From assembly GCA_047619065.1 (NCBI GenBank), contig JBLHNA010000014.1, positions 14,863 through 78,862 on the forward strand: a stretch of DNA of 64,000 nucleotides. The letters are read 5' to 3'. Each line of letters starts with the position of its first letter. Position 1 is the stretch's first letter. Shown one piece after another: positions 1 through 64,000 of this stretch. This DNA comes from Desulforhopalus sp. Lineage in GTDB: Bacteria; Desulfobacterota; Desulfobulbia; Desulfobulbales; Desulfocapsaceae. A program made the translations under genes and the position numbers. The notes beneath the pieces are model-generated. The model was not told where the DNA came from. It ran no database searches and was given only the letters and a program-made list of their open reading frames with translations.

Positions 1-87
1 TAAGTGTATAGAGCTGATGTCAGGAAAATCACACCAATTATCATTATGTTCTCCGGCTAACGAACCAGAATGCCACCACAAAAATAT

Positions 88-324
88 CTAGCCCGAAATT
101 CTCATGATCTTTTTGATTTAAAGCTCAACATTATGATATTACTTATAAATGATAACTTGGTTGAAAAACAGGGTGTTTTTCATTTTAAATCAAAAAATAC
201 ACCCTTCGGGTCAATAGATTTTTCCGCAAAGTCTGCGTTACAAGCCACTTGCGGTAGTTTATTATAGCAGCGTGGCTTGTGTCTTGACCTACGAAAAACT
301 TTATTGATGAGAAATTCGGGCTAG
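88..324. repeat. Nested inverted repeats enclosing ~200 bp of AT-rich DNA; MITE-like or structured-RNA candidate. Outer 18-bp arms 88-105 / 307-324 (1 mismatch); inner 12-bp arms 111-122 / 184-195.
   Basis: CTAGCCCGAAATTCTCAT (88-105) vs the reverse complement of ATGAGAAATTCGGGCTAG (307-324). TTTTGATTTAAA (111-122) vs TTTAAATCAAAA (184-195). Read directly. Confidence 0.5.
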
Positions 325-436
325 TCGCTTATTACCAAGGATAACATTTTGAGCATAACACAGGTATTGAGTGAAATAGTAACTTTTCTAGGTGCCCTAA
401 AATCATAATAGGAATGTATCTATTACTAACAGACAG

Positions 437-655
437 CTAAACCCTTAACGGTGTAATCAACGCGGTGATACCCAGAATATAAGCAATATTGAAAATGTTT
501 GAACCTATAACATTGGCTACGCTGACACCTCCTTTACCCTATAGATGGGCCTGAATACTAACAACAAGGTCTGATGCGTTTGTTCCAAAGGCAACAAATG
601 TCAATCCAATACACAATGGCGGTATTCCGAGGCGAGAACCGATACCTTTGGGAAG
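437..655 (-). pseudogene. Remnant of a CaCA-family Na+/Ca2+ antiporter (YrbG-like), one alpha-repeat only
   Basis: Minus-strand translation: LPKGIGSRLGIPPLCIGLTFVAFGTNASDLVVSIQAHL*GKGGVSVANVIGSNIFNIAYILGITALITPLRV*. It fits the conserved GTSxPEL...GNVIGSNIFN alpha-repeat. There is an in-frame TAG at 539-541, only ~70 codons remain, and the track has no ORF here. Confidence 0.55.
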
Positions 656-891
656 TTATCGTGTTTTCGACCTTCCCCCAGCGTTAAACCTGAACTTTAC
701 GTCCAGATGTATCAGGGAGGTAGAGGAGAACCGGCGGCAGTTTCAATACCTTTTACTGAAATCAGTTGGCACTGTTGTCGTTCTCGCATTAATCAACTAT
801 TTATAATACAATAAGGATGTATCTAGGTACAGCTGACATACATAGCAAGAAACTATCTAAAGCAAGTCCTAACCCAAGCAGGAGATACTTC

Positions 892-1185
892 ATGAATGTC
901 AAAATAATCAGCAGACGAATTTTTCGAACGAACAAAAAGGATAAATTAATTCCACTGCTTAAAAAGCTGCGAAAATCTGCCGAAAAACAGAAGGGTTATA
1001 TTGCACGAGCATCATATTCCTGCCTCAGTGATCCCGATCAATATCTTGTCATAAGCGATTGGGAGTCGGTTGAACACTGGGAAAAATGGATGGGAAAGAA
1101 GAAAACCAAGAAAATACAGGGTGATATTGATTCACTTATTGGTGAGAAAACCTTCTTTGACGTTTACGTAGAAGAAAATTATTAA
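892..1185 (+). CDS. Antibiotic-biosynthesis-monooxygenase (ABM) domain protein
   Basis: YIARASYSCLSDPDQYLVISDWESVEHWEKWM is typical of the ABM ferredoxin-like fold. The internal ATG at 892 is preceded by AGGAGA 7 nt upstream, whereas the track ORF starts at 817. Confidence 0.6.
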   Translation: MNVKIISRRIFRTNKKDKLIPLLKKLRKSAEKQKGYIARASYSCLSDPDQYLVISDWESVEHWEKWMGKKKTKKIQGDIDSLIGEKTFFDVYVEENY

Positions 1186-1407
1186 ATTTGATTTATGACC
1201 ATGAGGATTCTCTTCTTCAACGCAGTCATCGATCAGGTAGAAAGTGGGTGGTTATCATCGCCTTTTGAAGAGGTGATACTACGCTTACAGATATCCCCAG
1301 AGGAAAAGAGATAATGTCATCGACGAAGATCTCACTCTCCTCTGGGGAACACCAAAAAAATTTATTACTGAACCAGATATTCTCGGGATGTTGCTCAGGA
1401 TTACACT

Positions 1408-2280
1408 CTATGGGCAACACCAGATCGAAGTCTTTTCTAACTTGCTCATAACTTTTGCAGTTGTTTTACCAGCCATTTTGCCACTACTTTTACTTATATT
1501 CTGACCACCCATGCCCATTGCAACAACAGCATAATTGCCTTTTTTTGATTCACTTAAAATCGTACCTGCAACCGACACTCCCCAGACAACCTTTCGTTTA
1601 ATACGTTTTGAAGAAATATTATGATTTTGCAGTATCGATACCGCGCGTTCAAAAAAATCCACGCACTCTGTACTTAAACTATTTTCAACATACAGGAGAG
1701 TAATGGTATGTTGATCTTGGGAGGAAAGAATATAGCCAACATGATCGACAGCGCGATAACTATTTTCTGAAGCATCTATGCAGAGAAGAACATTTTTTCT
1801 TCCTGGCTCCACATCCGGACATATCCACAAGGGTGAAACGCATGAATGCTCTCTAATCATCGCCTGAAATGTCTCATCTGCAGGCCTTTCAAACATCCAC
1901 TGTAAGGTGTATGAAACACGTCTTCCAAGAACTATGGCATCATAGTGTCCTCGTGCACTTTCGGCCAGTATGTCTTTAATTTTTCCAGATTTTTCAGCGA
2001 CTGCTTTGGTTATTAATTGATCAAGCGGTACCTTACTGTCAGTTAGCATCTTTTGAGCCTTCTTTATGGATCTTTGTGCTTCTGGAGGAACTGGAACAAG
2101 GCAGCTGTCATCGGGCTTTTGCCACATAGATGCATGTTCTTTCTTGCTACTGTCAGATCGGCATATATGGAGCAGGGTCACTTGATTATCTGAAATTTTG
2201 TTGAAAAATGAACAAATAAAATGAACACCAAAAAGATGATCAGTTTCGTTACTGATAGTAACTAGAAAATGATTTTTCAT
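1408..2280 (-). CDS. Tandem-domain universal stress protein (UspA family)
   Basis: Two USP-like halves: the N-terminal MKNHFLVTISNETDH... and a second half NVLLCIDASENSYRAVDHVGYIL ... YAVVAMGMGG. The 290-aa length fits a tandem USP. Confidence 0.7.
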   Translation of the reverse strand: MKNHFLVTISNETDHLFGVHFICSFFNKISDNQVTLLHICRSDSSKKEHASMWQKPDDSCLVPVPPEAQRSIKKAQKMLTDSKVPLDQLITKAVAEKSGKIKDILAESARGHYDAIVLGRRVSYTLQWMFERPADETFQAMIREHSCVSPLWICPDVEPGRKNVLLCIDASENSYRAVDHVGYILSSQDQHTITLLYVENSLSTECVDFFERAVSILQNHNISSKRIKRKVVWGVSVAGTILSESKKGNYAVVAMGMGGQNISKSSGKMAGKTTAKVMSKLEKTSIWCCP

Positions 2281-2385
2281 GAACCCACCTCCACACAGAA
2301 ATATTTAATGGAAACAACCTAACACAGGTAAATAGTAAGTAAGCCAGCATAATCGCCTCCTTTACCCCGCAGCCGGAACCGTTTT

Positions 2386-3060
2386 CTATTCTGGGCGCAG
2401 GCTGGAAGAGAGAGCAACTGTTCCGTCAATAGTATTTACTGGGATTTTAGCACCTAAGGCCGCTTCCCACGAAGAAATTGCTACAGAATTATGCAAATCA
2501 TGCTCAACCACATGAGATCTTGGGTCAGGTGAGAGTAACACCCTGAGTAGCAGGTCGCCGTCGGCACCATGACCAAATCCTTTCTCTCCCTGCCCCGGAA
2601 ATCTTATTACAGATCCGTTGGTTACACCTCGTGGAATTTTTACCTGGAGTGTTTTTTCTTTCGGCATCAACTGGCCATCAGGCCGAGCCTCAAAAATTTA
2701 AAATGAGAGAGTCCGTGTTGTGCCATGAAACACCTCGTCCAGACCTATCGTTATTTCAGCCTCGCGCGATTGCCCAGGAGCATAATAATATCTTTTTTGA
2801 GTTGTTCCAGACGCCCCACGTGAAAAGCGATCACCATGAAATTGGTTGAAAAAATCACTAAAATCTTCAGAACTTCGGAAGTTCTCCCCACTATCATAGT
2901 CATTAGATTTAGAAAATAGGCCGCCAGTTCTGTTTTACCCAGCCCCCTGATCCCGACAGGGAGGTAGTTGCTTCCCGGCTTTCTCCCAGTCTTTGCCATA
3001 CAAGTCATAGAGATTTCGCTTCTCTGAATATCTCAACACTTCTTTGGCTTCATTGATCTC
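2386..3060 (-). pseudogene. Degraded dnaJ/cbpA-type co-chaperone gene (J-domain tail, G/F region and C-terminal domain in three different frames)
   Basis: Minus-strand pieces: EINEAKEVLRYSEKRNLYDLYGKDWEKAGKQ (end of a J domain, preceded by a stop; the HPD part is missing and overlaps the mrp 3' end). Next, in another frame, FSDFFNQFHGDRFSRGASG...GQSREAEITIGLDEVFHGTTRTLSF*. Then ORF 2386-2670: KIPRGVTNGSVIRFPGQGEKG...GDLLLRV...SWEAALGAKIPVNTIDG. At least three frame breaks, and both ends are truncated. Confidence 0.8.
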
Positions 3061-4153
3061 TTAAAGATTCTCCAGATACAGGAAAAACGGTATCCGCTAT
3101 TTGATTTCTTTCTGGTTCATCGTTGTTGTTAAGCCTTGCCACCTTATCGGTGACCTTGACAGCAAGAGCCTCAAATATTTCCTTTGCATCAATATCTACA
3201 TCCATGAGCATTAAAGGTATACCTGCATCTGCTGCACTGCAGATCTCTTTTGAAAGCGGAATCGAACACAATGTTTCAATGCAAGTTAATGGGTCATCAG
3301 CACCGCCGGGCTTCGCTTTGGGGAAGTAATCGTTGTGATGGCCACAGCTACTGCAAACTCCATAACTCATATTTTCAACAATGCCGATAATTGGAATTTC
3401 ACATTCCTCGAACATGCTTACGGCTCTTCGCACATCATCTAGAGCTATATTTTGAGGTGTGGTGACCAGAACAACGCCATCGCATTTTATTTTATGCGCA
3501 AGCGTGAGTGGGATATCACCAGTTCCTGGTGGTAAATCTATGACCAGATAATCGAGAGATCCCCAAAATGTTTTTTGAATAAACTGCAAGACTGTCCCAC
3601 TCGTAAGGTTTCCTCGCCAGGTAAGGGCTTTTCCCTTGTCCACCAGATAACCGATAGACATTGTTTTCATACCATGACGTTCTATTGGTAAAAGGTATTC
3701 TGATGTAAGAACTTCGGGTTTTTCTGTGACTCCAAGCATTGTTGGGAATGACGGACCATAGATATCACCGTCCATTAGACCCGTTTTGAATCCAAGTTTA
3801 CTTATAGCTACGGCAAGGTTTACTGCAGTGTTTGATTTGCCTACCCCACCTTTTCCAGAACCAACCAGTAGGATATGTTTGACTCCACTCACCCCTTCGG
3901 TTGCTACATTTACTTTGCCAAGGTTTATGGTCACTTTATCAAAACCTATATCTCCCAGCGCCTTTTCTGCTTGTAGTATAAATATTTTCTTTTGATCAGT
4001 ATCGTCCGATATCAAGTTAACATCAATGAAGAGACGTTTGTCTCTTATTTCTGTTTTCTTTAGTAAATTAAGGGAATTGATAGACCACTTTAATGTTGGT
4101 TCAAGAAGGGAATCAAAAACTGCATTGATGGCTTGAGTCTCTTTATTTGTCAT
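3050..4153 (-). CDS. mrp: Mrp/ApbC/NBP35-family Fe-S cluster carrier ATPase
   Basis: Deviant Walker A GSGKGGVGKS, a CSSCGH CxxC cluster-ligand motif, an N-terminal DUF59-like region; 367 aa. Confidence 0.92.
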   Translation of the reverse strand: MTNKETQAINAVFDSLLEPTLKWSINSLNLLKKTEIRDKRLFIDVNLISDDTDQKKIFILQAEKALGDIGFDKVTINLGKVNVATEGVSGVKHILLVGSGKGGVGKSNTAVNLAVAISKLGFKTGLMDGDIYGPSFPTMLGVTEKPEVLTSEYLLPIERHGMKTMSIGYLVDKGKALTWRGNLTSGTVLQFIQKTFWGSLDYLVIDLPPGTGDIPLTLAHKIKCDGVVLVTTPQNIALDDVRRAVSMFEECEIPIIGIVENMSYGVCSSCGHHNDYFPKAKPGGADDPLTCIETLCSIPLSKEICSAADAGIPLMLMDVDIDAKEIFEALAVKVTDKVARLNNNDEPERNQIADTVFPVSGESLRDQ

Positions 4154-4406
4154 GTTCTATTTTCTCTTGAGTTAGGATATCGTGAAAAAAGTCATGGTCA
4201 CTTTCAGCGGATTCGGCCCACTGGTTGATCAAAACAGAAAGAACTTCATGGAGAGCAGGATACGTCAAAAGAAGTCTGTTTGAAGCAGTCACCGCATCAG
4301 AGTCGATATCGATATAGACCAGTCCTTCTCGGGCTGCATATTCCAAGCTAGTCCAGACAGAGGGTCTTTTTATTTTGATATAATCAATAAATCCTGACGT
4401 GGTCAT
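4143..4406 (-). CDS. Hypothetical small protein; overlaps the mrp start by 11 nt (probably co-translated)
   Basis: 87-aa ORF between groEL and mrp on the same strand. No recognisable motif. Confidence 0.4.
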   Translation of the reverse strand: MTTSGFIDYIKIKRPSVWTSLEYAAREGLVYIDIDSDAVTASNRLLLTYPALHEVLSVLINQWAESAESDHDFFHDILTQEKIEHDK

Positions 4407-4441
4407 GTTCTGTTTCCTATAATATCTTGTAACAATCTCAA

Positions 4442-4473
4442 CCCCTCAAAGGTGGTTCTCTTCCCTTGAGGGG
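4442..4473 (-). terminator. Possible hairpin terminator or attenuator downstream of groEL
   Basis: 8-bp stem CCCCTCAA (4442-4449) / TTGAGGGG (4466-4473) with a 16-nt loop. The T-tract on the minus strand is weak. Confidence 0.3.
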
Positions 4474-4546
4474 GGTGACGACAAAGCCTTTTTCATACAG
4501 ATTATAGCTCACTGTATAGTTCAGACGTAACGGCGGAAATGCATTG

Positions 4547-6211
<1,665 letters not shown>

Positions 6212-6262
6212 TTATTGTGGGTTTAAACGACGAATACAATAATCTGCTGTTACAACAACCGG

Positions 6263-6553
6263 TTATCCCTCGATCACCCCAAGAACATCATCTTCGCGCA
6301 TGATCAGATAATCATCTCCATTTAGCTTAATATCGGTTCCACCGTATTTTGAAAAGAGTACGGTATCACCTTTTTTTACCTGCAGTGCTACACGCTCCCC
6401 AGCATCATTCAGTTTGCCGGGGCCAACCTCGATTATTTTACCTTCTACCGGTTTTTCTTTAGCCTTGTCAGGAATAATAATGCCACCTGCTGTTTTCTCT
6501 TCCTCTTCAACCCTCTGAACGAGAATACGATCATTTAATGGACGGACTTTCAT
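6263..6553 (-). CDS. groS: Co-chaperonin GroES (Cpn10)
   Basis: [29 protein letters not shown]... 96 aa, directly upstream of groEL. GGAGA RBS. Confidence 0.97.
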
Positions 6554-6762
6554 TTATTTTCTCCAATGTTTTGATATTTAAAATCGAGTGCAGACACTGC
6601 CATCTTTGGTTCAATTACTACAGTGCTTTCGAGGATAATAATTACTATATATCAATGGTCAATATATATTCATTTTTTAATTATAGTGTTAATATTACTT
6701 TTTTTACTTTTACATATATGGTAACATTTAATATTATAAACACAAACAGTATGAGGTGAGCG

Positions 6763-7344
6763 ATGACAAAGAGAGAGATCGAAAAAGACATAATTTTGCA
6801 AGTTGATGCAGATGAACTCAAAAAAAGGCAATCGGTGAGAACCACGTTCAAACTGCCGGAGAAAACCATTAACTTGCTCAAATTATCTGCAAAACACTTA
6901 GGTATTAAACAGAAAACACTACTTGACCAATTAATTGAAGACGAAACGATTCTCGACATATTGGCAAAAGAAGCCCAAACTCATAGTTGCATTGATAATG
7001 ATTGTCGGCCGAAAACATTTGTCCTCAGTAAGAAGGCATTGGATCTCATTGATGTCATGTTGGATCGGTATGATATAGCACGTGATATTCTTGTAGAGTT
7101 ATCTATCACCCGACTTGTTTCGTACATTGAGCTTTTGTCTGAACAACATGATCAAAGACGATCGCTACTTAAAGAAATGGATAAATACCAAGAGTTGTTG
7201 GAAGACTTGTCAAGTAAGGCCAAAGCAACATTTAAAGAGGAAGATCCTTTCCAGATGAAACTGGCTAGACTAGCCCAAACAACACAAAAAAGTGTGGGAG
7301 AGATGAAAAAGATGGTCAAAGATGAGAGCGATTTTATTTACTAA
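6763..7344 (+). CDS. Hypothetical protein (possible ribbon-helix-helix-like N-terminus)
   Basis: 193-aa ORF divergent from groES. The segment TTFKLPEKTINLLKLSAKHLGIKQKTLLDQLI resembles RHH-type DNA binders, but only weakly. Confidence 0.4.
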   Translation: MTKREIEKDIILQVDADELKKRQSVRTTFKLPEKTINLLKLSAKHLGIKQKTLLDQLIEDETILDILAKEAQTHSCIDNDCRPKTFVLSKKALDLIDVMLDRYDIARDILVELSITRLVSYIELLSEQHDQRRSLLKEMDKYQELLEDLSSKAKATFKEEDPFQMKLARLAQTTQKSVGEMKKMVKDESDFIY

Positions 7345-8109
7345 GCCCGGTAAACGGATAAATAATCTGAGATTCAGTTCAGAACCCACTCGAAGGCTAT
7401 GGCTTACCTGAGCGATATAAGTGCCTTAGAGGTACCTTTTTTAGAAAGGCAGAACCAGAAGATCTAGTGATCATTCATCCAGATGAACTTGAACCTGTCA
7501 TGAGTCAAATCATGGATCGGTACACACAGATGTTGACACGAATCTAGCCCTGGTTGACGTAAGGGAGGCGGCATTATCTATACAGTGCGTAATCAGAATA
7601 ATATCAATCGTTGTTTTTTCAAAAGTAATCTTTTGAGTTCTGAATGAGTTCACGAGAGGGGTATAGAGGGTATAGCCCTCATGGCCCATGTTCCCACTGT
7701 CAGTTATACCCCTTCCATATATTTCCGAATCAGTTCCTGCTCCACATTGCCCTCTGGTTTGACTTTCATCCCCCCCCTACAATCCGCGCCCTTTAAAATC
7801 GTATAAGTCGTCGCAGGTGCTTCTGGGTACTTGGTTGTAGGTTGTTTTACGGTGGAAGTCAGTATGCGGTGGCATGTAAAAAGATAAGAGATGAGTTGGA
7901 TTCTGCCATCATTTCGATCTACTAGAATCATGTATTTATACTGTGATTGCTCTTCATCGCAACTCTCTGTTGCGGAAAGTCTGTATTGGTTAGAATAACG
8001 AGAATCGTTGTTACAAAAGAATATTCTGTTAAATTTCTCACTGATTTTAAATTAAGCTCTGAAGAGGTCCCGTTTTTTTAGAACAGAACCCGGGCATACT
8101 TGAGGAGGG

Positions 8110-8841
8110 TTGGCAGTATTAATCTATTCTACGAAGGCAGTACTTAAGATTATGACTGATCTCATGCTTTTAACTAAGGATTTGAATGAACAAGTTTTTG
8201 ATCATTATTTAAAAGAGGAATTTCTAGTTAATCAGATGGAACGACTGGAATCATCTGGAGAATTTGATGGGTCTGTTGAAATTTATTGGCTTTCTATGTC
8301 AGGAGTAATGGAACTTGCTTTGCTCTGTGCTGGTAATTATGCTGATTTTGGACAGATTCGTGAAACTGGGGATTTAATAGTAAATCCGAGACATACTGAA
8401 GTTCACATCGATGGTACCTGGGAGCCAGTTAGAGTCAAGAGGTATGAAAGGATAACAGAACAATTTACAGATTATGCTCCTGCAGGAACAAATGTAAGAG
8501 AATGGCTTCGTGATAATACTCATCTTGTACATGTTAAAGGTCCTTTGATACCATATTTGTATGATATGTTGAAGGGGGCAAATATGCTATCAGAATCATA
8601 TCTTTCATCTGTCTATTTACGAATGCAAAAGATTTCAGAAACGATAACATTTGTCATGCAAGGTCAAATGATGGATCCACATTATCCACTCAGTGGAGTG
8701 ATTCCAGAAGAGAAAGAATTTGTTGAAGCGAATCTGTGTAGATACAATAGAAACAAACTACATCAGATAGTTATGGATATTAGTGAGTTGTTAAAAGATG
8801 AGAATTATTGCAGCAGTTTTTTAAAGTGCGAGAAGAGGTAA
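8110..8841 (+). CDS. Hypothetical protein
   Basis: 243-aa ORF with a TTG start in the track. No motif recognised; the start is uncertain. Confidence 0.35.
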   Translation: MAVLIYSTKAVLKIMTDLMLLTKDLNEQVFDHYLKEEFLVNQMERLESSGEFDGSVEIYWLSMSGVMELALLCAGNYADFGQIRETGDLIVNPRHTEVHIDGTWEPVRVKRYERITEQFTDYAPAGTNVREWLRDNTHLVHVKGPLIPYLYDMLKGANMLSESYLSSVYLRMQKISETITFVMQGQMMDPHYPLSGVIPEEKEFVEANLCRYNRNKLHQIVMDISELLKDENYCSSFLKCEKR

Positions 8842-9089
8842 TCGATCAGCAGAAATTCACACCAGCTTCTTCCGGCTGTCTCATCATCATAAACACAAAA
8901 TACTAATATATAAATACGTGGGGGCCTGCATCCTTCTATGCCTTTAACATTAAAGGATTCATATAATTTAAAGCATCTTCATATTGGATTCTTCTATCAA
9001 GAAGATCTCACTTCTTGTGAATTTTCGAATCTATTGTATGTTGGGAAAAGTTAGTAATGAGCACTCAATTTGGATCTAAGGAGAAATAA

Positions 9090-9248
9090 ATGGAAAATGG
9101 GACCAAAGTAAAAATCACAGATATTGACATGCCATTCATGTCGATGGTCGTTTTTATGATAAAATGGGCAATTGCGTCTATTCCTGCAATGATTGTCTTA
9201 ATGTTAGCTGGTGGGCTTGTGACTGCTATTTTTGGAAGTATATTCTAG
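9090..9248 (+). CDS. Small (52 aa) predicted membrane protein, below the ORF-track size cutoff
   Basis: ATG at 9090 preceded by AAGGAGA. Translation: MENGTKVKITDIDMPFMSMVVFMIKWAIASIPAMIVLMLAGGLVTAIFGSIF*, with a hydrophobic hairpin. Confidence 0.4.
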   Translation: MENGTKVKITDIDMPFMSMVVFMIKWAIASIPAMIVLMLAGGLVTAIFGSIF

Positions 9249-9816
9249 AATATTTATCCGATGAAGCGAGAATCTTAAGCAATTCCTCTAAGGAGGCCCC
9301 CTTTCAGTTTCTTCTTTTTTTAAAAATATTTCCAGATATCCAGTTGCTAGTAAAACAATCTAAACTATTGATGTTTCCATCCTTATAACGATTACCAGAA
9401 AATCATAAATTCCCCAATGGATCCAGCGAGTTAATCAAGATCACTGCAGGGGAGTCACGACACAAACAACAGGCTATGATTTTGAGATAAAAGAAAACAA
9501 GTAATGCTTGCAGAACCACATTGAAAACAAGAGCTGAATAGGCCACACAAGCTTTATTGTCATCTACCGAGTATAGTGCAAAAAGAAACTTTTTTTGCTC
9601 ACAGGGAGAAACTGCGCCCTTCAGGCCACATAACCTGAAAGGTAAATACGAATCTCACACCCTCAGCAAAATATCGTGATACCGTAAACGGTTACAATTT
9701 GGCACTTCTATCCAAGAAATTAAGGTAATGTTCAATCACAGTAAACGGCAACGCACACTTGACGACCTCTGCCTTTAACTGGATGTAATTAAAAACGCCT
9801 ATAAGAGGCTTGAACT

Positions 9817-10083
9817 ATGAAACGTGTAACGAACAGTAAGCTTTCTCCTGGTATGGCAATTGTCATTCTCAACATCCCTCCTTATGGTCGTGTCAAGTTG
9901 GGGGATGACAAACAAACAGCTTTCCCAGAATTAAATAAAATCATAATTGACCTTCAGAAACAAGTAGGTTCTGCACCAGAAGACGGGTTCCCAGCTATCA
10001 ATGTAGCAAATCTCTTGGTTGAAAAATTTGACGGTGAGATCACTTTGATTGAATATCCAGAGACAACGGGAATTGTTTATTGA
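9817..10083 (+). CDS. Hypothetical protein
   Basis: 88-aa ORF with an AGAGG-like RBS. No motif recognised. Confidence 0.35.
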   Translation: MKRVTNSKLSPGMAIVILNIPPYGRVKLGDDKQTAFPELNKIIIDLQKQVGSAPEDGFPAINVANLLVEKFDGEITLIEYPETTGIVY

Positions 10084-10240
10084 AGCGTACCAGTGACCTG
10101 TGTACTTATTGAGCTATATCAAGTTTGCTTAGAAGTATATTTTAACCAGCGGTTTGTGTTTAAGATCTAGATATATTGGAACAAAATCTTTTATAACATA
10201 TATACTGTAAACAGAATTCCTTAAGTTATGGAGAATGTAA

Positions 10241-10603
10241 TTGTCTGAAATATGTAAAAAATGTGCTGTATGTTGTAAAAATAATCCTTTTGTAGAACTA
10301 TCTAAAAATGATATAAATGCGTTAAAAAAAGTGACTGGCATACCTTCTGATGTGTTTACATACCCAAAAGATAAAGCGGCCGAAGAATATTTCTTACAAT
10401 TTCAAGACAATGGGTACTGTATTTTCTTAAATGAAGAAAACGGGAATTTTTCTTGTAATGTATATGAAACTAGGCCAGAAATTTGTAAAAATTACCCCTC
10501 AAAACAAAAACAGAAAGAATTCTGTGATGGAAATAGAGAGAAATTTACAAGTGATATTTTCGGCCAACAGATCAACTCTCCAGCCGAGGAAAGTCAGAAA
10601 TAA
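10241..10603 (+). CDS. YkgJ-family (UPF0153) zinc/iron-chelating Cys-cluster protein
   Basis: CKKCAVCC ... YCIFL ... CNVYETRPEICKNYP fits the CxxCxxCC...C...C pattern. TTG start with a GGAGA RBS. Confidence 0.7.
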   Translation: MSEICKKCAVCCKNNPFVELSKNDINALKKVTGIPSDVFTYPKDKAAEEYFLQFQDNGYCIFLNEENGNFSCNVYETRPEICKNYPSKQKQKEFCDGNREKFTSDIFGQQINSPAEESQK

Positions 10604-11160
10604 TGAGTTTTCCGAGAGTCTGAGTATTACTAAATTCCAGGGACACAACCCTGTTATAACAGAAAACTGCATTAGGTGATATTGAACTGATGGTTTTACT
10701 ATTTAGCTCCTGAAACCTGCCTCTAGATCAATACCTTACGGCAAATCTCCTTTTCAAAAATTATTATAGCTACATCCAATTTTGTCCGTGGTCAGAGTCC
10801 AGATTGCTTTTATAGCTCTGGACTCTGTCATTAAGCAGATAATCTGTTGCACTTTTCTTCTTGGCCCAATTTAAATTGGGGGCAATCCATTCCCGAAACG
10901 ATCTATAAATTAAACCGTGCCCAATATCAAGATTGAGGACAATTCCCTGAGCCCGTATGATCGCCGAAAATACAATACCTTGACTATTGTTCCAAGCATA
11001 TTTTTTAGCCAAAACGGCAAAAGACAAGACGTCTTTTGTCAGGCATATCAATACATACACTCCTCACCTACTCCTCCCTCAGTCTGACCTCCCGAAAAAC
11101 AGACCATTACTCCTCCCCCCCTCCAATCAGATCTTGAGTTATACAGCAAAAAGCGGGATA

Positions 11161-12090
11161 ATGAAGGAGTTCTCATCAGCTAACCTGAACCGGGTCAACA
11201 TTCTAATGATACACGAAATTACTTCTAAACTATATTCAGACGTCCCCCAGGAAAGGTTGTATCACTACACCAATTTCAAAGGTCTCACGGGAATAGTGGA
11301 GAGTCAAGCGCTCTGGGCCAGTGATATCAGATATATGAATGATTCAGCCGAACTGAAACATGCGGCAGATCTTATTAAAACGGAGGTTAACCAAAGAATC
11401 GCTGAAGGTCATGCGAAACCAGATCTGCTCAACCAGTTCTTGGACTGGGTAACCCACCGAATCACCAACGGCCATATGCTTTTTGCGACATCCTTTCGAT
11501 CTAACGGCAACCTCCTCAGCCAATGGCGAGGCTACAGCCGACTCGGCAAAGGAGTCAGCCTGGGCTTTGACCCAGATTACATAGTTCGCTGTGCAGACCA
11601 GCAATCATTCCAGGTGGGAAAATGCATTTACAGCTGTAAAAGACAGGCCCAGTTGATCAGCCAGGTAATCGATGCAGTTGAAGCGCTTGCCCAATCCGAT
11701 TATCTGGAAAACAGTCCCCAGGATGAGAGAAACGATCAATCCTACCACCCTATCTTCCATTTAATTGAAAGTGACCTGCTCAGAATTGCGGCCATCCTGA
11801 AACACCCTTCCTTTGCGGAAGAAGAAGAATGGAGGGTGGTCTCCCCTGTTATCACAGACTTTGTCAATGCCCCGGTGCAGTTTCGTGAGGGTGCCTCCAT
11901 GCTCTTGCCCTATATAAATTTTGATCTGGTCTCCCGGGACAACGGACCGGTTCTTCTGCAGCATCTCTTTTTAGGACCTACTCCAAATAAAACTATTTCC
12001 ATGAACTCGCTGACCATGTTTCTCGCCAAAAACGGGATCCGCCCACCGAGAGGTATTTCCTACTGTCAGATTCCTTTCCGAGCCAGATAG
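11161..12090 (+). CDS. DUF2971-family protein
   Basis: LYHYTNFKGLTGIVESQALWASDIRYMNDSAE is the hallmark N-terminal motif of this family. The ATG at 11161 is more plausible than the track start at 10987. Confidence 0.6.
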   Translation: MKEFSSANLNRVNILMIHEITSKLYSDVPQERLYHYTNFKGLTGIVESQALWASDIRYMNDSAELKHAADLIKTEVNQRIAEGHAKPDLLNQFLDWVTHRITNGHMLFATSFRSNGNLLSQWRGYSRLGKGVSLGFDPDYIVRCADQQSFQVGKCIYSCKRQAQLISQVIDAVEALAQSDYLENSPQDERNDQSYHPIFHLIESDLLRIAAILKHPSFAEEEEWRVVSPVITDFVNAPVQFREGASMLLPYINFDLVSRDNGPVLLQHLFLGPTPNKTISMNSLTMFLAKNGIRPPRGISYCQIPFRAR

Positions 12091-12202
12091 GATCTCTATC
12101 ATGGTGCAAAAGATGAAAAGCTGGATGCTCTTTTGGAGTTACGTAGTTAACATAACTTCCAGCTAGCGATCGTAGAGAGATCTTCGGGGCATATATACCC
12201 GA

Positions 12203-12238
12203 CAGGTAAACGATAGACTCCAGGTAAGCGATAGACTC
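12203..12238 (+). repeat. Tandem 18-nt direct repeat upstream of the crp-like gene (candidate operator)
   Basis: CAGGTAAACGATAGACTC (12203-12220) is immediately followed by CAGGTAAGCGATAGACTC (12221-12238); 17/18 identical. Confidence 0.6.
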
Positions 12239-12336
12239 CGAGCGAGTACTGTAAAGAGTCCCGCTTATTTCCCGTTTACCGGGGTTAAAGAAGAAATATA
12301 AACAAGGTCTTTTACAGAACTGGAGATAGAAAAGAA

Positions 12337-12999
12337 ATGAAGTTTTTAGAAGAAAATCTTCTTGATCATCTGCAGCGTCCTGAATTTGCAGAACTCCATT
12401 CGGTGTTACTCCGTCACAATTTTCCCAAAAGCAGTTATATCTGTCAGCCTGGGACCGAGGATAACCAGGTATTTATTGTTGAGAGCGGCAAGGTACGGGT
12501 CTATCTCGGCTATGAAGAAAAGGAGTTTAATCTGGGGATACTTACAAAAGGTGATATTTACGCCACTCATACTGCTACATTTGTCCAGGCCCTCACAGAT
12601 TCCGTCGTTCTGATGACAGATGTAAAAACATTCAGACAACGCATGGTAGGAGATCCTGAGGTCACCAAGGCCATGGTTCGGGTGCTGGGGAATATTCTTC
12701 AAACGTCATTTACCATAATTGATGGGCTTGCATTCAAAGATGTCAATTCACGTTTGGTTGCTTTATTTTCTAATGAGGCAAGAAGACATGGCATTGTTTT
12801 GCAAGATGGCGAAGTGCAGATCCAAATTGACTTATCTGTTGAGCAGATTGCACGCTTGGTTGGATCAACTCGGCAAACGGTATCAATGCTCCTCAATGAT
12901 CTCGTGAGAGCTGATCTTATCGAACGTCCCGAGCGTGGAATATTCATCATTCCAAACCTCTCAGCGTTTGAAGCGGTAGGAGGAATTACTCCCTCCTGA
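12337..12999 (+). CDS. Crp/Fnr-family transcriptional regulator (possible CooA-like CO sensor, by context)
   Basis: cNMP-binding-type beta barrel (FIVESGKVRVY...GDIYA) and a C-terminal HTH (SVEQIARLVGSTRQTVSMLLNDL). It lies directly upstream of cooS. Confidence 0.85.
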   Translation: MKFLEENLLDHLQRPEFAELHSVLLRHNFPKSSYICQPGTEDNQVFIVESGKVRVYLGYEEKEFNLGILTKGDIYATHTATFVQALTDSVVLMTDVKTFRQRMVGDPEVTKAMVRVLGNILQTSFTIIDGLAFKDVNSRLVALFSNEARRHGIVLQDGEVQIQIDLSVEQIARLVGSTRQTVSMLLNDLVRADLIERPERGIFIIPNLSAFEAVGGITPS

Positions 13000-13024
13000 A
13001 AACAAAGTAAAATTATTCTATCTT

Positions 13025-13048
13025 CTGTCGGCCAGGCGACAGTTTTTT
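13025..13048 (+). promoter_or_regulatory. Perfect palindrome CTGTCG-N6-CGACAG followed by T6. Either a Crp/CooA-type operator for cooS or the intrinsic terminator of the crp-like gene.
   Basis: TGTCG (13026-13030), GCCAGG, CGACA (13037-13041), then TTTTTT (13043-13048). A TAGCAT -10-like hexamer sits at 13063-13068, which would place the palindrome centre near -41. Confidence 0.5.
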
Positions 13049-13321
13049 GTTGTTCTTTACAGTAGCATCCTCATTTAAGTGAAAAATTCTAGCCGTCACA
13101 TTTTTCCTATCAGAGTCTGAACGAAAACCTGCAAATTTTTTCAAGTTCAAGGCGGGCGATAATTTTAATCAGAAGAATACATTAAGTATTTTGAGGATTA
13201 AAATTTGAGTCCAACGAAGAAATTGGGGAAATTGGCGGTTTTCGGTCGGGCACTAATTATCCGTACAGCTAGACGATGTCTGTCCATAGATGATAAAGTC
13301 AATACTACTCGAGGAACTACC

Positions 13322-15211
13322 ATGTCCAAACAACCCACACCCGCAAAAGAGTTATCCATCTGGGAAGATGCCCAGAAAATGATTGAAAAAGCGAGAAGAG
13401 ACGGGGTGGAAACCGTTTGGGATCGCTTCGAACAGCAGCAACCGGGATGCAAATTCTGTGAGCTTGGATTGACCTGTAAGAATTGCAACATGGGGCCTTG
13501 TAGAATAAGTCTCAAGGAAAATGGCAAAATGCAACGAGGGGTTTGTGGGGCTGATGGGGATGTGATCGTGGCCCGAAATTTCGGTCGCTTTGTTGCCGGT
13601 GGATCAGCCGGACATTCCGACCATGGCCGGGATCTTATTGAAGTCCTTGAGGCCATTACAGAGGGCGAGGCTCCTGACTATAAAATCACAGATGAAAAGA
13701 AATTACGCAGTGTCTCGGTCGAGCTCGGAATTGCTGTGGAAGGTCGAGAAACAATAGCTATTGCCAAGGATTTGGTAGAAGCCTGTTTCTCAGATTTTGG
13801 CAGCCGAAAAAAAGAACTCGGATTTATCTGTCGCGTCCCCGAGGTACGTAAAGAGATCTGGCGAAAGTATAAGGTTATGCCCCGGGGAGTGGACCGGGAA
13901 ATTGCCGAAATGATGCATCGCACTCACATGGGTTGCGACAACGATGCAGTAAGTACCATGCTGCATGCGGCAAAAACATCTTTAGCTGATGGCTGGGGCG
14001 GATCCATGATAGGCACCGAACTCTCCGACATCATCTTTGGAGTCCCTACCCCATCAAAATCCCAGGTAAATCTTGGGGTAATTAAAGCTGATATGGTCAA
14101 TGTCCTTGTACATGGTCATAACCCAGTGGTTTCTGAGATGGTGCTTGCCGCCGCGCGAGATCCGGAAATGATAGCAAAAGCAAAAAAAGCTGGTGCGGAG
14201 GGTATCAATATTGGAGGCCTCTGCTGTACCGGCAATGAGCTCTTAGGCAGACAAGGCATTCCTATGGCCGGCAATCATCTGATGACTGAACTTGCAATCG
14301 TCACCGGTGCAGTAGAGGCCGTTGTGGTTGATTATCAGTGTATTATGCCTAGCATGGTTCAAGTCGCAGCCTGCTATCATACCAAATTTATTACTACTGC
14401 CGATAAAGCCCAGTTTACTGGGGCTACTCATATTTCTTTCAACACCAAAACTGCGGCAAAACAGGCAAGAGAAATAATAGAAATGGCAATAGAGGCATAT
14501 GGGGCACGTGATCAATCTCGAGTGGAGATTCCGGTTGCACCTGTAGACGTTGTCACAGGTTTTTCCAATGAAGCTTTGTTAGAGATGTTGGGCGGGAGTC
14601 TTGATCCGCTCATCGATGCCATAAAAGATGGCTCTATCCGTGGAGTTGTTGCAATCGTCGGATGTAACAATCCCAAATTCCAGCACGATTCACAAAATGT
14701 TGGTCTGGCTAAAGAATTGATTAAAAGGGATATCCTGGTTCTTGCAACCGGTTGCATTACGACGGCAGCAGGAAAGGCAGGACTTCTGGTTCCGGAGGGA
14801 AGTGAAATGGCCGGTCCAGGATTGAAAAAGATCTGTTCCGCTTTAAATATTCCTCCTGTTCTCCACTTTGGGTCCTGTGTCGATAATTCAAGAGTCATTC
14901 ATCTCTGTGGCTTAATAGCGAATGCACTGGGTGTTGATATCTCCGATCTGCCTGTTTGGGGTGCCTCCCCTGAATGGTATTCTGAAAAAGCAGTTGCAAT
15001 TGGCTTATACAGTGTGGCATCCGGAATCCCTGTGCATATAGGAACACCACCACAAATAACCGGTTCTAAACTCGTGACAGATATTGCTTTAAATGGCTTG
15101 GAAGATTTGTTTGGAGCTGCGTTTCTTGTTGAACCTGATTATGCAAAGGCCGCAGAAAAAATGGATGAAAGGATCATAGCGAAGCGACTTGCCCTCGGCC
15201 TTTCGGCCTAA
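13322..15211 (+). CDS. cooS: Anaerobic Ni-Fe-S carbon monoxide dehydrogenase catalytic subunit
   Basis: CKFCELGLTCKNCNMGPC, VLVHGHNP, GGLCCTGNE, IVGCNNP and FGSCVDNSR are the CooS cluster-ligand motifs. ATG at 13322 with a GAGGAA RBS (the track extends to a TTG at 13205). Confidence 0.95.
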   Translation: MSKQPTPAKELSIWEDAQKMIEKARRDGVETVWDRFEQQQPGCKFCELGLTCKNCNMGPCRISLKENGKMQRGVCGADGDVIVARNFGRFVAGGSAGHSDHGRDLIEVLEAITEGEAPDYKITDEKKLRSVSVELGIAVEGRETIAIAKDLVEACFSDFGSRKKELGFICRVPEVRKEIWRKYKVMPRGVDREIAEMMHRTHMGCDNDAVSTMLHAAKTSLADGWGGSMIGTELSDIIFGVPTPSKSQVNLGVIKADMVNVLVHGHNPVVSEMVLAAARDPEMIAKAKKAGAEGINIGGLCCTGNELLGRQGIPMAGNHLMTELAIVTGAVEAVVVDYQCIMPSMVQVAACYHTKFITTADKAQFTGATHISFNTKTAAKQAREIIEMAIEAYGARDQSRVEIPVAPVDVVTGFSNEALLEMLGGSLDPLIDAIKDGSIRGVVAIVGCNNPKFQHDSQNVGLAKELIKRDILVLATGCITTAAGKAGLLVPEGSEMAGPGLKKICSALNIPPVLHFGSCVDNSRVIHLCGLIANALGVDISDLPVWGASPEWYSEKAVAIGLYSVASGIPVHIGTPPQITGSKLVTDIALNGLEDLFGAAFLVEPDYAKAAEKMDERIIAKRLALGLSA

Positions 15212-15218
15212 ACCTAAG

Positions 15219-15248
15219 AGAAGTGGTCCCCCTTTAGGGACCACTTCT
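15219..15248. terminator. 12-bp-stem hairpin between the convergent cooS and amidohydrolase genes
   Basis: AGAAGTGGTCCC (15219-15230), loop CCTTTA, GGGACCACTTCT (15237-15248). Confidence 0.6.
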
Positions 15249-15388
15249 TAATAGTAGTAAAAGCAGACACCTTCAGTCACGTTTCATGCAGCAGGAGAGT
15301 CACCAGATTCCCGACTTTTACAAGCCCCAGATCCAGCAGGGAGCTGACAGGCTTAGTCATGGATGTTCTCCAGTTTGATCTGATTTGA

Positions 15389-17023
15389 TTAGAAAAGTCT
15401 ATGGACAATTCGGCCGTCGAAAACGGTCATATCTACATGTGCTTCAGCGATTGTAGAAGGTGGGCCGGTTAGGATGTTTTGGCTGAGCACTGCCAGATCG
15501 GCCTTCTTGCCTGGACCAATAATGCCCATATCGGTGGCATTGTGCACCTCCGCCGGAACAGAGGTATAAGCGTTCAGTGCCTCGGCAACGCTGATCCGGG
15601 AGTCGGGGTACCAGCCACCGTCAGGTGTGCCATCAAAGCGCTGCCTGGTCACCGCTGCATGAATCGCCGGCAGCGGATCGGGACTGCATACCGGACAATC
15701 GGAACTGAACATGACCGGTGATCCTGTATCTATTAACTCCCGAAAGGCGTAGGCCCATTTGCCTTTTTCTGCAACGACACTGTCGATGAGACTAATGTCC
15801 AGAATCATATTCACCGGGGTGACATTGAGTGCCAGGTTCAGCTTGCCGAGCCGTTTCATGTCTTCCGGCCGGATCATCTGCACATGTTCAATACGATGTC
15901 GAAATGGTGGTAAAGGTGTCGATGTCTTCCTGCGCTGTAATTCAACATTTTCGTAAATGTTGATTATCTCACGGTTGGCACGATCTCCAATGGCATGAAC
16001 CATCACAGAAAGGCCCGCTTGATCGGCTTTTTTGATCTCTTTTGCCAAGAGGTCCATATCCATCAACGGCATGCCGCAGTCGGCATCAAGATAGGGATCG
16101 ATCATCCATGCCGTACGCGCCCCCATGCCACCGTCTGAAAAAAACTTCACATGGCCGATCCGCAGTCTGTCGCTACCAAAACCGGAACGAAGGCCAAGGC
16201 CGATGATATCGTCAAGTTGGTGGCCGGGTAGACTCATCCAACATCGAAGGTCGAGGAGCTTCTCCTGTTCGAGTCTCTGGAAACACTGAAAAGATCTACC
16301 GCCATCTGCATCTGCCATTAGACGTGTATCATGAATACCCGTGATGCCCCAGCGGTGAAGAGCCTCCATCCCATCTTTAAAGGCATCGACCACCTGGCCC
16401 GTCTCTGGTATGGCAATAGCCCTGCGAACGAGATTAATAGCAAGCTCCCGCAGGATCCCGGTAGGCTCTCCTGCTTCATCCCGTTCAATTCGCCCTTCTG
16501 GCGGGTCCGGCGTGGAGCTGTCAATTCCAGCTAAGCGGAGCGCCATAGAATTGGCGACCGCCAGGTGGAGATCACAGCGCCAAAGCAATACCGGATGGTT
16601 CGGGGCAACCCTGTCGAGGCCTTGTCGGCTGGGCTGGCGTGGTATACTCCACTCGGTTTCGTTCCAGCCCTGCCCCATGATCCACTCGCCGGGTGCAAGG
16701 GTCTGGGTGGTCCTGTCTATGCGACCAAGGAGTTCGTCAAGGCTGTTGAGATCGTCCAGTTGTAGGTCCCGTCGTTTCAAGGCCCATTCGTAAAAATGAA
16801 TATGGCTGTCGAAAAATCCAGGGACGACCAGGCGTCCGTCAAGATCAATCTTTTCGGTAGTTGGTCCTGCCAGGTGAAGCATATCTTGGCTACTGCCAAG
16901 TGCTACAATGCGTCCCTGGTTAATGGCCAGGGCGTCCGCTGTTAGGAGCAGAGGCGTATCGATATTTCCACTTGCCAGTCGGGCATTGTAGAGAACGATT
17001 TCAGGTGTTCGATATTCTTTCAT
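15389..17023 (-). CDS. Metal-dependent amidohydrolase (Amidohydro_3 / YtcJ-like)
   Basis: VVPGFFDSHIHFYEW (HxH), VMVHAIGDRA, HRIEHVQM, FSSDCP. The ATG at 17023 lies 4 nt after the upstream stop; the track start at 17074 overlaps the upstream gene. Confidence 0.85.
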   Translation of the reverse strand: MKEYRTPEIVLYNARLASGNIDTPLLLTADALAINQGRIVALGSSQDMLHLAGPTTEKIDLDGRLVVPGFFDSHIHFYEWALKRRDLQLDDLNSLDELLGRIDRTTQTLAPGEWIMGQGWNETEWSIPRQPSRQGLDRVAPNHPVLLWRCDLHLAVANSMALRLAGIDSSTPDPPEGRIERDEAGEPTGILRELAINLVRRAIAIPETGQVVDAFKDGMEALHRWGITGIHDTRLMADADGGRSFQCFQRLEQEKLLDLRCWMSLPGHQLDDIIGLGLRSGFGSDRLRIGHVKFFSDGGMGARTAWMIDPYLDADCGMPLMDMDLLAKEIKKADQAGLSVMVHAIGDRANREIINIYENVELQRRKTSTPLPPFRHRIEHVQMIRPEDMKRLGKLNLALNVTPVNMILDISLIDSVVAEKGKWAYAFRELIDTGSPVMFSSDCPVCSPDPLPAIHAAVTRQRFDGTPDGGWYPDSRISVAEALNAYTSVPAEVHNATDMGIIGPGKKADLAVLSQNILTGPPSTIAEAHVDMTVFDGRIVHRLF

Positions 17024-17027
17024 ATGC

Positions 17028-18065
17028 TTACAGTAAAAAACCTTGCTGGAAAGGGTCGTTCTGATCAAGAACAAATTGATGATAACCGGTGATTGTGGCG
17101 CTTCCTCTTACCTGACCCATAATACCGCTAAATTTTCCGATGGTCAATTCTCGCATAATTCTGCCTTCGAAAACAGTGCCCAAGAGGCTTGCATTGCGGT
17201 ATGTCTGGCCGAGGCTGAGCCTGCCCTGGTGATGAAGCAGTGTCATCTTCGCTGTGGTACCAGTGCCACAAGGGGATCTGTCCATATGTGATTCGCCGTA
17301 TACCACCACACTTGAGCCCTCTCCTCCCTCAGAGTTTTCAGCGTAGAATTCGGTAACATCAATGGTGTTGACCTCGGGGCGCTGGGGATGATAAACCTTC
17401 AGCTCCCGGTTGGCGGCATCGATTATGGCCATGCCCAGGGAAATAAGTTTCTGGCTGTTTTCGCGAGTGAGCTCAATGCCGACGGATGCCGCCGATACCA
17501 TGGCGAAAAAACCGCCAACACAGACGATATCTACGGTAACCTGGCCAAAACCCGCCACTTCCAGATGACAATCAGTCTTAAAAACAAAGGATGGTACCAT
17601 ATCGATACCGACCGAGAGAACACGTCCATTTTCAACTCGTGTATGGGTCTGCAGAGGGCCGGACGGAGTGTCAACGGTGATAATAGTATCGCCGTCCTCC
17701 GCCTCGATGACTCCGGTCTCAATCAAGGTAGTAACAGCGCCAATGGTGGCATGACCACAGAGGTAGGGATAACGCCTGGCATCCATATAAATGAGGCCGA
17801 ACTGCGCCTCTGGGCTCACCGGTTCGGTAACCACTGCGGCAAACATATCTCTATGGCCTCTGGGTTCCTGAGTGAGCAGCTGGCGGAGATGGTCGTAACG
17901 AGAAGCAAAAAAATCTTTTTTCTCTTTGATAGTGCTCCCGGGTAGCTCATTTATACCTCCTATCAGTAACCTGGTAGGCTCTCCTTGGGTATGGGAGTCA
18001 ATGGTGATAAATGGGTTGGGGTATCGGTGAGAAAAGCCTTTTTTCACCTGATCGAGTTTGAGCAT
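17028..18065 (-). CDS. Proline racemase / 4-hydroxyproline epimerase family enzyme (Cys/Cys type)
   Basis: SHTQGEPTRLLIGG, LCGHATIG, DRSPCGTGTTAKM. Both catalytic Cys positions are present. Confidence 0.85.
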   Translation of the reverse strand: MLKLDQVKKGFSHRYPNPFITIDSHTQGEPTRLLIGGINELPGSTIKEKKDFFASRYDHLRQLLTQEPRGHRDMFAAVVTEPVSPEAQFGLIYMDARRYPYLCGHATIGAVTTLIETGVIEAEDGDTIITVDTPSGPLQTHTRVENGRVLSVGIDMVPSFVFKTDCHLEVAGFGQVTVDIVCVGGFFAMVSAASVGIELTRENSQKLISLGMAIIDAANRELKVYHPQRPEVNTIDVTEFYAENSEGGEGSSVVVYGESHMDRSPCGTGTTAKMTLLHHQGRLSLGQTYRNASLLGTVFEGRIMRELTIGKFSGIMGQVRGSATITGYHQFVLDQNDPFQQGFLL

Positions 18066-18217
18066 GAATAACCTAAACGTGTTCTGCTTCGTAACAATTT
18101 AGCAACAAGGCAGATGGAAAAATTTTATGATCCCATTAATTTTAGAGAACTCATAAAAGTCCAATTTTAAGAGTGAAATTCACAACAACAAAGTAGATGT
18201 TTTTTTTTACGACACCG

Positions 18218-19321
18218 TTAGTTTTCAATGGCGAGCAGATGACAGTGATGCGGTGCCACCTGCACGCTGACTTTTTCGCCGATATCGTAGATTCTGGTCC
18301 GCATCATGCTGATGATATGTATTTCCCGGCCGGATCCCAGCTCGATAAAATAACTGACCTCTCCCCCCATATAGCTGCGGTCCTTGATGCGGCCTTCAAA
18401 GGAGTTCATACCCTCTTCGGCGTTGAATTCATCCTTGGGAAAAAGATCAAAACGCTGGGCGCGGACTACCAGCTCGACCATATCGCCCTTTTTGAAATTG
18501 CCCTTATTGTCCGCTATGAGAAGGTCTCCGGTTTCAATCTTGATGTTGACGTGCTCTTGGTTGACATCGACGATCTCGCCCTTGATAAAATTAGAATGTC
18601 CGAGAAAATCGGCGACAAAATGATTAACAGGCTCATTATAGACGGTCTGCGGGTCACCTTCCTGCTGTTTCCGACCAGCCTTCATCACCAGAATCTTATC
18701 CGACATGGACAGTGCTTCACGCTGGTCATGGGTGACAAAGATGGTGGTAACGCCCAATATCTGCTGGAGGTTGTCAACTTCCCGGCGCATTTCTTCGCGC
18801 AGGTTTTCATCGAGGGCAGAGAGCGGTTCGTCCATCAACAGCACATCGGGTTCGATAACGATGGCCCTGGCCATTGCGATACGTTGCTGTTGTCCGCCAG
18901 AGAGCTGGCTTGGCATACGGTTTTCGACGCCTGGTAAGCGAACCATTTCCAGGGCCCCCATTACCTTTTCACGGATCTGTTTTTTCGACACATCGCGGTA
19001 TTTAAGGCCAAAGGCGACATTGTCATAGATGGTCTTGTGGGGAAACAGAGCATAGTTTTGAAAAATCATCCCCAGGTTGCGCTTGTGGATAGGGGTGTCA
19101 TTGATCCGTACACCCTTGATAAAGATATCGCCCTCTGTCGGTTCTTCCAGTCCGGCGACCATCCGCAGCAGGGTAGTTTTACCGCAGCCTGATGGGCCCA
19201 GCAAGGTGACCAGACTACCTTCTTCGATGTCAAAATCCATTTTTTCCACGGCTGTAACCTTGCCGTACTTCTTCATTATCCCTCTGAACTGCACCAGGGG
19301 TTGTTTCTTGCCGGTAGCCAA
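18218..19321 (-). CDS. ABC transporter ATP-binding protein (PotA-like)
   Basis: Walker A GPSGCGKTT, signature LSGGQQQR, Walker B LLMDEPLSALD, and a C-terminal TOBE-like extension. Confidence 0.9.
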   Translation of the reverse strand: MATGKKQPLVQFRGIMKKYGKVTAVEKMDFDIEEGSLVTLLGPSGCGKTTLLRMVAGLEEPTEGDIFIKGVRINDTPIHKRNLGMIFQNYALFPHKTIYDNVAFGLKYRDVSKKQIREKVMGALEMVRLPGVENRMPSQLSGGQQQRIAMARAIVIEPDVLLMDEPLSALDENLREEMRREVDNLQQILGVTTIFVTHDQREALSMSDKILVMKAGRKQQEGDPQTVYNEPVNHFVADFLGHSNFIKGEIVDVNQEHVNIKIETGDLLIADNKGNFKKGDMVELVVRAQRFDLFPKDEFNAEEGMNSFEGRIKDRSYMGGEVSYFIELGSGREIHIISMMRTRIYDIGEKVSVQVAPHHCHLLAIEN

Positions 19322-19418
19322 TGTACTCTGTCTCCCTGTTTTTGATTATGTACTGCAGAGCCGAACACCTTGTTGGTGTTCGGCTCTTATTCTTTTAACT
19401 ATAATTAATAAAACAGTA

Positions 19419-20582
19419 TCAACTCCCTGCCTTTATGCGGTCCCATTTCTCTGTCCATTCAAGCTGGTTGGCGTTCCAGTAGGCTGGATCGGCAAAGAGA
19501 TAGCCATCGAGCTTGCCGGTTGGATCAAAAGCTGGCATCTTCTTAATCTTGTCGGTCAGGGCAACCTTGGTCGGATCAAGACTTGGCGGATAGTTTTGTC
19601 CTTCGGCTACTGCTATGGCCGCAGCTGGCTCAAGCATAAAGTTGAGAAGCTTCTGGGCCACTTCCATATCAGTACCCTTGAGAACAAAGAGATATTCCAT
19701 CCACGAGTAGGTACCTTTAGGTGAAAGATAGCCGATGGGATGACCTTCCAACTGCAGCGCGGCGACTCTGCCGGACCAGCCGACCGTGGCATATATTTCC
19801 TCATTGGCAAGCAGGCTCATCAGCTCGGCTCCGGAGCTCCAGTATTTTTTCATCAGGTCACGCTGTTCCCGGAGTGCAGCCCAGATGGCCTTGAGGTCGG
19901 TAATATTGTTGGGGCTCTGGCCTGTGTGCAATGCGGCATACCACATGTTTGTTCTAAAATCCCCCCCCCAACTACCCAACTTACCTTTCAGCTCTTTGTC
20001 CCACAAGAGGGAAGCGCCCAGTTTTTCGGCCTTTTCCTTGCTGATTTTGTTGGTGTTATAGGCGATACCGGTCTGGCCAAGATCGTAAGGAACTGCAGAA
20101 AGCGTTCCCTTGGTGATCTCCCGCAACGGTTTGATCATGGAGGCCATGACGTTTTTGAGATTCGGAATTTTCGATTCATCCAGAACTGATGCAAAACCTA
20201 ACTCTGCGTAGCGGGCATAGTCGAAAACCGCGCTAAGATGGGCTATATTAAATTCGCCCCCCGGTGGATAGGAAGCTTTAACCCGGGTCAGGTATGAATT
20301 CATATCACCGAATTCTCCATCGATGACTTTTATTCCCGTCGCTTCAGTAAACGGCTTAAAGGCAAATTTCTTGAAGGCTTCAGAGGTCGAACCGCCCCAT
20401 CCATCGAAGCGGATTGAATCGGCGGCAAAGGCATTGGTGACAGCATTGCCAAAGGGTGACCCCACAAGGCCTATGGAGGCGCCAGCCAAAGCGAGGTATT
20501 TGAGGAAATGGCGACGGCTGAGTTGGCCGCTTTTATACGCTTCATGCACCCGGTCCAGTTTTTCTTTCGTTACTGTTTTCAT
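19419..20582 (-). CDS. ABC transporter periplasmic substrate-binding protein (PotD/PotF-like)
   Basis: Signal-like N-terminus RRHFLKYLALAGASIGLVGSPFGNAVTNAFA. Size and operon position fit a family-1 SBP. Confidence 0.8.
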   Translation of the reverse strand: MKTVTKEKLDRVHEAYKSGQLSRRHFLKYLALAGASIGLVGSPFGNAVTNAFAADSIRFDGWGGSTSEAFKKFAFKPFTEATGIKVIDGEFGDMNSYLTRVKASYPPGGEFNIAHLSAVFDYARYAELGFASVLDESKIPNLKNVMASMIKPLREITKGTLSAVPYDLGQTGIAYNTNKISKEKAEKLGASLLWDKELKGKLGSWGGDFRTNMWYAALHTGQSPNNITDLKAIWAALREQRDLMKKYWSSGAELMSLLANEEIYATVGWSGRVAALQLEGHPIGYLSPKGTYSWMEYLFVLKGTDMEVAQKLLNFMLEPAAAIAVAEGQNYPPSLDPTKVALTDKIKKMPAFDPTGKLDGYLFADPAYWNANQLEWTEKWDRIKAGS

Positions 20583-20607
20583 TGGTTCTCCTTTTTGAAG
20601 GGTTAAT

Positions 20608-21405
20608 CTAGGATTTTACTTTGGCAAACTTGCGTGACAGATACCCTGCCAGCAAGGGTGTGGTAACTGTCATCACGATCATCACTGTACCAAGTGCGTT
20701 TATCTCAGGGCTGATTGAATTTCTCAGCATGCTGAAAATTTTGACCGGAACGGTCTGGTTTTCGGCGGTGGCCCAAAAGAGTGTTGCCGTAATATCATCA
20801 AACGAGATGGTAAAAGCAAAAAGTGCTCCGGCAAGAATAGCTGGTAGAAGAAGTGGAAAAGTAACTTCCATGAAGGTCTGAAATCCATTGGCCCCCAAAG
20901 ACTTTGCGGCCTCTTCGTATTCTTTTTTTATACCGACCAGGCGTGCCTGGACGATTAACAGGACATAGGGCAAGGTCAATACGACATGACCGATAAGCAG
21001 CAGGACAAAACTTTTCGGTTGCTGGAGAAAGCGTAAAAACAGTAGTAGGGCAACGCCCAGGACCACTTCTGGAATCATGATAGGGGAGAGTAACAGGGTG
21101 TTTAGGGTATTTTTGCCGGGAAAATCAAAGCGGATAAAGGCCAGGGCTGCCATGATGCCGATACTTGTTGATATAACCGCTGTCAGTCCACCCAGGATCA
21201 AGGAATTTTTAAAAGCATCGATGATCGAATCATTCTGTGCCAGTTTGATAAACCAACGAAAACTGAAGCCTTCCATAGGGAAGATGCCGAATTGCTTGGG
21301 GTTGAATGCCAGAACAATGACCACCACTATGGGAGTAAACATGAAGATATAGACAAGGATGGTATGAAGTTTTATGAGTCTCCAGCCAATAGAAGATTCT
21401 CGCAT
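20608..21405 (-). CDS. ABC transporter permease (PotC-like)
   Basis: Six hydrophobic segments and the EAA loop EAAKSLGANGFQTF. Confidence 0.85.
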   Translation of the reverse strand: MRESSIGWRLIKLHTILVYIFMFTPIVVVIVLAFNPKQFGIFPMEGFSFRWFIKLAQNDSIIDAFKNSLILGGLTAVISTSIGIMAALAFIRFDFPGKNTLNTLLLSPIMIPEVVLGVALLLFLRFLQQPKSFVLLLIGHVVLTLPYVLLIVQARLVGIKKEYEEAAKSLGANGFQTFMEVTFPLLLPAILAGALFAFTISFDDITATLFWATAENQTVPVKIFSMLRNSISPEINALGTVMIVMTVTTPLLAGYLSRKFAKVKS

Positions 21406-21408
21406 GGG

Positions 21409-22275
21409 TTAATTTCCCTGAAAGCTTTTGAAGATTTGATTGATCCCCAGATAACGGTTGTAGGTCCAGACAATAACAAAGAGCAATACCAGCAAAATAA
21501 CACTGATAGCCGAGCCAAAAGGCCAGTCAAGGGTACCGATAACCCGCTTAAAAATAAGATTGGCGATCATGTCGTTGCCCGGTCCGCCAAGGATCATAGG
21601 CGGCAAATAGGTGCCCGCAGTGAGGACGAAGACCAGCAGAGAGCCGGCACTCAGCCCGGGAAGACTGAGGGGCAGTGTCACCTCTCGGAAGGCCTGCCAT
21701 TCGGTGCAGCCCATGGAGCGGGCCGCCTCAAGGAGACTTTTATCGATACCTTCAAGGCTGACATAGATGTTGAGTACCATAAATGGCAGTAGATACATGA
21801 GCAGTCCCATAAGGACCGTGAATTCATTATATAGCATCGAAATAGGGGTTTCTATGAGACCAACGCTCAGGAGAAAATGGTTAATGAGCCCGGAATCACC
21901 CATGATATTGATCCAACTCATGGTGCGGATGATAAAGCTGACCCAGAAAGGCAACATAATGAGCAGGAGAAATATCCGTTTATGGCGACTGGTGCTGCGG
22001 TAGAAAAAATAGGCGGGAACATAGCCCATGAGCACGCAGATAAAAACCGTCTCAAAAGAGATACGAATGGTTCGGAGGAGGATTTGAGGATAAAAAAAAT
22101 CTTCAAAAAATTTAGCGTAATTGCCAAACTGAAAAGCGGCGATATCTGCTCCACTTGGGGCACGGAGCCAGAAGCTGTAGACGATGATAAAACAAACAGG
22201 AATGACGAGGAGTAAAAAAACCGCGGTCATTGAAGGGGCCAGCAGCGCCCATGGTTTCCAGCTGTTAGATTTCAT
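21409..22275 (-). CDS. ABC transporter permease (PotB-like)
   Basis: EAA loop EAARSMGCTEWQAF. 3-nt gap to the next permease gene. Confidence 0.85.
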   Translation of the reverse strand: MKSNSWKPWALLAPSMTAVFLLLVIPVCFIIVYSFWLRAPSGADIAAFQFGNYAKFFEDFFYPQILLRTIRISFETVFICVLMGYVPAYFFYRSTSRHKRIFLLLIMLPFWVSFIIRTMSWINIMGDSGLINHFLLSVGLIETPISMLYNEFTVLMGLLMYLLPFMVLNIYVSLEGIDKSLLEAARSMGCTEWQAFREVTLPLSLPGLSAGSLLVFVLTAGTYLPPMILGGPGNDMIANLIFKRVIGTLDWPFGSAISVILLVLLFVIVWTYNRYLGINQIFKSFQGN

Positions 22276-22326
22276 GGAAGTCCATTGAGAAGAGTATGAA
22301 TGTAAGTCGTATATTAACGATATGAT

Positions 22327-23115
22327 TTACCCGGTTGTTTTGCCCGCAGGCAGAAGCTCGGAAAGGACCCTGGCTGTTTCTTGTATCATTTCCCCATACT
22401 TCGCCTTTATTTCAGCACCATTATGTTCCAATACCGAAAAATCAAAGGACACAGCACCTACTCCAAGGCCCGTGATGGAATCATACAGCGGTGCGGCAAT
22501 AGCCAGTACACCGGGTAGATATTCTTCGTCCACCATGGCAAAACCCCGTCTTTTGGTAATCTCAATTTCTTCGAAAAGTTTCACCTTATCGACGATGGTC
22601 TTAGGGGTTTTCTGGACCAGTTCCATCGCGGTAATCTTTTCGTCAATGAGTCCATCCGGCAGGCTGGATAGATATGCCTTTCCCAGGGCTGTGTTGTGCA
22701 GGCTGTTTTTGGAGAATTCCGGCAACCTGTAGGTAAGGGTTTCCGTTGCTTCTTTATGATAGATACGCATCAGGGTGTCATTCTCCGCGAATACTACATC
22801 TATACTAATATTGCTTTTCCGGTTGATCTCGTTCACGACCTCTTTGATCATTTTCAAATTGTCTATGGAGTGCATCAAATTGATGCATAAGAACAGACAG
22901 TGCAGAGAAGGTCGGATCACCTTGGTTTTCAGGTCTTTTTCCAGATAACCCATTTCCACCAGCGTATTGATATACCGGTAGGTTGTGGTCATATTAAGGC
23001 CCAGGATTTTGGCAATTTCACTCTGGGTCAGCGTGGGAGAATCTTTCGTAAAAAGGGCCAGTATATTCAGTCCTTTTTCGAGTGATTTCGAAAAGTAGTA
23101 TTTTCCTTTTGACAT
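22327..23115 (-). CDS. IclR-family transcriptional regulator
   Basis: N-terminal wHTH SPTLTQSEIAKILGLNMTTTYRYINTLVEMGYL plus a C-terminal IclR-type effector domain. Confidence 0.85.
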   Translation of the reverse strand: MSKGKYYFSKSLEKGLNILALFTKDSPTLTQSEIAKILGLNMTTTYRYINTLVEMGYLEKDLKTKVIRPSLHCLFLCINLMHSIDNLKMIKEVVNEINRKSNISIDVVFAENDTLMRIYHKEATETLTYRLPEFSKNSLHNTALGKAYLSSLPDGLIDEKITAMELVQKTPKTIVDKVKLFEEIEITKRRGFAMVDEEYLPGVLAIAAPLYDSITGLGVGAVSFDFSVLEHNGAEIKAKYGEMIQETARVLSELLPAGKTTG

Positions 23116-23141
23116 TTTGTTTTGTGATGAATTATTATCGC

Positions 23142-23172
23142 ACTATAATAGTTTACAAGTTACTATTATAGT
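23142..23172. promoter_or_regulatory. Perfect 11-bp inverted repeat in the divergent iclR / kamA-like intergenic region (candidate IclR operator)
   Basis: ACTATAATAGT (23142-23152), 9-nt spacer, ACTATTATAGT (23162-23172). Confidence 0.5.
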
Positions 23173-23224
23173 ATAAATTGCAAATTTTCTCTTGAATGTC
23201 AATTGCTAATTTTTATTCAAGACT

Positions 23225-25699
23225 ATGGGAGAGCATAAAATGGCGGCGGATCATGAAGTATTATCAATTACTTACCAGAATTCAGGCGAAGAAAACCAGG
23301 TGCTCCTCGCTGATCTAGAAGCTGCGCTGACTGGTTTTATGGAACATCTCGGGGTGCGCCCACTAATCGATCAGACCTTTTCAGAAGTAATCCTGACGGG
23401 TGACGGCAGGACTAAGATGGACAGACTACTTGCTGCTTGTGGGTATGGTGGTGATGCTCGTGGCTTTTTCGATGAATTGCTGGAACAGCTGGGTCGAGCG
23501 GATGGTACGGAAAAAATCATTATCAACAATATAGAGATGCCCCACCTGTTGCTCATGTCCATCCTTGAAGTCGCATTACCCGGCAATAGATTTGTCTCTA
23601 TCAAGACGACTGAGCATCTGGAAGAAGTCACCAATATAAAGATTAAGGAATCGGATCGGGCCGACATGCAGAAGGTAATCGATACATATCCTGTCCGGCT
23701 TTCCATGCATACGGTGCGGCAGATGCGGGTCTCCGGCAATGTCGCCTATCAGTATTTGCCATTTGTTGAAGAGCTTGGCACCATCGGCCACACCAATACC
23801 TGGATCGGTCAATTCCACCAGGGACTACTGGAACAGATGTATCAGAATCGGGTGATTTTTCTCCTCAACATGGGCTGCCCTGTTTATTGCCGGTTCTGCT
23901 TTCGAAAACATAAAGAGGAACGAAACCAGACGAATCCGACCACTGAGGCTGTTCGAGAGGCGGTGGAACATGTCATGAATTCTCCTTCCATTAAAGAGAT
24001 TATCATTACCGGTGGCGATCCTTTTATGAACATGGAAAATATGGCGAGTGCCATTGACGGCCTGATGGAGGTCGAGCATGTCCAGACCCTGCGCCTTGCT
24101 ACCCGCTCCATTGCCTACTATCCGCATTTGTTTCTTGGCGATGATGCCAGATTGCTCAATTATCTCAAGCGCAAGAATCTTGAGCTGCAGGAGCGTGGTA
24201 AGCGGATGGAGATTGCCACACACTTTATCCACCCGGATGAGATTTCGCCACAGTGCCTGATGATCATCTCCGAACTTGTGAAAAACGGTATTACGGTCTA
24301 TATACAGACTCCTTTTTTGAAAGACTGCAATGATGAAGGTCCAGAACTGGTAAGGCTGTTCAGCCTGCTTCGTGGTGCCGGAGCTGAGTTGCACTATATC
24401 TATATCCCCTGCAGTCCTATTCACGGTAATAGCGTGTACTGGTCGCCTATTGCCAAAGGTTTGCAGGTTGGCAGTTACTTGAGAGCACATCTTTCCGACC
24501 GGGTCGTACCGAGAATCTGCACGGCCACGCCCATTGGCAAGATGGACTGGAACTCAAGTGGCTGGGCCGTCGAACCAGTCGCAGAAAACGAGAACTTTAT
24601 CTGGATTCGCAGCCCCTATACCCCGGAGTATTTCAAGCAGTTTGCCCCCATTGCCAATGAACTGGAAAATATCCGGGTCAATGAAGAAGGAACCCTCGAC
24701 ATCCAATACATGGCGAAACTTGGCGATGATGCCCTGTTCCTCGGTTCTCGTCCACTGCGCCTTGGCGGGGGGATTTTTCAGCCGGAATCAACCGATGCGG
24801 TTATGGCGGCAATACGCTCCGGCGAAACGTTATCTCCTTCTTTGGTCGATACCAGATCGCCGATGATTTCCCGGGTGCATGAAACCCGGGTTGAGGTTGA
24901 TGCACACTGTACGGAAGAGGATCTCTATTATATTCGTGGAGATGAACGCATTACTGATGTGTTGATTGTCTCAGAAAAAGACGGTGTGGAATCGTTATTC
25001 CAGGTTGCAAAAATTATCCAGGTTCTGGAAGATATTCCTCATGTTAACGCTGTTCGTCTACGCAGTCTCATGTTTAATTATGAGCCCGAACGTTATACTG
25101 CTGAAGTAATCGATAAACTGGCAAGTCTTAATAAACTGAGCATTGTCAACCCGAAACGGCTCGAAATAGAGACCCAGTTTCTGGTGCCGGATGAGTTTCG
25201 GGCCGTACATGGCCGGCTGGCAGGATTGTTAAAAAACAAGGGTATAACTGTCTATAACAATACCCCGCTTCTTGGCAGGATTAACGATACTCCGGACATT
25301 ATCCAACTTCTCGCTTATAACTGCCGGGAGGCAGGGATTGAATTTCATCATCTTTATATTGCCGGCCTACCGATACAAAATAAGTGGAATGCCAGCAACC
25401 CGGTAGCACTCTATGATGTTGTGGATATTGCAACCCGGGTCCGCCGTGACGGCAGCGGTAGAGAGATACCCCGTTATATTATCCGCACGGTTGTGGGGGA
25501 AGTGGATTTTGGACTATCTTCCACCATTGAGGGTACAGATGAGGCGTTGTCGGTAAGACTGTTACCCTATGATCTCTCCTACTTCAAAGGATTATCGGTT
25601 AATTTTGAGTGGCCAGAGAACGTCAGGGAAGATGATGAGGGTAAACCGATCGTGCCAGTAATCGGGCTGCTGAAAACTACTGAATTCGCACTGTCATAA
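23225..25699 (+). CDS. Atypical 824-aa KamA-family radical SAM aminomutase-like protein. It has an N-terminal extension and an internal duplication; the second barrel lacks the Fe-S/SAM motif.
   Basis: CPVYCRFC at 23876-23899 (CxxxCxxC), followed by IITGGDPFM, HVQTLRLATRS, GITVYIQTPFLKDCNDEGPE..LHYIYIPCSPIHG. The second copy is ITDVLIVSEKDG, HVNAVRLRSLMF, GITVYNNTPLLGRINDTPD..FHHLYIAGLPIQN, with no Cys triad. Confidence 0.8.
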   Translation: MGEHKMAADHEVLSITYQNSGEENQVLLADLEAALTGFMEHLGVRPLIDQTFSEVILTGDGRTKMDRLLAACGYGGDARGFFDELLEQLGRADGTEKIIINNIEMPHLLLMSILEVALPGNRFVSIKTTEHLEEVTNIKIKESDRADMQKVIDTYPVRLSMHTVRQMRVSGNVAYQYLPFVEELGTIGHTNTWIGQFHQGLLEQMYQNRVIFLLNMGCPVYCRFCFRKHKEERNQTNPTTEAVREAVEHVMNSPSIKEIIITGGDPFMNMENMASAIDGLMEVEHVQTLRLATRSIAYYPHLFLGDDARLLNYLKRKNLELQERGKRMEIATHFIHPDEISPQCLMIISELVKNGITVYIQTPFLKDCNDEGPELVRLFSLLRGAGAELHYIYIPCSPIHGNSVYWSPIAKGLQVGSYLRAHLSDRVVPRICTATPIGKMDWNSSGWAVEPVAENENFIWIRSPYTPEYFKQFAPIANELENIRVNEEGTLDIQYMAKLGDDALFLGSRPLRLGGGIFQPESTDAVMAAIRSGETLSPSLVDTRSPMISRVHETRVEVDAHCTEEDLYYIRGDERITDVLIVSEKDGVESLFQVAKIIQVLEDIPHVNAVRLRSLMFNYEPERYTAEVIDKLASLNKLSIVNPKRLEIETQFLVPDEFRAVHGRLAGLLKNKGITVYNNTPLLGRINDTPDIIQLLAYNCREAGIEFHHLYIAGLPIQNKWNASNPVALYDVVDIATRVRRDGSGREIPRYIIRTVVGEVDFGLSSTIEGTDEALSVRLLPYDLSYFKGLSVNFEWPENVREDDEGKPIVPVIGLLKTTEFALS

Positions 25700-25710
25700 G
25701 GAGAGAAATT

Positions 25711-26376
25711 GTGCATTATCCATTTTCACTGTATAGCCGAAAAATTAAGCATCTGCCTATTTTTAAGGACTTGCAGGGCGATCCTTATATTGCTGATCTC
25801 TCACAAAACAGCAACCTTCTTGGTGCAATAGACATGCGTGACCAGCGAGGGTTTCAAAAAAATCTCGAAGAGAAGATGGGGGCAGAATACAGCTGGGGGG
25901 TGTCTGCTTACCTCGAAAACAGGGAACCACTCCTCTCAGATTGCCCTCAGATGGTGGCGGAACAACGATTTATCCATCTGGGCCTTGATATTATTGTCCC
26001 CCTTGGCATGCCGCTGCATGCACCACTCAATAGCAGCGTAGCCGAGAGCGGATATGAAAGCGGCGAAGGTAATTACGGCGGTTTTGTTCTTCTCAGACAC
26101 GACAGCCCATATTTTCAGACTTTTTTTAGTCTTTATGGTCACCTCCGCCGTAGCAGCTTGCCGGATACTGGCAGAACTTTTGCTGCAGGTGAACCCTTTG
26201 CTGAAATTGGTGATTTTAACGAAAACGGCAACTGGTTCTACCACACGCACCTCCAGATCATAACGAAAAAGGGGTTGGACTTGGGATATATTGCCAAAGG
26301 CTACTGTAACGAAAAAGATCTGGTGGAAATGGATACACTTTGCCCATCTCCCATTCCTCTATTCAAGGTGTTTTAG
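25711..26376 (+). CDS. Cytosolic M23/LytM-fold metallopeptidase-like protein, translationally linked to the kamA-like gene
   Basis: HLGLD (HxxxD) and YHTHLQ (HxH) are zinc-ligand motifs. No signal peptide. GTG start 11 nt after the upstream stop, with an AAGGAGAG RBS. Confidence 0.6.
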   Translation: MHYPFSLYSRKIKHLPIFKDLQGDPYIADLSQNSNLLGAIDMRDQRGFQKNLEEKMGAEYSWGVSAYLENREPLLSDCPQMVAEQRFIHLGLDIIVPLGMPLHAPLNSSVAESGYESGEGNYGGFVLLRHDSPYFQTFFSLYGHLRRSSLPDTGRTFAAGEPFAEIGDFNENGNWFYHTHLQIITKKGLDLGYIAKGYCNEKDLVEMDTLCPSPIPLFKVF

Positions 26377-26406
26377 AGCTATAACAAATGAGATAAAGAG
26401 TCCCTG

Positions 26407-27246
26407 CTATACCTGCTTGTGCCAGATATTCATGCTTTCCAGGGAGCCTGAGATCTGAGTATTGTTGATCAGGGTACCAGCGAAAGTATAGCTATTTCTG
26501 GCAAAAGTGATATTCATCCCGAAGCTGGTCGCCCGGGCAATGGTGTAGCAGGTCTTGATACCTGTTTTCGCCACCAGATCTTCCAGCATGTGCAGCAGAA
26601 CATTGGCGAAACCAAAGCCGCGACAGTCAGGATGGGTTGCAAAGTCCGTCATCTCGGCATTTGCCATTTTTTTATCGACTTCCGCCGAGGAGAGCGCCAA
26701 TAATTTCTCATCTTGCCAGATTCCCGCGTAGACCACATTTTCGGCCATGGTCTGGCGCAGGTATTCTGGATCGTAGATGGGAAAAGGATAGCTTTCGAAA
26801 ACCTGCCGATAAAGCTCGCTCATCTGCGGGCAATCGAGTGGCGTTGCAACACGGCATTCAAGTCCCTGGCGGATTTCTTTTTGTTGTGGTGATGGTGCAG
26901 CTTCTTCCTGTGCTTTTTCAATAACAGTCAGGACCCGCTTGAAATCCGAGTCAATCATTCGTTCTGAATCATAATAGCGGGCCATGAAGAGGCCGTCTTC
27001 CTTGCCGTTATAAAAATTCGGGATAGCGGCTTCAAGCCGGTAACCGCCTTGCTTAAACTGCGCTTTGGCATATGCTGGGACCTTAGCGAATATTTTTGAA
27101 TAGCCGCATCGCAAGGCCAGTTCATGTATGTGGTCGATAATATCGGGCAAATCGGCTCTATCCAGTTTCATCAGGTAGACCCGATCATTTGCAGGACCGT
27201 GTTGTATTAAGGATTGACCGAAGGATTCGATGTGATCAGTTTCCAT
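26407..27246 (-). CDS. ablB: GNAT acetyltransferase, beta-lysine N6-acetyltransferase type
   Basis: 279 aa with a C-terminal GNAT fold ([21 protein letters not shown]). It overlaps the stop of the upstream lysine 2,3-aminomutase gene by 11 nt, the classical ablA-ablB arrangement. Confidence 0.7.
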
Positions 27247-28582
27247 TACGTCGTTCCATACGTGTATTATTTTTTGGCGTCAAACTGATCGTCTTGTCGC
27301 AGTCTGAAAGCAGCCTTTCTATCCCGGTTATTGCAGTTTCATCTGCATCGTCAAGATTAAGCTGCAGATGGCAGCTATCGCAATTGCGGTCACAGAATTT
27401 TGCTTTGTAACTATCCGGTTCCTTGTACGTTGTGATCACCCCTTCGTAATTTCGCAACACCACCTTGTTGGTTGACTGCGAGATTAAATAGTTGGGAGTG
27501 AGGGGGATCTTACCTCCGCCACCCGGCGCGTCGACCACATAGGTTGGCACAGAAAAGCCACTGGTGTGACCGATCAACGCTTCCATGATCTCAATTCCCT
27601 TACCGACAGGGGTGCGAAAATGTGAGAGTCCTTCGGAAAGATCACATTGGTATAGGTAATACGGACGCACGCGATTCTCAACAAGTTTATGGACCAAAGC
27701 TTTGATGATTCTCTGACAGTCGTTGACGCCGGCTAACAACACAGACTGGTTACCAAGGGGGATGCCTGCATCTGCCATTTTTTTGAGCGCCTGACGAGAA
27801 GAACTCGTCATCTCACGAGGATGGTTAAAATGAGTATTGACCCAGAGTGGATGGTGCTTTTTTAACATATTGACCAGGTTGTCAGTGATGCGATACGGCA
27901 GGACAACGGGCATCCGGGTCCCAATACGAATGACCTGAACATGCTCAATCTTCCTCAGTTCGGTGAGAAGCCAGTCAAGGTGGATATCACTCAGCATCAA
28001 AGGATCACCGCCGGAGAGCAATACGTCGCGCACTTCGGGGGTATTGCGTATATAGTCAATTCCTTTACTGATCTGATCGCGATTGGGGATTGAATCAACA
28101 TCGCCTACTTTGCGTTTGCGAGTACAATGGCGGCAATACATGGAGCACACATTGCTGACATGAAAAAGCACCCGATCGGGATAACGATGAGTGATTCCCG
28201 GTACCGGACTGTCCTTGTCTTCGGCCAGCGGATCAGACATGTCGCACTTTTCAATCTGCAACTCTTTAGAGTTAGGAAAAGCCTGACGGAAGACAGGGTC
28301 GTTGCGAAAGTCATTTCGGTCTATCAGGGAAAGATAATAGGGCGTGATCGACATGGGGAACTTTTTCATGGTCAAGGCGACCTTCCGTCTTTCAAGCGGT
28401 TCTAGTTCGATATTCAGCAGTTTTTCGAAGGTCTCAACATCGGTGATAGAATTTTTAAGCTGCCAGTGCCAGTTTTTCCACTGTGAGAGATCAACCTTTT
28501 CATCACTAAGATGATCGGCTATTTGTTGCTGATTGTTTGAAAAAATATTTATTGTCATAATAAGACAGATCCTTGCATGCAA
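27236..28582 (-). CDS. ablA: Lysine 2,3-aminomutase (radical SAM, KamA/AblA)
   Basis: [13 protein letters not shown] (CxxxCxxC), [28 protein letters not shown], and a C-terminal Cys-rich tail. GGGAGGGGG RBS before the ATG at 28582. Confidence 0.88.
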
Positions 28583-28795
28583 CGAACCCCCTCCCTGGAA
28601 TGCAGGTCAACACAACGTGCATTTCGAGACAGGCGGCCATTGCGCTAGTTAAACCGCGAAACGCGGTAAGTAATGGACATTTGAGACGTAATACGGCCCC
28701 TTGGTGTACGAGAGGCTTTTGGAGTCTTTGATTTTTTTATTGTCTTGCTGGCGCTCAAATAAACATGAGCGATTGATTGGTGCAATAATGGTTCG

Positions 28796-28824
28796 TGCCC
28801 GAATGATATTAGCCTAAATGTTCT
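28796..28824 (-). promoter_or_regulatory. Near-consensus sigma-70 promoter for ablAB (TTGACA-N17-TAATAT), implying a ~200-nt leader
   Basis: On the minus strand, TTGACA is at 28824-28819, followed by a 17-nt spacer and TAATAT at 28801-28796. Confidence 0.6.
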
Positions 28825-28877
28825 CACTTGTCAAGGCTAAGCCCTTTTAAGGCCAAAGAGTAGGTAGTTGGAAGGTA

Positions 28878-29420
28878 TTATTTTTCGGGTGAAAGAGGGC
28901 CTGTTTCCAGAATCGGTGCGGCGCTGACATGACCGACCTCCATCAAATCGACAAGTTTTTCAAGAGACATGGTTATAGAGATTTGCTCACTGTCTGGCAG
29001 TTCTACAAGGGCGCTTACCAGGGTTTCTTGCAACAGAGAAGGTGCTGCGGCGACTAATTCCTCGCCGGTCGCAGTGATACAAATATGGATGAGGCGGCGA
29101 TCTTTACTATCGCGATTACGCTCAACCAGTTTTTTTTCTTCCAGCCTGTCGATGATACCGACAATGGTGCTCGGACTCAGATAGACTTTTTGAGCCAGCT
29201 TAGCGCTGGTTATGGGGCCACTTTCCATTACAGCCAGGAGACAACCGAGCTGAGGTCCAGTGATTTTATGTTGGGTCGCCAGTTTATGTGAATGGATGTC
29301 TACCGCTCTAATGATACGGCGCAAAGCCTGTAGAATTCTGAGCTCATAGCTTTGTGAGGGGACTTGCGACTCTTGCTTCATCAGCGGTTTCCTGTCTGGG
29401 GTATCTTTATTTATCTTCAT
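28878..29420 (-). CDS. MarR-family transcriptional regulator
   Basis: Winged helix GPQLGCLLAVMESGPITSAKLAQKVYLSPSTIVGIIDRLEEKKLVERNRDSKDRR. Confidence 0.85.
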   Translation of the reverse strand: MKINKDTPDRKPLMKQESQVPSQSYELRILQALRRIIRAVDIHSHKLATQHKITGPQLGCLLAVMESGPITSAKLAQKVYLSPSTIVGIIDRLEEKKLVERNRDSKDRRLIHICITATGEELVAAAPSLLQETLVSALVELPDSEQISITMSLEKLVDLMEVGHVSAAPILETGPLSPEK

Positions 29421-29914
29421 TTAGCTTGCAGGGGCTGGCAGATCCTCACCGCCTCACCACAATCTTGCTGACTTATTAATTTGCTGCCAAATCTATCCTA
29501 TTTATTGTCCTTTATCCACGTTTTTCACAACGGAAGATTTTCAAGTGCGGAAAATGCGTTTGACACTACGATTTAGTCTCTGTAGTGCATACCAATCCTT
29601 TAACGGACGCTGGAGTTATGCCTTAACGGCTAACTCAGCCCCTCTCACTTAAAAGGGGGCTGCACTCTGCTATGAGCCATAACATATTCTCAATCATCGA
29701 TCAGTTAACCTCCCACTATTACCACAGTTTCTACACACCCTACTTTGCTTGAACACAACACTGACAATTGTGCCACCACCCGCCGTCCTTGAATAACCGT
29801 TCAAAACAAACCATTGACAACGCGTCACTTTAAATATATCTTGAATATCCACTCAAGTTATATTGTTTTTGTAAGCTAATATGAGTTAACCATAGAATCT
29901 ATCGACTGAGCGAC

Positions 29915-30208
29915 TTGACACTCACACAATCGACACACAAAAAACCAACAAAAGAACTCATAGAAGGAGCAAAGCCTGAAGACCTACACGTAACCGCCTG
30001 TACGGGATGCGCTGACCAACTGTGTTTTACAGGCGAAATTGAAGCTCTTGAGATTGGAGTCAATAGAAATGACTCTTGGCTGCTACCTATGTGCGGCAGA
30101 TTTATCGTGGACAAAAACAGTATAATCAGAAATACTGAAGTACACGTCGACCATACCCAGCGGCCTGAACCCGATGAAATCATCGATCTTTTGAAATCAA
30201 TGGCCTAA
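29915..30208 (+). CDS. Hypothetical Cys-containing small protein
   Basis: 97-aa ORF with a TTG start. CTGCADQLC ... CGRF. No family recognised. Confidence 0.3.
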   Translation: MTLTQSTHKKPTKELIEGAKPEDLHVTACTGCADQLCFTGEIEALEIGVNRNDSWLLPMCGRFIVDKNSIIRNTEVHVDHTQRPEPDEIIDLLKSMA

Positions 30209-30335
30209 CTGACCAGGTAAAGACTAGCCATAACAACATTCACAAAACCGTAATCCCCATGGCACCGCTTCCCGTGATTTCACAGGCGAATGTCTACTTT
30301 TTCTATCCAATTTCACACAGGTTGAGGACAAATAA

Positions 30336-30905
30336 ATGAGTATATTTTTGATCGGGCTTCTTCTATTTTTGGGCATTCATTGCATTTCAATTGTAAACGA
30401 TCCATGGCGAGAGCGAATGGTGGGTAAAATTGGTAAATGGGGTTGGAAAGGAATCTACGGGCTTGTATCAATTTTCGGCTTCATATTAATAGTTAAAGGC
30501 TATGAAATAGTCCGTTATGATGCCGTTTTATTATATACCCCGCCTTCATGGCTCCAGTATTTTTCATTATTACTGTTTCTACCTGTCTTTCCACTTCTAG
30601 TAGCGACCTACTTCCCAGGACGCATTAAATCTGTAATTAAACACCCAATGCTGATCTCAACGGTACTCTGGTCAGTTGCACATCTACTTTCAACCGGGTC
30701 GCTCGTTAACGTTATTTTATTTGGTTCGTTTCTTGTCTGGGCTGTTATAGATCTCGCATCAATAATGAACCGCCCGCCGCGTGCAATCCCAGGTGCGCCA
30801 CCTTCAGCTTTCAACGATATAATTGCATGCGTTGCCGGCCTTGGTCTCTTTCTCACTTTTGGCTTCTGGTTGCATGAATATATCTTTGGTATTGCACCAT
30901 TTTAA
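30336..30905 (+). CDS. NnrU-family integral membrane protein
   Basis: MSIFLIGLLLFLGIHCISIV...WR....GKWGWKGIYGLVSIFGFILIVKGY matches the typical NnrU N-terminus. Five hydrophobic segments. Confidence 0.6.
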   Translation: MSIFLIGLLLFLGIHCISIVNDPWRERMVGKIGKWGWKGIYGLVSIFGFILIVKGYEIVRYDAVLLYTPPSWLQYFSLLLFLPVFPLLVATYFPGRIKSVIKHPMLISTVLWSVAHLLSTGSLVNVILFGSFLVWAVIDLASIMNRPPRAIPGAPPSAFNDIIACVAGLGLFLTFGFWLHEYIFGIAPF

Positions 30906-31040
30906 GGAAAGAGGATACACACTCGCCATTAGTTATTTTCAAATTGCACATTAAATAGGCGGGCTAAGTAATGTTGCTTTTTGACAGATGACCTGAAGTA
31001 AGGTGTTAATAAAACGATGGATCTCAATGGAGGTAGTTAT

Positions 31041-31718
31041 ATGCCACGCGACACAATACTGTTTGATGTCAATGAAACTGTTCTAGATCTCAGTTCATTG
31101 AAACCAAAGTTCAAGACAGCTTTTGGAGATGAATCTGTTACAGCAACCTGGTTTTCGATGCTTTTGCACTCATCGACTGTTTGCATAGTAACTGGTGTGA
31201 AAACCAACTTCGCTACCTTAGCTGGCACAATGCTAGATACAATATCGGCGCGCTTAGGTGTGAAAATTTCTGATAAAATGCGGGGAGATATCCTCAAAAG
31301 TTTTGCCAGCCTCCCTCCTCATGAAGACATTAAGCCTGCTTTAACCCGCCTGCGCGCTACCGGTTACCGTACAGTGGCTTTCTCAAATTCATCTCTTGAT
31401 CTAGTAACTACTCAGATCGGTAACGCAGGCCTGACTGAGTACTTCGACGAGATAGTCTCCGTCGAAGAAACTGGAAGTTTTAAGCCTGATCCTAAGGTCT
31501 ATGAATTTGTTGCAAGGCGTGTTGGGCGCCCAATAGATGAGTTACGTCTCGTCGCCACCCACGATTGGGACACACATGGTGCGTTATCTACGGGAATGCA
31601 CGCTGCATACATCGACCGCTCTCGTGCACCCTATCATCCTCAGTACCGCCTACCAGATGTCAATGCAACAACCATGGAAGCCATTGTTGAGCAGATCATT
31701 GCAGTGGATAAAATGTGA
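31041..31718 (+). CDS. HAD-superfamily hydrolase, haloacid dehalogenase type II-like
   Basis: ILFDVNETVLDL (motif I with Asn at the second acidic position, as in L-2-haloacid dehalogenases), AFSNSS (motif II), VATHDWDTHGA. GGAGG RBS before the ATG at 31041. Confidence 0.7.
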   Translation: MPRDTILFDVNETVLDLSSLKPKFKTAFGDESVTATWFSMLLHSSTVCIVTGVKTNFATLAGTMLDTISARLGVKISDKMRGDILKSFASLPPHEDIKPALTRLRATGYRTVAFSNSSLDLVTTQIGNAGLTEYFDEIVSVEETGSFKPDPKVYEFVARRVGRPIDELRLVATHDWDTHGALSTGMHAAYIDRSRAPYHPQYRLPDVNATTMEAIVEQIIAVDKM

Positions 31719-31898
31719 AAACTGAAATCGTATCTGACAGGTTCTATTTTGAGTTTCAATTTATTCTGACATTTTGCAATTTGTTGTTTTTTCTGTACCT
31801 GTTTAAAAGTATTATCAACAAATGAACTATCTGAAAATGGAGCAATACTTTAGAACATTTTAGTTATTTAGAATTGTGCTTCTCTGCTCTCAGGATGT

Positions 31899-31948
31899 AC
31901 AGGAATAGGGTAAATTTTCAGATTTGCTTAAATGGTTTACATTGCCAA
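31899..31948 (+). repeat. Copy A of a ~50-bp dispersed intergenic repeat (core TTTGCTTAAATGGTTxACxTTGCCAA)
   Basis: ACAGGAATAGGGTAAATTTTCAGATTTGCTTAAATGGTTTACATTGCCAA. Compare copies at 49998-50047(-), 55513-55550(+) and 57221-57270(+). Confidence 0.75.
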
Positions 31949-32244
31949 CAACAGTCTCTAGTTAAGAGATTATTGAAGTAATAAGATCTTCGGTATGGCT
32001 AGCTAAATGGCTGAACTGCTTAGCGGATGGACACTGGAACTCTGGGTGGTTCAATTCTAAATCCTGTTACATACAGTATTCACGTTTAACTTTGGCGATA
32101 CGGATTAAAAAAAAGAACACCACAAAGTGCAGCCCTTTTTCCTTGCCTTTTGTTGCTCTAGCTATTTATCCAGTTGGTGAAACGCTTATGTGTTTTTTTG
32201 CATGGGCCCTAAGTCCCCTTTTTTAGTTGGGTCTACTCCTATGC

Positions 32245-33366
32245 TTATCTTAATCTGGCAAGTTTTACCAACTGGTCCACAGGAGGAGTGAAGCCAACCC
32301 CATAACCTTCCGGGAGCTTGACGTAGCCGTTGGTAGGACTGATTGAGCTTGCTGGTGCCATATCATAAAACGTGGTGTGGAACTGATGCAGCTCGATATG
32401 GATAATTTCCTTGCAGCAGGCTGCGAGTTGCATTGCAACCGCTTCTGCAAAAAAAGTAGACGAGCATTGCAATGTTACAGGCACAGAATTGACCCTTGCC
32501 AGCTCGATCAACTTTAAACTTGCGGTAATTCCTCCTACCGCTATACATGAAAATTGCATTATCCCCAATGCACCTCGTTCCATCAGTGCACGAAAGATTT
32601 CGATACGAGACTCGGCTTCGAACGCTATGACAGGTATACCGATATCCTGATTGAGCCACACCATCGAGTCCCAATCATCAGCAGGAAATGGAGCTTGTAT
32701 CGCTGCTACCGCAACCTCCTTCCAATGAGGGTGCCACTTACTAACTAATTCTCTGTTCATTCCGTAAACGGCATCCAGAATCAGTGTTGTCTCGGGACCA
32801 ATTGCTGTTCTTACTGCGTAAAGCCTCTCTAGGTCACGTTCAAATGACAGTGCACCGGTTTTCATTTTTACTATATTGTGACCGCAGCCTACGTGACTGG
32901 CGAGCTCATATCCCAGGTCTTTAGCCGACTGATTCTTTTTATACAGTCCGCTGCTCGCGTAGACAGGAATGGATCGGTTGAATTCGCCAATCAGAGCTGA
33001 AATTGGTTTGTCAGATGTTTTTCCCGCAATATCCCATAAGGCTATGTCGATTCCGCTGAGAGCTGACGCCGTGATTCCATGGCGTCCCGAAAGCACCGTG
33101 CTTCCCCAGATGGCATTCCAAATGGCATTGATGGCGTCTGTCGGTTGCCCAATAACCTTAGGAACGATTTCAGTCTTCAAGAATTCAACTAATGCAGCAG
33201 CCGATTCATCAAACGTCCAGCATTCTCCCCAACCGAAGAGATCGTCACTACAAATGAGTTGAACAAAAACGGCTTGTTTTTTATACCAAGTCATCCTTGG
33301 GTTAGAAGCAGTGCCGTCCATTTCTCTATTGTGTAGATAGATATTGATCTCTCGGATGGTGTTCAT
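32245..33366 (-). CDS. Enolase-superfamily enzyme (mandelate racemase / muconate lactonizing family)
   Basis: N-terminal capping domain with GWGECW, followed by TIM-barrel acid-residue strands (LILDAVYG, IAFEAE). Confidence 0.8.
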   Translation of the reverse strand: MNTIREINIYLHNREMDGTASNPRMTWYKKQAVFVQLICSDDLFGWGECWTFDESAAALVEFLKTEIVPKVIGQPTDAINAIWNAIWGSTVLSGRHGITASALSGIDIALWDIAGKTSDKPISALIGEFNRSIPVYASSGLYKKNQSAKDLGYELASHVGCGHNIVKMKTGALSFERDLERLYAVRTAIGPETTLILDAVYGMNRELVSKWHPHWKEVAVAAIQAPFPADDWDSMVWLNQDIGIPVIAFEAESRIEIFRALMERGALGIMQFSCIAVGGITASLKLIELARVNSVPVTLQCSSTFFAEAVAMQLAACCKEIIHIELHQFHTTFYDMAPASSISPTNGYVKLPEGYGVGFTPPVDQLVKLARLR

Positions 33367-33393
33367 ATAGGCCTCAGAAAATAACTTTCCAGT

Positions 33394-34311
33394 CTAAACG
33401 CACTCTTTTTCAAGTAATTGATTGTATAATTGTCCAAGTCTTTCAGTAACTGGCCCTTTATTTCCGTCTCCTATCACACGTCCATCCACATTTGACACAG
33501 GCTTTACTCCACCAAAGGTTCCGGTTACGAATGACTCCTCAGCAGAGTATACTTCCATAAGCGAAAAGTCTTTCTCATACACCTCGATATCGTTTTCTTT
33601 GCAAAGGTTGATGATATTTCTCCTGGTGACACCATGCAGGCAGTATTTACCTGTTGAAGTCCAGACTTGGCCTTCTCTTACTATAAAGAAACTTGTCGAA
33701 TTACAGGCTGCGACAAAACCATGAGGATCAAGCATTAAACCTTCATCAGCACCGGCATTGGTCGCCTGGATGCACGCCAATATGCAATTAAGCTTACTTA
33801 ACGGATGAAGCTTGGGATCCATAACATCTGGTTGCCCTCTTCTAACATGAACTGTAAAGAGATTGAGGGGATCACTTACCCCCGTAGTAATTTTATATTC
33901 AGGAATAATGACTAGGGTAGGTCCGCCAACATTTACCCGTGGATCCTGATAAGGAGTTTTTTTAAGTCCCCTTGAAATCACCATTCTGATATGAACATCA
34001 GTTTCCATATTGTTGGCTTTAAGGGTTGCGTAAATAGCTTCCACGATCTCATCATCAGTCATGTCCATGGTCATGTCCAACGCTTTTACGTTTTCATTGA
34101 GACGCCGCATATGCTCTTTAACAAAAGCAAGTTTGCCTTTATGGAGTCTAAAACTTTCCCACATACCATCACCCAGCAAGAAACCGCTGTCGAAAACTGA
34201 AATTTTGGCCTCCGCTCGGTGAACTATTTCCCCATTTACATATATTTTTATGTTCTCATTTCGCTCATCTATTTGAAATGTATGTGTGCCGCCCATATCT
34301 ATTCTCCTCAT
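33394..34311 (-). CDS. Class IV (branched-chain / D-amino-acid) aminotransferase
   Basis: ISVFDSGFLLGDGMWESFRLHKGK, CNSTSFFIVREGQVWT, LHGVTRRNII. Confidence 0.8.
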   Translation of the reverse strand: MRRIDMGGTHTFQIDERNENIKIYVNGEIVHRAEAKISVFDSGFLLGDGMWESFRLHKGKLAFVKEHMRRLNENVKALDMTMDMTDDEIVEAIYATLKANNMETDVHIRMVISRGLKKTPYQDPRVNVGGPTLVIIPEYKITTGVSDPLNLFTVHVRRGQPDVMDPKLHPLSKLNCILACIQATNAGADEGLMLDPHGFVAACNSTSFFIVREGQVWTSTGKYCLHGVTRRNIINLCKENDIEVYEKDFSLMEVYSAEESFVTGTFGGVKPVSNVDGRVIGDGNKGPVTERLGQLYNQLLEKECV

Positions 34312-34534
34312 TATTTATTTCAACTCAACAGAATTCCTGGTTACTTTATCCGGGGATCAGATGCAGTATGCCCTTTTCATGAAAATCACCTTCATTATTA
34401 CAGCCATCATGGAGGTGGCTCTTTTAGCCACTTTGTTCGACTTGTATAAATAAACAGTTGTAAATTTAACAACAGGTGGATGCTTGTATGCACCCACCTG
34501 TGTAGCAAACACTCCACAGCCCTTTACAAAATTC

Positions 34535-35476
34535 TTATTTTTTTTCTAACAGGGCTTTTATGTTTATTGCATTTCGGGCGTACTCAGACTCAATAAACGT
34601 TTTGGTTTTATCGGAATCCATATAAGCAGGAGTCATACCCAATTTTTCAAGATCAGATGTAAATCCTTCTGAGGCAACAACTTTTTCAAGTGCTTTTTCA
34701 AGTTTTTCCATAATATCGTCAGGTATATCTTTAGGTGCTACCAAGGTTATGAATTGACTATAAAAAACTTCTTTTCCTAATTGAGTTACTGAAGGTATTT
34801 CAGGTAATTTGGCAGATGATTCCGGAGCGAGAATAGCAAGAGCTTTAAGATCGTGTTTTGCCAGAACCCCTGCAGTAGCTGTGTACACAGCAACTCTGTT
34901 TGCAGCCATTGCCTGGAGTGCACCTGCATCCCCTTTAAAGGGGACATGCTTCACGTCTAAATCGAAGCTTTTGAAGAGATCTTTACCTGCAAAATACGGA
35001 ACACTACCAGCACCAGAAGAAGCCCAGTAGTATTTACCTGGATTAGCTTTCATATCAGAAACCATAGAATCAAGATCATTCCATTTAGAGTCCTTACGGA
35101 CAAGCACAAGATATGGGTCGTAGCTTGCTCTTCCGACAAATCGAAATGACTCAAGTGGATTGTAAGGTAATTTTCTCATGTGGGGATGCATAACCAGTGG
35201 TGCACTTGGTATTACTCCAAGGGTATATCCATCGGGTTTAGCTGAGACAACAGCTTTACAACCATTCATTCCTGCAGCACCAACAATATTTTTAGGCGCA
35301 ACGGTCACATCAAGAACATTTTCCATTTCTTTAGCAAGAATTCTTGCCACAATATCAGTCTCTCCACCTGCACCGAAAGGAATTACAAGCGTGAGACTCC
35401 TGCTTGGGTACTCGCCAGCTAGGGCGTTACCCAAGGTTAAAAACATAATAATTGCAGTCAGAATCAATTTTTTCAT
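34535..35476 (-). CDS. tctC: Tripartite tricarboxylate transporter substrate-binding protein (Bug/TctC family)
   Basis: Signal peptide MKKLILTAIIMFLTLGNALA, then YPSRSLTLVIPFGAGGETD. Confidence 0.85.
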   Translation of the reverse strand: MKKLILTAIIMFLTLGNALAGEYPSRSLTLVIPFGAGGETDIVARILAKEMENVLDVTVAPKNIVGAAGMNGCKAVVSAKPDGYTLGVIPSAPLVMHPHMRKLPYNPLESFRFVGRASYDPYLVLVRKDSKWNDLDSMVSDMKANPGKYYWASSGAGSVPYFAGKDLFKSFDLDVKHVPFKGDAGALQAMAANRVAVYTATAGVLAKHDLKALAILAPESSAKLPEIPSVTQLGKEVFYSQFITLVAPKDIPDDIMEKLEKALEKVVASEGFTSDLEKLGMTPAYMDSDKTKTFIESEYARNAINIKALLEKK

Positions 35477-35511
35477 AACAGACCTCCTGAGGTATTTGAT
35501 GATGAGCTGCT

Positions 35512-37008
35512 CTATCTTTTGGCAGCTTGTAAAAACGATTTTAGAATCGGCATTAATAAAAACATCGCTGCAACAAAAAATAGAACCATTGCAAGCGGTG
35601 AACTTCCTACATAGCTGACAAGTGACATATCCCCTTTGTAAATTGCAGCCTGACTCATATTAAATTCAAGTTGAGGGCCAAGAACATAGCCAATCAGAAG
35701 AGGTGTAATTGGAAAATCATAAAGTCTCATGGCGAAAGCGAGCAGTCCAATAACCAACGCAACCGGAATATCAAAGAAAACTCCGCTTGGAATATAAACA
35801 CCAATAAGAGAACAAACGACAATCAAACCAAGCAGTACGGGTGTTGGAAAATTAATAATTTTATCAAACGCTCTGATCACAATATAAGATGCAGGAATTA
35901 TAAGTAGATTTGCAATAATCAAGAGGATAAAGCAGGAATAAACTACAGTAGGATTATCTACCATAAGACGAACTCCGGGAACAATCCCGTGTAATGTCAT
36001 AGCTGCAAGCATCAGAGCAGTAGCTGGCTCGCCCGGTATTCCTAAAGCCAAGGTCGGAATCAACGCACCCCCGGTAATTGCATTATTTGATGCTTCAGCT
36101 GCAATGAGACCATCAGGTTCACCTTTTCCGAAATTGTCACCATGAGATGAGAGTTTCTTTGCAGTAGTATAGCTGACGAAAGTTGCAGCCGTTGCACCTA
36201 CTCCTGGCAGTATTCCTAAGCCTATACCGATCAGAGAAGAACGGAGAAGGTTTGATACACGACCTTTCCATTGTACAATTTTCGGAAATATAATTTGCTT
36301 GCACCGCACCGGTGTCACGGCTTTGGCTGCACGTAACTCATGAATTCTAACAAACACTTCAGCTAGAGGAAAAATCCCAACGACGACCGGCATAAGAGAA
36401 ATTCCACCAGCCAGATTTTCCGAGCCGAAAAGAAAGCGCATCTCTCCGCTTACAGGATCACTCCCTATCGTTGCAAGTAGAAGTCCCCCAATGCCCATTA
36501 AAATGCCCTTGACCTGATTTCCTTCAGACAAAGTGCTGATACAGGCCAAACCCATGCATATTAGACCTGTGATTTCAAGCGGCCCTCCATACTTAAGCGA
36601 AAGCTGAGCCAGCTGTGGAGCTGCAATAATTAAAGCCAAACAAGACAAAAGCCCCCCAATAATCGAGGCTGTAGTTACCCAACCCAAGGCTTGGGCTGCC
36701 TCTCCCCTTTGGGCCATTGGATAGCCATCCATCCCTGTGGCGGCTGACTGTGGTGTACCCGGAGTGTTTATGAGTACTGCTGAGATTGACCCTCCATAAA
36801 TAGAGGAGCCATAAACACCCATAAGTAGAGCAATGGCAGAGATAGGATCCAATTGAAGTGTAAAAGGTAAACAGACTACAATGGCTACACAGGTGCCTAA
36901 ACCGGGCATTGCGCCAATAATGCACCCAAAAACGACGCCAACAAACAGAACCAGAATCACCTCTGGCGCAAAACTCATAGACAACGAAGCAGCGATTTGA
37001 CTAAACAT
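35512..37008 (-). CDS. tctA: Tripartite tricarboxylate transporter large permease
   Basis: 498-aa polytopic protein. GAMPGLG ... GILPGVGA ... GIPGEP are TctA signature loops. Confidence 0.9.
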   Translation of the reverse strand: MFSQIAASLSMSFAPEVILVLFVGVVFGCIIGAMPGLGTCVAIVVCLPFTLQLDPISAIALLMGVYGSSIYGGSISAVLINTPGTPQSAATGMDGYPMAQRGEAAQALGWVTTASIIGGLLSCLALIIAAPQLAQLSLKYGGPLEITGLICMGLACISTLSEGNQVKGILMGIGGLLLATIGSDPVSGEMRFLFGSENLAGGISLMPVVVGIFPLAEVFVRIHELRAAKAVTPVRCKQIIFPKIVQWKGRVSNLLRSSLIGIGLGILPGVGATAATFVSYTTAKKLSSHGDNFGKGEPDGLIAAEASNNAITGGALIPTLALGIPGEPATALMLAAMTLHGIVPGVRLMVDNPTVVYSCFILLIIANLLIIPASYIVIRAFDKIINFPTPVLLGLIVVCSLIGVYIPSGVFFDIPVALVIGLLAFAMRLYDFPITPLLIGYVLGPQLEFNMSQAAIYKGDMSLVSYVGSSPLAMVLFFVAAMFLLMPILKSFLQAAKR

Positions 37009-37020
37009 TAATCTCCCCCA

Positions 37021-37485
37021 TTATCCAAAAAGTGCCAAGATACCTCTTGGCATGGAAATATTTAACAATTGCTCAAATACGAACCAGAATAGGAATGCGA
37101 TAAACATTGCGGTTGGGATAATAACCTTAATATCTCGCATACCCTCATATAGAAAAAAAGCGATTAAAAAAAGAAAACTAGAAAGAGGCAAGCCGAGAAC
37201 AGGAAATAAGAAAAAGTATGAACCTATAAGAAGAGTAACAACAAACAGTGCCCTTCGACTCTTCGATACATCAACTTTCACCAGCGATTTTTTGCCACTG
37301 ATAAAATAAATAAGTGAGATGAAAATCCAACCGTAAATAAGCCAGGTAGGATAAGCCATAGGAGACATTACCAATGAATCATCCTGAAATCCCGGCTCAA
37401 AAGTCAAAGCTGAGTATAGAAAAACTCCTCCTAGTGCCATAAAGACAAGCGCTGTAACACGATTTCTGTTGAAAAATTGCTGCAT
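37021..37485 (-). CDS. tctB: Tripartite tricarboxylate transporter small membrane protein
   Basis: Four hydrophobic segments, positioned upstream of tctA. GGAGGG RBS before the ATG at 37485 (the track start at 37545 is less likely). Confidence 0.65.
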   Translation of the reverse strand: MQQFFNRNRVTALVFMALGGVFLYSALTFEPGFQDDSLVMSPMAYPTWLIYGWIFISLIYFISGKKSLVKVDVSKSRRALFVVTLLIGSYFFLFPVLGLPLSSFLFLIAFFLYEGMRDIKVIIPTAMFIAFLFWFVFEQLLNISMPRGILALFG

Positions 37486-37664
37486 GGGACCCTCCATAAA
37501 TTTTGCTCTGCTGGCCAATAAGATGGATGTCAATCTGAATGTCAACTAAACACTACATTATATATTATTTCGAGTCAATGCCAATTTTATTCATGTCAAT
37601 TACCTGTAATTCTGATGTTATATACAAAGTTGTAATAATAAGCGCCCCACAACCAAGCTTAAAC

Positions 37665-37693
37665 TTGACATTCAATGCTACTTTTTGTATAGG
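37665..37693 (+). promoter_or_regulatory. Possible sigma-70 promoter of the gntR-like gene (TTGACA-N17-TATAGG)
   Basis: TTGACA at 37665-37670, a 17-nt spacer, TATAGG at 37688-37693. Lies about 30 nt upstream of the TTG start. Confidence 0.3.
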
Positions 37694-37725
37694 TCTTACA
37701 TAACCACAGAAAAGAGGAACAACAA

Positions 37726-38880
37726 TTGAAGACCTTGAAAAACATAGAGATTGAGACCTACAGGCAAGATCTTGAGAAGCTTCGCTCTTACCTCTCAAGC
37801 AGGCCACGCGACCTACTTCTGCTTGAGCTTTTGCTGCAGAAAAACTGCACAACTAAGGAAATTCTTAAAGTTAAGGTGAAAGACTTGAATTCTTGCAAAG
37901 AGAACAAAGTGCTAACACTAGCTTTAGGTAACGAGACTAACGGGCCGATAATGACAGCCTCGATAAAAAGCAGTTTCAAGCAATTGCTGCTACATGGAGA
38001 AATTGACAATGAACAGCTTTTATTTAAATCGAGAAAAGGTGACAAACAGCTCACCACAACCAGCGTTTCTCGTCTCATCCGAACGTGGTTGAAAAAAGTA
38101 AACCTGACGCAATACAAAGGATTGCCGGAGCTGAGACAAAAACTCGGTCCTTTAACGATACCCGACAAGCCTGAAGGCAGACCGGATCCAAATAAGCTTA
38201 CGTTGTCAACCACTGCCGAGCCAGAATCTATCCAACAGATCGTCTATAAGCATCTTGTAAAAAATATAATTTCCGGGGCTGTGGCCCCTGGCCAAAGGCT
38301 CTTTCCAAATAAAATTGCCAAACTGATGAACGTCAGCACAACTCCAGTTCGTGAAGCACTGAGCCGACTCGAAGCAAAAGGCTTTGCCACGCATCATGAA
38401 AAGCGGGGCTGGGCGGCTTCTGAATTATCTAAAACAAAGTTTAAAGAGATTTTTAATCTAAGAATTCTATTGGAATGTGAGGCAATTTCCCTCGCAGCCA
38501 CCAGACGCTCACAGGAAACTTTAAAAAAAATTGAAACGGCACAACTCTATTACGAGCAGGTCGACAAAGAAAACGATCCGGTCAAACTCCTTGAAGCCAA
38601 TAGGGTTTTTCATATGCTTGTCTATAGGGATGCCGGTTCGGAGGTCATGCAAACCATAATCAATCAGCTGTGGGATTTAAGCAGCCCATACCACCATATT
38701 CTTTTTCGGCAATCCATCCTGCCCAAGCCCACCGTTGGAATTGACCATCATATAAAAATCGTACAGGCACTATCGGATAAAAAACCGGAAGATGCTATGT
38801 ACTGGCTAAAAGAAGACATAGTTAAACCGGTGGATTTTATAATTAAACTTTTTAATATGTATGCAAAATCAATAGAGTAG
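37726..38880 (+). CDS. GntR/FadR-type regulator (wHTH + FCD) with an extra ~170-aa N-terminal domain resembling a degenerate tyrosine-recombinase catalytic core
   Basis: wHTH: LFPNKIAKLMNVSTTPVREALSRLEAKGFAT. FCD region: FNLRILLECEAISLAA...ANRVFHMLVY. N-terminus: RPRDLLLLELLLQKNCTTKEILKVKVKDL ... LLFKSRKGDKQLTTTSVSRLIRTWLKKVNL. Confidence 0.8.
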   Translation: MKTLKNIEIETYRQDLEKLRSYLSSRPRDLLLLELLLQKNCTTKEILKVKVKDLNSCKENKVLTLALGNETNGPIMTASIKSSFKQLLLHGEIDNEQLLFKSRKGDKQLTTTSVSRLIRTWLKKVNLTQYKGLPELRQKLGPLTIPDKPEGRPDPNKLTLSTTAEPESIQQIVYKHLVKNIISGAVAPGQRLFPNKIAKLMNVSTTPVREALSRLEAKGFATHHEKRGWAASELSKTKFKEIFNLRILLECEAISLAATRRSQETLKKIETAQLYYEQVDKENDPVKLLEANRVFHMLVYRDAGSEVMQTIINQLWDLSSPYHHILFRQSILPKPTVGIDHHIKIVQALSDKKPEDAMYWLKEDIVKPVDFIIKLFNMYAKSIE

Positions 38881-40243
38881 TAACAACAGGAGGTGATAGG
38901 GGGCAGTATAGAATCTCAGACAAAACAACACTAAGTTAGTAATAACAGAATATTCTTTTACAACTACTGGAAGTTCGAAAAACGACATTTTGCGACAATG
39001 ATCTAAAAAGAGATCTATTGGCAATTTAAATGATTGAGTCAATTCTGCATATTAAGCTTACTGACCAGGTTATCTCAGCAATTGATAGTTGAATGTAGCA
39101 TTGCCACAACGAGGCTAATCAATGTTGAATTACGCTCCAACGAAAGGTATTTCCTGATCAGGTATTCTCAGAAACTGAGGCTTCCGTTTAACCTTGCCAA
39201 ATCGAAGATAAGCAGTCTTGCCTTTCCCTTTAGTTTGAGATGTTTCCTGTCCATTTCAGAAATAACTCCTCATGAAGGTAAATTGAACAGATTTTAGTGC
39301 CTCAAACGGCAGTAGATACGTCTTTTGCGGTGTGACTTTACCTTACCAGAATTTCTTGCAAAACATTAAACTGCTCCTGCAGCACCTACCTTTCTGCTCG
39401 TTTTCGAATGATAGAGGGGGCACCTTTCTCCTCTTTTCTTTTGTTTCGTTGATACGGTAATACTGCCAGCCATACCGCCTCACCACTTACTTTTGTGCAG
39501 AAAACATGACGGTGAGCCGACCAATGACCCAGGATATGGAGCTATATTTTGGTGAAGATATAGAGTTGAAGACCTATCTGTCTGGCTGAGTCTTGACAGG
39601 AAACACCTCAAGTTGGAGCTATTGACTCGCTTCGTTACCTTCGACCTGGCAATGTCAAGCCCAACGCTCAGTTACCAAATTTACACTGTCTTTGGTAAGG
39701 TAAAGTCTGCAGTTGCTCCATTTTCCTACAGTTTTAATGAAATGTCGGGTTCTACCTTATCAATGATAAAGTTAACCTACATCCCTTCTTATTTAGTTAA
39801 GATTGCCATTCGCATAGTTTATAGTGTTATTCTTTTGATCGAGTACCATTCCGGGTGGTGCGGATGCCGTGATTAGCCCAAACTCTTTTCCTGTTCAAAT
39901 CTGTATTTGCAACAAAAAATGAGATTGGGCCTCCCTAACTCATGCATAAGAAAGGCATTGATAAAATTTGCTAGGCAATGTGATTTTCCACTCAGCTGAC
40001 AAGCCTGGTGAATTGGTTGTAACGGTTGATGCAAAAAACAACAAGGCAGCCCTGACCATCTGATGAAGGTAGACTCCGAATCTCTTTTTCAAGATCATTC
40101 GTGTCTTATATTTTCACTCGCCATGAAGATTTTAGATTCAAATGTTTGTTATTTGGATTGATATATTTATTTCACAAAGTATAATATAATCAATATGTTT
40201 TCACTGTAATAGCATTCTTTTCTTTTATAGGGTGACTCTACAC

Positions 40244-43200
40244 ATGAAAAACGTCCGCATTTTCATATCCTCTCCAGGCGATGTTGCCGAAGAACGTAAC
40301 CGAGCTAAGCAAGTCGTCGAACAGCTCCGCCGTCGTTACGCCGGTCGGCTAACCCTGGAATCTGTGTTGTGGGAAGATCTTCCCCTTCAGGCAGACATGT
40401 CCTTTCAAGAAGGCATCGATCTTGTCCTCTCCAACGAGCATGGACTCGACATCGCCCTGTTTATCCTCTGGTCACGTCTAGGAACTCCCTTGGGCGCGTT
40501 AATTACCAAAGAAGATGGCACTGAGTACCGTTCAGGTACAGAACGAGAGTTGGACCTGATTCTCCGTGCCAGAGCGCAGGCTAAGGAAAAAACCGGGGAA
40601 AACGACAATCATCCAGTTCGACCAGATATCCTCGTTTACCTCCGCGCCGACGACACCAGCTTTGATGAACGGTTGCGAGGGCATTCGACTGATGAAAAGG
40701 AAAAGCTGATCAATCAAAAGAAACTCGTAGAGCAATTTATTCGCGAAGAGTTTCATGATCCTGATAGCGGCAGCAACATCCGCGCCTATCACTCGTTTAA
40801 TATCCCCACCACCTTCTCTCAAAGGTTACGCGTCCATTTGCAGGAATTGCTCGACAAGATGGTAACTGATATCGAAGGCCAGCCGATTTGGGACATTGAT
40901 CAAAAAGGCCCTCCTTTCCGTGGTTTGGAGTCTTTTGATTACGAACATACTGACGTGTTTTTCGGCCGTGAGGACGAGATTCTTGAAGTTCGCCAAGCCC
41001 TTCGGCAGCAGGCACGAAACGGCTGCGCCTTTGTTCTCATTTCCGGGGCCAGCGGCAGTGGTAAATCCTCCCTCGCGCGTGCCGGAGTTCTTCCCACCCT
41101 CACCAGTTACGAAATCGATGAAAGTATTGTTGGTTGGCGCTATGCAGTGTTTAGCCCCGGACAGGTGGCGGGCGACGGTCTGATTCGTGGCCTTGCACTG
41201 TTTCTGATGAGCAACACGGCCTTGCCCGAACTTCGCAATGATGACCAGACGCTTGATGACCTCACCGAGGGATTAGCCAAGGATCCCGAGGTTACCTACA
41301 AACTTCGAATAAAACAGGCGCTGCAAAAAGCAGCAGAAGACAAGCTGGGAAGTATCCGTCTGGTACTTCTAGTTGATCAGTTTGAAGAACTGTTTACCGA
41401 TCCTCGCATCAAACCCGAGGAACGGGTACTCTTTGTTAATGCTCTCGATGCTCTGGCCCGAAGCGGCATGGTCTGGGTGATGGCCACGGTGCGCAGTGAT
41501 TTTTATGAACGTTGTGAACAACTTCCAGTGCTCATGGCCATGAAGGGAAGCGGTGGCCAGTTTTCCGTCCAGGTCCCTGGGGTTGATGCCCTGCGCCGCT
41601 TGATCACCGAGCCAGCCCGCCTGGCAGGTCTCAAGTATGAAGAATGTGATGGAAAAACCCTTGACAGTGTCATCCTGGATGACGCGTCACAGCATCTTGA
41701 GTTACTGCCACTGCTCGAATATCTGTTGCTGGAACTCTTCCGGGCGCGCACAAAGGATAACGTACTGACCTTTGTTGCATATGAAAACTTCGCGGCATAC
41801 ACCCAGGACGGCCTGAAACTCGGCGGCATCCGGGGCGCACTTGCTAAACGGGCTGAGGAGACTTGGCTCCAAGTCAATTCCAGTGAACCTGTTTTTGCCT
41901 CGGTTATGAAATCACTGATTACCATCGGTGGTGAGGAAGAAGAAAGCGCCGTCCGCCGTACCAGCCCCCTCGCCAATGTCACCGATACCCCAGAAAAATA
42001 TGCCTTTGTCCAAGCCTTTATAGAGGCTCGCCTCTTTGCCACGCAAGGTGAGTCACAGCAAAACGAAGAACAGCTGCAAAGCGATTCACATTTAGAAAGT
42101 GGTTCAAATGAAAAACAAGGGACGAATGCAACCGTTTCCGTTGCCCATGAAGCATTATTTCGAGTGTGGGGCAAAGCAGTCAACTGGATCGAAGCCAACA
42201 CAGAATTCCTCAGAGTGCGAGCCCAGGTCGCTCAACGCATGCAACAAGGAGGTGTCCTCCTGCCGGGTGACCCCCTTTTCGAACGAGCAAGAGCCCAGCT
42301 GACCCAACAACGCGAGAGTTTTGATGGGAAACAAGTTCTATTTATTGAAAAAGCGATTGCTAATGCCGAGCGGAAAAAAAAGCGCGCCAAAAAAATTCGA
42401 CACTCAGTCATCGCCGGGTTGCTCCTCCTGACACTTGCTGCGCTGGGAGGTATGGGGTTGGCGCGCCTTGAGTCAGGTAAATCTAAGAAAATCACTACTG
42501 AAACCCAACTTCGAGAAGCCAAGTTTACTTGGCTCCCACGCGCCAAAAACGCAACAATTAACAGGATATTTCCACAAAACGTTCTTTACGCCGGTCGTGC
42601 TCTCAGTTTCAGGGGCTATGGTTTTAATAAGCTTTCTCCAGAAGAACAAATTTCTATTGAGAAGCAATTCCCCAAACTTTTTGTCTTTGCTGACTATCGA
42701 GAATTGCATCAAGACCTCCGACAGCAGATAGAAGGGCACATAAAACCCTTGCTGCCGATATGGACAAGTCCAGTGACTAATCACCACAAGTCATCTGTTA
42801 ACAGCGTGGCCTTCAGCCCGGATGGCAACACCCTGGCAAGCGGAGGTGGGTACGAGGACAATATTATCAAGTTGTGGGATGTTGTCTCCGGCGATGTGCT
42901 GCACAGTTTAAGTGGACATACGGGATCTGTCAACAGCGTGGCCTTTAGCCCGGATGGCAAAACCCTGGCAAGCGGAGGTGGGTACAAGGACAATATTATC
43001 AAGCTGTGGGACGTGGCCTCCGGTAAAGAGATAGGCAGTTTAAGCGGACATATGAGATCTGTCAACAGCGTGGTCTTCAGCCCGGATGGCAAAACCGTGG
43101 CAAGTGGCAGTGGGGACAAAATCATCAAGTTGTGGGATATTGCCTCTGGCAAAGAAACAGGCAGTTTAAGCGGACATACGGGTTCTGTCGCCAGCGTAGC

Positions 43201-45946
43201 CTTCAGCCCGGATAGTAAAACCCTGGCAAGCGGAGATGAGTACAAGGACAATATTATCAAGCTGTGGGACGTGGCCTCCGGTAAAGAGATAGGCAGTTTA
43301 AGTGGACATACGGGATCTGTCAACAGCGTGGCCTTCAGCCCGGATGGCAACACCCTGGCAAGCGGAGGAGGGTACGAGGACAATATTATCAAGCTGTGGG
43401 ACGTGGCCTCCGGTAAAGAGATAGGCAGTTTAAGTGGACATACGGGATCTGTCAACAGCGTGGCCTTCAGTCCGGACGTTAAAACTCTGGTAAGCGGTAG
43501 TAGTGACAAAACCATCAAGCTGTGGGATTGGGCCTCCGGTAAAGAGATAGGCAGTTTAAGCGGACATGGGGGTACTGTCACCAGCCTGGCCTTTACCCTT
43601 GATGGTAAAACTTTGGTTAGCGGCAGTGATGACAAAACCATCAAGCTATGGGATCTGACTAGCGGCAAACAGAAAGGTATTTCAAACGGATATGAATCTA
43701 ATCTCATCAGTGTTACCTTCAGCCCTGATGGTAAAATCCTGGCAAGCGTGCGTGAAGACAAAACTATCAAGCTATGGGATGTGGCCAGCGGCAAAGAGAA
43801 AGGGACTTTAAACGGACATAGGTCTAATCTCACCAGCGTGGCCTTCAGCCCGGACGGTAAAACCCTGGCAAGCGGCAGTAGAGACAAAACCATCAAGCTA
43901 TGGGATCTGGCCAGCGGCAAAGAGCAAGGCAGTTTAAGCGGCCATGGGGATACTGTCACAAGCGTGGTCTTTAACCCGGATGGAAAAACCTTGGCTAGTG
44001 TCAGTTGGGACGATACTATCAAGCTATGGGATGTTGTCTCCGGCGATGTGCTGCACAGTTTAAGTGGACATATGGGAGATGTCCGCAGTGTGGCCTTCAG
44101 CCCGGATGGAAAAACCCTGGCAAGCGGCAGTGCTGACGATACCATCAAGCTATGGGATGTGGCCTCCGGTAAAGAGAAGGGTAGTTTAAACGGACATGTG
44201 GAAACTGTCACCAGCGTGGCTTTCAGCCCAGATGGTGAAACCCTGGCAAGCGGCAGTATAGACACTAGCATCAAGCTGTGGGATATGACCACAGGAAAAC
44301 AGAAAGGTAACTTAAGCGGACATGGGGATACTGTCACCAGCGTGGTCTTCAGCCTGGATGGAAAAATTCTGGCAAGTGGCAGTTTGGACAAGACAATCAA
44401 ACTGTGGGATCTGGCCAGCGGCAAAGAGCAAGGCAGTTTAAGCGGCCATGGGGATACTGTCACCAGCGTGGCCTTCAGCCCAGATGGTAAAACCCTGGCT
44501 AGCGGCAGTGAGGACAAGACAATCAAACTGTGGGATATTGCCACCACCAAAGAGCAAGGTAGTATAAGCGGACATGGTGGGGTGCGTTTTGTCCTCAGCG
44601 TCGCCTTCAGCCCAAATGGCGAGACCCTAGCAAGTGGCTGTTTGGACAATACCATCATGCTGTGGTGGGATTCGGATACCGGCAAAAATACTATCAGTTT
44701 AAGCGGAAATGTGGGTATTGTCACCAGCGTCACCTTTAGCCCAGATGGCAATATCCTAGCAAGCGGGAGTAGAGACAATACCATCAAACTGTGGGACGTG
44801 ACCTCCGGTAAAGAGATAGGCAGTTTAAGCAGACATACGGAACCTGTTAACAGCGTCGCCTTCAGCCCAAATGGCGAGACCCTAGCAAGTGGCAGTGAGG
44901 ACAATACCATCATGCTATGGGATTGGGGCTCAGGCAAAGAAACAGGCAGTTTAAGCGGCCATGCGGATTCTGTTCGTAGTGTGGCTTTCAGCCCGGATGG
45001 AAAAACCCTGGCAAGCGGCAGTATGGACAAAACCATCAAGCTATGGGATTGGGGCTCAGGCAAAGAAACAGGCAGTTTAAGCGGCCATGCGGATTCTGTT
45101 TGTAGTGTGGCTTTCAGCCCGGATGGAAAAACCCTGGCAAGCGGCAGTATGGACAAAACCATCAAGCTATGGGATTGGGCCGCTGGCAAAGAAACAGGAA
45201 GCTTAAGCGGACATACGGAACCTGTTAACAGTGTGGCTTTCAGCTCGGATGGCAAAACCCTGGCAAGCGGCAGTATGGACAAAACCATCAAGCTGTGGGA
45301 TTGGGCCTCTGGCAAAGAAACAGGAAGCTTAAGCGGACATACGAAAACTGTTAACAGCGTGGCCTTCAGCCCGGATGGAAAAACCCTGGCAAGCGGCAGT
45401 ACGGACACTAGCATCAAGCTATGGGATGTGGATGCAGACTATCACTTCAATTTGTTAGGATATTTTGTCAACGAATGGTACGAATTTGACCAAGAGACCG
45501 GCGATGTAATCCCTGCAACTCCTCTCAGTAATCTCTACGGGTCGAAAGATTTTGGATTTCTCAACGTGGGTGCTTGGACGCACGTTGGTGTCTTGCAAAG
45601 TGCCAAAACTCTTGAAGAACAAAACCGCCGTCTCTATAACCACTACCTCTATAGCAACGGGGCGCTTGGTGCCTTAGCCCTTCTTGACCAACCCATGGAC
45701 GAGAAACCCGATGCCACCCCACTCGCCGCCTACGCAGCCGCACTTTTTACCCAAGACGGCCAACAAGATCGAGCCCGCATTTTTTTCGACCGCTTGCGGT
45801 TCACGAAATGGGGCCGGCAAAACCTTGCCTCAAAGGAAATGATCGATCGATTGAATATAGACGATGCCACGACAATATCATTGAAACAGTTGCTGCTTGT
45901 GGCAAATCAAACTAATGGACCATTGGAATCAGGAGCTGAAAAATAG
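40244..45946 (+). CDS. Giant (1901 aa) STAND-type protein. Domain order: DUF4062/TIR-like N-terminus, P-loop NTPase, single TM helix, 21 WD40 blades, ~170-aa unknown C-terminal domain.
   Basis: VRIFISSPGDVAEERNRAKQVVEQL (DUF4062-type start). PPFRGLESFDYEHTDVFFGREDEI followed by Walker A GASGSGKS (41045-41068) and Walker B-like LVLLVDQFEELF. KKKRAKKIRHS-VIAGLLLLTLAALGGMGLA (TM, 42407-42463). 21 repeats of the (S/N)VAFSPDGKTLASGS.DKTIKLWD type. Confidence 0.9.
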   Translation: MKNVRIFISSPGDVAEERNRAKQVVEQLRRRYAGRLTLESVLWEDLPLQADMSFQEGIDLVLSNEHGLDIALFILWSRLGTPLGALITKEDGTEYRSGTERELDLILRARAQAKEKTGENDNHPVRPDILVYLRADDTSFDERLRGHSTDEKEKLINQKKLVEQFIREEFHDPDSGSNIRAYHSFNIPTTFSQRLRVHLQELLDKMVTDIEGQPIWDIDQKGPPFRGLESFDYEHTDVFFGREDEILEVRQALRQQARNGCAFVLISGASGSGKSSLARAGVLPTLTSYEIDESIVGWRYAVFSPGQVAGDGLIRGLALFLMSNTALPELRNDDQTLDDLTEGLAKDPEVTYKLRIKQALQKAAEDKLGSIRLVLLVDQFEELFTDPRIKPEERVLFVNALDALARSGMVWVMATVRSDFYERCEQLPVLMAMKGSGGQFSVQVPGVDALRRLITEPARLAGLKYEECDGKTLDSVILDDASQHLELLPLLEYLLLELFRARTKDNVLTFVAYENFAAYTQDGLKLGGIRGALAKRAEETWLQVNSSEPVFASVMKSLITIGGEEEESAVRRTSPLANVTDTPEKYAFVQAFIEARLFATQGESQQNEEQLQSDSHLESGSNEKQGTNATVSVAHEALFRVWGKAVNWIEANTEFLRVRAQVAQRMQQGGVLLPGDPLFERARAQLTQQRESFDGKQVLFIEKAIANAERKKKRAKKIRHSVIAGLLLLTLAALGGMGLARLESGKSKKITTETQLREAKFTWLPRAKNATINRIFPQNVLYAGRALSFRGYGFNKLSPEEQISIEKQFPKLFVFADYRELHQDLRQQIEGHIKPLLPIWTSPVTNHHKSSVNSVAFSPDGNTLASGGGYEDNIIKLWDVVSGDVLHSLSGHTGSVNSVAFSPDGKTLASGGGYKDNIIKLWDVASGKEIGSLSGHMRSVNSVVFSPDGKTVASGSGDKIIKLWDIASGKETGSLSGHTGSVASVAFSPDSKTLASGDEYKDNIIKLWDVASGKEIGSLSGHTGSVNSVAFSPDGNTLASGGGYEDNIIKLWDVASGKEIGSLSGHTGSVNSVAFSPDVKTLVSGSSDKTIKLWDWASGKEIGSLSGHGGTVTSLAFTLDGKTLVSGSDDKTIKLWDLTSGKQKGISNGYESNLISVTFSPDGKILASVREDKTIKLWDVASGKEKGTLNGHRSNLTSVAFSPDGKTLASGSRDKTIKLWDLASGKEQGSLSGHGDTVTSVVFNPDGKTLASVSWDDTIKLWDVVSGDVLHSLSGHMGDVRSVAFSPDGKTLASGSADDTIKLWDVASGKEKGSLNGHVETVTSVAFSPDGETLASGSIDTSIKLWDMTTGKQKGNLSGHGDTVTSVVFSLDGKILASGSLDKTIKLWDLASGKEQGSLSGHGDTVTSVAFSPDGKTLASGSEDKTIKLWDIATTKEQGSISGHGGVRFVLSVAFSPNGETLASGCLDNTIMLWWDSDTGKNTISLSGNVGIVTSVTFSPDGNILASGSRDNTIKLWDVTSGKEIGSLSRHTEPVNSVAFSPNGETLASGSEDNTIMLWDWGSGKETGSLSGHADSVRSVAFSPDGKTLASGSMDKTIKLWDWGSGKETGSLSGHADSVCSVAFSPDGKTLASGSMDKTIKLWDWAAGKETGSLSGHTEPVNSVAFSSDGKTLASGSMDKTIKLWDWASGKETGSLSGHTKTVNSVAFSPDGKTLASGSTDTSIKLWDVDADYHFNLLGYFVNEWYEFDQETGDVIPATPLSNLYGSKDFGFLNVGAWTHVGVLQSAKTLEEQNRRLYNHYLYSNGALGALALLDQPMDEKPDATPLAAYAAALFTQDGQQDRARIFFDRLRFTKWGRQNLASKEMIDRLNIDDATTISLKQLLLVANQTNGPLESGAEK
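42781..45432 (+). repeat. Array of 21 tandem WD40-encoding units (126 nt; four units of 132 nt), several near-identical at the DNA level
   Basis: Units 44915-45040 and 45041-45166 differ at one base (44975 C vs 45101 T). ~80 nt at 43261-43340 is repeated exactly at an offset of +132. A ~45-nt stretch, GGGATGTTGTCTCCGGCGATGTGCTGCACAGTTTAAGTGGACATA, occurs at ~42876 and ~44026. Confidence 0.95.
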
Positions 45947-46111
45947 AGGTAGTTATCAGGAGATTGGATACATGGTGACAGGTATGCTTGATTAAAGCAG
46001 AAGAGTGGGGGATAGTTTTTTATAACGAATCGTTCCGTCGGCTAAACAGGAGAACTAAAGGTTAATATTTCCACATAAAAGGTATGATATATTCCACAAT
46101 ACTGAGATTTT

Positions 46112-46330
46112 ATGATGTCTATTATTGTTATCAAGGGCGAGAGCATGATCCTGACCTGGAGCGTGGATAGCACCGCTCGCTTCTGGGATATCCAATGGGC
46201 TATGGGTGACACTAACGATCCTAAATTTGTCCATGACCTCCACCGTGAAAAACTTGTCGGCGCTCCACCACCAACGCCCTGGGATACCCTTAAGTCTCTG
46301 CTATGGCCTTCAAGCACGCAGAGTAGATAG
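46112..46330 (+). pseudogene. Orphan, diverged WD40-blade fragment in the gap between gene 1 and gene 2
   Basis: The 72-aa ORF contains ILTWSVDSTARFWDI (D-x-T-x-R-x-WD blade end). It has no RBS and no propeller context. Confidence 0.35.
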
Positions 46331-46368
46331 TTACAGGCAAACAGATACCGTCAAAACAGGTGAATCAG

Positions 46369-48339
46369 ATGAACGTTTTTATAGTCCGCCCCTTTGGCGA
46401 AAAAGAGGGGATCAACTTTGACGAGGTCGAAAATCTGCTGATTCAGCCAGCTCTAAAGAGCATTGATGTCCATGGCAGCACGACCGGAGTAATCGTCAAG
46501 GCTGGCAATATTCGCCATGACATGTTCCAATTGCTGCTTGTGGCAGATCTGGTTATTGCCGATATCTCGATCCACAACGCCAATGTCTTTTACGAACTTG
46601 GCATTCGCCATGCCCTCCGTGATAAACGGACGATTATGATCCGCTGCGGCAGCAATGAAGTTCCCTTCGATCTGAAAACTGATCGCTACCTTTCATACGA
46701 CAAAAACGACCCGGCCGAGTCTCTTCCTGTACTGATCCAATCATTACAAGATACGATTGCCTCTCAGGATAAGGACAGCCCAGTGTTTCAGTTACTGCCT
46801 GATCTTGAGGCGCAGGATCAGAGCCGGTTTATAGTGGTGCCCAAGGATTTCCAGGAAGAAGTTGATCTCGCTCGGATACATCAGTGGCAGGGAGATTTGA
46901 AGCTGCTGGCAGAGGAAGTGCAAGGTCTCTTTTGGGCAAGAGAGGGACTCCGCATTATAGGTAGAGTTCAATTCAAATTACAGGATTATGAGGGAGGTCG
47001 TGATACCTGGGAGCAGGTTCGCAAGGTGTACCCGGATGTCCTTGAAGCCAACCTGCTTCTCGGCACCATATATCAACGCCTAGGTGATCTGGCCTGCTCT
47101 GATCAGGCAATAGAGAGGGTTCTCTCTCAAAAGTGCAGTTCAACGAGTGACCGGGCCGAAGCATATGCCCTGCGTGGCCGAAATAGTAAAATACGCTGGC
47201 AGGCCGATTGGTTAAACAGTCCTGAACCGGATGTACCCCAAAATGCCCTGCGCTCCCCCCATCTGCTGCAGGCCTTTACAGCCTACGAGCAAGGCTACCT
47301 TCAGGATCTTAACCATTATTATTCAGGAATTAATGCACTGGCCCTACTGGTGGTTCTCACCGACCTTGCCGCCCGTTTTCCTGAGGTCTGGGTGACCTGT
47401 TTTGACGAGGACGATGAGGCTATTCAACGGCTCAAATACCTGGGTAAGCGGTGTACTGAATTGGCAAGCACCGTCACTCTTTCTCTCAAAGCGGAGAAGG
47501 ATCGCTTAACGCGTTCGGAGCAGGAAGATGTCTGGTTCGATATCACCTGTGCTGATCTTCGTTGTTTGACACTGACGCGCCCCGAACGGGTGGCGCAAGC
47601 CTACCGCACTGCCTTTAATAAAATTGACCCCTTCTCATATGAGTCTGCAGCCCAGCAGTTGCAAATGTTAGAAACTCTAGGTGTCCGAAAGGACAATGTG
47701 CAGGCGGCAGTCCAGGAGATAACTGTCCTGCGGCCGACAGCCGAGCGAAAGGTAAAAAAGGAGCCCCATGTGTTGCTTTTTACAGGGCATATGATTGATC
47801 AGGATGACAGGGAGCAACCGAGGTTCCCTGCTGCAAAGGAATCAGCAGTGCGGCAAGAGATTGAAAAACATGTTGCAGCCGAACTGTCACGGGTTGAGGG
47901 AGAGCTTATCGGGGTGACAGGCTGTGCCTGCGGAGGGGATATCTTGTTTCATGAAGTTTGTGCCGATCTGGGGATTATAACCAAAATATATCTCGCTCTG
48001 CCCAAGGATCAGTACATTGTTACCTCTGTGCAACATGGCGGACCACAGTGGGTAGATCGGTTCAATCAGCTTAACCAGCGTCTTGATTCTCGTATACTCT
48101 CAACTACAAAAGAACTGCCACGGTGGCTTCAAGAGAAAGACAAATACTCCTTCTGGCAACGCAACAATCTCTGGACATTTTATAATGGTTTGGCTCTTGG
48201 CGAGGCAAATATGTCTTTGATTGCCCTTTGGGATGGCCGGGGGGGCGATAGCCCGGGCGGCACTGAAGACATGGTAAAACACGCCAGATCCCATGGGGCC
48301 AAGGTTATTATCATTGACATAAACACGATATGTTCATGA
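46369..48339 (+). CDS. Three-module protein: N-terminal TIR-like/flavodoxin-like domain (DUF4071-type, from memory), central TPR-like helical region, C-terminal SLOG/LOG-like Rossmannoid domain
   Basis: MNVFIVRPFGEKEGINFDEV...ADLVIADISIHNANVFYELGIRHAL. The helical middle has LLLGTIYQRLGD and YYSGINALALL. The C-terminus has VLLFTGHMID...GVTGCACGGD (47920-47940) and SPGGTEDM (48250-48270), resembling the LOG PGGxGTxxE motif. AGGTGA RBS before the ATG at 46369. Confidence 0.75.
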   Translation: MNVFIVRPFGEKEGINFDEVENLLIQPALKSIDVHGSTTGVIVKAGNIRHDMFQLLLVADLVIADISIHNANVFYELGIRHALRDKRTIMIRCGSNEVPFDLKTDRYLSYDKNDPAESLPVLIQSLQDTIASQDKDSPVFQLLPDLEAQDQSRFIVVPKDFQEEVDLARIHQWQGDLKLLAEEVQGLFWAREGLRIIGRVQFKLQDYEGGRDTWEQVRKVYPDVLEANLLLGTIYQRLGDLACSDQAIERVLSQKCSSTSDRAEAYALRGRNSKIRWQADWLNSPEPDVPQNALRSPHLLQAFTAYEQGYLQDLNHYYSGINALALLVVLTDLAARFPEVWVTCFDEDDEAIQRLKYLGKRCTELASTVTLSLKAEKDRLTRSEQEDVWFDITCADLRCLTLTRPERVAQAYRTAFNKIDPFSYESAAQQLQMLETLGVRKDNVQAAVQEITVLRPTAERKVKKEPHVLLFTGHMIDQDDREQPRFPAAKESAVRQEIEKHVAAELSRVEGELIGVTGCACGGDILFHEVCADLGIITKIYLALPKDQYIVTSVQHGGPQWVDRFNQLNQRLDSRILSTTKELPRWLQEKDKYSFWQRNNLWTFYNGLALGEANMSLIALWDGRGGDSPGGTEDMVKHARSHGAKVIIIDINTICS

Positions 48340-48388
48340 GATTAATGACTACAGACACCATTTAATTTATAGCAAAGGGAAAATCGAC

Positions 48389-49540
48389 ATGACACTTGCA
48401 GAAAAAATCAAAGCACCTGGCAGCAAGAAAATTCTGGCCCTTGACGGTGGTGGTATTCGCGGAATCATGACTGTTGAAATTCTGGCAGGTATTGAAGCAA
48501 TTTTGCGAAAATCCCTGGACAATCAGGCTCTTGTTCTCGCTGATTATTTCGATTTCATCGCCGGTACAAGTACGGGTGCAATAATCGCTACTTGCCTTTC
48601 CCTTGGCATGAGCAGTTCAGAAGTGAGTGATTTCTACGAGAAAAGCGGCGAAGCGATGTTTGATAAGGCATCGCTGTTAAAGCGCTTCCGTTACAGTTAT
48701 GAAGATAAAAAGCTTGCAGCAAAACTTCGGGAAGTCATTAATGGCGGATCAGACAAGCCAGATATCACTCTTGGTACCGATAGGCTGAAAACTCTGCTGC
48801 TGATGGTAATGCGAAATGCCTCCACAGATTCCCCATGGCCCATTTCAAACAACCCCGGTGCAAAATACAATCAACTTGAAAGAAGAGAGCAATCTACAGG
48901 TGATTGCAATCTCGATATCCCACTCTGGCAACTGGTGCGTGCCAGCACAGCTGCACCTGTGTATTTTCCTCCAGAAGTCGTAAAGGTCGGTGGAAAGGAA
49001 TTTGTCTTTGTCGATGGCGGCATTACCACCTATAACAACCCCGCTTTTCAGGCGTTTCTCATGGCAACGGTTAAACCCTACAACCTTAACTGGTCGACCG
49101 GCGAAGATCAATTTCTGGTCGTTTCAGTCGGCACCGGCACCAGTCCCGATGCCAATGCAGACCTCGATTCTTCAGATATGAACCTGCTTTATAATGCCGG
49201 CTCCATACCTTCGGCGCTCATGTTTGCCGCACTTAACGAACAGGATTTTCTCTGTCGGGTTTTCGGTAAATGTCTGGCAGGAGACAAACTTGATAATGAG
49301 GTTGCTACAATGATCGGGGCGGAGGGAGCAGGTCCGATAAACCCGAAACTCTTTACTTATTTACGCTACAACGCCGAGCTAACAGTAAAGGGACTTACTG
49401 ATCTCGGTCTCCCAGAAATCAACCCCAAAGACGTCCAGAAACTTGATTCAGTGAAACATATGAAGAAACTGCAGCTTATCGGGCAGAAGGTGGTGGAAAA
49501 AAAGATGCACTTAGAGCACTTTGCCGCATTTACCGACTAA
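48389..49540 (+). CDS. Patatin-like phospholipase
   Basis: Oxyanion DGGGIRG (48443-48463), nucleophile elbow GTSTG (48563-48577), catalytic Asp in FVDGG (Asp 49013-49015). Starts 49 nt downstream of the previous gene. Confidence 0.92.
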   Translation: MTLAEKIKAPGSKKILALDGGGIRGIMTVEILAGIEAILRKSLDNQALVLADYFDFIAGTSTGAIIATCLSLGMSSSEVSDFYEKSGEAMFDKASLLKRFRYSYEDKKLAAKLREVINGGSDKPDITLGTDRLKTLLLMVMRNASTDSPWPISNNPGAKYNQLERREQSTGDCNLDIPLWQLVRASTAAPVYFPPEVVKVGGKEFVFVDGGITTYNNPAFQAFLMATVKPYNLNWSTGEDQFLVVSVGTGTSPDANADLDSSDMNLLYNAGSIPSALMFAALNEQDFLCRVFGKCLAGDKLDNEVATMIGAEGAGPINPKLFTYLRYNAELTVKGLTDLGLPEINPKDVQKLDSVKHMKKLQLIGQKVVEKKMHLEHFAAFTD

Positions 49541-49997
49541 CAGGCCGCGTATGATTTTCGGTTGCATATTTTCTACAAGGCCAAGAAAAACTGCATGCGG
49601 TGTAACCATGAAGTGTATCGGGTCTACTGGGTGTTTTCCATTTACTCAATAATAGACCTCGAAATTTTTTTACTCTTAGCCGAGAAACACACTCGTGACC
49701 AAGCACCGTTACAATTATTGCTATACCCGGTGCTTCTACCAGGAAGAATCACCTGAGGAGATTTCAACTATTCTCGAATTTCTAGGTGACTGATACTTTC
49801 TTACTTTACATCGATTGCCTATTGAGCTTGCCAGGACAAACCTCTTTACCAAAAAAAAATCTCCAAAACGTAATAGATCACTGCATTCAGGACGTTCTGC
49901 TTTGCCAAATTCCTAACAATAAAACATGAGTTTGAAAGATAAGACTATCCATGAGAGGTTACAGGATTACACGACATCACGGTCTAAGAGACTAGAA

Positions 49998-50047
49998 TTG
50001 GCAAGGTTAACCATTTAAGCAAACCTGCAATTTAGGACTATTCCTGT
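49998..50047 (-). repeat. Copy B of the dispersed ~50-bp repeat (inverted orientation)
   Basis: The reverse complement reads ACAGGAATAGTCCTAAATTGCAGGTTTGCTTAAATGGTTAACCTTGCCAA. Confidence 0.75.
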
Positions 50048-50469
50048 ATCTGTGAACCTGGGGCTGGATTAAAGAACGGCCTCAGATTTGCTTTATCCTA
50101 CTTGAAAACTGTTGTCAGGTTTGGGATCTGATACCACAACACAATCAACGTCATCCTGTTCAACACTATCACTTGTGAGTATCTTTAAGATGTAATCAAA
50201 ACATGTCCTTTGAAAAACGTCAGATCAAGTCTCGATTTCTACAGATAAAAAGAAATAAATATCACGCCCACGTGCTACCCACAGCAAACGTTAAATATAA
50301 AGGAACATGGATCCCTGTATTCGAGCGATTTTAGAATGCAGAGGTCATTTACGCAAAAGCAGTTCTACTAACCAAGGGTCCTGTACAGTACAATCTCTTT
50401 AAACTTCCACATCACGATATGCATGATCATTATTTTCCATAACAAGCTGTTTTGTTGTCACTTTTTCGA

Positions 50470-51138
50470 TTATGGCTTATCACCAGTCTCTACATTTGAA
50501 GGTATAAGGTTCAATATTGTGTTTAACAACTGAGCTGCATTTTCACATTTGGTAATTGACTCTGGTTGTTTATCAAATTTTGGGGGTAACATCTCGGGAG
50601 TCAATTTCTCTACAAAACCATTATTTTTAACAACGTTACCATCAACACAGCTCAGGCCGTACTTACAGCTGTAACACTGCGAATAGCCCCCTACCAAAAA
50701 CTTCGACATAGTATTCATTTTATTCATAACCATAAAATGTTCCACTATCTTTAATACTTGGCTGTTTTTTTCATCAGAAGAATAACCGGTAGACAGGATA
50801 ACTACAGGTTTGTCTTTTAATAAAAAGGCACTTTGGTGGCGGAAACAGAAACATCGCTCCAACAGGCAATGGGTCAAGCCATTGGGCACGTCATAATAAT
50901 TGGGCACACCAAATAATATTGCATCCGCTTTTACCATTTCCTCCGCGATGTCCTGAAAGTCATCTTTTACAACACATTTATTGTCTTTCAAACAACCCAG
51001 ACAGCTAATACAACCACCTATGTGTTTTCCCGTAAGAGAGATGTATTTTGTTTCCCCTTCACATTCAGAAAGGATCTTTTTAACAGCATTTGCTGTAATT
51101 GCATTTGGTCTTGGACTGCCGGATATTCCTAAAATCAT
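50470..51138 (-). CDS. Flavodoxin-fold NAD(P)H-dependent FMN reductase / iron-sulfur flavoprotein-like
   Basis: MILGISGSPRPNAITANAVKKIL..., GGCISCLGCLKDNKC (Cys cluster), ADAILFGVPNYYDVPNG. Confidence 0.65.
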   Translation of the reverse strand: MILGISGSPRPNAITANAVKKILSECEGETKYISLTGKHIGGCISCLGCLKDNKCVVKDDFQDIAEEMVKADAILFGVPNYYDVPNGLTHCLLERCFCFRHQSAFLLKDKPVVILSTGYSSDEKNSQVLKIVEHFMVMNKMNTMSKFLVGGYSQCYSCKYGLSCVDGNVVKNNGFVEKLTPEMLPPKFDKQPESITKCENAAQLLNTILNLIPSNVETGDKP

Positions 51139-51180
51139 CTTTTATTCTCTTGTCTCTGATATCTTTATAGCTTAAGCCAC

Positions 51181-51864
51181 TTAACCTGCCAATTCCCCCG
51201 GAAATAGAGCCTTTAAAGGCTCGTTCTCCAAACACGACGATAACACCTGTTTGTAAATGTTGATTGGTTGTGCCCCTGTAAATGTATCTGAATTATTAAA
51301 AATCATCGTGGGGACTCCTGAGACGCCCAAACCTTTCCAGTGAGCTTCATGAATTCGAACTTTTTCACGGATTTTCTGATCTGCTAACCTAGCTAAACCT
51401 TCATTCACGTTTAAACCAACAGACTGAAGCTCTTGGGCTAGAATCCGCCTGTCTGAAACATTTTTTCGTTCGCTAAAACACGCTTTAAATAGACGCATTT
51501 TCAGGTCTGTCTGTTTGCCAGATTCTTTTGCAAAATCAAGCAGTATATGTAAATCGCTGGTATTGACCATCTTAAAGCTATCAAAGAAGTCAAAAGTGAA
51601 CCCGACCTCGGCACCGAGGGCGGTCATTTGGGCAAATGTGCCGCGAATGTCCTCCTGATTCATTCCGTATTTTCTCGACATATGGGCATGGGCGTCTTCA
51701 CCTTCCACCGGCATATCTGGATTAAGTTGGAACGGGTGCCATTCAATCTCAACCCTGTCTTGTAACTCCAGCTCAGAGATGGCTTTTGACACACGGTTGT
51801 AGCCAATAATGCACCAGGGGCAAACAACATCTGAAATGATATCGAGTTTAATTTTACTTGTCAT
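51181..51864 (-). CDS. DsbA-family thiol oxidoreductase (FrnE / 2-hydroxychromene-2-carboxylate isomerase-like)
   Basis: ISDVVCPWCIIG (CPxC active site), GVSGVPTMIF; 227 aa. Confidence 0.8.
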   Translation of the reverse strand: MTSKIKLDIISDVVCPWCIIGYNRVSKAISELELQDRVEIEWHPFQLNPDMPVEGEDAHAHMSRKYGMNQEDIRGTFAQMTALGAEVGFTFDFFDSFKMVNTSDLHILLDFAKESGKQTDLKMRLFKACFSERKNVSDRRILAQELQSVGLNVNEGLARLADQKIREKVRIHEAHWKGLGVSGVPTMIFNNSDTFTGAQPINIYKQVLSSCLENEPLKALFPGELAG

Positions 51865-51893
51865 ACGAAAGCCTCAATCTTTTATCGATTTGT

Positions 51894-52025
51894 TTAATTA
51901 TAATTGTGCTGCCTCAACCACTTTCCTAAAAAAATCAGGTCACCCAAGAGTATATTTTTCATTTCAGCAGGGAATTTGGCAATATTTTCTTTATTTAATT
52001 CGGTCAGTTGTTCTTGAAGAGCCAT
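51894..52025 (-). CDS. 43-aa ORF with a strong RBS (possibly a truncated gene start)
   Basis: AAAGGAGAAAAA precedes the ATG at 52025. Translation: MALQEQLTELNKENIAKFPAEMKNILLGDLIFLGKWLRQHNYN*. Below the track cutoff. Confidence 0.3.
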   Translation of the reverse strand: MALQEQLTELNKENIAKFPAEMKNILLGDLIFLGKWLRQHNYN

Positions 52026-52228
52026 TTTTTCTCCTTTAATTTTGATTAAATATATTTCATTGGTAATGATTCCGTTTCACAGCCAAACGGTCTTGAGCGT
52101 TTACTCAAGCTAGATCACAACCCAGCGCCTGTCAATAATTTTTTGAGTAATCACTCAAGCAAATGACCAAAAATATGAGGTTGCGCAGGATAATAGACAT
52201 CAAGAGATGATAAACCTTGCCTGGCTGA

Positions 52229-52369
52229 AGTCAGATCATGGCCATCCGGACCTCATTGCTCATCGACGAGAATGGTCTCGTTGTGTGGGTTGACCAAGTC
52301 GACGATTACAGAATTTTCAGTAACGGAGATTGTGTTTTCCAAGTGATAAAGGGCCTATTCAGCGAATAG
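52229..52369 (+). pseudogene. Possible C-terminal fragment of a redoxin/peroxiredoxin-like gene
   Basis: Translation: ...TSLLIDENGLVVWVDQVDDYRIFSNGDCVFQVIKGLFSE*. It resembles the xFxIDxxGxI...C-terminal strand region of AhpC/TSA-fold proteins. Only 46 codons are open. Confidence 0.3.
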
Positions 52370-52665
52370 GGCGATGACCGGGAAATGCCACTACCACCCT
52401 TATTTTGTATAAGAAGTGTAATGTAAACTGGTTTCCGTTAGGCTTTCAAGCTCTCTTCAACTATAATAAAATCTTTTCCAATCACGAACTCACTTTATAC
52501 TGATTTTTCAGGTTAGATGGTGAGCAGTTTGTATGATGTAAAGTAACACCTAAATTTGCAATGATAAATCATTTTTCTGTACTTTGTGTATGCAAGATTT
52601 AGGTAACACTAATATTTTTTAGAATCGTCCTTGCAAGGAGTACTGACTTGGGCTGAGGGTAAATA

Positions 52666-54015
52666 ATGAAACAATTTGATTATATCTGTATTGGTGGCGG
52701 TAGTGGCGGCATTGCATCAGCTAATCGAGCCGCTATGTATGGACAAAATGTTGCTTTGATCGAAGCAAAACATATGGGTGGCACCTGCGTAAACGTTGGT
52801 TGTGTACCGAAAAAGGCCATGTGGTATGGCGCCCAGGTCGCTGAAACAATTGGAAAATACGCAACTGATTATGGTTTTGATGTCACCTTAAATAAGTTTG
52901 ACTGGAAAACATTAGTTGCTAATCGGCAGGCTTATATTGAGCGGATTCATGCTTCTTATGACAAAGTTCTGGCAGCTAACAAGGTAACTGTGATTAACGG
53001 TTTTGCCGAGTTTCTAGATTCCAACACAGTTGAGGTAAATGGCGTTCAACACACTGCCGAGCATATTCTAATTGCCACAGGTGGACGCCCCACCATTCCA
53101 AATATCCCCGGGGCCGAATTGGGCATTGATTCCAACGGTTTTTTCGAGTTGCAGGAACAACCCAAGCGCGTTGCTGTCGTGGGCGCAGGCTATATAGCTG
53201 TCGAATTAGCAGGTATGCTACACTCCTTAGGGAGTGAAACCCATCTGGTAGTACGGAAACAATCTCCACTGCGTACATTTGACCCTATGCTGGTCGACAC
53301 CCTGATGGAACTGATGGCGAAAGATGGACTGACGCTGCACACTCACTCAATACCGAAGCAAGTAAGCAAACTTAAAGATAACACTATCCGTGTCGATTTT
53401 GAAAACGATCTGAGTCTTGTAGTCGATTGCCTGATTTGGGCAATTGGAAGAGAACCTGCGACTGATAACATCAACCTACAGGTAGCCGGAGTTGAAACCG
53501 ACGGGCGCGGGTACATAAAAGTAGACGAATTCCAAAACACCACGACAAAAGGGATCTATGCCGTGGGAGACAATATTGGCAAGGTTGAACTGACTCCAGT
53601 TGCGGTAAAAGCAGGACGTCAGCTTTCCGAACGACTCTTCAACAATAAGCCGGAAGCCAAGATGGATTATGACATGGTACCAACCGTGGTCTTCAGTCAT
53701 CCTCCTATCGGCACCATCGGTTTGACAGAGCCAGAAGCGGTAGAAAAATATGGTCAGGAGAATATCAAGGTCTACAACTCCAGTTTTGCAGCCATGTATA
53801 CGGCGGTAACAACACACCGGCAGATGACGAGAATGAAGCTGATCTGTGAAGGGCCCAAAGAGCGTGTGATTGGTTTACATGGTATCGGCTATGCCATGGA
53901 TGAAATTCTGCAAGGCTTTGGCGTTGCAATAAAGATGGGTGCCACCAAGGCGGACTTTGATGCCTGTGTTGCCATACACCCGACCAGCGGTGAAGAGTAT
54001 GTGACTATGCGCTAG
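52666..54015 (+). CDS. gor: Glutathione-disulfide reductase
   Basis: [18 protein letters not shown], the redox-active [52 protein letters not shown]. From memory, collinear with E. coli Gor over its full length. Confidence 0.93.
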
Positions 54016-54923
54016 AGTTACGATACTAGCTAACACAAAATGATATGTATATTTGAAAAAACATGATTGAATGAATCATCACTTCAAAACAGAAAACATC
54101 CCCACAATAATCACCAAAGGTCAAATAGATACGACAAAAAGCTAAACCTATTAGTTCAAGAAAACTAAACTCATAAAAAGGTTACTCAAAGCATTAGATG
54201 GCGAAGTCAAAAAGTTCGATATACAGGTAGTGTCGGAGGACAATATAGTTTGTCCAGAATGAGCATGTTATTCTATGTTTATGGTAAAAATATTTGTTAT
54301 AATATGACTATTTTTAGCTAAATTTATTGCTACATATTTCCATAGTCCAGGCGTTGATACTTTCGAGATGAAGTCGATGTGTTTGAGGCATAGATCAATC
54401 CGCTCCTGAGTGGTGCGTCTGTTGTGGTATCAATGGTCATGCCTGACAATATATCTGAAAAGAATCTAAAATTATCTTTGATCCCAAGATGCTCCTTTTG
54501 GAACAAGGTTTTTAGGCCTGATCTCGAGCCCAACTGAATTCGAAAAACGGATGGTATTGAGAAAAGTTGTTTAAGAAAAGTGTCAATTTTGGCTTGACCA
54601 CATCATACATTTCCTCGCCTTCGCTGGCAATGTCCATGTTGACTTTCCCCGTAACAAAGTGTCGTCCTTTTCAATATATTTAAGAGGTTCATCTGCTTTA
54701 GCTTTTCGGCCTATCTGCTCGCTATCCTAGGCTTAAATCACTATGTTACACTAAAGCCTCCCAATACTCGCTACTCGGTATCTGGCTAACCTCTCATTCA
54801 ACGAAATTTCTTTTTTATCTATAAGGTGTGACAGAGTAAACTTCTGTCTTATACTCTTGCTAACACACTGGCGAAGGGTGAATACGAGCAAGACAAATTA
54901 CATAACATTAAAGGAGAAGGAAA

Positions 54924-55208
54924 ATGGGAAAGAAATCCAATAAGCAGTTTGAAAAGGCGATGAACAAACTTGATAAGAAGCATGAGAAGCTTGATAAGGA
55001 ATTTGACAAGAAGCATAAGATGGAGGTAAAGGAGCTAGAGAACGCGGCTAAGAAAGAGCAGAAGGAGTGGGATAAGGAGGACAAGAAGTTCAAGAAAGTT
55101 ATGAAGAAGGATGTGAAGAAGACAAAGAAGACGTTGAAGAAACTTGATACTATGAATAAGAAAGAGTTGAAAAAAGAGCTAAAGAAGACGTTGAAGGAGT
55201 TCGTCTAA
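54924..55208 (+). CDS. Extremely Lys/Glu-rich small protein (94 aa)
   Basis: AAAGGAGAAGGAAA RBS. MGKKSNKQFEKAMNKLDKKHEKLDKEFDKKHK...KKELKKELKKTLKEFV, a heptad-like charged pattern. Confidence 0.5.
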   Translation: MGKKSNKQFEKAMNKLDKKHEKLDKEFDKKHKMEVKELENAAKKEQKEWDKEDKKFKKVMKKDVKKTKKTLKKLDTMNKKELKKELKKTLKEFV

Positions 55209-55512
55209 TTATCCCCGCACTCAAGCGCTCCACTCCTAGTGTGTAACTCAAGTTACACACTCCACATTTTTCGTACAAATATGGTACATTATTCTAGAGT
55301 AAAATAAGGTGCTTGCATGTTTTCTGAAGTGCCTTTTTTGTTTATTGACACTTCGGTCAAGATTCAATATAGATATATGGACTTTTTGATCTGCGCGCAA
55401 GCAACGCCCTCCGCACCAAATGAGTCAAACCTTCGTCCCGCATAATCTGGAAGCATCTTTGACCGCAAACTGTTCCATTTCTGGGAAGATTTTCAGGCAG
55501 GAGTATTTATGA

Positions 55513-55550
55513 ACAAGAATAGTCCTAATTTGCAGGTTTGCTTAAATGGT
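55513..55550 (+). repeat. Copy C of the dispersed repeat; truncated after AAATGGT
   Basis: ACAAGAATAGTCCTAATTTGCAGGTTTGCTTAAATGGT, after which similarity to the other copies stops. Confidence 0.7.
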
Positions 55551-55600
55551 AAAGATCCAATAATAGCCTCTACTGTTGCGATAACGTGTGGCCATTTTGA

Positions 55601-55861
55601 AACAGGTCTAACAACACCATCGTCGTTGAGATGGCTAATGATACCGAGTTTGGCTTAGCATCATATTCTTTCGGAAGAGATATTGCCCGCGCATGGCGTG
55701 TCTCTGAGGCGTTGGAATATGGTATGGTCGTTATTAATACAGGAGTTATTTCTAATGAAGTGGCCCCATTTGCTGGAGCGAAGAATTCAGGTCTCGACCG
55801 TGAAGGTTCAAAGTATGGCATTGAGGATTATATGGAGCTGAAGTACCTCAATCTGAGGTAG
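55601..55861 (+). pseudogene. C-terminal ~85-codon fragment of an NAD(P)-dependent aldehyde dehydrogenase (GabD-like)
   Basis: NTIVVEMANDTEFGLASYSFGRDIARAWRVSEALEYGMVVINTGVISNEVAPFAGAKNSGLDREGSKYGIEDYMELKYLNL. In-frame stop at 55598-55600. The catalytic Cys/Glu regions are absent. Confidence 0.75.
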
Positions 55862-55873
55862 TCACTCATCTTA

Positions 55874-57085
55874 TCAAGAATGTGTTGATTTTTCACTTTT
55901 TAATCCGCACGAAACCAGTGCACCTAAAAGAAATAGGACACCCAGAAAAACGTATAAAAACCAGAAAGAATTAAACTGTCCCCCACTCCAGCCTCCCAGA
56001 AAGTTGCCCATTAAAGATGCCAATACCATAACTGTGGTGGCAGATGACAAGGCCATGGCTGCAGATTCAGGGGGGAGTACCTTTGCAATGTATGCGGGTC
56101 CGAGACCGAAAATCGTTGCCTGTGCAACACCGAAGAGAATCGCCATCGTTATAAGTTGAGCAGAGCTGATTGGCAGAGACACCATTATCGCTGAGATAGT
56201 TGCCATTGTGAAAACCAGCAAGTATGACGTTTTAACTCCGAAACGATCGGTAACTCTCCCCATAACCATTCCGCCTATCATTCCACTTATTCCCATTACA
56301 GACCATATCAATGCTGAAGTTTCCAGACCCAGACCCATGTTGTCTCTGAGATAGGGTGCGAGGTACATCTGGAATGGTACAAATGAAAAACCTGTGACTC
56401 CAAAGAGTAAAAGCAGGTTGATCCCGCTTCGGGTTTTACACCATCTGAGTATTGTAGAAACTGACCCTTTCTTTTTGCCCTGATTGTCTCCCTGTTCGTG
56501 CCAGGCGTTTACTACTTTCAAACTCAGCCAGCAACCGATGCCAGTGATGAGGCAAATCGAGGCCACCACCTGCCACAAAGTTCGCCAGTCGAAATATTCT
56601 AGAAAAAATGAGGAGAGGAGGCCGTTAATAAAAACAAAAAAACAAGCGGTTGCCGAGGCGGTGGTGAGAACGGTGGCACGCCAGCTAAGATCGAAATGGT
56701 TTGTAACAACTGAGATCAGTGGGATCCAGACGAGCATGGGCCAGCCGCGAAGAAGAAATATCAACAGCATGAGACTGTAATACCCCTGGATGAAACTTAG
56801 TGAAAGAAGGAGAGTCGCCCCAATAATCTGAGAGCTGACAATTAAACGCAGGGCACCTATACGCTGGGTGAGGCGACTGATGAAAGGGAGTATCAAAAGG
56901 GGTGCTGCTTGACCGAATCCCGTGACGATTCCTGCATCAGTGTAACTCAGATTGAGTTCGGCTAACATTTCCGGCATTACCATTGGGAATAAATACATCC
57001 CGAATCCGTAAGCAATGCCTGTCAGTAAGCAACAAACAATTCCGATTACGATGAGGCGTAGTGTGTTGTTAGGGCTATTTTCCAA
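55874..57085 (-). CDS. MFS transporter
   Basis: 403 aa with ~12 hydrophobic segments and a central cytoplasmic loop (HEQGDNQGKKKGS). Confidence 0.8.
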   Translation of the reverse strand: MENSPNNTLRLIVIGIVCCLLTGIAYGFGMYLFPMVMPEMLAELNLSYTDAGIVTGFGQAAPLLILPFISRLTQRIGALRLIVSSQIIGATLLLSLSFIQGYYSLMLLIFLLRGWPMLVWIPLISVVTNHFDLSWRATVLTTASATACFFVFINGLLSSFFLEYFDWRTLWQVVASICLITGIGCWLSLKVVNAWHEQGDNQGKKKGSVSTILRWCKTRSGINLLLLFGVTGFSFVPFQMYLAPYLRDNMGLGLETSALIWSVMGISGMIGGMVMGRVTDRFGVKTSYLLVFTMATISAIMVSLPISSAQLITMAILFGVAQATIFGLGPAYIAKVLPPESAAMALSSATTVMVLASLMGNFLGGWSGGQFNSFWFLYVFLGVLFLLGALVSCGLKSEKSTHS

Positions 57086-57220
57086 AGTGGGTCATGTTCC
57101 TGGGTAATAAGTAATCTGGCAGTGTTAAAAGACGGGGCCAGTAATAACACTCGAAAACGTATTATGCCAGGGTTGACAGGTAAGTGGTGTTTTCCAAGGC
57201 TGGGTCGAACCAAGAGGTGA

Positions 57221-57270
57221 ACAGGAATAAGGTGGACTTGCAGGTTTGCTTAAATGGTTAACATTGCCAA
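57221..57270 (+). repeat. Copy D of the dispersed ~50-bp repeat
   Basis: ACAGGAATAAGGTGGACTTGCAGGTTTGCTTAAATGGTTAACATTGCCAA. Confidence 0.75.
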
Positions 57271-57523
57271 TATAAATATTTTGTTTCAACACTGACTTAT
57301 CGGCTAACAATATTTACAATCGTTATGCTCGCATGGTGATTGAGAAAAGATAAAGAATGATATGTATATGAGATATATTACACCACATTCCTCAAATATT
57401 TGAGAAGATGATCATATTCACTTTTATTCAGAATGCTTTTGATATCATTCACAGTATACCAAATTTCCGAATCAGGAAGCATGCCTGAAAAGAGGGCTCA
57501 CCTAAAGAAATTATATTTAGGAA

Positions 57524-57739
57524 TTACTTTTCAGCAAAGAACTTCTTTTCTGCTTTTTGGCACTCTTCAATGTTTGTGAACGGCCCCATCAGCATGGTGT
57601 ATTCAGGGAACCCTCCCTGGTTGTAGAACCCATAGGCATTGAAAATTTCATTCTTGCTGCATTCAGCATTCGTTACCGATGGGCTACTAAAAAGAGATAA
57701 ACATAAAACCATCACCAATAGTCTCTTTGTTATTCTCAC
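57524..57739 (-). CDS. Small secreted protein (signal peptide + ~45-aa mature part)
   Basis: MRITKRLLVMVLCLSLFSSPSVTNA-ECSKNE...; two Cys residues in the mature part. Confidence 0.4.
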   Translation of the reverse strand: MRITKRLLVMVLCLSLFSSPSVTNAECSKNEIFNAYGFYNQGGFPEYTMLMGPFTNIEECQKAEKKFFAEK

Positions 57740-58067
57740 ATTCCACCTCTCAAGTATTTTTCAGAAGAAGGTTATATTTACTATGATATACTTTTAGGAA
57801 ATTCCTTATCAAGAAAATTCTGCATAAAAACAAGGTGATACACAAAGTTGTGTTGAAAACTGGATATGGCATTTGCATGCACGACAGCCTTGTAATAGAA
57901 AGCGAAATTATGAGAAGAATATTGCTGGTTGCCACCTACATTAATGTAGAATTGGTCGGTTTTTTACAATTTCGTAGTTCTTGTCTGTTGATGTTGATGA
58001 ATCTGGTACTTGTCATAAATAACGTATTACAGATGATTTAAGCCTGTATCTGTTTCTTTTTTCATTA

Positions 58068-58082
58068 TGGCACAACGATTGC
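58068..58082 (+). promoter_or_regulatory. Consensus sigma-54 (-24/-12) promoter upstream of the TRAP-eutBC cluster
   Basis: TGGCAC (58068-58073), AACGA, TTGC (58079-58082) gives an exact TGGCAC-N5-TTGC match. It lies 68 nt upstream of the ATG at 58150. Confidence 0.7.
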
Positions 58083-58149
58083 GCTACTGGCTGTAGACGC
58101 AATGAATGAGACCTTAAATATTAAACAATAATAGAAAAAAGGAGACACA

Positions 58150-59214
58150 ATGGTCATGGATAGGCGGGACTTTTTAAAAACAGCAGGTAAGGGTGCGATG
58201 GCGGCAGCTGCTGCAACAGCAATTAGTGCACCAATGGTACATGCTTCAAGTAAGAAAAAGCCAATTAAGTGGAGAATGCAAACCTATGCGGGGCCAGCAT
58301 TGGCTGCGCATGTGTGCAAACCTCAAATTGACATGTTTAACAAGGTTGCTCAAGGTGAGATGGAGATTGAGCTGTACACCGCAGACCAGTTAGTACCTAC
58401 GAGTGAGCTCTTCCGGGCAATGCAACGTGGAACAATTGATGCGGTTCAGAGTGATGATGATTCAATTGCTGCACCTGTTGATGTCTCGGTTTTTGGTGCA
58501 TATTTCCCATTTGCTTCTCGGTATTCTCTAGATATTCCAGTTCTTTTTAACAACTATGGCTTAAAAGAAATTTGGGAAGAAGCTTACGACGAAATTGGTG
58601 GAGTAAAGTGGCTAAGCGCTGGTTCTTGGGATCCATGTAACTTTACAACCGCAGCTCCTATTCGTAGCCTTGAAGATTTAAAGGGTAAGCGTATTTTTAC
58701 CTTCCCTACAGGTGGTAGATTTCTTAAGCGGTTCGGTGTTGTTCCTGTAACACTCCCTTGGGAAGATGTGGAAGTTGCCATGCAAACAGGCGAGCTAGAC
58801 GGCATCGCCTGGTCAGGCATAACAGAGGCATACACAGTTGGTTGGGCGGATGTAAATAAATATTATCTCACCAATAATATATCAGGTGCATGGTGTGGAT
58901 CATATTTTGCCAACTCTGAAAAATGGGAGCAAGTTCCTGAACATCTGAAAACTCTTTTTAGATTATGTATGGACTCATCACATTATTATCGTCAGCACTG
59001 GTACTGGTGGGGAGAAGCACATTATCGTACATCAGGCGGTAAACTAGAGCTTACCACTATCCCTGATGCAGAGTGGAAAATAGTTGAAGATGAAGCGATG
59101 AAGTATTGGGATGAAATCGCTGCTAAAAGCCCACGAAGTGCAAAAATTGTAGGAATTCTGAAAGATTACGCAAAAATTATGGAGAAAGCTGGAAAACCAT
59201 ATCGTAATTCATAA
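58150..59214 (+). CDS. TRAP transporter substrate-binding protein (DctP-type, COG4663-like) with a Tat signal
   Basis: MDRRDFLKTAGKGAMAAAAATAISAPMVHA twin-arginine signal. IKWRMQTY...ELFRAMQRGTIDA is typical of this TRAP SBP subfamily. Confidence 0.85.
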   Translation: MVMDRRDFLKTAGKGAMAAAAATAISAPMVHASSKKKPIKWRMQTYAGPALAAHVCKPQIDMFNKVAQGEMEIELYTADQLVPTSELFRAMQRGTIDAVQSDDDSIAAPVDVSVFGAYFPFASRYSLDIPVLFNNYGLKEIWEEAYDEIGGVKWLSAGSWDPCNFTTAAPIRSLEDLKGKRIFTFPTGGRFLKRFGVVPVTLPWEDVEVAMQTGELDGIAWSGITEAYTVGWADVNKYYLTNNISGAWCGSYFANSEKWEQVPEHLKTLFRLCMDSSHYYRQHWYWWGEAHYRTSGGKLELTTIPDAEWKIVEDEAMKYWDEIAAKSPRSAKIVGILKDYAKIMEKAGKPYRNS

Positions 59215-59223
59215 AGATTTTAG

Positions 59224-59274
59224 ATGGCCTTTCATTGCTGTAGATATTGTTTAATGAAAGGCCATTTTTGTTTC
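59224..59274 (+). terminator. Rho-independent terminator/attenuator between the TRAP SBP gene and the permease genes
   Basis: 13-bp stem ATGGCCTTTCATT (59224-59236) / AATGAAAGGCCAT (59253-59265), followed by TTTTGTTTC. Confidence 0.75.
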
Positions 59275-59318
59275 TACCGTTCAAAATACTGAGATACATG
59301 TAACAGGAGGATAGTACC

Positions 59319-59828
59319 TTGCCTAAACCAATTAAACTTTATGTCCAATATGTTTCAGCCATTAACAAGGTGGCTGGTGTATTTGCGATGTATTTAATAT
59401 TTGTAATGATGGGCATTCTCCTTTTGGCTTCCATTTCAAGAACATTTTTTGATACCCCACTCTCTTGGACTATGGAGATGGCACAGTTCACTATGAGCTC
59501 TTACTACCTGATAGGTGGAGGCTTTTCGCTTCTTATTGGCTCACATGTTCGTATGGATGTCTTTTATGGTGAGTGGTCAGCAAAGCGTAAAGCAATTACA
59601 GATGCATTTACCTCTGTTTGCCTTGTTTTCTACCTCGGCGTTTTGCTTGCTGGGGGTATATCGAGTACCCAGTATACGATCATGTATAACCAGCATAGTT
59701 ATTCTGCCTGGGAGCCACCGCTTGCCCCCATAAAGCTAATAATGCTGATTGGAATTACCCTTATGCTTTTACAATCCATAGCTAGCTTCTTCCAAGATAT
59801 TGCTGCTATACGGGGGGAGAAAATATAA
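59319..59828 (+). CDS. TRAP transporter small permease (DctQ-type)
   Basis: 169 aa with four hydrophobic segments. TTG start with a GGAGGA RBS. Overlaps the next gene by 1 nt. Confidence 0.75.
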   Translation: MPKPIKLYVQYVSAINKVAGVFAMYLIFVMMGILLLASISRTFFDTPLSWTMEMAQFTMSSYYLIGGGFSLLIGSHVRMDVFYGEWSAKRKAITDAFTSVCLVFYLGVLLAGGISSTQYTIMYNQHSYSAWEPPLAPIKLIMLIGITLMLLQSIASFFQDIAAIRGEKI

Positions 59829-61150
59829 TGAGTTATGAATTTATCGCCATTTTGATGTTTTCTACCTTAATGCTGATGCTTTTAACAGGGCAACGGGTTT
59901 TTGGTGCCATAGGTTTTGTGGCGTCGGTTGCCTCCATGTGTCTTTGGGGTAATGGTGGGTATGAAATGCCTTTTACGGCTGCAATCACCCTTCTTAATTG
60001 GTACCCATTACTGACTCTTCCACTCTTTATCTTTATGGGCTATATGCTTTCGGAGTCAGGAATTGCTAGTGATTTATATAAGATGTTTCACGTGTGGATG
60101 GGGCCTGTAAACGGTGGGCTGGCAATCGGTACAATTGTTTTGATGGTGGCAATTTCTGCCATGAATGGGCTTTCTGTAGCAGGTATGGCCATTGGAACAA
60201 GTATTGCTCTGCCAGAAATGCTAAAGCGCGGTTATGATAAGAGAATGGTAACAGGTGTTATTCAGGCGGGTAGTTCTCTTGGAATCATGGTGCCACCAAG
60301 TATTGTTTTAGTTTTATATGGTATGATTGCCAGACAACCAGTCAGTAAATTATGGCTCGCTGGTGTCTTTCCAGGTCTCCTTCTGGCCGTCATGTTTATT
60401 GTGTATATTACAGTCCGTTGCAGGTTGCAGCCTGATCTTGGGCCTGCATTGCCTATAGAAGAAAGAGATATTAGTAAGGCTGAAAAGCTTAAACTTCTTA
60501 GAGCTGGTATGCTTCCACTATTAATAATTTTTTCTGTTACTGGTCTATTTATGATGGGGGTAACAAGCCTTGTTGAAAGCTCTGCCGTGGGTGCTGCGGT
60601 AGCAACTATTGCCGCTATCGCTAAGGGTAGGTTCAATAAAGTTGTTCTTGATGAAACTCTAAAACAGACTTTAAGTATTAGTTGTATGTTCATGTGGATC
60701 ATTCTTGCCGCACTTTGTTTTGGCGCTGTTTTTGATGGTTTGGGTGCTGTTCATGCCATTGAAGCACTTTTTATGGATAAGTGGGGCTTAAGTGCATGGG
60801 AAATTCTAATAATGATGCAAGTTTCATATATCATTATGGGAATGTTCTTAGATGATACTGCCATGCTCGTTATTGTTGCCCCCCTGTATATTCCGCTAAT
60901 AAAAGCACTTGGATTTAACCCAATTTGGTATGGTGTACTGTATACTGTAACATGTCAAATAGCTTATATGACGCCTCCATTTGGTTATAATCTGTTTTTG
61001 ATGAAGGCTATGGCTCCAAAAGAAATTACTTTGACGGATATATATAGTTCAATTACGCCTTTTGTTATTATCATGGTGATAGCCTTAGGTCTTGTTATGG
61101 CATTCCCACAAATTGCTCTTTGGTTGCCAGAAACAGTTTATGCTCAATAA
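59828..61150 (+). CDS. TRAP transporter large permease (DctM-type)
   Basis: 440-aa polytopic protein in the position and of the size typical of DctM. Confidence 0.88.
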   Translation: MSYEFIAILMFSTLMLMLLTGQRVFGAIGFVASVASMCLWGNGGYEMPFTAAITLLNWYPLLTLPLFIFMGYMLSESGIASDLYKMFHVWMGPVNGGLAIGTIVLMVAISAMNGLSVAGMAIGTSIALPEMLKRGYDKRMVTGVIQAGSSLGIMVPPSIVLVLYGMIARQPVSKLWLAGVFPGLLLAVMFIVYITVRCRLQPDLGPALPIEERDISKAEKLKLLRAGMLPLLIIFSVTGLFMMGVTSLVESSAVGAAVATIAAIAKGRFNKVVLDETLKQTLSISCMFMWIILAALCFGAVFDGLGAVHAIEALFMDKWGLSAWEILIMMQVSYIIMGMFLDDTAMLVIVAPLYIPLIKALGFNPIWYGVLYTVTCQIAYMTPPFGYNLFLMKAMAPKEITLTDIYSSITPFVIIMVIALGLVMAFPQIALWLPETVYAQ

Positions 61151-61188
61151 GAGCTTAAATAGTTTAGTTTTTAAACAAGATATATAAA

Positions 61189-62559
61189 ATGACTAAAAGT
61201 AATAAACCCTCAAAAAACATTGCTACCTTACTCGCTCTGGCATCCCCTTTAAGGTCTGGGGATGTGCTTGCTGGGATAGCAGCCAACAGTGAAGAAGAAC
61301 GAGTTCTGGCCCAGTATGAGCTTGCTGAAGTTCCACTTAATCGGTTTCTAAATGAACCTGTTGTCCCATATGAAGATGATGAGGTTACACGTCTAATAAT
61401 TGATGAACATGATAGTGAAGCTTTTTCTGCCATTAAGGGATTCACGGTTGGAGAGTTTCGAGATTGGTTACTTACAGATAATGCAGACACTAAAACTCTT
61501 ACTAAGATTGCAAAGGGTGTAACTCCTGAGATGGCGGCGGCGGTTTCAAAGTTAATGAGGGTTCAAGATTTAATTTTGGTTGCTTCAAAGTGTTCTGTGG
61601 TGACAAAGTTTCGAAATACTATTGGCTTGCCAGGTACATTTTCTGTTCGATTACAACCAAACCACCCCACAGATAATATTAAAGGGATTGCTGCTTCGAC
61701 CATCGATGGTCTGTGCTATGGGTGCGGTGATGCCGTTATCGGTATCAATCCAGCCACGGATAATCTTGAGAATATTTCTCGTCTATCTTACATGCTTGAT
61801 TCGGTGATCGAAAAATATAAAATTCCTACCCAAAGTTGTGTTTTAACCCATATAACGACGACCATGGAAGCAATTGAAAATGGGGTTCCTGTTGATCTCT
61901 GTTTTCAATCAATTGCCGGAACAGAAAAGGCTAATGCAAGCTTTGGTGTTAGTCTTTCACTCCTGCAAGAGGCGTATGAGGCGACGATTTCTCTTGGTCG
62001 TGGAACGGTGGGTAATAATGTTATGTATTTTGAGACAGGCCAGGGAAGCGCTCTTTCTGCTAATGCTCACTTTGGGGTAGATCAACAAACCCTCGAAGCA
62101 AGGGCTTATGCGGTGGCACGAAAATATAATCCATTTTTGGTTAATACGGTTGTTGGTTTCATTGGGCCTGAGTATTTGTACAACGGCAAGCAAATTCAAA
62201 GAGCAGGGTTGGAAGATCATTTTTGTGGCAAGCTTCTAGGGCTGCCGATGGGAGTTGATATTTGCTATACCAATCACGCAGAAACTGACCAAGATGATAT
62301 GGATAGTCTGCTCACTTTGCTTGGTGCTGCGGGTTGTAACTTTATAATGGGTGTTCCTGGAGCAGATGATATTATGCTTAATTATCAATCTACCTCGTTT
62401 CATGATGCGGCATATTTACGCAAGATTCTTAATCGCACGCCAGCACCAGAATTTGACGCGTGGTTGAAGTCAGTAGATATTTTCGATTCTAAGAGTTGTT
62501 TACAACCTGTAACGAGGACTCATAACTTACTTTCCTTATCTGAAGAGGTCGTCAGTTGA
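61189..62559 (+). CDS. eutB: Ethanolamine ammonia-lyase large subunit
   Basis: LRSGDVLAGIAA, IGLPGTFSVRLQPN, GDAVIGINPATDN, YFETGQGSALSA, NTVVGFIGPEYLYN, IMLNYQSTSFHD. Collinear with E. coli EutB (from memory). Confidence 0.95.
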   Translation: MTKSNKPSKNIATLLALASPLRSGDVLAGIAANSEEERVLAQYELAEVPLNRFLNEPVVPYEDDEVTRLIIDEHDSEAFSAIKGFTVGEFRDWLLTDNADTKTLTKIAKGVTPEMAAAVSKLMRVQDLILVASKCSVVTKFRNTIGLPGTFSVRLQPNHPTDNIKGIAASTIDGLCYGCGDAVIGINPATDNLENISRLSYMLDSVIEKYKIPTQSCVLTHITTTMEAIENGVPVDLCFQSIAGTEKANASFGVSLSLLQEAYEATISLGRGTVGNNVMYFETGQGSALSANAHFGVDQQTLEARAYAVARKYNPFLVNTVVGFIGPEYLYNGKQIQRAGLEDHFCGKLLGLPMGVDICYTNHAETDQDDMDSLLTLLGAAGCNFIMGVPGADDIMLNYQSTSFHDAAYLRKILNRTPAPEFDAWLKSVDIFDSKSCLQPVTRTHNLLSLSEEVVS

Positions 62560-63350
62560 AATCAAATGATAAGATTGTCATTCACGATCCCTGGGAAGGT
62601 TTGAAAGAATTTACTGATGCTCGAATTGGTTTAGGCCGTTGTGGAACAAGTTTACCCTTATCTGAGGTCCTTGATTTTAAACTGGCTCATGCAAAAGCTC
62701 GTGATGCGGTTCTTCAACCCATGCAAATCGAAAAAATGATTGAAGAGTTGGCTGGGGATGGTATTGCCAGTGTTGCACTTTCTTCTTCTGTGGAAAGCAG
62801 GAACGAGTATCTTACCCGTCCAGACAGGGGGCGATGTTTGAGTGATAATTCTAAAAAAATTCTTGCTGATAAAGCATTGGAAGTAGATGTCTGCCTTGTT
62901 GTAGGAGATGGTCTTTCTTCAAGAGCCATACATGAAAACGGAATGCCGTTCATACACTCTTTTTTTTCAGTTATAACAAAATCAAGTTTTTTAGTTAGTC
63001 CTGTCTGTTTCGTCGATAATTGTAGAGTGGCGATAGCAGATGAAATAGCACCCTTTTTTAAAGCTAAGTTGAGCATTATTTTGATTGGAGAAAGACCAGG
63101 CTTAAGTTCGCCAAATTCTCTCGGTATTTATTTAACCTATGGACCAACACCTGGCACAACAGATGAATCTCGTAATTGTATTTCCAATATACGAACTGGT
63201 GGTCTGAGTATTGCGGAAGGTGTTCAAAAACTCTCTTACCTTATTGAAAATGCTTTTATTCAAAAAGAAAGTGGTGTTTATCTGAAAGATAAGATGGGAG
63301 ATGACTACTTGCCTTTTGGTGTGAAATCGTATGCGCCTATAGGGTATTAA
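62556..63350 (+). CDS. eutC: Ethanolamine ammonia-lyase small subunit
   Basis: ARIGLGRCGTSLPLSEVLDFKLAHAKARDAV, VVGDGLSSRA, ILIGERPGLSSPNSLGIYLTY. 4-nt overlap with eutB. Confidence 0.9.
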   Translation: MKSNDKIVIHDPWEGLKEFTDARIGLGRCGTSLPLSEVLDFKLAHAKARDAVLQPMQIEKMIEELAGDGIASVALSSSVESRNEYLTRPDRGRCLSDNSKKILADKALEVDVCLVVGDGLSSRAIHENGMPFIHSFFSVITKSSFLVSPVCFVDNCRVAIADEIAPFFKAKLSIILIGERPGLSSPNSLGIYLTYGPTPGTTDESRNCISNIRTGGLSIAEGVQKLSYLIENAFIQKESGVYLKDKMGDDYLPFGVKSYAPIGY

Positions 63351-63443
63351 AGCTTGTTTTTATAACATAGCTAGGTTTAACGCGGCAGTATCTTCCATGC
63401 ATCACAGAAAGATATGCACTGTCAATCTTTACCCAAACGGATA

Positions 63444-64000
63444 CTATCGGATGGAATCCAGTTGAATGCCTCGCCGCTCAAGTAAACTTCCCTCTGCGAG
63501 AAAGAGGCTCACCAGTGCAATTCTATATTCAACGATAGCCTCGATTTCTGCTAGTCTACTCACCAGCAGGTCTCGCTGTGCCTGAGCCACAAGGAGCGAG
63601 GTAGTGTCACCGACTGAAAAGCGTTCCTGTTCAGCTTGAAGGGCTTGTTCTTCCATTTCACGGGTTACTGCGCTGGCCTCTATCTGCTGTCGGGTGCGTT
63701 CAGTTTCATTTGCTGCAAGACGAACATCAAGTTGAACCATATTCTCTAAATTTTTGACTGCCGCCCTCGCTTGGTCCCTTAAGGCTCTCGCCGCAAGATG
63801 TTTGCCTTCAGCACTTCGGTTGCCAAGATAAGAGCTGAATTCTATGCCAGTAAGCAGATCATAATTTTCCTCTTCTATATTTGACCAGGCAGTGGAAAAC
63901 GATTCAGCATAACCGGTTTTACCCAGATCAATAAAGAGGTCAAGCTTAGGTAACAGTCCATTTCGTGTACGCACAACCTCAAGGCTCTCCCGCCTCTGGC
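63444..64000 (-). CDS. TolC-family outer-membrane efflux protein, C-terminal part (gene runs off the window)
   Basis: Coiled-coil/OEP repeat: AAVKNLENMVQLDVRLAANE...FSVGDTTSLLVAQAQRDLLVSRLAEIEAIVEYRIALVSLFLAEG. The frame is open to the window end. Confidence 0.7.
   Translation of the reverse strand, partial: QRRESLEVVRTRNGLLPKLDLFIDLGKTGYAESFSTAWSNIEEENYDLLTGIEFSSYLGNRSAEGKHLAARALRDQARAAVKNLENMVQLDVRLAANETERTRQQIEASAVTREMEEQALQAEQERFSVGDTTSLLVAQAQRDLLVSRLAEIEAIVEYRIALVSLFLAEGSLLERRGIQLDSIR

Follow-up and report, generated by a model that had tools for sequence, protein, structure and literature searches.

A tandem KamA-family radical SAM protein with one cofactor-competent and one degenerate module, encoded beside a cytoplasmic M23-fold protein in Desulforhopalus sp.

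What does a KamA-family radical SAM protein with two aminomutase-like halves act on, and why is it encoded with an M23-fold protein? This question was raised by a locus in the window, a 64,000-nt stretch of DNA from the sulfate reducer Desulforhopalus sp. (contig JBLHNA010000014.1, positions 14,863 to 78,862). An earlier note, made from the letters and a list of open reading frames, had suggested an aminomutase for a different substrate with an amidase-like partner. The long protein, called KamA2x here, is one chain composed of a family-specific N-terminal domain, a cofactor-competent KamA module, and a second module, copied from the first, that has lost the residues for the cluster, SAM, and PLP. 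Very likely, KamA2x is a functional enzyme of the aminomutase type that carries a dead twin and acts on a substrate other than lysine. The features of the locus are listed in Table 1.

Table 1. Features of the KamA2x locus (positions in the window)
Feature	Position	Strand	Remarks
Module A	15389..22275	-	transport and enzyme genes
IclR-family regulator gene	22327..23115	-	divergent from KamA2x; profile matches
Two overlapping sigma-70-like promoter matches	23109..23149	+	TTGACA-18-TATTAT (11/12), TTGTGA-16-TATAAT (10/12); consensus matches only, regional count not above shuffled expectation
Candidate IclR operator, ACTATAATAGT-N9-ACTATTATAGT	23142..23172		inverted repeat
KamA2x CDS, tandem KamA-family radical SAM protein	23240..25699	+	probable start ATG 23240
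Family-specific N-terminal domain (residues ~1-125)	23225..23599	+	alpha/beta fold; least conserved part of KamA2x
Live KamA module (residues ~126-500)	23600..24724	+	KamA N-helical region and radical SAM/PLP core; TIGR03820 and 2A5H matches
CPVYCRFCFR, [4Fe-4S] Cys triad C218/C222/C225, then R227	23876..23905	+	invariant; CPVYCRFC at 23876-23899
GGDP, SAM-binding motif (residues 263-266)	24011..24022	+	invariant
S397, at LAM Asp293 position (lysine epsilon-ammonium ligand)	24413..24415	+	invariant in the family
ATPIGK, A434 at LAM Asp330, K439 at PLP-binding Lys337	24524..24541	+	alignment
Dead KamA module (residues ~546-805)	24860..25639	+	barrel motifs ordered as in the live core
Cytoplasmic M23/LytM-fold protein, 221 aa	25711..26376	+	GTG start, RBS GGAGAG; directly 3′ of KamA2x
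Canonical ablB (26407-27246) and ablA (27236-28582)	26407..28582	-	convergent with the M23 gene; TIGR03827 332 bits, TIGR03820 783 bits

The longest KamA2x frame is the ORF 23225..25699 (+) of 824 aa, as the earlier note stated, and residue numbers count from its first position. Translation probably starts at ATG 23240 (819 aa), because GGGAGAG lies just 5′ of this ATG, M6 is invariant, and the homologues are 819–820 aa long. More than 960 full-length homologues were found. They form approximately 16 full-length clusters at 50% identity, with identity down to 37%. KamA2x occurs in 35 species genomes across the Desulfobacterota and in one Sphaerochaetaceae MAG. The probability that the long ORF is an artefact is practically nil, whether it be a frameshift error that fuses two adjacent kamA-like genes or a pseudogene undergoing decay. 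This reading is refuted by the uninterrupted 813–843-aa frame in the 35 independent genomes, complete chromosomes included, and by the same architecture in the more than 900 metagenomic proteins. Omega was below 0.1 in both halves, the seeming stand-alone C-half proteins were contig-end fragments, and no evidence favouring an artefact was found.

The Pfam radical SAM model PF04055 matched KamA2x with 35.6 bits (gathering cut-off 29.5). The KamA family model TIGR00238 gave 151.9 bits over the whole protein in two stretches (curated cut-off 199.2), and the lysine 2,3-aminomutase (AblA/KamA) model TIGR03820 gave 150.8 bits (cut-off 525.4). Every curated KamA NCBIfam cut-off exceeds the KamA2x score. 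The AF2 model of KamA2x is a compact, confident single chain (pLDDT 84.4, pTM 0.89), in which both halves are LAM-like. Lysine 2,3-aminomutase (LAM, 2A5H) was the only strong PDB match of this model and the top Foldseek hit; it was also the sole match in a PDB sequence search (E 1.8e-24). The homologues are labelled in their sources only as “radical SAM protein” or “lysine 2,3-aminomutase”, and our literature search found neither a characterised member nor a description of this architecture, so the view that no member has been characterised is supported as far as searched.

The N-terminal domain had no Pfam match and no PDB sequence match, and its pLDDT was above 90. Its mean pairwise identity was 43% and its omega was 0.15 (against the homologous locus L003). 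The extra domain comprises only about 95–125 aa, not the extension of about 200 aa described earlier. TIGR03820 positions 17–327 map to residues 125–438, indicating that residues ~126–205 are the N-terminal helical region of KamA itself.

The live module showed a mean identity of 79% and an omega of 0.045. The residues C218/C222/C225, R227, GGDP, Y206, R209, and K439 were invariant in 25 sequences spanning 56–90% identity. R227 is the equivalent of LAM Arg134, which binds the alpha-carboxylate. Y206 and R209 align with LAM Tyr113 and Arg116, the Tyr/Arg pair at the PLP phosphate, and K439 aligns with Lys337. LAM Arg112 is changed to M205 and Tyr287 to H390. Both epsilon-ammonium Asp of the Clostridium subterminale LAM are replaced, D293 by Ser and D330 by Ala, in 25/25 aligned family members, whereas Asp is kept at both positions in the adjacent AblA and in the KamA gene of L026. 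These replacements, with the cluster, SAM, PLP-Lys, and carboxylate-Arg residues retained, support a different substrate. The loop before the PLP lysine is two residues shorter than that of LAM. The KamA core was previously considered complete; its CPVYCRFC and GGDP motifs are present, but it has neither LAM_C nor the zinc-binding cysteines of that domain. No PF12544 match was detected in KamA2x, whereas the neighbouring AblA scored 153 bits, and there is no Cys between K439 and residue 500. The zinc-binding cysteines of LAM_C tie the LAM dimer together.

The internal duplication proposed in the earlier note is real. Residues 259–489 align with 580–806 (29% identity, E 9e-22), the C-half matches the neighbouring AblA (E 1e-8), and KamA HMMs hit the protein in two separate stretches. 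The C-halves form one clade (100% SH-aLRT). The Cys triad is absent from the dead module and SEKD replaces GGDP, as had been noticed, and E759 replaces the PLP lysine. Many invariant polar residues remain, such as RLEIE (645–649), EFH (706–708), and RR..GSGRE (740–747). The dead module is still under purifying selection, with an omega of 0.086 (against L003) compared with that of the live core.

The fold of both halves is that of LAM, represented by KamA of C. subterminale and by methanogen AblA (TIGR03820). KamA2x keeps CxxxCxxC and the carboxylate Arg, GGD(P), and the PLP lysine with its Tyr/Arg neighbours. It differs from LAM in having two KamA modules per chain, the second of which is cofactor-less, an extra N-terminal domain of ~125 aa, and no LAM_C/Cys4 zinc site. 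Glutamate (TIGR04368) and arginine (TIGR04468) 2,3-aminomutases also belong to the KamA family, and KamA2x scored 138–144 bits against their models, similar to other KamA models and under their cut-offs of 600–650 bits. These enzymes are single-module proteins of 350–420 aa. Ruzicka and Frey are said to have reported in 2007 that glutamate and arginine 2,3-aminomutase specificity is switched by replacing the two Asp of LAM. Glutamate 2,3-aminomutase has Lys and Asn at these positions, in place of the Ser and Ala of KamA2x. A Ser/Ala combination there would also suit other neutral or small substrates.

The M23-fold gene follows KamA2x after 11 nt, its RBS overlaps the KamA2x stop codon, and no terminator-like site was seen between the two genes. 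PF01551 matched its product with 34.0 bits (cut-off 28.7). The predicted Zn site and catalytic His (H89-x3-D93, H144, and H178-x-H180) were invariant in 15 orthologues. Foldseek assigned the LytM fold, with LytM, lysostaphin, ShyA, and Csd at a probability of 1.0 and a core rmsd of 2–4 Å over ~95–130 residues. Direct reading of the N-terminus, MHYPFSLYSRKIKHLPIFKDLQGDP, showed no hydrophobic segment or lipobox. The signal-less protein with its own RBS, HxxxD, and HxH is thus as first described. It shares the fold, HxxxD, catalytic His, and HxH with the M23/LytM metallopeptidases (LytM, lysostaphin, ShyA, Csd1-3). Unlike them, it lacks a signal peptide, a lipobox, and a cell-wall-binding domain, and family-specific segments extend it at both ends (N-terminal ~85 aa, C-terminal ~35 aa). 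Because it is encoded with a cytoplasmic amino-acid enzyme, it is unlikely to act on peptidoglycan. Its best family match was the central domain of NF004799 (E 2.5e-27), a cytoplasmic M23-like domain of the kinase-M23-class III aminotransferase fusions (NF004799/PRK06148). The M23 gene directly follows KamA2x in 24/32 loci with enough downstream DNA. This adjacency and the invariant Zn ligands support an amidase-like partner. Co-occurrence is frequent but not obligatory, since no M23 orthologue was found in two KamA2x genomes that are ≥99% complete (G206 and G390).

An IclR gene is divergent from the KamA2x-M23 pair, as the earlier note had it. The “perfect palindrome” between them is instead an inverted repeat with 11-nt arms around a 9-nt non-palindromic spacer. 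The arms are conserved at a fixed offset in 13/18 IclR-bearing loci, and the spacer varies. The left arm overlaps a promoter-like -10 hexamer.

In module A, a PotD-type ABC importer, made up of two permeases, an ATPase, and a binding protein with a TAT signal, is joined by a Cys/Cys proline-racemase-family enzyme and a YtcJ-like Amidohydro_3 hydrolase. The binding protein resembles those for polyamines or GABA, and the proline-racemase-family protein is nearest to genuine proline racemases (7PB3, E 2e-84). The genes of the latter enzyme and of the Amidohydro_3 hydrolase are the most constant neighbours of KamA2x (20/27 loci with 8 kb flank), and an acetyl-lysine scheme leaves them unexplained. 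Module A and KamA2x form one co-directional string in four loci (L022, L025, L029, and L030). The two are separable, because 750 kb lie between them in G206 and G260 has module A but no KamA2x. In G260 module A is followed by an omega-aminotransferase, a 3-oxoacid CoA-transferase A/B, and an ArgE/DapE deacylase. This gene set presumably matches yodT-S-R-Q, which accompanies yodP-kamA in B. subtilis.

The canonical ablA-ablB pair lies convergent beside the KamA2x-M23 pair, in agreement with the first reading of the window. AblB-family genes were found in 8/11 KamA2x genomes and in 13/398 others. In the phylum set, 16/401 genomes carried an AblB-family gene above the curated cut-off, including all 3 KamA2x carriers. 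Canonical AblA adjoins AblB in 12/13 of the KamA2x-negative genomes with AblB, whereas the AblB-family gene of KamA2x genomes usually has no adjacent AblA. It lies beside KamA2x in L021/L060, L034, and L058, closes the importer operon in L010, L017, and L031, and is next to the M23 gene in L040. The ablAB pair was present only in the window and L004, where it directly abuts KamA2x-M23. No AblB-family gene was found in the KamA2x genomes G401, G404, and G408, so that neither AblB nor the M23 protein is universal. The genomic association of KamA2x with AblB is new here. A common saline habitat may account for part of the enrichment, and the genomes are also mutually related. A functional link of KamA2x to AblB and acetyl-beta-lysine metabolism is probable.

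In the AblA-AblB pathway to N-epsilon-acetyl-beta-lysine and in B. subtilis yodP-kamA, a KamA-family aminomutase is likewise paired with a TIGR03827 GNAT, and many genomes have such a GNAT gene next to KamA2x, to its operon, or to the M23 gene. In contrast to AblA, KamA2x has no lysine-binding Asp, and its gene lies with those of an importer, a proline-racemase-like enzyme, and hydrolases. These differences point to turnover or to another order of steps, not to the known route from lysine through beta-lysine to acetyl-beta-lysine.

Module A as the most constant neighbour would also fit a catabolic 2,3-aminomutase that acts on another amino acid taken up by the cell, one of the proline/ornithine family such as ornithine, N-delta-acetylornithine, or a different cationic amino acid. 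Substrate preparation would then fall to the importer, the proline-racemase-like enzyme, and the amidohydrolase, and AblB-like acetylation would do no more than shield a terminal amine, as in the route through acetylated beta-lysine. The strings shared with KamA2x, the kinship to genuine proline racemases, the type of binding protein, and the aminotransferase and deacylase of G260 agree with this reading. We consider it unlikely, since the GNATs at KamA2x score 282–340 bits, above the cut-off of 205 of the beta-lysine acetyltransferase model, module A is separable from KamA2x, and no ornithine cyclodeaminase, D-proline reductase, or similar specific enzyme was found at the locus.

It is less likely still that KamA2x is a second, unusual lysine 2,3-aminomutase, which would feed beta-lysine to an AblB-type acetyltransferase and substitute for AblA where an adjacent ablA is missing. 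The invariant loss of both epsilon-ammonium Asp and the gap between 151 bits and the 525-bit AblA cut-off argue against it, although R227, K439, and the SAM motifs are retained and AblB lies next to KamA2x or its operon without AblA in most KamA2x genomes. In addition, canonical AblA is right beside KamA2x in the window and L004, most KamA2x genomes hold another KamA paralogue (410–505 bits), and G408 has KamA2x but no AblB. Very improbable is a KamA-fold radical SAM enzyme whose chemistry is not that of an aminomutase but, for instance, radical epimerisation, deamination, or the modification of a peptide; the M23 protein would then be a genuine peptidase that cleaves a small peptide. In favour of this reading, M23 enzymes are peptidases, KamA2x scores under every KamA cut-off, its N-terminal domain has no assigned function, and the Arg112 and Tyr287 positions are changed. 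Against this, the PLP Lys, Tyr113/Arg116 equivalents, GGDP, and carboxylate Arg are all invariant, a pattern that marks the aminomutase mechanism. In addition, the 35 loci showed no SPASM domain, RiPP-type partner, or gene for a precursor peptide, and the genes around KamA2x encode importers of small molecules and enzymes that act on amino acids.

We are therefore slightly inclined to regard KamA2x as a 2,3-aminomutase for an N-acylated lysine- or beta-lysine-type substrate. The substrate assignment is based on two residue changes and the gene neighbourhood. A neutral N-acylated side chain seems most likely, because both Asp are invariantly Ser/Ala, the alpha-carboxylate Arg is kept, and KamA2x is tied to AblB-type acetyltransferases. 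This tie to the enzyme that makes the osmolyte N-acetyl-beta-lysine points to an acetylated lysine-type substrate, probably not lysine. The live module would act like LAM, in which the reduced [4Fe-4S] cluster cleaves SAM. The 5′-deoxyadenosyl radical would take hydrogen from the substrate, bound as an external aldimine on PLP (K439), and the amino group would migrate between C2 and C3. The dead module may stand in for the second subunit of the LAM dimer, leaving one active site per chain. The best guess for the substrate pair is N-epsilon-acetyl-L-lysine/N-epsilon-acetyl-beta-lysine, and N-epsilon-acetyl-lysine as the specific substrate is only tentatively proposed. The co-transcribed cytoplasmic M23-fold Zn enzyme might hydrolyse an amide in this pathway, deacetylation being one example, and its role as a deacylase is equally speculative. 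It could also be a binding or scaffolding partner instead of a hydrolase. The kinase-M23-aminotransferase fusions, whose central domain is its closest family match, have no assigned function. Together with the PotD-type importer, the genes would form an IclR-controlled uptake and turnover island, through which the cell may import and turn over an osmolyte of the acetyl-beta-lysine type.

KamA2x, the tandem live/dead KamA-family radical SAM protein of the window (residues numbered from nucleotide 23225), is divergent from an IclR-family gene, and a canonical ablA-ablB pair lies on its other side. This arrangement agreed with the earlier note on this DNA, as did the 11-nt gap before an M23-like gene with its own ribosome-binding site (RBS). 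The true start of KamA2x is probably ATG 23240, giving 819 aa, because it is preceded by GGGAGAG, Met6 does not vary across the family alignment and the homologues are 819–820 aa long. The N-terminal extension proved shorter than the approximately 200 aa first described, reaching approximately 95–125 aa beyond KamA's own N-terminal helical region. Residues 1–125 had no sequence match in Pfam or PDB and were the fastest-evolving part of the protein. This domain could have a regulatory role or serve as a docking site for an electron donor.

Coordinates of KamA2x and the neighbouring features in the window
Feature	Position	Strand	Remarks
cooS (anaerobic CO dehydrogenase)	13205-15211	+	few kb from the KamA2x cluster
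Module A operon	15389-22275	-	headed by the IclR gene; two ABC permeases, PotD-type binding protein with TAT signal, ATPase, Cys/Cys proline-racemase-family enzyme, YtcJ-like Amidohydro_3 hydrolase
IclR-family gene	22327-23115	-	upstream of KamA2x, divergent
Candidate IclR operator	23142-23172		ACTATAATAGT-N9-ACTATTATAGT; IclR-KamA2x intergenic region
KamA2x ORF	23225-25699	+	824 codons
KamA2x N-terminal alpha/beta domain	23225-23599 (residues 1-125)	+	family-specific; pLDDT above 90 in the model
M23-like ORF	25711-26376	+	221 codons; GTG start; RBS GGAGAG overlapping the upstream stop codon
Canonical ablB / ablA	downstream of the M23 gene	convergent	TIGR03827 332 bits / TIGR03820 783 bits

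Self-alignment of KamA2x matched residues 259–489 with 580–806 (29% identity, E 9e-22). The C-terminal third alone matched the neighbouring AblA at E 1e-8, and all KamA-family HMMs matched the protein in two stretches. In an alignment of 25 family members (56–90% identity to the KamA2x of the window), the live core had invariant CPVYCRFC (C218/C222/C225) followed by R227, GGDP (263–266), Y206, R209 and K439. Profile alignment with the lysine 2,3-aminomutase (LAM) of C. subterminale (PDB 2A5H; E 1.8e-24) placed these residues on what we take to be the cluster cysteines, Arg134 (alpha-carboxylate), the SAM motif, Tyr113/Arg116 (PLP phosphate) and Lys337 (PLP). These roles reportedly go back to the 2005 work of Lepore and colleagues. 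The dead copy retained the order of the barrel motifs (RLRS, RLEIETQF, VYNNTPLL..IND, EFHHLY, GSGREIPRYI) and approximately 50 invariant residues; it has lost the cluster loop, reads SEKD for GGDP and has E759 at the position of the PLP lysine. The paralogous second half without its Cys triad and with a degenerate GGDP, which the earlier note had read from the sequence, was thus confirmed. The mean pairwise identity was 58% in the dead core, 79% in the live core and 43% in the N-terminal domain. Omega was 0.086 for the dead and 0.045 for the live core against locus L003, where dS was not saturated. The second copy is constrained despite the loss of its cofactor residues.

A tree was built from both halves of 20 long proteins and 26 single-module KamA relatives. 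The N-halves, C-halves and single-module proteins formed three clades with SH-aLRT values of 98, 100 and 95%, respectively, and the C-half branches were two to three times longer. Because the tree is unrooted, it is the pairwise scores alone that favour an intragenic duplication (E 9e-22 to its own N-half versus E 1e-8 to AblA). Separate N-half and C-half genes that could represent split ancestors were not found. Two candidates for stand-alone C-half proteins (P0163 and P0175) begin at contig ends and were therefore rejected as fragments. The closest single-module relative, P0167, lies in an unrelated sugar modification context.

The AlphaFold2 model of KamA2x, calculated from the 25-sequence alignment, had a mean pLDDT of 84.4 and a pTM of 0.89. 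The parts of low confidence were the cluster loop and the neighbouring active-site loops (186–201, 224–231 and 397–403); cofactors are absent from the model. In a Foldseek search, the only strong match was LAM 2A5H (E 3e-15); the next hits were generic radical SAM barrels. The high pTM indicates that the N-terminal domain, live core and dead core pack as one compact body in the model. Such a body fits a covalent pseudo-dimer, which we infer would resemble the LAM dimer.

A word-indexed protein search returned more than 960 proteins of 813–843 aa, with at least 70% identity among the best 120, and the gene was carried by 35 species genomes. With these numbers, the long ORF is not an assembly artefact that fused two genes. 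An exhaustive search gave approximately 16 full-length clusters at 50% identity, down to 37% identity. The distant long-form homologues lay on short contigs with little gene context, apart from one further Amidohydro_3 adjacency at 42% identity. The carriers include Desulfopila, Desulforhopalus, Desulfocapsaceae, Desulfosarcina, Desulfobacula, Desulfobacteraceae, Desulfuromusa and one Sphaerochaetaceae MAG; the gene is rare in the phylum, with 3 of 401 genomes in an even sample. KamA2x did not reach the curated cut-off of any KamA NCBIfam model (152 versus 199 bits for the family model, 151 versus 525 bits for AblA). The names given to its homologues in their sources are limited to "radical SAM protein" and "lysine 2,3-aminomutase", and a full-text literature search found no description of the family or its gene cluster. 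The statement that no characterised member is known is therefore supported within the literature searched. The finding is real: in architecture, KamA2x is a conserved and uncharacterised variant within a known kind of enzyme.

In line with the different substrate proposed earlier, the substrate-specifying residues of KamA2x differ from those of LAM, and the PLP lysine is kept (K439). Asp293 and Asp330 of LAM, which we take from the LAM literature to hold the epsilon-ammonium of lysine, align with S397 and A434, both invariant in the family. Asp occupies both positions in the AblA of the window and in the canonical KamA adjoining KamA2x in locus L026. The PLP loop is two residues shorter (P-IGK versus PGGGGK), a feature that KamA2x shares with a set of uncharacterised single-module KamA relatives. 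The residues at the two epsilon-ammonium positions and the shorter loop make free lysine an unlikely substrate, and the substrate we expect instead is an alpha- or beta-amino acid whose side chain is neutral. At L034:14800-16065, KamA2x adjoins a KamA paralogue of yet another, third type, which is 421 aa long and includes a LAM_C domain. The two Asp positions that bind lysine are Gln and Thr in this protein, indicating another non-lysine KamA.

The 221-aa M23 protein passed the Pfam M23 cut-off, and direct reading of its sequence found no export signal. H89-x3-D93, H144 and H178-x-H180 were invariant in 15 orthologues, so the earlier description of a signal-less M23/LytM-fold protein retaining HxxxD and HxH holds. 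Its model (pLDDT 88) matched the structures of LytM, lysostaphin, ShyA and Csd over a core of approximately 100–130 residues. The best family match was not a cell-wall enzyme but the central domain of NF004799 (E 2.5e-27). NF004799 comprises kinase-M23-class III aminotransferase fusions of approximately 1000 aa and, like KamA2x-M23, places a cytoplasmic M23 domain next to a PLP enzyme. In genome G354, which has module-A-like genes and lacks KamA2x, a 1044-codon open frame contains an M23-like segment (locus L066, G354:C2:703225-703596) with 33% identity to the M23 protein of the window. This frame is probably a PRK06148-type kinase-M23-aminotransferase fusion.

The M23 gene directly followed KamA2x in 24 of the 32 loci whose downstream sequence spanned at least 800 nt, and no terminator-like site was found between the two genes. 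Among the five genomes without adjacency, two had an orthologue elsewhere (61–62% identity), in one case beside an AblB-family GNAT. The M23 family (930 proteins) mirrors KamA2x in size and taxonomic range. The expected co-occurrence was therefore seen in most loci but was not strict, because no orthologue was found in G206 and G390, two KamA2x genomes at least 99% complete. The adjacency, the invariant Zn-site residues and these absences suggest that the M23 protein is a frequent, probably catalytic and dispensable partner.

AblB-family GNAT genes gave the strongest of the new signals. Those above the curated cut-off occurred in 16 of the 401 phylum genomes, including all three with KamA2x. 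AblB adjoined a canonical AblA (69–83% identity) in 12 of the 13 KamA2x-negative genomes. An AblB-family gene was present in 8 of 11 KamA2x genomes. It lay immediately upstream of KamA2x (L021/L060, L034 and L058), at the end of the module A operon (L010, L017 and L031) or beside the M23 gene (L040). Among KamA2x genomes, ablA-ablB was seen only in the window and L004, where it abuts KamA2x-M23. This enrichment is suggestive and not statistical proof, because the genomes are related and share saline habitats.

Module A, the importer with its ProRac-family and Amidohydro_3 genes, accompanied KamA2x in 20 of the 27 loci with 8 kb of flank, forming one co-directional string with it in four. In G206, the module lies 750 kb from KamA2x. 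The arms of the candidate operator were found at the same offset in 13 of 18 IclR-bearing loci with a varying spacer sequence, the pattern expected of a real operator. The left arm overlaps the TATAAT of a promoter-like site reading towards KamA2x, which is consistent with repression of both divergent units by IclR. The coupling of KamA2x to a cytoplasmic M23 protein with an intact Zn site, an IclR-controlled importer module and AblB-type acetyltransferases is conserved.

Other surroundings were also observed. L020:4001-12876 has KamA2x-M23 followed by an NMT1/TauA-type ABC transporter, not of the PotD type, and then a 349-aa KamA-like gene, a 278-aa gene and a TrkA-domain K+ channel; this looks like an osmoadaptation setting. 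In L026, a further ProRac-family gene and a gene for a non-Pyl MttB-family methyltransferase follow KamA2x directly (L026:12600-15067), and a full lysine-fermentation set (KamA, class-III aminotransferase, KamD and BKACE) lies on the same contig within approximately 25 kb. G260 has the module without KamA2x (L061:2839-16988), where the IclR-ABC-ProRac-Amidohydro_3 genes precede an omega-aminotransferase, 3-oxoacid CoA-transferase A/B, an ArgE/DapE deacylase and a carbamoylase-type M20 enzyme. This set may form another downstream branch by which the same imported compound is processed. It presumably resembles the yodT-S-R-Q genes found together with yodP-kamA in B. subtilis, as well as the acetylated beta-lysine catabolic route of Pseudomonas B4.

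The retained residues show that the live module of KamA2x is cofactor-competent. We propose that it would shift the amino group between positions 2 and 3 of an N-acylated basic amino acid in the manner of LAM, with the pair N-epsilon-acetyl-lysine/N-epsilon-acetyl-beta-lysine as the most plausible substrate. The acetamide of the substrate would take the place of the ammonium otherwise bound by Asp293 and Asp330. With the hydrolases (M23 protein and Amidohydro_3), an imported or stored osmolyte would be recycled to lysine and acetate; with the GNAT, the pathway could run in the synthetic direction. The main weakness of the acetyl-lysine scheme is that it has no place for the proline-racemase-like and Amidohydro_3 enzymes. 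Roles of a prolidase type, in cyclic amidine or lactam opening, or like those in ectoine metabolism were considered for these two, and none was supported. Neither radical SAM nor amidohydrolase genes are mentioned as neighbours in an eLife 2014 survey of the genes around proline racemases.

KamA2x as a B12-independent substitute for beta-lysine 5,6-aminomutase (KamDE) was rejected, since a full KamD (772 bits) and BKACE are encoded close to KamA2x in the L026 genome, and BKACE is absent altogether from G000, G390 and G406. The cooS gene could conceivably help to supply low-potential electrons to the radical SAM cluster. In G206, cooS, pyridine-nucleotide-disulphide oxidoreductase and CooF-like ferredoxin genes lie directly upstream of KamA2x in the same direction (L065:5057-8988). 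cooS was near KamA2x only there and in the window, and was not seen in the other 35 loci; this proximity is probably coincidence, and cooS was set aside as a functional neighbour.

To our knowledge, the substrates of radical SAM/PLP 2,3-aminomutases are limited to a handful, namely lysine, glutamate and arginine. This chemistry would be extended by a conserved clade of new specificity in which a fused inactive twin takes the place of the homodimer partner. KamA2x would exemplify the natural conversion of an obligate oligomeric radical enzyme into a single chain with one active site, which would be useful for engineering beta-amino-acid biocatalysts. As far as we know, the M23 fold acts on cell walls only, and a cytoplasmic catalytic M23 enzyme, if true, would widen its known scope. 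The proposed new substrate class is plausible and testable, and the cytoplasmic M23 partner is unusual. The hypothesis is directly testable because two carriers, Desulfopila sp. IMCC35006 and IMCC35008, are in culture; IMCC35008 has AblB in the operon, and IMCC35006 lacks it. The tight AblB-type link and the dedicated importer suggest that sediment sulfate reducers handle N-acetyl-beta-lysine-type osmolytes by a route not yet described. A joint reading, which we offer tentatively and consider rather unlikely, is that KamA2x is the first radical SAM/PLP aminomutase whose substrate is N-acylated (N-epsilon-acetyl-beta-lysine <-> N-epsilon-acetyl-alpha-lysine), working as a covalent live/dead pseudo-dimer with an M23-fold deacetylase in a new osmolyte uptake and recycling route of marine sulfate reducers. 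If true, the M23 deacetylase would be the first case of a LytM fold with a catalytic role on small molecules and not on cell walls, and marine sulfate reducers would have a previously unknown recycling and uptake route for a methanogen-type osmolyte.

Follow-up and report, generated by a model that had tools for sequence, protein, structure and literature searches.

A putative defence island of Desulforhopalus encoding a DUF4062-like nSTAND1-WD40 protein and a TPR-S hub protein paired with a patatin

Gene content and borders of the locus

Three co-directional genes were identified by ORF calling on the + strand of the window, i.e., the whole 64-kb stretch of DNA that was analyzed from a Desulforhopalus MAG (Table 1). 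Their reading frames span 40232/40244-45946 (gene 1), 46360/46369-48339 (gene 2) and 48389-49540 (gene 3), in agreement with an earlier note on this DNA. The database proteins start at the ATG codons 40244 (gene 1, 1900 aa) and 46369 (gene 2, 656 aa), while residue numbers of gene 2 are counted from 46360. Genes 1 and 2 are separated by 413 bp, genes 2 and 3 by 49 bp. Neither a terminator-like nor a promoter-like site was found on the + strand of the interval between genes 1 and 2, which may therefore be co-transcribed. The 1.3-kb spacer upstream of gene 1 (38.9-40.2 kb), previously described as AT-rich and gene-free, is indeed gene-free (largest ORF ≤ 87 aa), but its GC content (0.41) is not below that of the adjoining flanks. 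The dispersed repeat reported downstream of the genes is genuine, with four copies within the window.

The GC content of the region (0.46-0.54) is higher than that of the bordering housekeeping genes (0.38-0.42), which encode TctABC and GntR as well as FMN reductase, DsbA and glutathione reductase. The right-hand boundary is common to a related island (L005) that carries different, extra cargo (SEFIR/TIR_2 and PLD). Because of this GC step, the housekeeping flanks and the boundary shared with an island of other cargo, we consider the region to be a defence island of the acquired kind, and the defence-type domains present in all three proteins agree with the conflict or defence role that had been proposed for it.

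Table 1 Features of the locus (positions refer to the window)
Feature	Position	Strand	Basis and details
Promoter-like site TTGATA-16-TATAAT	40158..40185	+	11/12 matches, consensus match only; ~55 bp 5' of gene 1
Gene 1: NIR/DUF4062-like domain, nSTAND1 NTPase, TM-like segment, 21 WD40 blades, C-terminal tail (1900 aa, MFT5699878.1)	40244..45946	+	ORF and Pfam
Gene 1 N-terminal domain, divergent DUF4062/NIR (TIR-like NADase family)	40244..40888	+	Pfam 18 bits (below cut-off) and family profile; SGTERE at 40532-40549 (E100/E102)
nSTAND1 NTPase	40913..42244	+	Pfam PF20703, residues 224-667, 269.7 bits (cut-off 27.1); Walker A GASGSGKS at 41045-41068, Walker B DQFEE at 41375-41389
Hydrophobic TM-like segment VIAGLLLLTLAALGGMGLA, KKKRAKKIRH cluster just before	42407..42463	+	Residues 722-740, Kyte-Doolittle mean 2.22
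Array of 21 WD40 blades, mutually very similar	42767..45478	+	Pfam, 21 stretches; 21 DNA repeat copies
Gene 2: hub protein (656 aa from ATG 46369, MFT5699880.1; ORF opens with GTG 46360)	46369..48339	+	ORF and database protein
Gene 2 N-terminal MilB/DNPH1-like N-glycosidase (TIR/DRHyd-fold) domain	46360..46815	+	Foldseek, hhalign, PADLOC; NANVFYELG at 46576-46602
Helical TPR region	46837..47727	+	All-helical AF2 model, pLDDT >90
TPR-S match	46984-47349	+	Pfam PF20308, residues 209-330, 50.3 bits (cut-off 27.6)
Gene 2 C-terminal Rossmann-like, SLOG-like domain	47755..48336	+	AF2 (pLDDT 85-97) and Foldseek; LLFTGH 47773-47790, GCACGGD 47920-47940, PGGTED 48253-48270
Gene 3: patatin-like phospholipase (383 aa, MFT5699881.1)	48389..49540	+	Pfam PF01734, 90.8 bits; oxyanion motif DGGGIRG 48443-48463, GTSTG (S61) 48563-48577, VDGG (D209) 49010-49024
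Right-hand island boundary	49895..50003	.	Matches the right end of island L005 at 78% identity

The STAND-WD40 protein encoded by gene 1

The STAND-style P-loop NTPase previously recognized in gene 1 was recovered as an nSTAND1 domain, with both Walker motifs intact and the FRGLESF..FFGRE motif present. The N-terminal part contains the motif VRIFISSPGDVAEER and had been assigned to the DUF4062 type, an assignment that is favored by the family (14 of 15 close relatives match DUF4062 at E ≤ 1, with a best E-value of 1.4e-7), while the score of gene 1 on its own (18.1-18.5 bits) lies below the gathering cut-off of 24.7. DUF4062 was reported to be an NADase that requires a glutamate at positions 97-108 (E97, E98, E103, E108), including in an Avs2 protein (bioRxiv 10.64898/2026.09.04.749371, 10.64898/2026.05.01.722283). 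A conserved glutamate near these positions is present in gene 1 too, with E100 or E102 of the SGTERE motif as the candidate catalytic residue; among 15 family members, E102 is invariant and E100 is found in at least 90%.

The TM helix and the 21 WD40 blades claimed for this protein were both recovered, the former as a hydrophobic segment. Of 121 family members, 85 possess an equivalent segment, and the K+R value is higher before it (6.0) than after it (3.1). The conservation of this segment after the NTPase suggests a membrane anchor, in which case the WD40 sensor possibly faces the periplasm; no discussion of such a conserved segment was found in two papers of Kaur et al. that were searched for it. 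The DNA encoding the array consists of 21 repeat copies of 126-132 nt, and the variability is focused on 4-5 positions per 42-residue blade. In the whole family (> 2,800 proteins) the N-terminal module is kept and the C-terminal sensor is exchanged: N-terminal domain and NTPase are retained in 118 of the 120 top homologs, in combination with WD40, TPR, FGE-sulfatase, Sel1 or ankyrin sensors.

Although the earlier note placed the three-gene combination outside the described systems, each module maps on a known kind, namely nSTAND1-sensor proteins, DUF4062/NIR-STAND proteins and, for gene 2, the TPR-S/type VIII Thoeris ThsI proteins. Kaur et al. (2021, PMC8195603) described conflict proteins in which an nSTAND1 core is combined with swappable N-terminal effectors and C-terminal sensors (FGS, TPR or WD40); gene 1 is built in this way, its own N-terminal effector being DUF4062-like. 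The order of TIR-like NADase domain, STAND NTPase and repeat sensor, together with a conserved glutamate near position 100, is shared with PsAvs2-DUF4062 and with human TEP1/NWD1 (DUF4062-NACHT-WD40), from which gene 1 differs by its nSTAND1 NTPase, which is neither of the Avs2 type nor a NACHT, by its divergent DUF4062, and by the TM-like segment in front of the sensor. Gene 1 is a further member of the already described DUF4062/NIR-STAND and nSTAND1-sensor kind, and adds to it a bacterial DUF4062-STAND-WD40 protein with the domain order of TEP1/NWD1. None of the PADLOC Avs protein models matched gene 1, the only PADLOC matches being HEAT-ARM_XIII, which is due to the WD40 array, and PDC-S60, which matched weakly.

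By analogy, gene 1 would act as a one-protein, NLR/Avs-like combination of sensor, switch and effector. The 21-blade array would recognize a trigger, upon which the nSTAND1 NTPase would oligomerize and bring the DUF4062/NIR TIR-like domains together, so that NAD+ would be hydrolyzed and the infected cell stopped, with the protein anchored by the segment between NTPase and array. The conservation of this segment raises the possibility of outward-looking NLR-like sensors.

The hub protein and its patatin partner

Gene 2 is modelled as a three-part hub, in which a MilB/DNPH1-like N-glycosidase domain is followed by Pfam TPR-S and by a DprA/LOG-like (SLOG-like) domain, the two alpha/beta domains at its ends being recognized only through structure prediction and Foldseek. 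The N-terminal domain is predicted to have an N-glycosidase fold because of its Foldseek matches (MilB, DNPH1/Rcl, NDT, TIR) and because E79 aligns with the catalytic glutamate of DNPH1, located in GYELG (hhalign against human DNPH1, E 2.5e-4). N73, N75 and E79 of the NANVFYELG motif are invariant, and the N-x-N-x3-E spacing is identical to that of BcTpr (N80/N82/E86), where this motif was reported to be essential. A second TIR-like module of the same type as in gene 1 had been proposed here; the TIR-like fold was supported, but a profile-profile comparison found no relationship between the two modules, which have only a beta1-type motif in common. The TPR assignment of the central region was confirmed by the match to TPR-S.

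The SLOG-like nature of the C-terminal domain, also claimed previously, is suggested by the predicted fold, but not by family assignment: neither in gene 2 nor in 13 relatives did this domain match any Pfam family, and thus none of the curated SLOG families such as LOG, DprA, YpsA, LSDAT and TPALS, and no PDB match was obtained by sequence. The Foldseek search, performed with a chimeric predicted model and reporting no aligned query range per match, retrieved DprA (5mll, probability 0.99, TMt 0.47), 3uqz and ShosA. The GGD and PGGT loops of this domain are conserved in the family. In type I Thoeris, ThsA (SIR2-SLOG) likewise couples an enzyme domain to a SLOG-type Rossmann-like domain, which binds the TIR-made signal; in contrast, gene 2 has no SIR2, and the DprA likeness of its C-terminal domain lies in the predicted structure only.

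Residues 4-434 of gene 2 match plasmid-encoded 'TRAFs-binding domain' proteins (25-28% identity, E 1e-16 to 1e-22), which adjoin TIR and DUF4231 genes in what we read as a type VII/VIII Thoeris layout. By comparison with these plasmid proteins, which were assigned to the ThsI type, the N-terminal half of gene 2 is probably a homolog of ThsI from type VIII Thoeris. Like ThsI and BcTpr of B. cereus (CMP-hydrolase/MilB-like plus TPR-S), it has TPR-S and the N-x-N-x3-E motif; the ThsI-type proteins and the N-terminal domain of gene 2 both match PADLOC PDLC00733. In contrast to these proteins (~400-450 aa), members of the gene 2 family (~660 aa) have an additional SLOG-like C-terminal domain of 190 aa; moreover, gene 2 is paired with a patatin lipase, and its operon does not include a TIR gene. 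The TPR-S and ThsI proteins were described in two preprints (bioRxiv 10.64898/2025.12.03.692087; 10.1101/2023.05.26.542521) that disagree on whether a cADPR-type molecule is sensed or made by the protein. For patatin-TPR assemblies, the latter preprint cites Burroughs & Aravind 2020 (J Bacteriol), whose predicted TPR-S conflict assemblies are, according to the papers citing them, associated with patatin, SLOG-family, TIR, calcineurin and caspase proteins, as also found around the gene 2 family.

Gene 3 was confirmed as an intact, predicted CapV-like patatin. CBASS lipases rank first among its matches in both PADLOC and NCBIfam (E 1.4e-43 for the PADLOC CBASS phospholipase effector), and it has the intact Ser-Asp dyad of CapV. 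However, the score against NCBIfam CBASS_lipase (NF041079; 116.7 bits) is under the equivalog cut-off of 200, and no CD-NTase adjoins gene 3, the neighbors being gene 2 and housekeeping genes. Judged by their sequences, genes 2 and 3 would represent a new variant of the TPR-S/Thoeris-like systems, TIR-less and linked to a patatin, of a sort that had been foreseen computationally. The family is large (> 3,391 full-length homologs of gene 2 with ~50% identity across phyla, frequent in soil and sediment bacteria; 1,191 cluster representatives of the C-terminal domain at E ≤ 1e-10), and the pair matched no named system in PADLOC 2023 and is absent from the NCBIfam 2026 defence catalogue. It could show what is bound by the TPR-S scaffold, which is also built into animal ASK1 and has reportedly been predicted to read NAD+-derived signals, as well as whether a Thoeris-type effector runs without an adjacent TIR and how a CapV-like lipase is activated outside CBASS.

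Gene linkage across genomes and competing readings

When only loci with 1,250 bp or more to either side of the gene 2-type hub are counted, a patatin adjoins the hub in 22 of 38; when a flank of 6 kb or more is required, it does so in 22 of 43. The two genes are often only 4-50 bp apart, and the pair is kept across phyla in about half of the well-flanked loci. The proposal that the three genes represent one conserved, undescribed system was not borne out by the same comparison, as the HMMs for the N-terminal module and the NTPase of gene 1 matched only 0 and 2 of 94 hub loci, respectively, and in the closest relative (pair 76-84% identical) a lipase-CHAT-TPR-S giant stands at the place of gene 1. 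Gene 1 was on these grounds excluded as a conserved partner of the pair.

We consider it unlikely that all three genes nevertheless work as one system, in which the STAND-gated DUF4062 of gene 1 would make an ADPR-type signal, the hub would read it, and glycosidase and patatin would fire. The co-directional arrangement and the interval between genes 1 and 2, in which no terminator-like site was found, fit such a system, although the gap of 413 bp does not. Genes 1-3 gave no TIR Pfam match. Also in favor of one system, no canonical TIR was detected elsewhere in the window (phmmer with nine TIR queries, of limited sensitivity), and TIR-domain ORFs with sensor-like tails lie in the flanks of 11 of the 43 hub loci. 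In locus L084, a TIR-WD40 gene precedes the hub in the same orientation, and in locus L092 a DUF4062-NACHT-WD40 gene follows the pair at a distance of 1.9 kb. Because TIR genes are repeatedly found close to the hub, and in one locus an analogous DUF4062-STAND-WD40 gene, gene 1 may be functionally linked to genes 2-3; however, gene 1 and the L092 protein are not orthologs, the gene 1 family is widespread on its own, and the activities so far reported for DUF4062 are the formation of plain ADPR and the depletion of NAD+ rather than signalling. A more elaborate, Thoeris-like pathway, in which gene 1 would be a membrane-spanning STAND signal generator whose periplasm-facing hypervariable WD40 array senses the invader and whose DUF4062 product would reach glycosidase and patatin through the TPR-S/SLOG hub, is very unlikely.

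Taken as a whole, the explanation that we favor, with a confidence only slightly above even, is a horizontally acquired defence island with two mutually independent units, a one-protein sensor (gene 1) and a Thoeris-type effector pair (genes 2-3). The latter, encoded in one operon, would act like a Thoeris-type effector stage: an NAD+-derived nucleotide signal from a TIR-type protein, in other genomes often encoded next door but not detected in this window, would be bound by the TPR-S and/or SLOG-like domain of gene 2 and turn on the glycosidase, leading to the depletion of nucleotides or NAD+. The CapV-like patatin would also be activated, directly or via a product, and break down membrane phospholipid, resulting in abortive infection.

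Alternatively, genes 2 and 3 could be self-contained and TIR-less, with a hub that detects infection and activates the patatin through a nucleotide product of its own N-glycosidase or LOG-like domain or by direct contact. BcTpr was reported to produce a cADPR isomer by means of the equivalent glutamate, which would suit this reading, while a Sorek-type study has ThsI as the receptor and effector of TIR-made cADPR. Many hub loci contain a patatin and no detectable TIR, but TIR genes recur near the hub family and some of its members carry a TIR_2 fusion. Many polar residues are invariant in the C-terminal domain, whose PGGT(E/x)D loop we take to recall LOG enzymes; on the other hand, a recognizer of fast-evolving invaders would not usually be as conserved as ~50% identity across phyla, and we find the self-contained reading doubtful.

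The same strong conservation and the very wide spread in soil and sediment bacteria, as well as the missing match to a named PADLOC system, would be expected of a non-immune housekeeping or stress module that ties a nucleotide signal to lipid remodelling. This role is scarcely credible, as the hub-patatin pair is patchy in its distribution and island-borne, it is homologous to a Thoeris effector and to CapV, and its neighbors in other genomes are caspases, CHAT, TIR, PLD, STAND and Cas4-like genes.

Layout and surroundings of the island

The window belongs to a Desulforhopalus sp. MAG, in which the three genes of the island have exact protein matches (MFT5699878.1 for gene 1, MFT5699880.1 for gene 2, and MFT5699881.1 for gene 3), with gaps of 413 bp between genes 1 and 2 and 49 bp between genes 2 and 3. 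They are embedded in ordinary metabolism, with TctCAB transporter genes and a GntR/FCD regulator upstream and an FMN reductase, a DsbA-like protein and a glutathione reductase downstream, and have a GC content of 0.46–0.54 vs. 0.38–0.42 in the flanks. The right junction shares 78% identity with the distal end of L005, a related island from a metagenome, where the same gene 2–gene 3 pair comes with other cargo (SEFIR/TIR_2 and PLD genes in addition, and another giant gene), and this shared junction points to a common integration site with variable cargo. Based on the GC step, the metabolic flanks and the shared junction, the region is an acquired island of variable content.

Coordinates of features in the window and in the loci collected for comparison
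Feature	Location	Strand	Remark
Gene 1	40244-45946	+	ORF call
Gene 2	46369-48339	+	ORF call; ORF opens at GTG 46360, from which residues are numbered
Gene 3	48389-49540	+	ORF call
Terminator-like hairpin	39413-39434	+	upstream spacer
72-aa ORF	46112-46330	+	gene 1-gene 2 gap
Hydrophobic segment of gene 1	42407-42463		residues 722-740
Right junction	49895-50003		matches L005 15481-15590
Dispersed repeat	31896-31963	+
Dispersed repeat	55510-55577	+
Dispersed repeat	57218-57285	+
Dispersed repeat	49987-50048	-
Lipase-CHAT-TPR-S giant	L005 924-6497
Lipase-CHAT-TPR-S giant	L034 3-3851
Lipase-CHAT-TPR-S giant	L040 8236-13752
Lipase-CHAT-TPR-S giants			also in L031, L032, L042, L077, L079
Tandem hub locus	L087 4834-10651
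Phage Javan37 protein	L095 2483-3178		231 aa

The upstream spacer holds a strong terminator-like hairpin about 530 bp past the GntR gene. The gap between genes 1 and 2 contains a short ORF with a WD-like 'ARFWD' motif, and the NCBI protein numbers imply that a gene was annotated between the two. When the three intergenic stretches were compared by blastx with every protein collected, no remnant of a gene emerged, and this ORF is therefore unsupported. No Rfam match was obtained anywhere in the window, including for a dispersed intergenic repeat of ~60 nt with a conserved core (...ACAGGAATAG...TTGCAGGTTTGCTTAAATGGTTAACATTGCCAAT), for which no covariation-supported structure was found either.

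Domains of genes 2 and 3

Gene 3 is, as claimed in the earlier note, an intact patatin that retains its three catalytic motifs, and its nearest curated relatives are the CBASS CapV lipases, with a score below the equivalog cut-off. In gene 2, TPR-S (PF20308, 50.3 bits) is the sole Pfam-recognised domain, MAP3K_TRAF_bd being sub-threshold. The gene 2 family comprises more than 3,391 matches (about 655–670 aa, ~50% identity) from Acidobacteriota, Gammaproteobacteria, Desulfobacterales and others, and the C-domain family counts 1,191 50%-cluster representatives at E ≤ 1e−10. Profile searches against PDB sequences with whole gene 2, its N-domain or its C-domain returned designed TPRs or noise only, and gene 2 used alone to scan contigs gave one distant locus only, as the patterns were too specific.

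In the AlphaFold2 model of gene 2 (pLDDT 86, pTM 0.80), an N-domain of alpha/beta type is followed by a helical TPR body and, at the C-terminus, a Rossmann-like domain. Since Foldseek with the full-length model recovered only generic TPR proteins (SPY, OGT, APC), the terminal domains were modelled joined, as a window-derived N + C chimera aligned to full-length homologs (pLDDT 82). Its matches formed two groups, one with the MilB CMP N-glycosidase, DNPH1/Rcl (19% identity, TM about 0.6), nucleoside 2'-deoxyribosyltransferase and TIR domains, and the other with DprA (probability 0.99, TM 0.47) and ShosA. Judging by alignment length, we infer that the MilB/DNPH1 group corresponds to the modelled N-domain and the DprA group to the C-domain. 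The SLOG-like C-terminus proposed in the earlier note is consistent with the DprA and ShosA matches of this predicted model; no Pfam family matched either terminal domain.

The N-domain has conserved catalytic-type residues: the invariant YELG E79 of its profile aligned with the catalytic GYELG of human DNPH1 (E 2.5e−4), and the spacing N73-x-N75-x3-E79 equals that of N80-P81-N82...E86 in BcTpr of B. cereus, where N82A and E86A abolished both activity and defence according to a preprint. The proposal that this module and the N-terminus of gene 1 are of the same type had to be abandoned, a single family being ruled out at the profile level by hhalign (probability 0.1), and no kinship between the N- and C-domains of gene 2 was detectable. 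Temperate phages infecting Streptococcus, Staphylococcus and Enterococcus also encode homologs of the N-glycosidase-like domain (35–38% identity, database matches H26–H35); in Streptococcus phage Javan37, the one examined, the domain belongs to a protein whose gene stands between those of the repressor and cro in the lysogeny module, and this protein matches PADLOC model PDLC00733 (E 2.6e−18).

Recurrence of the pair and kinship with Thoeris

An alignment of gene 2 recovered 80 metagenomic loci with homologs (hereafter hubs). The hub is conserved in its pairing with a gene 3-type patatin, which was adjacent in 22 of the 38 loci flanked on each side by at least 1,250 bp and, when HMMs were applied to all loci, present in 22 of the 43 having 6 kb or more of flank. 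The patatin usually lies immediately upstream of the hub on the same strand, sometimes downstream as in the window, and the two genes were found together repeatedly, 4–50 bp apart, on Pyrinomonadaceae, Desulfocapsaceae and Geobacter-like contigs. Loci without patatin have effector-type proteins of other kinds beside the hub, often equipped with a TPR-S of their own, namely lipase-CHAT-TPR-S giants (8 loci), an alpha/beta-hydrolase-TPR-S protein, and a kinase-FHA-TIR protein. The hub neighbourhoods are rich in defence genes, with TIR-domain ORFs of varied tails (WD40, PASTA, CHASE2, Sel1, TPR, ThsB-like) in the flanks of 11/43 loci, and one variant locus combines the hub with a small TPR-S protein, a long patatin and a calcineurin-like phosphoesterase. 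The giants, built of an LCAT/DUF7379 lipase-like part, a CHAT protease and TPR-S, were found beside hub homologs with or without patatin, and at one locus (L087) a patatin, a TIR_2-fused hub (843 aa) and a second hub paralog (659 aa) stand in tandem.

Shorter homologs of gene 2 (residues 4–322 and 4–434, E 1e−16 to 1e−22), annotated as 'TRAFs-binding domain-containing protein', were found on plasmids with tblastn. On K. pneumoniae and Rhizobium plasmids, they adjoin TIR-domain genes and a DUF4231 gene, DUF4231 being a SLATT-type domain. One of these, K. pneumoniae plasmid pB19293_6 (L090), carries a ThsI-like gene, two TIR genes and a DUF4231 gene, a set resembling a type VII/VIII Thoeris layout, with sul1, qacEdelta1, qnrB6 and a Tn3 transposase directly alongside. 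We read the plasmid layout (ThsI-type + TIR + DUF4231) as the type VII/VIII Thoeris of a 2025 preprint (bioRxiv 10.64898/2025.12.03.692087), in which ThsI, made up of a CMP-hydrolase domain and the TPR that Aravind's group predicted, is switched on by canonical cADPR of TIR origin; the ThsI and BcTpr preprints disagree on whether the protein makes or receives a cADPR-type molecule. Given this layout of its plasmid homologs, gene 2 is a ThsI-like core with an added SLOG-like domain; the ThsI layouts carry TIR genes, and the gene 2 variant is TIR-less. Genes 2 and 3 are an unnamed variant of the TPR-S/Thoeris-like kind and not categorically new: neither PADLOC nor NCBIfam has a model for the three-domain hub with patatin, and patatin-TPR assemblies had already been listed from computational work, as reported in a preprint (10.1101/2023.05.26.542521) that cites Burroughs & Aravind 2020.

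Gene 1 and the three genes as one system

All gene 1 motifs quoted in the earlier note are present, and its STAND-type NTPase and WD40 array were recovered by Pfam as nSTAND1 (residues 224–667, 269.7 bits) and 21 WD40 stretches, the blades being near-copies of one another with variation focused on four or five positions each. As for the DUF4062 start, the N-terminal 215 residues of gene 1 scored 18 bits (Pfam cut-off 24.7), whereas 14 of 15 sampled family members matched (best E 1.4e−7); in these 15, E102 of the SGTERE motif is invariant and E100 occurs in at least 90%. DUF4062 (renamed NIR) is described as a TIR-like NADase requiring a glutamate at 97–108 in three 2026 preprints (including bioRxiv 10.64898/2026.09.04.749371 and 10.64898/2026.05.01.722283), with examples such as an Avs2 protein and human TEP1, whose DUF4062-NACHT-WD40 order parallels that of gene 1. 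The N-domain and NTPase are common to 118/120 best homologs, and while this N-module stays constant, the C-terminal sensor is swapped (WD40, TPR, FGE-sulfatase, Sel1, ankyrin), the pattern described for nSTAND1 proteins (Kaur et al., PMC8195603). Gene 1 is an addition to known kinds, namely nSTAND1-sensor and DUF4062-STAND proteins.

Directly after nSTAND1 lies a hydrophobic segment whose position is shared by 85 of 121 members of the family (P0126–P0245). Lys/Arg around it number 6.0 before vs. 3.1 after, with the excess before it in 77 proteins and after it in 4, which by the positive-inside rule would place the gene 1 sensor array outside the cytoplasm; the sensor arrays of the family (WD40, TPR, FGS) may thus face the periplasm.

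By analogy, gene 1 would be an NLR/Avs-like NADase, the hub would bind an NAD+-derived ligand via TPR-S and/or its SLOG-like domain, and the ligand-bound hub would activate its own glycosidase and the patatin, leading to abortive infection. That genes 1–3 form one system is unlikely, and a version with an outward-facing sensor is more improbable still. A search of limited sensitivity found no canonical TIR in the window, no terminator-like site was found after gene 1, and two hubs have comparable neighbours, a TIR-WD40 protein (L084) and a DUF4062-NACHT/NPHP3_N-WD40 protein (L092), all of which would suit a joint system; the latter protein, however, is not orthologous to gene 1, and gene 1-type HMMs matched no hub locus with the N-module and two with the NTPase. 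The neighbourhood comparison thereby upheld the pair and not the triad, and the single novel three-gene system of the earlier note gives way to a hub-patatin pair of the TPR-S/Thoeris-like kind that gene 1-type proteins do not track; in the island of the closest relative, the position of gene 1 is taken by a CHAT-TPR-S giant.

Follow-up and report, generated by a model that had tools for sequence, protein, structure and literature searches.

A 21-unit WD40 array on an nSTAND1 NTPase gene, with concerted evolution of its blades and diversification at a few top-face positions

We found that a tandem array of 21 WD40 units in Desulforhopalus sp. DNA forms the sensor part of a 1900-aa gene and is not a gene on its own. 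The stretch analysed, referred to as the window, is 64,000 nucleotides long. The reading that we prefer, with a probability of about 0.7, is that the array serves as the ligand sensor of a STAND (NLR-like) protein whose blades evolve in concert and whose top-face residues diversify. Such a pattern is already documented in fungal NACHT-WD immune receptors (PMC1805685, PMC4986451) and in highly repetitive prokaryotic WD40 proteins (PMC5587647), and the array is a new example of it. A cable-bacterium or other multicellular host was considered and rejected, as the GroEL matches that of a Desulforhopalus sp. MAG at 98% identity.

The gene is composed of the following features, listed together with an antisense open reading frame that overlaps the array.

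40244..45946, plus strand: whole gene, 1900 aa from ATG
40247..40906, plus strand: predicted effector domain, DUF4062-like (NIR / TIR-like NADase family), in which the motif SGTERE is invariant
40913..42244, plus strand: nSTAND1 NTPase module (Pfam PF20703), P-loop GASGSGKSS
42407..42463, plus strand: predicted single transmembrane helix (VIAGLLLLTLAALGGMGLA) by Kyte-Doolittle, with the basic cluster ERKKKRAKKIRHS before it
42464..42748, plus strand: conserved linker from helix to array (…FPQNVLYAGRALSFRGYGF…PLLPIW)
42749..45427, plus strand: 21 WD40 units (U1, U2, U4 and U5 of 44 aa, U15 of 45 aa, the rest of 42 aa)
44924..45175, plus strand: U18 and U19, the youngest duplicate pair, with a one-base difference
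45428..45943, plus strand: unannotated C-terminal tail domain of 172 aa (GYFVNEWYEF…LLDQPMD)
42781..45417, minus strand: antisense ORF of 878 aa, a by-product of the repeat periodicity and no gene

The reading frame opens at a GTG at 40232, which would give 1904 aa if it were the start. A start at 40244 appears favoured, since the exact 1900-aa product with this start is present in the protein collection (as a singleton cluster) and a start at MKNVRIFISSPGD is common to orthologues too. From there the domains run in the order DUF4062-like domain, nSTAND1 NTPase, one predicted transmembrane helix, linker, 21 WD40 units and a rare tail. The linker is common to the relatives L001, P0002, P0246 and P0257. 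The tail matched nothing in Pfam or NCBIfam; among 1.84 billion proteins it occurs in only 15 representative clusters, always after a WD40 array. The known anti-phage STAND models in PADLOC (Avs, bNACHT) did not match the 1900-aa protein, and its sole PADLOC match is a weak N-terminal one to the candidate PDC-S60 (E=4.5e-6, aa 6-87). The start of the array at 42781 in the initial annotation turned out to be the edge of the spurious antisense ORF. We rejected this ORF as a gene because its translation is a low-complexity 42-aa repeat that follows from periodicity; its frame contains 1 stop, versus 81 and 34 in the other two antisense frames. An Rfam scan of the window returned no RNA family.

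Pfam WD40 (PF00400) matched the array in 21 stretches (E=8e-261), and TRF reported a period of 126 with 20.7 copies. Sixteen units are 126 nt long, four are 132 nt and one is 135 nt, all in frame. The initial description of 21 units, four of them 132 nt long with an insertion (units 1, 2, 4 and 5; GGGYxDN / DEYKDN), is thus correct apart from unit 15, which accounts for the 135 nt. Two adjacent segments, 44915-45040 and 45041-45166, had been reported to differ by a single base, and they do: the C/T difference at 44975 changes Arg to Cys. This non-synonymous change separates U18 from U19 at a top-face R1 position. The reported exact repeats were also recovered (e.g. 94 nt at a distance of 132 and 46 nt at 1152), along with further ones of 78 and 61 nt at 126, 63 nt at 258, 59 nt at 504 and 42 nt at 1269. 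By contrast, calling the units near-identical was an overstatement. Their mean pairwise DNA identity is 74% (range 52-99%), with only U18 and U19 reaching 99%, and synonymous divergence in the scaffold codons is considerable (pS about 0.45). At the protein level the mean identity is 68%. Published thresholds for high internal conservation are at least 0.7 (Hu 2017) and about 85% (Dyrka 2014); the mean of 0.68 lies below both, and the former is reached only locally, by the best eight contiguous units (0.72). In the orthologue L001, internal identity is 0.78-0.80. Identity between units is 0.80 at lag 1 and declines gradually to about 0.75 as the lag grows, and a multi-unit super-repeat was rejected because no higher-order period appeared.

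His, Ser, Asp and Trp are nearly invariant across the unit alignment, as the WD40 signature and tetrad prescribe, and homology extends to the solved propellers 2YMU, PkwA and Apaf-1. The closest solved structure is 2YMU (E=3e-248), from a repetitive WD40 protein of Nostoc punctiforme with 14 blades. Three 7-bladed propellers are a plausible arrangement, by analogy with the two propellers of 2YMU and from the arithmetic of 21 as 3 x 7. A single-sequence AlphaFold2 model of the WD region and tail was unusable (pLDDT 32); the variable sites were mapped instead from solved homologous WD40s and from what has been published on blade positions.

Three variable patches, after GH, before IKLWD and after LWD, had been assigned to the top face of the propellers. 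We found that variation is concentrated in a few columns and not spread evenly across the blade. It peaks on either side of two conserved residues, the strand-a Val and the b-c-turn Asp, with an entropy of 3.2 bits at D-1, 2.2-2.6 bits at the three residues after GH and 2.2 bits at R1. Outside six top-face columns, protein identity between units is 76%, as against 20% at them. The top-face assignment holds for the patch after GH, including R1, and for that around the b-c-turn Asp, but not for the patch after LWD, which falls on the bottom or outer side, in strand d and the c-d loop. The latter patch has a dN/dS of about 1 in the window and is invariant (VASGTEKATL) in L001; it tracks unit subfamilies, not selection.

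The two top-face patches coincide with the WDSP hotspot positions R1-2, R1 and D-1. They also coincide with codons 7/9 and 25/27 flanking the conserved codons 8 and 26, and codons 7, 9, 25 and 27 are the four positively selected ones in Podospora HNWD repeats (PMC1805685). The four equivalent columns receive 30% of the non-synonymous changes versus 9.5% expected (p=2e-15), with an N:S ratio of 57:8 at these columns and 132:111 elsewhere. NG86 estimates of dN/dS are 2.2-2.7 at pre-chosen top-face sites versus 0.15 in the scaffold. Tree-based values are 1.4-2.5 (p=0.008-0.016) versus 0.2, as obtained by simple counting over a UPGMA tree, an assumption that recombination violates, and not by likelihood site models. 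The units differ strongly at synonymous sites (dS about 0.65), which makes the estimates for the window noisy. At the same sites of L001, dN/dS rises to 3.2-13 (p about 1e-9), and entropy peaks at the same positions in L002/P0002, P0257, P0006 and P0009. The proposal of diversifying selection is supported by these counts, which suggest that it is confined to a few ligand-face positions, being modest in the window and strong in the orthologue.

Site-specific variability of this kind might also arise under relaxed constraint, if surface loops tolerate change and a recently amplified scaffold (e.g. a signalling interaction platform) drifts after duplication. The modest top-face ratios in the window, which involve few codons, the neutral c-d patch and the fairly old age of the units implied by their dS are compatible with drift, and periplasmic WD40 arrays on Ser/Thr kinases have been read as ordinary signal inputs (PMC11032199). 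However, drift predicts an omega of about 1, in contrast to the values of 3-13 at pre-chosen sites in L001. It also fits poorly with strong conservation of other loops (a-b: PDGK) and with the recurrence of the same four positions in several relatives and in fungal receptors. Moreover, the scaffold is homogenised by conversion while top-face sites escape, so that selection against homogenisation is required. We consider relaxed constraint unlikely and diversifying selection the better account of the top-face sites.

Next, we turn to exchange between units. For every internal unit of both the window gene and L001, the nearest DNA neighbour lies within its own gene, and L002 follows the same pattern; across genes, only the first units of the window and L001 pair. 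Significantly long identical runs were present in 18 of 190 unit pairs, whereas 1.9 were expected, and thirds of one unit have different nearest relatives. As units cluster by gene and not by position (the first excepted) and are mosaics, they evolve in concert, which bears out the earlier suggestion of recombination or gene conversion. Exchange was seen only within the gene, and the window contains no other WD40 locus as an exchange partner.

A genome scan identified one orthologue, L001, in a Desulfobulbaceae MAG; its N-terminal part is 76% identical and it has at least 20 units. A metagenome scan for close relatives of the gene found none, and the exact product was absent from the contig index; these searches returned no conspecific sequence and no closer relative. 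Unit numbers among tail-bearing relatives are 4, 7, 14 or more (P0257), at least 20 (L001) and 21. Relatives thus differ in repeat number, as had been anticipated, in a comparison between species only.

Arrays like this one break or collapse in short-read assemblies, and repeat counts from MAGs are not trustworthy without long reads. The unit number and order, and part of the mosaic pattern, could reflect short-read collapse, expansion or chimeric strain paths. The L001 array is interrupted by a scaffold gap of 67 N that comes with a frame change, many of the relatives in databases are fragments beginning inside an array, and the 99% identity of U18 and U19 over 252 nt means that extra copies could be collapsed. 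In Logan assemblies, three neighbouring proteins were present without the array protein, a weak indication given that GroEL is absent too. Against an artefact, the frame is open through all 21 units over 5.7 kb, on a contig of 113.5 kb. With no exact repeat longer than 94 nt and 10-30% divergence between most units, paired 150-nt reads can resolve most joins. Long arrays also occur in relatives, with 14 or more units in P0257 and at least 20 in L001, and per-site variability is independent of unit order. An assembly origin of the unit number and order, and of part of the mosaic pattern, is thus very unlikely in our judgement, and we retain concerted evolution of a genuine array.

The nSTAND1 profile PF20703 matched aa 228-671 with 270 bits (E=8e-80; cut-off 27.1). 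The module is located between the N-terminal effector and the C-terminal repeat sensor, with GASGSGKSS as Walker A, in agreement with nSTAND1 membership; nSTAND1 is regarded as a conflict-system NTPase (PMC8195603, PMC10907252). Homologues of the N-terminal module (n=2404) are fused to TPR, WD40, FGE-sulfatase, Sel1, ankyrin or dCache, the FGE-sulfatase versions being the commonest among close homologues. Alternative sensors on one N-terminal module represent the STAND pattern of swappable sensors, and this STAND architecture suggests a role in ligand or invader recognition.

FGE-sulfatase sensors on so many close homologues raise another explanation of the hot codons. FGE-type sensors are DGR targets in other organisms (PMC10907252, PMC8195603), and a DGR or similar device could write the variation here as in the FGE/C-type-lectin sensors of other nSTAND1 proteins. 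Yet no reverse transcriptase or DGR component was found within the surrounding 30 kb. The variation is spread over 21 paralogous units without a variable/template repeat pair, and recombination better explains the synonymous differences and mosaic blocks. Targeted mutagenesis is extremely improbable for this gene, for which recombination together with selection is our preferred source of diversity.

The N-terminal domain is named DUF4062-like because the Pfam DUF4062 (PF13271) match of the 1900-aa protein, with 18 bits (E=3e-3), is below the threshold of 24.7. DUF4062 was matched by all 20 of the 20 aligned family members (best E=1.3e-6). NADase activity of DUF4062 has been reported, and DUF4062-NACHT-WD40 proteins are found in human TEP1 and NWD1 (bioRxiv 10.64898/2026.09.04.749371; 10.64898/2026.05.01.722283). 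In the N-terminal family alignment the Glu of SGTERE is invariant and, by motif reading alone, may be the counterpart of the published catalytic Glu (E108, E98 or E97). An alignment-based AlphaFold model (pLDDT 86) gave a three-layer alpha/beta fold. A Foldseek search of this model against the PDB yielded generic flavodoxin-like matches only (TM<0.4) and no TIR or NADase match, an outcome that neither supports nor rules out a TIR-like NADase. The N-terminal alignment profile had no match among PDB sequences.

The helix VIAGLLLLTLAALGGMGLA is the sole segment with a Kyte-Doolittle mean above 2 (2.2), and one such segment occurs at the same place in 58 of 68 homologues. The net charge of the flanks is +4.2 N-terminally and +1.1 C-terminally. 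In the homologue P0012, a dCache sensor sits between the equivalent helix and a second helix. Hydrophobicity, charge bias and the architecture of this one homologue are the basis of our topology, in which the array would be outside the cytoplasm, in the periplasm, with the effector and NTPase inside. With the array predicted to be periplasmic, its ligand would be extracytoplasmic.

Taken further, the protein could be a transmembrane STAND receptor with a periplasmic hypervariable 21-blade surface, one helix and a cytoplasmic NTPase switch with a TIR-like NADase. We regard this as a tentative possibility, on the doubtful side of even odds. Such a topology would be reminiscent of Toll-like receptors and unlike the model for Apaf-1 and Avs, in which autoinhibition is cytoplasmic and works by fold-back; it would imply activation by ligand-induced clustering across the membrane. 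Candidate ligands would then be toxins, phage particles or phage tail proteins at the envelope, or molecules on the surface of neighbouring cells, the last of which would point to kin or non-self recognition. On this reading, some members of one NTPase family would diversify their outward sensors by DGR hypermutation (FGE/C-type-lectin) and others, such as the present protein, by repeat shuffling, and STAND signalling would extend to extracytoplasmic ligands.

Two neighbouring genes lie downstream.

46360..48339, plus strand: weak TIR-like N-terminus, TPR-S domain and a further C-terminal domain (Pfam, PADLOC)
48389..49540, plus strand: patatin-like phospholipase resembling CBASS CapV-type effectors, sub-threshold

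The first matched Pfam TPR-S (E=4e-13) and a PADLOC TIR effector (E=1e-5), and the GC profile places it in a GC-rich block shared with the array gene. The second matched Pfam Patatin (E=2e-25) and a PADLOC phospholipase effector (E=1e-43), with 117 bits for NCBIfam CBASS_lipase versus a cut-off of 200. Conflict-type neighbours are not kept beside orthologues, and the conflict-type gene context of the array gene is only suggestive.

Cumulatively, these results are consistent with the following model of a diversifying ligand sensor: 1) unequal recombination and gene conversion would keep the structural scaffold uniform within the gene and alter the number and order of units; 2) diversifying selection would keep the top-face residues (the loop after GH, R1 of strand a and the positions flanking the b-c-turn Asp) unlike from blade to blade, resulting in a large repertoire of binding surfaces that can be re-assorted rapidly; and 3) a ligand bound on the propellers would lead to oligomerisation of the NTPase module, which may activate the N-terminal effector, probably with NAD+ depletion, in defence or non-self recognition.

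Among known systems, the NACHT-WD40 NLR-like HNWD/NWD proteins of Podospora anserina (HET-D, HET-E, HET-R; PMC1805685, PMC4986451, PMC12222747), with their highly conserved repeats, likewise combine a STAND NTPase with a death or effector domain at the N-terminus and an array of 42-aa WD40 repeats at the C-terminus. Further shared features are concerted evolution, variable unit number, arrays that are hard for short-read assembly, and hypervariability with positive selection at the same four positions (HET-D/E). In contrast, the protein described here has nSTAND1 instead of NACHT, a DUF4062-like effector instead of HET, a bacterial host and a predicted membrane helix between NTPase and repeats. 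Its internal protein identity is 68%, compared with about 85% in HNWD; exchange is confined to the gene, with no second WD40 locus in the window, and there is no RIP. The diversification strategy of fungal NLR-like allorecognition genes, in which a WD40 scaffold evolves in concert while its top-face residues are hypervariable, also operates in a sulfate-reducing deltaproteobacterial lineage (Desulfocapsaceae-like), riding on another NTPase (nSTAND1) and a DUF4062-like effector.

Repetitive prokaryotic WD40 proteins (Hu et al. 2017, PMC5587647; Npun_R6612/2YMU; WRAP-T designs 7BID-7BIG) have the same blade consensus, GH..V.SVAFSPDG.TLASGS.D.TIKLWD, multiple propellers from recently amplified units, and diverse hotspots in an otherwise conserved blade. 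The present array differs in being borderline at the Hu cut-off (0.68 vs 0.7), in having 21 units as opposed to 14 and in its attachment to DUF4062-nSTAND1 and a membrane helix. The same order of DUF4062-like domain, STAND NTPase and WD40, with a conserved Glu after a Ser/Thr-rich turn (SGTERE), is found in the NADase-containing DUF4062 (NIR) STAND set of bacterial Avs2 variants and human TEP1, NWD1 and NWD2 (bioRxiv 10.64898/2026.09.04.749371, 10.64898/2026.05.01.722283). Here, the NTPase is nSTAND1 and not NACHT/Avs2-type, a membrane helix is present, the Pfam match is sub-threshold and the NADase is only predicted.

Membrane-spanning Ser/Thr kinases of Planctomycetota and Myxobacteria (PMC11032199) resemble the protein in their single pass, cytoplasmic signalling domain and predicted periplasmic WD40 of up to 19 units, and they use the same trio of alternative sensors (WD40, TPR, FGE-sulfatase); in place of their kinase, the protein here has a STAND NTPase with a predicted NADase on the cytoplasmic side. 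Finally, nSTAND1 proteins with DGR-diversified FGE-sulfatase/C-type-lectin sensors (Kaur et al. 2021, PMC8195603; Doré et al. 2024, PMC10907252) belong to the same PF20703 family and combine effector, switch and hypervariable sensor. The sensor here is instead a WD40 array, diversified by repeat recombination and selection and not by error-prone reverse transcription, with no DGR nearby. As relatives of the NTPase module use DGR-diversified lectin sensors, the family permits a side-by-side comparison of two routes to sensor diversity.

The repeat array lies within a single long open reading frame, and the gene and its product carry the following features, all on the forward strand.

40232-45946, +: single long ORF enclosing the whole repeat array
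N-terminal, +: DUF4062-like domain (Pfam E=3e-3 for the window protein, below cut-off)
aa 228-671, +: nSTAND1 NTPase (PF20703, E=8e-80)
aa 726-744, nt 42407-42463, +: hydrophobic segment of 19 residues, strongly hydrophobic, with a basic cluster just N-terminal to it
between the hydrophobic segment and the WD40 array, +: conserved linker (architecture search)
aa 840-1732, nt 42749-45427, +: 21 WD40 units (Pfam and unit delimitation)
45428-45943, +: C-terminal tail of 172 aa (GYFVNEWYEF…LLDQPMD), directly after the array

Translation from the ATG at 40244 gives 1900 aa, and the same product is recorded in the protein collection (113.5-kb contig). DUF4062 was matched by 20 of 20 aligned family members (best E=1.3e-6), and the tail domain had no family match in Pfam or NCBIfam. 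An antisense ORF of 878 aa (42781-45417, -), one boundary of which had been taken as the start of the array in the initial annotation (42781), was rejected as a gene: its conceptual product, too, repeats every 42 aa, and the frame is open only because of repeat and codon periodicity. The roughly 1.35 kb upstream of the gene (38881-40231) lacks ORFs of at least 90 aa and is AT-rich close to the start codon. Across the entire window, an Rfam scan gave no RNA family and no second WD40 locus was found.

The count of 21 units agreed with that of the initial annotation. Four units (U1, U2, U4 and U5, numbered from the N-terminus) are indeed 132 nt long with a 2-codon insertion, but U15, at 135 nt, had been overlooked. 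The reported single-base difference between 44915-45040 and 45041-45166 was borne out (C/T at 44975), as were exact repeated stretches, of 42-94 nt at distances of 126, 132, 258, 504, 1152 and 1269 nt. Mean pairwise identity among the units is 74% in DNA (52-99%) and 68% in protein, with substantial synonymous divergence in scaffold codons; the description of the units as near-identical therefore holds for U18 and U19 only. A super-repeat was sought and none was seen, unit identity falling off smoothly with distance. Assembly from short reads may have altered the number or order of units, of U18 and U19 above all.

A genome scan gave one orthologue, L001, in an uncultured Desulfobulbaceae MAG, with a 76% identical N-terminal part and the same linker and tail. 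Its array, in which 67 N (L001 14526-14592) mark a scaffold gap with a frame change, holds at least 20 units that are more homogeneous than those of the window (85% DNA identity). In both genes, the nearest DNA relative of every internal unit was found in its own gene, and cross-gene pairing was confined to the first units (78%). Units of a further relative (L002, protein P0002) likewise clustered by gene; it has four units only, of which the three internal ones share 92% DNA identity and vary where the window units do. Clustering by gene, with an edge repeat escaping, is what concerted evolution classically produces, and this comparison indicates such evolution of the window and L001 arrays. 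In the window, the nearest relative also changes between thirds of one unit; the first third of U02 equals U11 exactly, and the remainder is nearest to U04 and U05. Recombination or gene conversion among units, as initially proposed, is supported by the within-gene nearest neighbours and by 18 of 190 unit pairs whose runs of identical polymorphic sites exceeded permutation at p<0.01, with 1.9 expected.

When 1.84 billion representative proteins were scanned in full, the tail domain was found in only 15 clusters, always directly behind WD40 units (7 in P0246; 14 or more in P0257). Several of these database entries are fragments beginning inside the array, and short-read assemblies routinely break in such WD40 repeats. 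P0246 carries an FGE-sulfatase domain C-terminal to the tail domain, and L002 encodes another conflict-system-like architecture at 4702-7989.

Entropy among the window units is highest, at 3.2 bits, for the residue preceding the b-c turn's conserved Asp; the three positions that follow GH reach 2.2-2.6 bits and the one after the strand-a conserved Val 2.2 bits, with lesser peaks immediately after WD and in strand d. Protein identity is 20% at six top-face columns vs 76% outside these, and the nSTAND1-WD40 homologues P0006, P0009 and P0257 show entropy peaks as in the window. The residues after GH and around the strand-a Val and b-c turn Asp are top-face positions. In standard WD40 topology, the c-d loop and strand d face the bottom or outer side. 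Two of the three variable patches first assigned to the top face thus belong there, but the third, after LWD, is the c-d loop plus strand d. The variable top-face positions coincide with the WDSP hotspots R1-2, R1 and D-1, as relayed in PMC5587647 (Wu et al. 2012).

dN/dS by site class (classes fixed in advance; tree counts by UPGMA and parsimony; these methods are simple, and recombination violates their tree assumption)
Three WDSP hotspot columns: NG86 window 2.7; tree-count window 1.6-2.5 (p=0.008); tree-count L001 4.2-13 (p=3e-10)
Six top-face columns: NG86 window 2.2; tree-count window 1.4-1.8 (p=0.016); tree-count L001 3.2-7.5 (p=3e-9)
c-d patch: NG86 window 1.1; tree-count window 1.0-1.3; tree-count L001 0.04-0.08
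Scaffold: NG86 window 0.15; tree-count window 0.2; tree-count L001 0.33-0.35

The diversifying selection suggested at the outset is supported by a top-face dN/dS significantly above 1, but the effect is modest in the window alone; the signal is far stronger in L001, where the c-d patch is invariant (VASGTEKATL). U18 and U19, the youngest duplicates, differ solely by an Arg-to-Cys change at R1. In the repeats of Podospora HNWD, fungal NLR-like receptors, positive selection acts on codons 7/9 and 25/27, flanking conserved codons 8 and 26 (PMC1805685). These four codons match the hypervariable positions of the window exactly, with an equal 18-residue spacing, and of 189 non-synonymous and 119 synonymous changes, the equivalent columns hold 57 and 8, respectively (Fisher p=2e-7; binomial p=2e-15).

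The gene sits in a block (40000-49600) of 46-54% GC, flanked by ordinary metabolism genes at 38-42% GC. Three conflict-type genes make up this block: the STAND-WD40 gene, a weak-TIR and TPR-S protein with a C-terminal domain of ~200 aa, and a patatin-like phospholipase with sub-threshold similarity to CBASS CapV. Neither neighbour is conserved beside the orthologues in L001 and L002, and both are therefore regarded as island co-residents; the GC-rich block would fit an island acquired by horizontal transfer. For GroEL (4547-6181, -), identity was 98% with the protein of a Desulforhopalus sp. MAG, 93% with that of Desulfopila sp. IMCC35008 and 89% with that of Desulfofustis sp. PB-SRB1, which assigns the window to a Desulfocapsaceae-like sulfate reducer; a cable-bacterium host was rejected, since the 98% match puts the window close to Desulforhopalus. 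Elsewhere there is a closely spaced pair of KamA-family radical SAM genes (23225-25699 and 27236-28582), one unusually long (824 aa) and well under equivalog cut-offs, the other a clear lysine 2,3-aminomutase (AblA). L001 has a KamA-like gene downstream of the orthologue as well.

The N-terminal module is present in >2000 proteins, with TPR, WD40, FGE-sulfatase, Sel1, ankyrin or dCache partner sensors. Effector, switch and sensor form the STAND pattern, and on domain composition this module with swappable sensors is of that design. nSTAND1 was first defined in conflict systems (PMC8195603), and DGR targets include nSTAND1 proteins carrying FGE/lectin sensors (PMC10907252). DUF4062 is, in recent reports, a TIR-like NADase in Avs2, other defence systems and human TEP1 (bioRxiv 10.64898/2026.09.04.749371, 10.64898/2026.05.01.722283). 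A confident model of the N-terminal domain (pLDDT 86) shows an alpha/beta fold, and the domain contains an invariant SGTERE motif; Foldseek with this model gave no specific match, so the effector chemistry stays a prediction.

The hydrophobic segment is predicted to be a single membrane helix. It is kept in 58 of 68 homologues, as a property rather than a sequence, and the net charge of its flanks is higher N-terminally (+4.2) than C-terminally (+1.1), a positive-inside bias. P0012 carries a dCache/PDC sensor (PF22673 E=5e-30), a domain of extracytoplasmic type, between the conserved helix and a second helix. The predicted helix, the charge bias and the P0012 sensor therefore argue for an extracytoplasmic location of the sensors in this subfamily. 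The effector and NTPase are predicted to be cytoplasmic and the WD40 array periplasmic. Most likely, the hypervariable propeller faces would bind ligand, the NTPase module would oligomerise, and the effector would then be switched on.

Fungi already provide documented cases of STAND NTPases with repetitive WD40 arrays that evolve in concert and have a hypervariable top face (PMC1805685, PMC4986451, PMC12222747), so this combination is known. Given this precedent, the hotspot diversity noted in repetitive prokaryotic WD40s (PMC5587647) and a solved relative of the array (2YMU), we assigned the window protein to a known type. What is notable is its order of DUF4062-like domain, nSTAND1, predicted membrane helix, 21 WD40 units and rare tail. 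With its predicted periplasmic array and cytoplasmic signalling part, it resembles planctomycete Ser/Thr kinases of like arrangement, which have up to 19 WD40 units (PMC11032199). The predicted outward array cannot be reconciled with fold-back autoinhibition of the Apaf-1 kind and would require activation by clustering. If confirmed, this topology would be a first among STAND receptors.

Follow-up and report, generated by a model that had tools for sequence, protein, structure and literature searches.

The two co-oriented genes at positions 46369 to 49540 of the window (the whole 64,000-nucleotide stretch of Desulforhopalus sp. DNA analyzed here) are best explained as a two-gene abortive-infection (anti-phage) module of the TIR-DrHyd-SLOG world, closest to type VIII Thoeris and without a TIR; we judge the chance that this is correct to be about even. 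Gene A encodes a three-part hub protein consisting of a predicted DrHyd N-glycosidase, a TPR-S region and an SLOG domain, and gene B encodes a CapV-like patatin phospholipase, both identified by sequence, structure and homology. A module of this kind is already in the computational catalogue, Patatin-Tpr and YspA-Tpr assemblies being among those compiled in Burroughs & Aravind 2020, and the novelty claimed in the first-pass annotation was overstated.

Gene A (46369 to 48339, on the forward strand as are all the features given here) has a product of 656 amino acids, defined by its ORF and translation, an exact-sequence look-up, homologues and an AlphaFold2 model (pLDDT 85.2, pTM 0.78). The look-up returned MFT5699880.1 in NCBI, from a Desulforhopalus sp. 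MAG, with the sole annotation 'TPR repeat protein'. The ORF lister placed the start at a GTG at 46360. We have taken the ATG at 46369, since the resulting terminus MNVFIVRPFG agrees with the N-termini of all the homologues. More than 3,500 homologues were found, and the best 120 of these are near full-length, mostly with ~50% identity, and are spread over several phyla. The three-part anatomy that had been proposed from the sequence is present by Pfam, models and Foldseek, and all the motifs quoted for the two proteins were found in the translations.

The N-terminal domain (aa 1–135, 46369 to 46773) is a DNPH1/MilB/CMP-hydrolase-like DrHyd domain of the TIR class, as judged from the model, a PADLOC profile, homology and alignment with DNPH1. 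Strands and helices alternate over aa 1–131 of the AlphaFold2 model. The PADLOC 'Effector TIR' profile PDLC00733 matches 18 of 18 A-family members with a best E of 8e-11, and ThsI-like DUF4071 proteins have a homologous domain. The alignment with DNPH1 is sub-significant (E 0.6–1.3), yet it is in register and places E76 of gene A on the Glu of the YELG motif. The predicted catalytic motif NANVFYELGIRHA (46576 to 46614, with N70, N72 and E76) is based on conservation, on this alignment and on the spacing in BcTpr. N70, A71, N72, Y75, E76, L77, G78, R80 and H81 do not vary among 38 A-family members or in five TIR-associated DUF4071 proteins, and A82 is nearly invariant within the A family. The spacing of NANxxYELGxRHA agrees with N80-P81-N82-x3-E86 of BcTpr, where N82A and E86A each lead to loss of NADase activity, cADPR-isomer formation and defence (10.1101/2023.05.26.542521). 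The domain is thus a DNPH1/MilB-like N-glycosidase by sequence, with its catalytic motif intact and its activity predicted. The first-pass annotation had called this terminus TIR-like. That holds to the extent that DrHyd and TIR belong to the same TIR-DrHyd-SLOG class (PMC9503650), and an invariant Glu is present in the domain. A TIR proper was rejected, because no TIR family of Pfam matched the domain and it is of the DNPH1/MilB type.

An all-helical region follows (aa 138–454, 46780 to 47730; model helices with pLDDT >90). It includes the TPR-S sensor repeats (aa 206–327, 46984 to 47349), which scored 50.3 bits in Pfam (cut-off 27.6, E 3.9e-13). The Pfam MAP3K_TRAF_bd match is weak in gene A (17.6 bits against 24.1, E 2e-3) and stronger in its relatives (E 1e-9), while Foldseek with the whole gene A model returned OGT, SPY and other TPR superhelices. 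In tblastn, a region of A running from residue 4 to residue 322 or 434 matched plasmid-encoded proteins with the annotation 'TRAFs-binding domain-containing' or 'DUF4071' (E 1e-16 to 1e-22); the genes of these proteins adjoin TIR and DUF4231/SLATT genes on plasmids of E. coli, Acinetobacter, Rhizobium and Agrobacterium. The connection to DUF4071 and the ASK kinases, which the first-pass annotation had suggested, is real. The N-terminal regulatory region of animal ASK1/MAP3K5 likewise combines a DrHyd-like domain (DRHyd-ASK) with a TPR array of the same type after it, and Burroughs & Aravind have put forward a bacterial origin for the ASK signalosome. Gene A differs from ASK1 in lacking the kinase, PH and SAM domains and in keeping the catalytic Glu motif in its DrHyd domain, and its predicted function is anti-phage rather than MAPK signalling.

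The C-terminal domain (aa 463–656, 47755 to 48336) probably folds as an SLOG-class Rossmannoid, with moderate structural support from the domain model (pLDDT 88.8, pTM 0.88), Foldseek and hhalign. The best Foldseek matches in the PDB were ShosA (8zva), the DprA-like member of the ShosTA system, and DprA (3uqz, 4ljl, 5mll and 4ljk) with probability 0.92–0.99, TM 0.36–0.47, 13–16% identity and E no better than 1e-3. This is a likeness at the level of the fold only, and the partners and context of those proteins are different; no sequence-profile match of the domain to DprA or ShosA was obtained, and no Pfam SLOG family exceeded its threshold on gene A. The signature comprises FTGHMIDQDDREQPRFP (47779 to 47829), GVTGCACGGD (aa 515–524, 47911 to 47940) and SPGGTEDM (aa 628–635, 48250 to 48273). 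Both glycine-rich nucleotide loops are strictly conserved, and the polar residues H474, D477, R481, R485, D524 and E529 are invariant. Of the earlier description of a LOG-like SLOG domain, the SLOG class has been borne out. The LOG-like part has been rejected, since the domain is DprA/YspA-like and matches no LOG family by Pfam or Foldseek; the LOG motif PGGxGTxxE appears as PGGTxD in the gene A family.

Gene B (48389 to 49540, 383 aa) is MFT5699881.1, annotated 'RssA'. It was classified using Pfam (Patatin, 90.8 bits against a cut-off of 27.7), PADLOC (CBASS-type phospholipase effector profile, E 1.4e-43) and NCBIfam (CBASS_lipase, 116.7 bits, which is under the equivalog cut-off of 200). The patatin catalytic set is complete, as the first reading had stated: GGGIRG (aa 20–25, 48446 to 48463), GTSTG with Ser61 (aa 59–63, 48563 to 48577) and DGG with Asp209 (aa 209–211, 49013 to 49021). 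Gene B resembles CapV of CBASS in its patatin fold and in the catalytic set GGGxRG, GxSxG and DGG, but its locus lacks a CD-NTase, and its control is predicted to occur via the SLOG domain whereas CapV binds cGAMP directly. The spacer between the genes (48340 to 48388) is exactly 49 nt, has a Shine-Dalgarno-like AAAGGGAAAA just 5' of the gene B ATG and contains no terminator-like hairpin.

A relation between SLOG and patatin is also seen in Actinomycetota, where an SLOG of the A type is joined to a patatin in a single protein of about 560 aa. These fusions are annotated solely as 'patatin-like phospholipase family protein', and we found no experimental study of them in the literature. The family gave 5,590 matches, and the best 120 of these are all about 510–670 aa, most being 540–580 aa. 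On a Rhodococcus plasmid a DrHyd-TPR-S gene (479 aa) is followed by an SLOG-patatin gene (560 aa). In hhalign the N-terminal domain of the latter aligns with the SLOG of A (probability 99.2, E 1.4e-19); the Patatin domain of the same protein has a score of 88.7 bits. The gene boundary there lies before the SLOG, whereas in the A–B pair it lies after it. The signature GH(M)xDxxxRxxPRFP / GGAxGxD / WxGxxGDGPGGT is the same whatever the fusion partner, and was found in all SLOG-patatin fusions examined. Gene B is 42–47% identical to the patatin half of the fusions and 58–62% identical to other downstream-positioned partner patatins (loci L034 and L064), and the patatins of all three contexts form one clade. 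Of eight fusion loci, four have DrHyd-TPR-S proteins as the partner and the other four have TIR or ThsB_TIR in their flanks instead.

Of 38 informative metagenomic loci, 21 have a patatin directly beside A, no more than 255 nt away in every case and on the same strand in 19, so the two are kept as neighbours elsewhere, as the first-pass annotation expected. Taken with the Pfam scores and the >3,500 homologues of A, this indicates that the pairing is not chance. No TIR is found in the available flanks of 16 of the 21 patatin-paired loci, and one is nearby in the other five. Patatin is absent from the remaining 17 loci, so gene A can apparently work in its absence, and in about 7 of the 38 there is no obvious partner. 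Over 80 loci, about a dozen have TIR genes near A. Other A-family proteins carry TIR_2, DUF4231/SLATT_1 or SIR2_2 with AAA directly after the SLOG, and in some an NB-ARC or nSTAND1 NTPase is fused C-terminally. The family recurs with TIR, SLATT, SIR2, CHAT, STAND and toxin-antitoxin genes in variable neighbourhoods, and also on conjugative plasmids. Within the window, our own HMMs found no further TIR, SLATT or SLOG among ORFs of at least 50 aa. Pfam analysis of 44 other ORFs or segments, all 150 aa or longer except one of 72 aa, revealed transporters, metabolic enzymes and one nSTAND1-WD40, the families considered being the first 25 of 45. The nSTAND1-WD40 NLR-like gene adjoins the A–B pair, and the window is otherwise metabolic. 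The earlier statement that the window holds no signal synthase agrees with both searches, for the TIR, SLATT and SLOG HMMs and for the 25 of 45 Pfam families listed.

Type VIII Thoeris consists of the TIR protein ThsB and ThsI, a 'CMP hydrolase'-TPR effector turned on by canonical cADPR, which the TIR produces in a phage-dependent manner; one TIR operon may serve both ThsH and ThsI effectors (Yirmiya et al. 2025, bioRxiv 10.64898/2025.12.03.692087). The plasmid arrangement of DUF4071, TIR and DUF4231/SLATT corresponds to the type VIII (plus type VII) layout of that study. The opposite has been claimed for BcTir/BcTpr of Bacillus cereus, which we treat as equivalent to type VIII: in a single preprint BcTpr itself is reported to make a cADPR isomer, and it binds cADPR with Kd = 1.9 μM (Liu et al. 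2023, 10.1101/2023.05.26.542521). Residues 4–434 of A are homologous to the TIR-adjoining proteins, the NANxxYELGxRHA core is invariant in both sets, and both have the Pfam TPR-S region. However, A is only about 25% identical to ThsI-like proteins, its conserved neighbour is a patatin gene, and neither the operon nor the window has a TIR gene. A also has an additional C-terminal SLOG of about 195 aa, which is absent from the ThsI-like plasmid homologues examined (about 400–450 aa) and from the 415-aa BcTpr. The predicted logic of A–B, an SLOG that takes a nucleotide signal and turns on a lethal enzyme, is that of ThsA (SIR2-SLOG) in type I Thoeris, and one A-family protein has SIR2_2 after its SLOG. 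Yet the SLOG clade is different, with ThsA outside the top 50 structural matches of the A domain, the effector is a lipase on a separate polypeptide, and there is no ThsB at the locus.

The direction of signal flow is where other explanations compete. It is possible, though unlikely, that both proteins are effectors only and that the signal, cADPR or a related molecule, is made on infection by a ThsB-like TIR encoded elsewhere in the genome. The TPR-S, the SLOG or both would sense it, unleashing the patatin and a DrHyd activity that depletes nucleotide or NAD+. ThsI, the homologue of the first 430 aa of A, is triggered by exogenous canonical cADPR, and ThsH and ThsI can sit in one TIR operon; the TIR genes that about a dozen of the 80 loci have near A, the fused TIR_2 of some A proteins and the ThsB_TIR genes beside SLOG-patatin fusions point the same way. 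Yet TIR is missing from the window and from the flanks of most patatin-paired loci (16 of 21), and DrHyd-TPR-S replaces it at three or four fusion loci. Two receivers recurring across phyla with no transmitter would be less parsimonious, self-contained operons being the norm in defence. A mechanism with no diffusible messenger seems to us more doubtful still. Here the TPR-S would bind a phage protein, freeing the DrHyd NADase or nucleotidase from autoinhibition as the main effector; the patatin would be a second effector activated by protein–protein contact only, and the DprA-like SLOG would serve as a checkpoint by binding ssDNA or a common cellular nucleotide. This would suit the structural matches to ShosA and to DprA, which binds ssDNA, and the common role of TPR domains in binding proteins. 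The loci where A has no obvious partner suggest a self-sufficient sensor-effector, and the NB-ARC and nSTAND1 fusions resemble the sensor/effector arms of NLR-like proteins. Against it, the SLOG glycine-rich loops are strictly conserved and identical in TIR-partnered SLOG-patatin fusions, which argues for a small ligand of the Thoeris type. SLATT, which is defined by its association with SLOG/SMODS signalling, is fused after the SLOG, and BcTpr binds cADPR.

We consider it improbable that the SLOG is itself the signal-making enzyme, replacing the missing TIR by LOG-like N-glycosidic chemistry, with the TPR-S sensing the product and DrHyd and patatin as effectors. The short ThsI-like proteins have a TIR and no SLOG while the long A proteins have an SLOG and mostly no TIR, the domain has the six invariant polar residues, and some SLOG clades are enzymes, some being predicted makers of ADPR-derived signals (PMC9503650). 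But this SLOG also occurs fused to patatin next to bona fide ThsB TIRs, which would make a further signal generator superfluous, and the lack of LOG-family matches and the change to PGGTxD also weigh against it. A lipase with no role in immunity, either housekeeping or stress-regulated and served by a nucleotide-metabolizing regulator, would fit the generic names 'TPR repeat protein' and 'RssA' and the metabolic remainder of the window. This is very improbable, given the defence-associated neighbourhoods and conjugative plasmids of the A family and the anti-phage effector profiles that give gene B its best scores.

Returning to the self-contained module, the SLOG domain is most likely the switch that gates the patatin lipase, because sister lineages have this SLOG covalently fused to a patatin of the same clade and because SLATT, SIR2 or TIR effectors directly follow it in other A-family proteins. 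DrHyd-TPR-S would be the upstream partner, standing in for the TIR, as it fills the place of a ThsB-type TIR beside SLOG-patatin fusions. That the fusions are partnered by either TIR or DrHyd-TPR-S favours the direction of signal flow proposed in the first reading, short of proof. By analogy, the nearest characterized homologue, ThsI, would point to the opposite flow; since it is reported to receive TIR-made cADPR, the idea that gene A makes the signal as well as sensing it is plausible but unproven. In such a module the TPR-S region would register infection, and the DrHyd domain would cleave NAD+ or another nucleotide to a product that may be of the ADP-ribose type, such as a cADPR isomer. 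Binding of this product to the SLOG, and possibly to the TPR-S, would give feed-forward activation, and the liganded SLOG would activate the patatin through direct contact. The patatin would then degrade membrane phospholipids and kill the infected cell, with the consumption of nucleotide or NAD+ deepening the arrest.

Genes A and B lie on the forward strand of the window, gene A (46369..48339) encoding a protein of 656 aa and gene B (48389..49540) one of 383 aa. We have placed the start of gene A at the ATG at 46369, which gives the N-terminus MNVFIVRPFG that is common to all homologs; the ORF lister gave a GTG at 46360. The gap between the genes is exactly 49 nt, as the first-pass annotation had it, and includes a ribosome-binding-like stretch AAAGGGAAAA. 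No terminator-like hairpin was found within it. Every motif picked out earlier is present in the translations at the place claimed. In A, GVTGCACGGD occupies aa 515-524 and SPGGTEDM aa 628-635; in B, GGGIRG occupies aa 20-25, GTSTG aa 59-63 and DGG aa 209-211. Both sequences occur verbatim in one Desulforhopalus sp. metagenome-assembled genome. In the databases A is labeled 'TPR repeat protein' and B 'predicted acylesterase/phospholipase RssA', with nothing further.

We built an AlphaFold2 model of A from 38 homologs (pLDDT 85.2, pTM 0.78). Strands and helices alternate in the N-terminal domain (aa 1-131), the middle is all helical (aa 138-454), and the C-terminal domain is of α/β type (aa 467-655). 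The middle includes a Pfam TPR-S match at aa 206-327 (50.3 bits; cut-off 27.6), and TPR-S matches 35 of 38 members of the A family (the homologs of A) at E <= 1. Foldseek with the whole model returned TPR superhelices alone, such as OGT and SPY, and a PDB sequence-profile search with full-length A gave no significant match. The suggestion that the N-terminal and TPR parts resemble DUF4071 holds. A aa 4-322/434 match plasmid proteins annotated as 'TRAFs-binding domain-containing' or 'DUF4071' with E 1e-16 to 1e-22 (tblastn), but A's own Pfam score for MAP3K_TRAF_bd (the former DUF4071) is 17.6 bits, below the threshold of 24.1. Relatives exceed that threshold, with 38.3 bits at locus L002 and precomputed matches elsewhere.

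The N-terminal domain had been described as TIR-like. TIR, DrHyd and SLOG domains form one class (PMC9503650), and at that level the description stands, but the Pfam TIR, TIR_2 and ThsB_TIR models match neither A nor its 38 relatives, and the domain appears rather to be DrHyd. Of the A-family members tested, 18 out of 18 match the PADLOC 'Effector TIR' profile PDLC00733 (best E 8e-11), in its C-terminal part only. In single-sequence Pfam scans of the 38 relatives neither the N-terminal nor the C-terminal domain was assigned to a family, and a PDB sequence-profile search with the N-terminal domain of A found nothing significant. In the PDB profile alignment the A-family sequence ADLVVaDlsxxNANVfYELGiRhA is set against ADVVVAEVTQPSLGVGYELGRAVA of DNPH1, placing E76 of A opposite the Glu of the DNPH1 YELG motif, with E values of 0.6-1.3 that are non-significant alone. 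On widening the profile with sequences like ThsI, the type VIII Thoeris effector, DNPH1 was reached only at E 0.6. A match to 8rc5 'ORF016' (E 0.003) corresponds to a short NANxFY stretch and is regarded as spurious. The motif core N70-A71-N72-x-x-Y75-E76-L77-G78-x-R80-H81-A82 is invariant when the A family is aligned with TIR-associated proteins. Within the A-family alignment N70, N72 and E76 are all invariant, and E76 is the predicted catalytic Glu. The spacing N-x-N-x3-E equals that of BcTpr, the Bacillus cereus counterpart of ThsI (N82/E86). On these alignments the N-terminal domain is apparently a catalytically intact DrHyd glycosidase of the DNPH1/MilB-like kind.

Modeled alone, the C-terminal domain reached pLDDT 88.8 and pTM 0.88. 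Its nearest Foldseek neighbors in the PDB are ShosA and the DprA of three species (probability 0.92-0.99), with TM 0.36-0.47 and E no better than 1e-3. Both ShosA and DprA belong to the SMF/DprA-LOG (SLOG) superfamily, and the proposed SLOG Rossmannoid fold is thus borne out. LOG and ThsA are absent from the top 50 Foldseek neighbors, and a PDB sequence-profile search with the domain gave no significant match. The domain has the glycine-rich nucleotide loops of the superfamily, of the GGxxGxD kind behind strand 2 and PGGxGT-like behind a later one; in the A family G522, G523 and D524 are invariant, and the stretch GDGPGGT is nearly so. Pfam YAcAr gave a single match in the A family, weak at E 0.2, and matched a Rhodococcus SLOG-patatin fusion with E 4.9e-4. 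The C-terminal domain appears to be a SLOG domain of the DprA/YspA type. The earlier term 'SLOG-like' is therefore correct for the class, but not in its reference to LOG; a LOG-type cytokinin enzyme was rejected, there being zero LOG matches by Pfam or among the top 50 of Foldseek.

B scores 90.8 bits against the Pfam Patatin model (cut-off 27.7) and carries the oxyanion GGGxRG, the GxSxG Ser and the DGG Asp. This is the full patatin set, in agreement with the earlier claim. It matches the PADLOC CBASS-type phospholipase effectors with E 1.4e-43, and scores 116.7 bits against the NCBIfam CapV equivalog CBASS_lipase, under the cut-off of 200. No SMODS or CD-NTase was among the Pfam families listed for the window, and none lies beside A-B, where the neighbors are an nSTAND1-WD40 gene, FMN_red and DSBA (Pfam). 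Because no CD-NTase was found there and B falls below the CapV cut-off, we reject membership of CBASS. Our own TIR HMM found no TIR among all window ORFs of at least 50 aa, and TIR was not among the Pfam families listed for the flanking genes and 34 further window ORFs. As far as these families and ORFs go, the results agree with the first-pass observation that the window has no CD-NTase or other signal synthase.

The nSTAND1-WD40 gene (40232-45946, forward strand; Pfam) encodes an NLR-like protein of 1,904 aa, in which an nSTAND1 NTPase (E 8e-80) and ~21 WD40 repeats follow an N-terminus weakly resembling DUF4062 (E 0.003). The gene lies upstream of A, ending 422 nt before it, and together with A-B makes a small island amid metabolic and transport genes. 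Since its homologs lie near A-type genes at two other loci only (L058 and L002), we have set it aside as a third component and treated it as a separate NLR-like system. Fusions of nSTAND1 to A (P0269) and of NB-ARC to A (P0303) exist, and given these the STAND gene may be functionally linked with A. Between the two genes is a 72-aa ORF (46112-46330, forward strand) including STARFWDIQW, with zero Pfam matches. To judge from its sequence, it is probably a stray WD40 blade, left behind when repeats turned over at the STAND gene's 3' end. An antisense ORF of 878 aa (42781-45417, reverse strand) lies wholly within the WD40 part of that gene, and is most likely a spurious frame held open by the repeats.

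The A family is large. An initial search gave > 3,500 homologs, the best 120 of which are near full-length, mostly ~50% identical and drawn from several phyla. At E <= 1e-30 there are 527 clusters at 50% identity, with lineages that include Acidobacteriota, Desulfobacterota, Gammaproteobacteria and others. Neighborhoods were compared in 80 metagenomic loci with full-length relatives, reduced to 38 non-redundant loci whose flanks reach 1.2 kb or more on either side. In 21 of these 38 (55%) the A gene has a patatin of B's clade within 255 nt, and the two genes are conserved neighbors. The patatin is usually upstream on the same strand. A downstream position, again on the same strand, is seen in the window, in one of the 38 loci (L064), and in two contigs with shorter flanks (L031 and L034). 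TIR was not found in the available flanks of 16 of the 21 patatin-paired loci. Loci without patatin have other conflict-system neighbors, such as TIR proteins, SLATT proteins and small stand-alone SLOG paralogs, and ~7 loci have no recognizable partner. Patatin-less loci often encode neighbors that themselves bear TPR-S (L033:2961-8477, L043:9159-14675, L036:3-3851 and L063:4401-5816). These are large LCAT/DUF7379 lipase-CHAT-TPR-S proteins of 1,282-1,838 aa and one α/β-hydrolase-TPR-S protein of 471 aa, and are alternative lipase or protease effectors sharing the TPR-S module.

Several loci have individual features. The stand-alone SLOG paralogs (L038:6090-6707, L050:543-1160, L058:3001-3612 and L073:2766-3428, all on the reverse strand) are ~180-220 aa in length and lie just upstream of the patatin-A pair, from which they are divergently transcribed. 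Their signature is divergent (AGRRVD and SSAACGAD, with no GDGPGG loop), and they might serve as decoys, regulators or signal-degrading enzymes. In a Pyrinomonadaceae locus (L003:3573-5992) a second, shorter patatin gene and a Cas4/PD-(D/E)XK nuclease gene precede the patatin-A pair on the same strand. The Terriglobales protein at L002:4228-6555 combines RyR, TPR-S, SLOG and an adenylate/guanylate cyclase catalytic domain, and is flanked by TIR genes. Its SLOG is homologous to that of A (E 1.3e-29, own HMM), and TPR-S-SLOG is here a portable module carried on a different N-terminal domain with a cyclase. The Rhizobium leguminosarum plasmid CP050566.1 (L090, 33.7-40.3 kb) encodes a stand-alone SLOG, a short DrHyd-TPR-S, DUF4231/SLATT and DUF3380 together with a patatin that shares 59% identity with B and another DUF4071 protein, 444 aa in length; TIR annotation is absent in the stretch shown. 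In the 24 IMG/VR viral or prophage contigs (L102-L125) the similarity to A is limited to the DrHyd domain (aa 4-145, 25-46% identity); the genes could be prophage-borne ThsI-like defense genes or phage nucleotide-modifying hydrolases. As none of the 24 encodes the full three-domain protein, carriage of A by phage was rejected.

In sister lineages SLOG and patatin form a single polypeptide. On a Rhodococcus megaplasmid a gene for a 479-aa DrHyd-TPR-S protein is followed immediately by one whose 560-aa product matches the C-terminal domain of A over its first 180 aa (hhalign probability 99.2, E 1.4e-19, 30% identity). These 180 aa retain GHMxDxPDRxxPRFP, GGAxGxD and WDGxxGDGxGGT, and the remainder of the product is Patatin (88.7 bits). 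A search for such fusions gave 5,590 matches. The best 120 are ~510-670 aa long, most of them 540-580 aa, and seven of these 120 have a precomputed Pfam match to YAcAr (YspA-type SLOG). Such split relatives, with SLOG fused to patatin, are found in Actinomycetota. We examined the partner in eight fusion loci. It is DrHyd-TPR-S in four (a short form in three, a full A-like protein in one), and in the other four the fusion is flanked by TIR/ThsB_TIR genes, directly adjacent in two. The SLOG signature of the fusions is identical in kind with either partner, and the patatins of the three contexts form one clade, in which B shares 42-47% identity with the patatin part of the fusions. The gene boundary thus shifts between DrHyd-TPR-S-SLOG with patatin and DrHyd-TPR-S with SLOG-patatin, and the SLOG domain is therefore predicted to contact and gate the lipase. 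Other effectors are fused directly after SLOG in A-family proteins, namely TIR_2, DUF4231/SLATT_1, and SIR2_2 with an AAA ATPase.

The plasmid DUF4071 proteins are 400-450 aa in length and adjoin one to three TIR genes, often with DUF4231/SLATT too, on plasmids of E. coli, Acinetobacter, Rhizobium and Agrobacterium. This layout is that of type VIII (with type VII) Thoeris. In type VIII Thoeris infection is reported to lead the TIR to make canonical cADPR, which sets off the toxicity of the effector, the 'CMP hydrolase'-TPR protein ThsI (bioRxiv 10.64898/2025.12.03.692087). The same pair had been described earlier in Bacillus cereus as BcTir/BcTpr. BcTpr was reported as an NADase and maker of a cADPR isomer, with N82 and E86 of its MilB-like domain essential, and as binding cADPR with Kd = 1.9 μM (bioRxiv 10.1101/2023.05.26.542521). 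The two preprints conflict. In Liu et al. 2023 (10.1101/2023.05.26.542521) the signal is made by BcTpr and not by the TIR, and NAD+ is depleted by BcTpr, whereas in Yirmiya et al. 2025 (10.64898/2025.12.03.692087) the TIR is the signal maker and ThsI the responder. The TIR-less A-B loci bear directly on this disagreement. A shares the DrHyd/CMP-hydrolase and TPR build of ThsI, with the catalytic motif invariant, but it has an additional SLOG domain, and no TIR (ThsB) gene was found in the A-B operon or the window. Having no TIR, the locus is outside Thoeris as defined.

A-B belongs to the DrHyd-TPR-S 'core Tpr' family. As cited in bioRxiv 10.1101/2023.05.26.542521, Burroughs & Aravind 2020 listed TIR, YspA, patatin, LSDAT or calcineurin as neighbors of core Tpr, with patatin in 4 of 78 operons. 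The pair stands for a SLOG-bearing, patatin-paired and mostly TIR-less branch of this family. As far as the searchable literature and the portion of that catalog quoted in it show, the branch has been cataloged computationally already and has had no experimental test. A-B is thus less novel than the first-pass annotation implied. The TIR-centered 2025 survey would have missed the branch by design.

By analogy with the role of SLOG for SIR2 in ThsA, the SLOG domain of A would be the switch of the lipase. In the window it would have to act in trans, contacting B. Since DrHyd-TPR-S stands where a TIR stands beside SLOG-patatin, it would be the best candidate for the upstream component, sensing infection and supplying the ligand. 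This might most simply be an NAD+-derived product of ADPR type made by the DrHyd domain, and killing of the infected cell would fall to the patatin. We consider the chances of this whole package, comprising SLOG switch, DrHyd-TPR-S sensor and ligand source, and killing by patatin, to be about even. The most novel form of it, which we think less likely than not, is that A is an autonomous, TIR-independent module. Upon infection its DrHyd domain would make an ADP-ribose-type signal, its own SLOG and TPR-S would receive this and self-amplify, and SLOG would activate the separate patatin.

In the main rival a TIR gene located elsewhere supplies a cADPR-type signal, which A and B alike receive. Such a scheme would accord with ThsI's published part as an effector; for A-B we find it somewhat doubtful. 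Direct sensing of a protein with no messenger, combined with a DprA-like checkpoint for nucleic acid or nucleotide, is unlikely. That the SLOG domain is itself the signal-making enzyme seems very improbable, and a non-immune role for A-B can scarcely be credited.

Thoeris-type immunity has hitherto been defined by its TIR transmitter. The A family retains the receiver and effector parts (TPR-S, SLOG, and patatin, SLATT or SIR2) and mostly drops the TIR. It therefore poses the questions of whether DrHyd can replace TIR as an immune transmitter, and whether SLOG gates a lipase. The SLOG-patatin fusions provide an easy biochemical handle, and thousands of genes labeled only 'TPR repeat protein' or 'patatin-like phospholipase' can be better annotated. 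If A is autonomous, this would be the first immune signaling pathway with a DrHyd transmitter and the first patatin gated by an NAD-derived signal, and it would help to settle the conflict between the two preprints on the signal maker of type VIII Thoeris. If DrHyd is indeed the transmitter, a second enzyme superfamily would make immune nucleotides, and the N-terminal region of animal ASK1 would descend from a signal-making or signal-sensing module.
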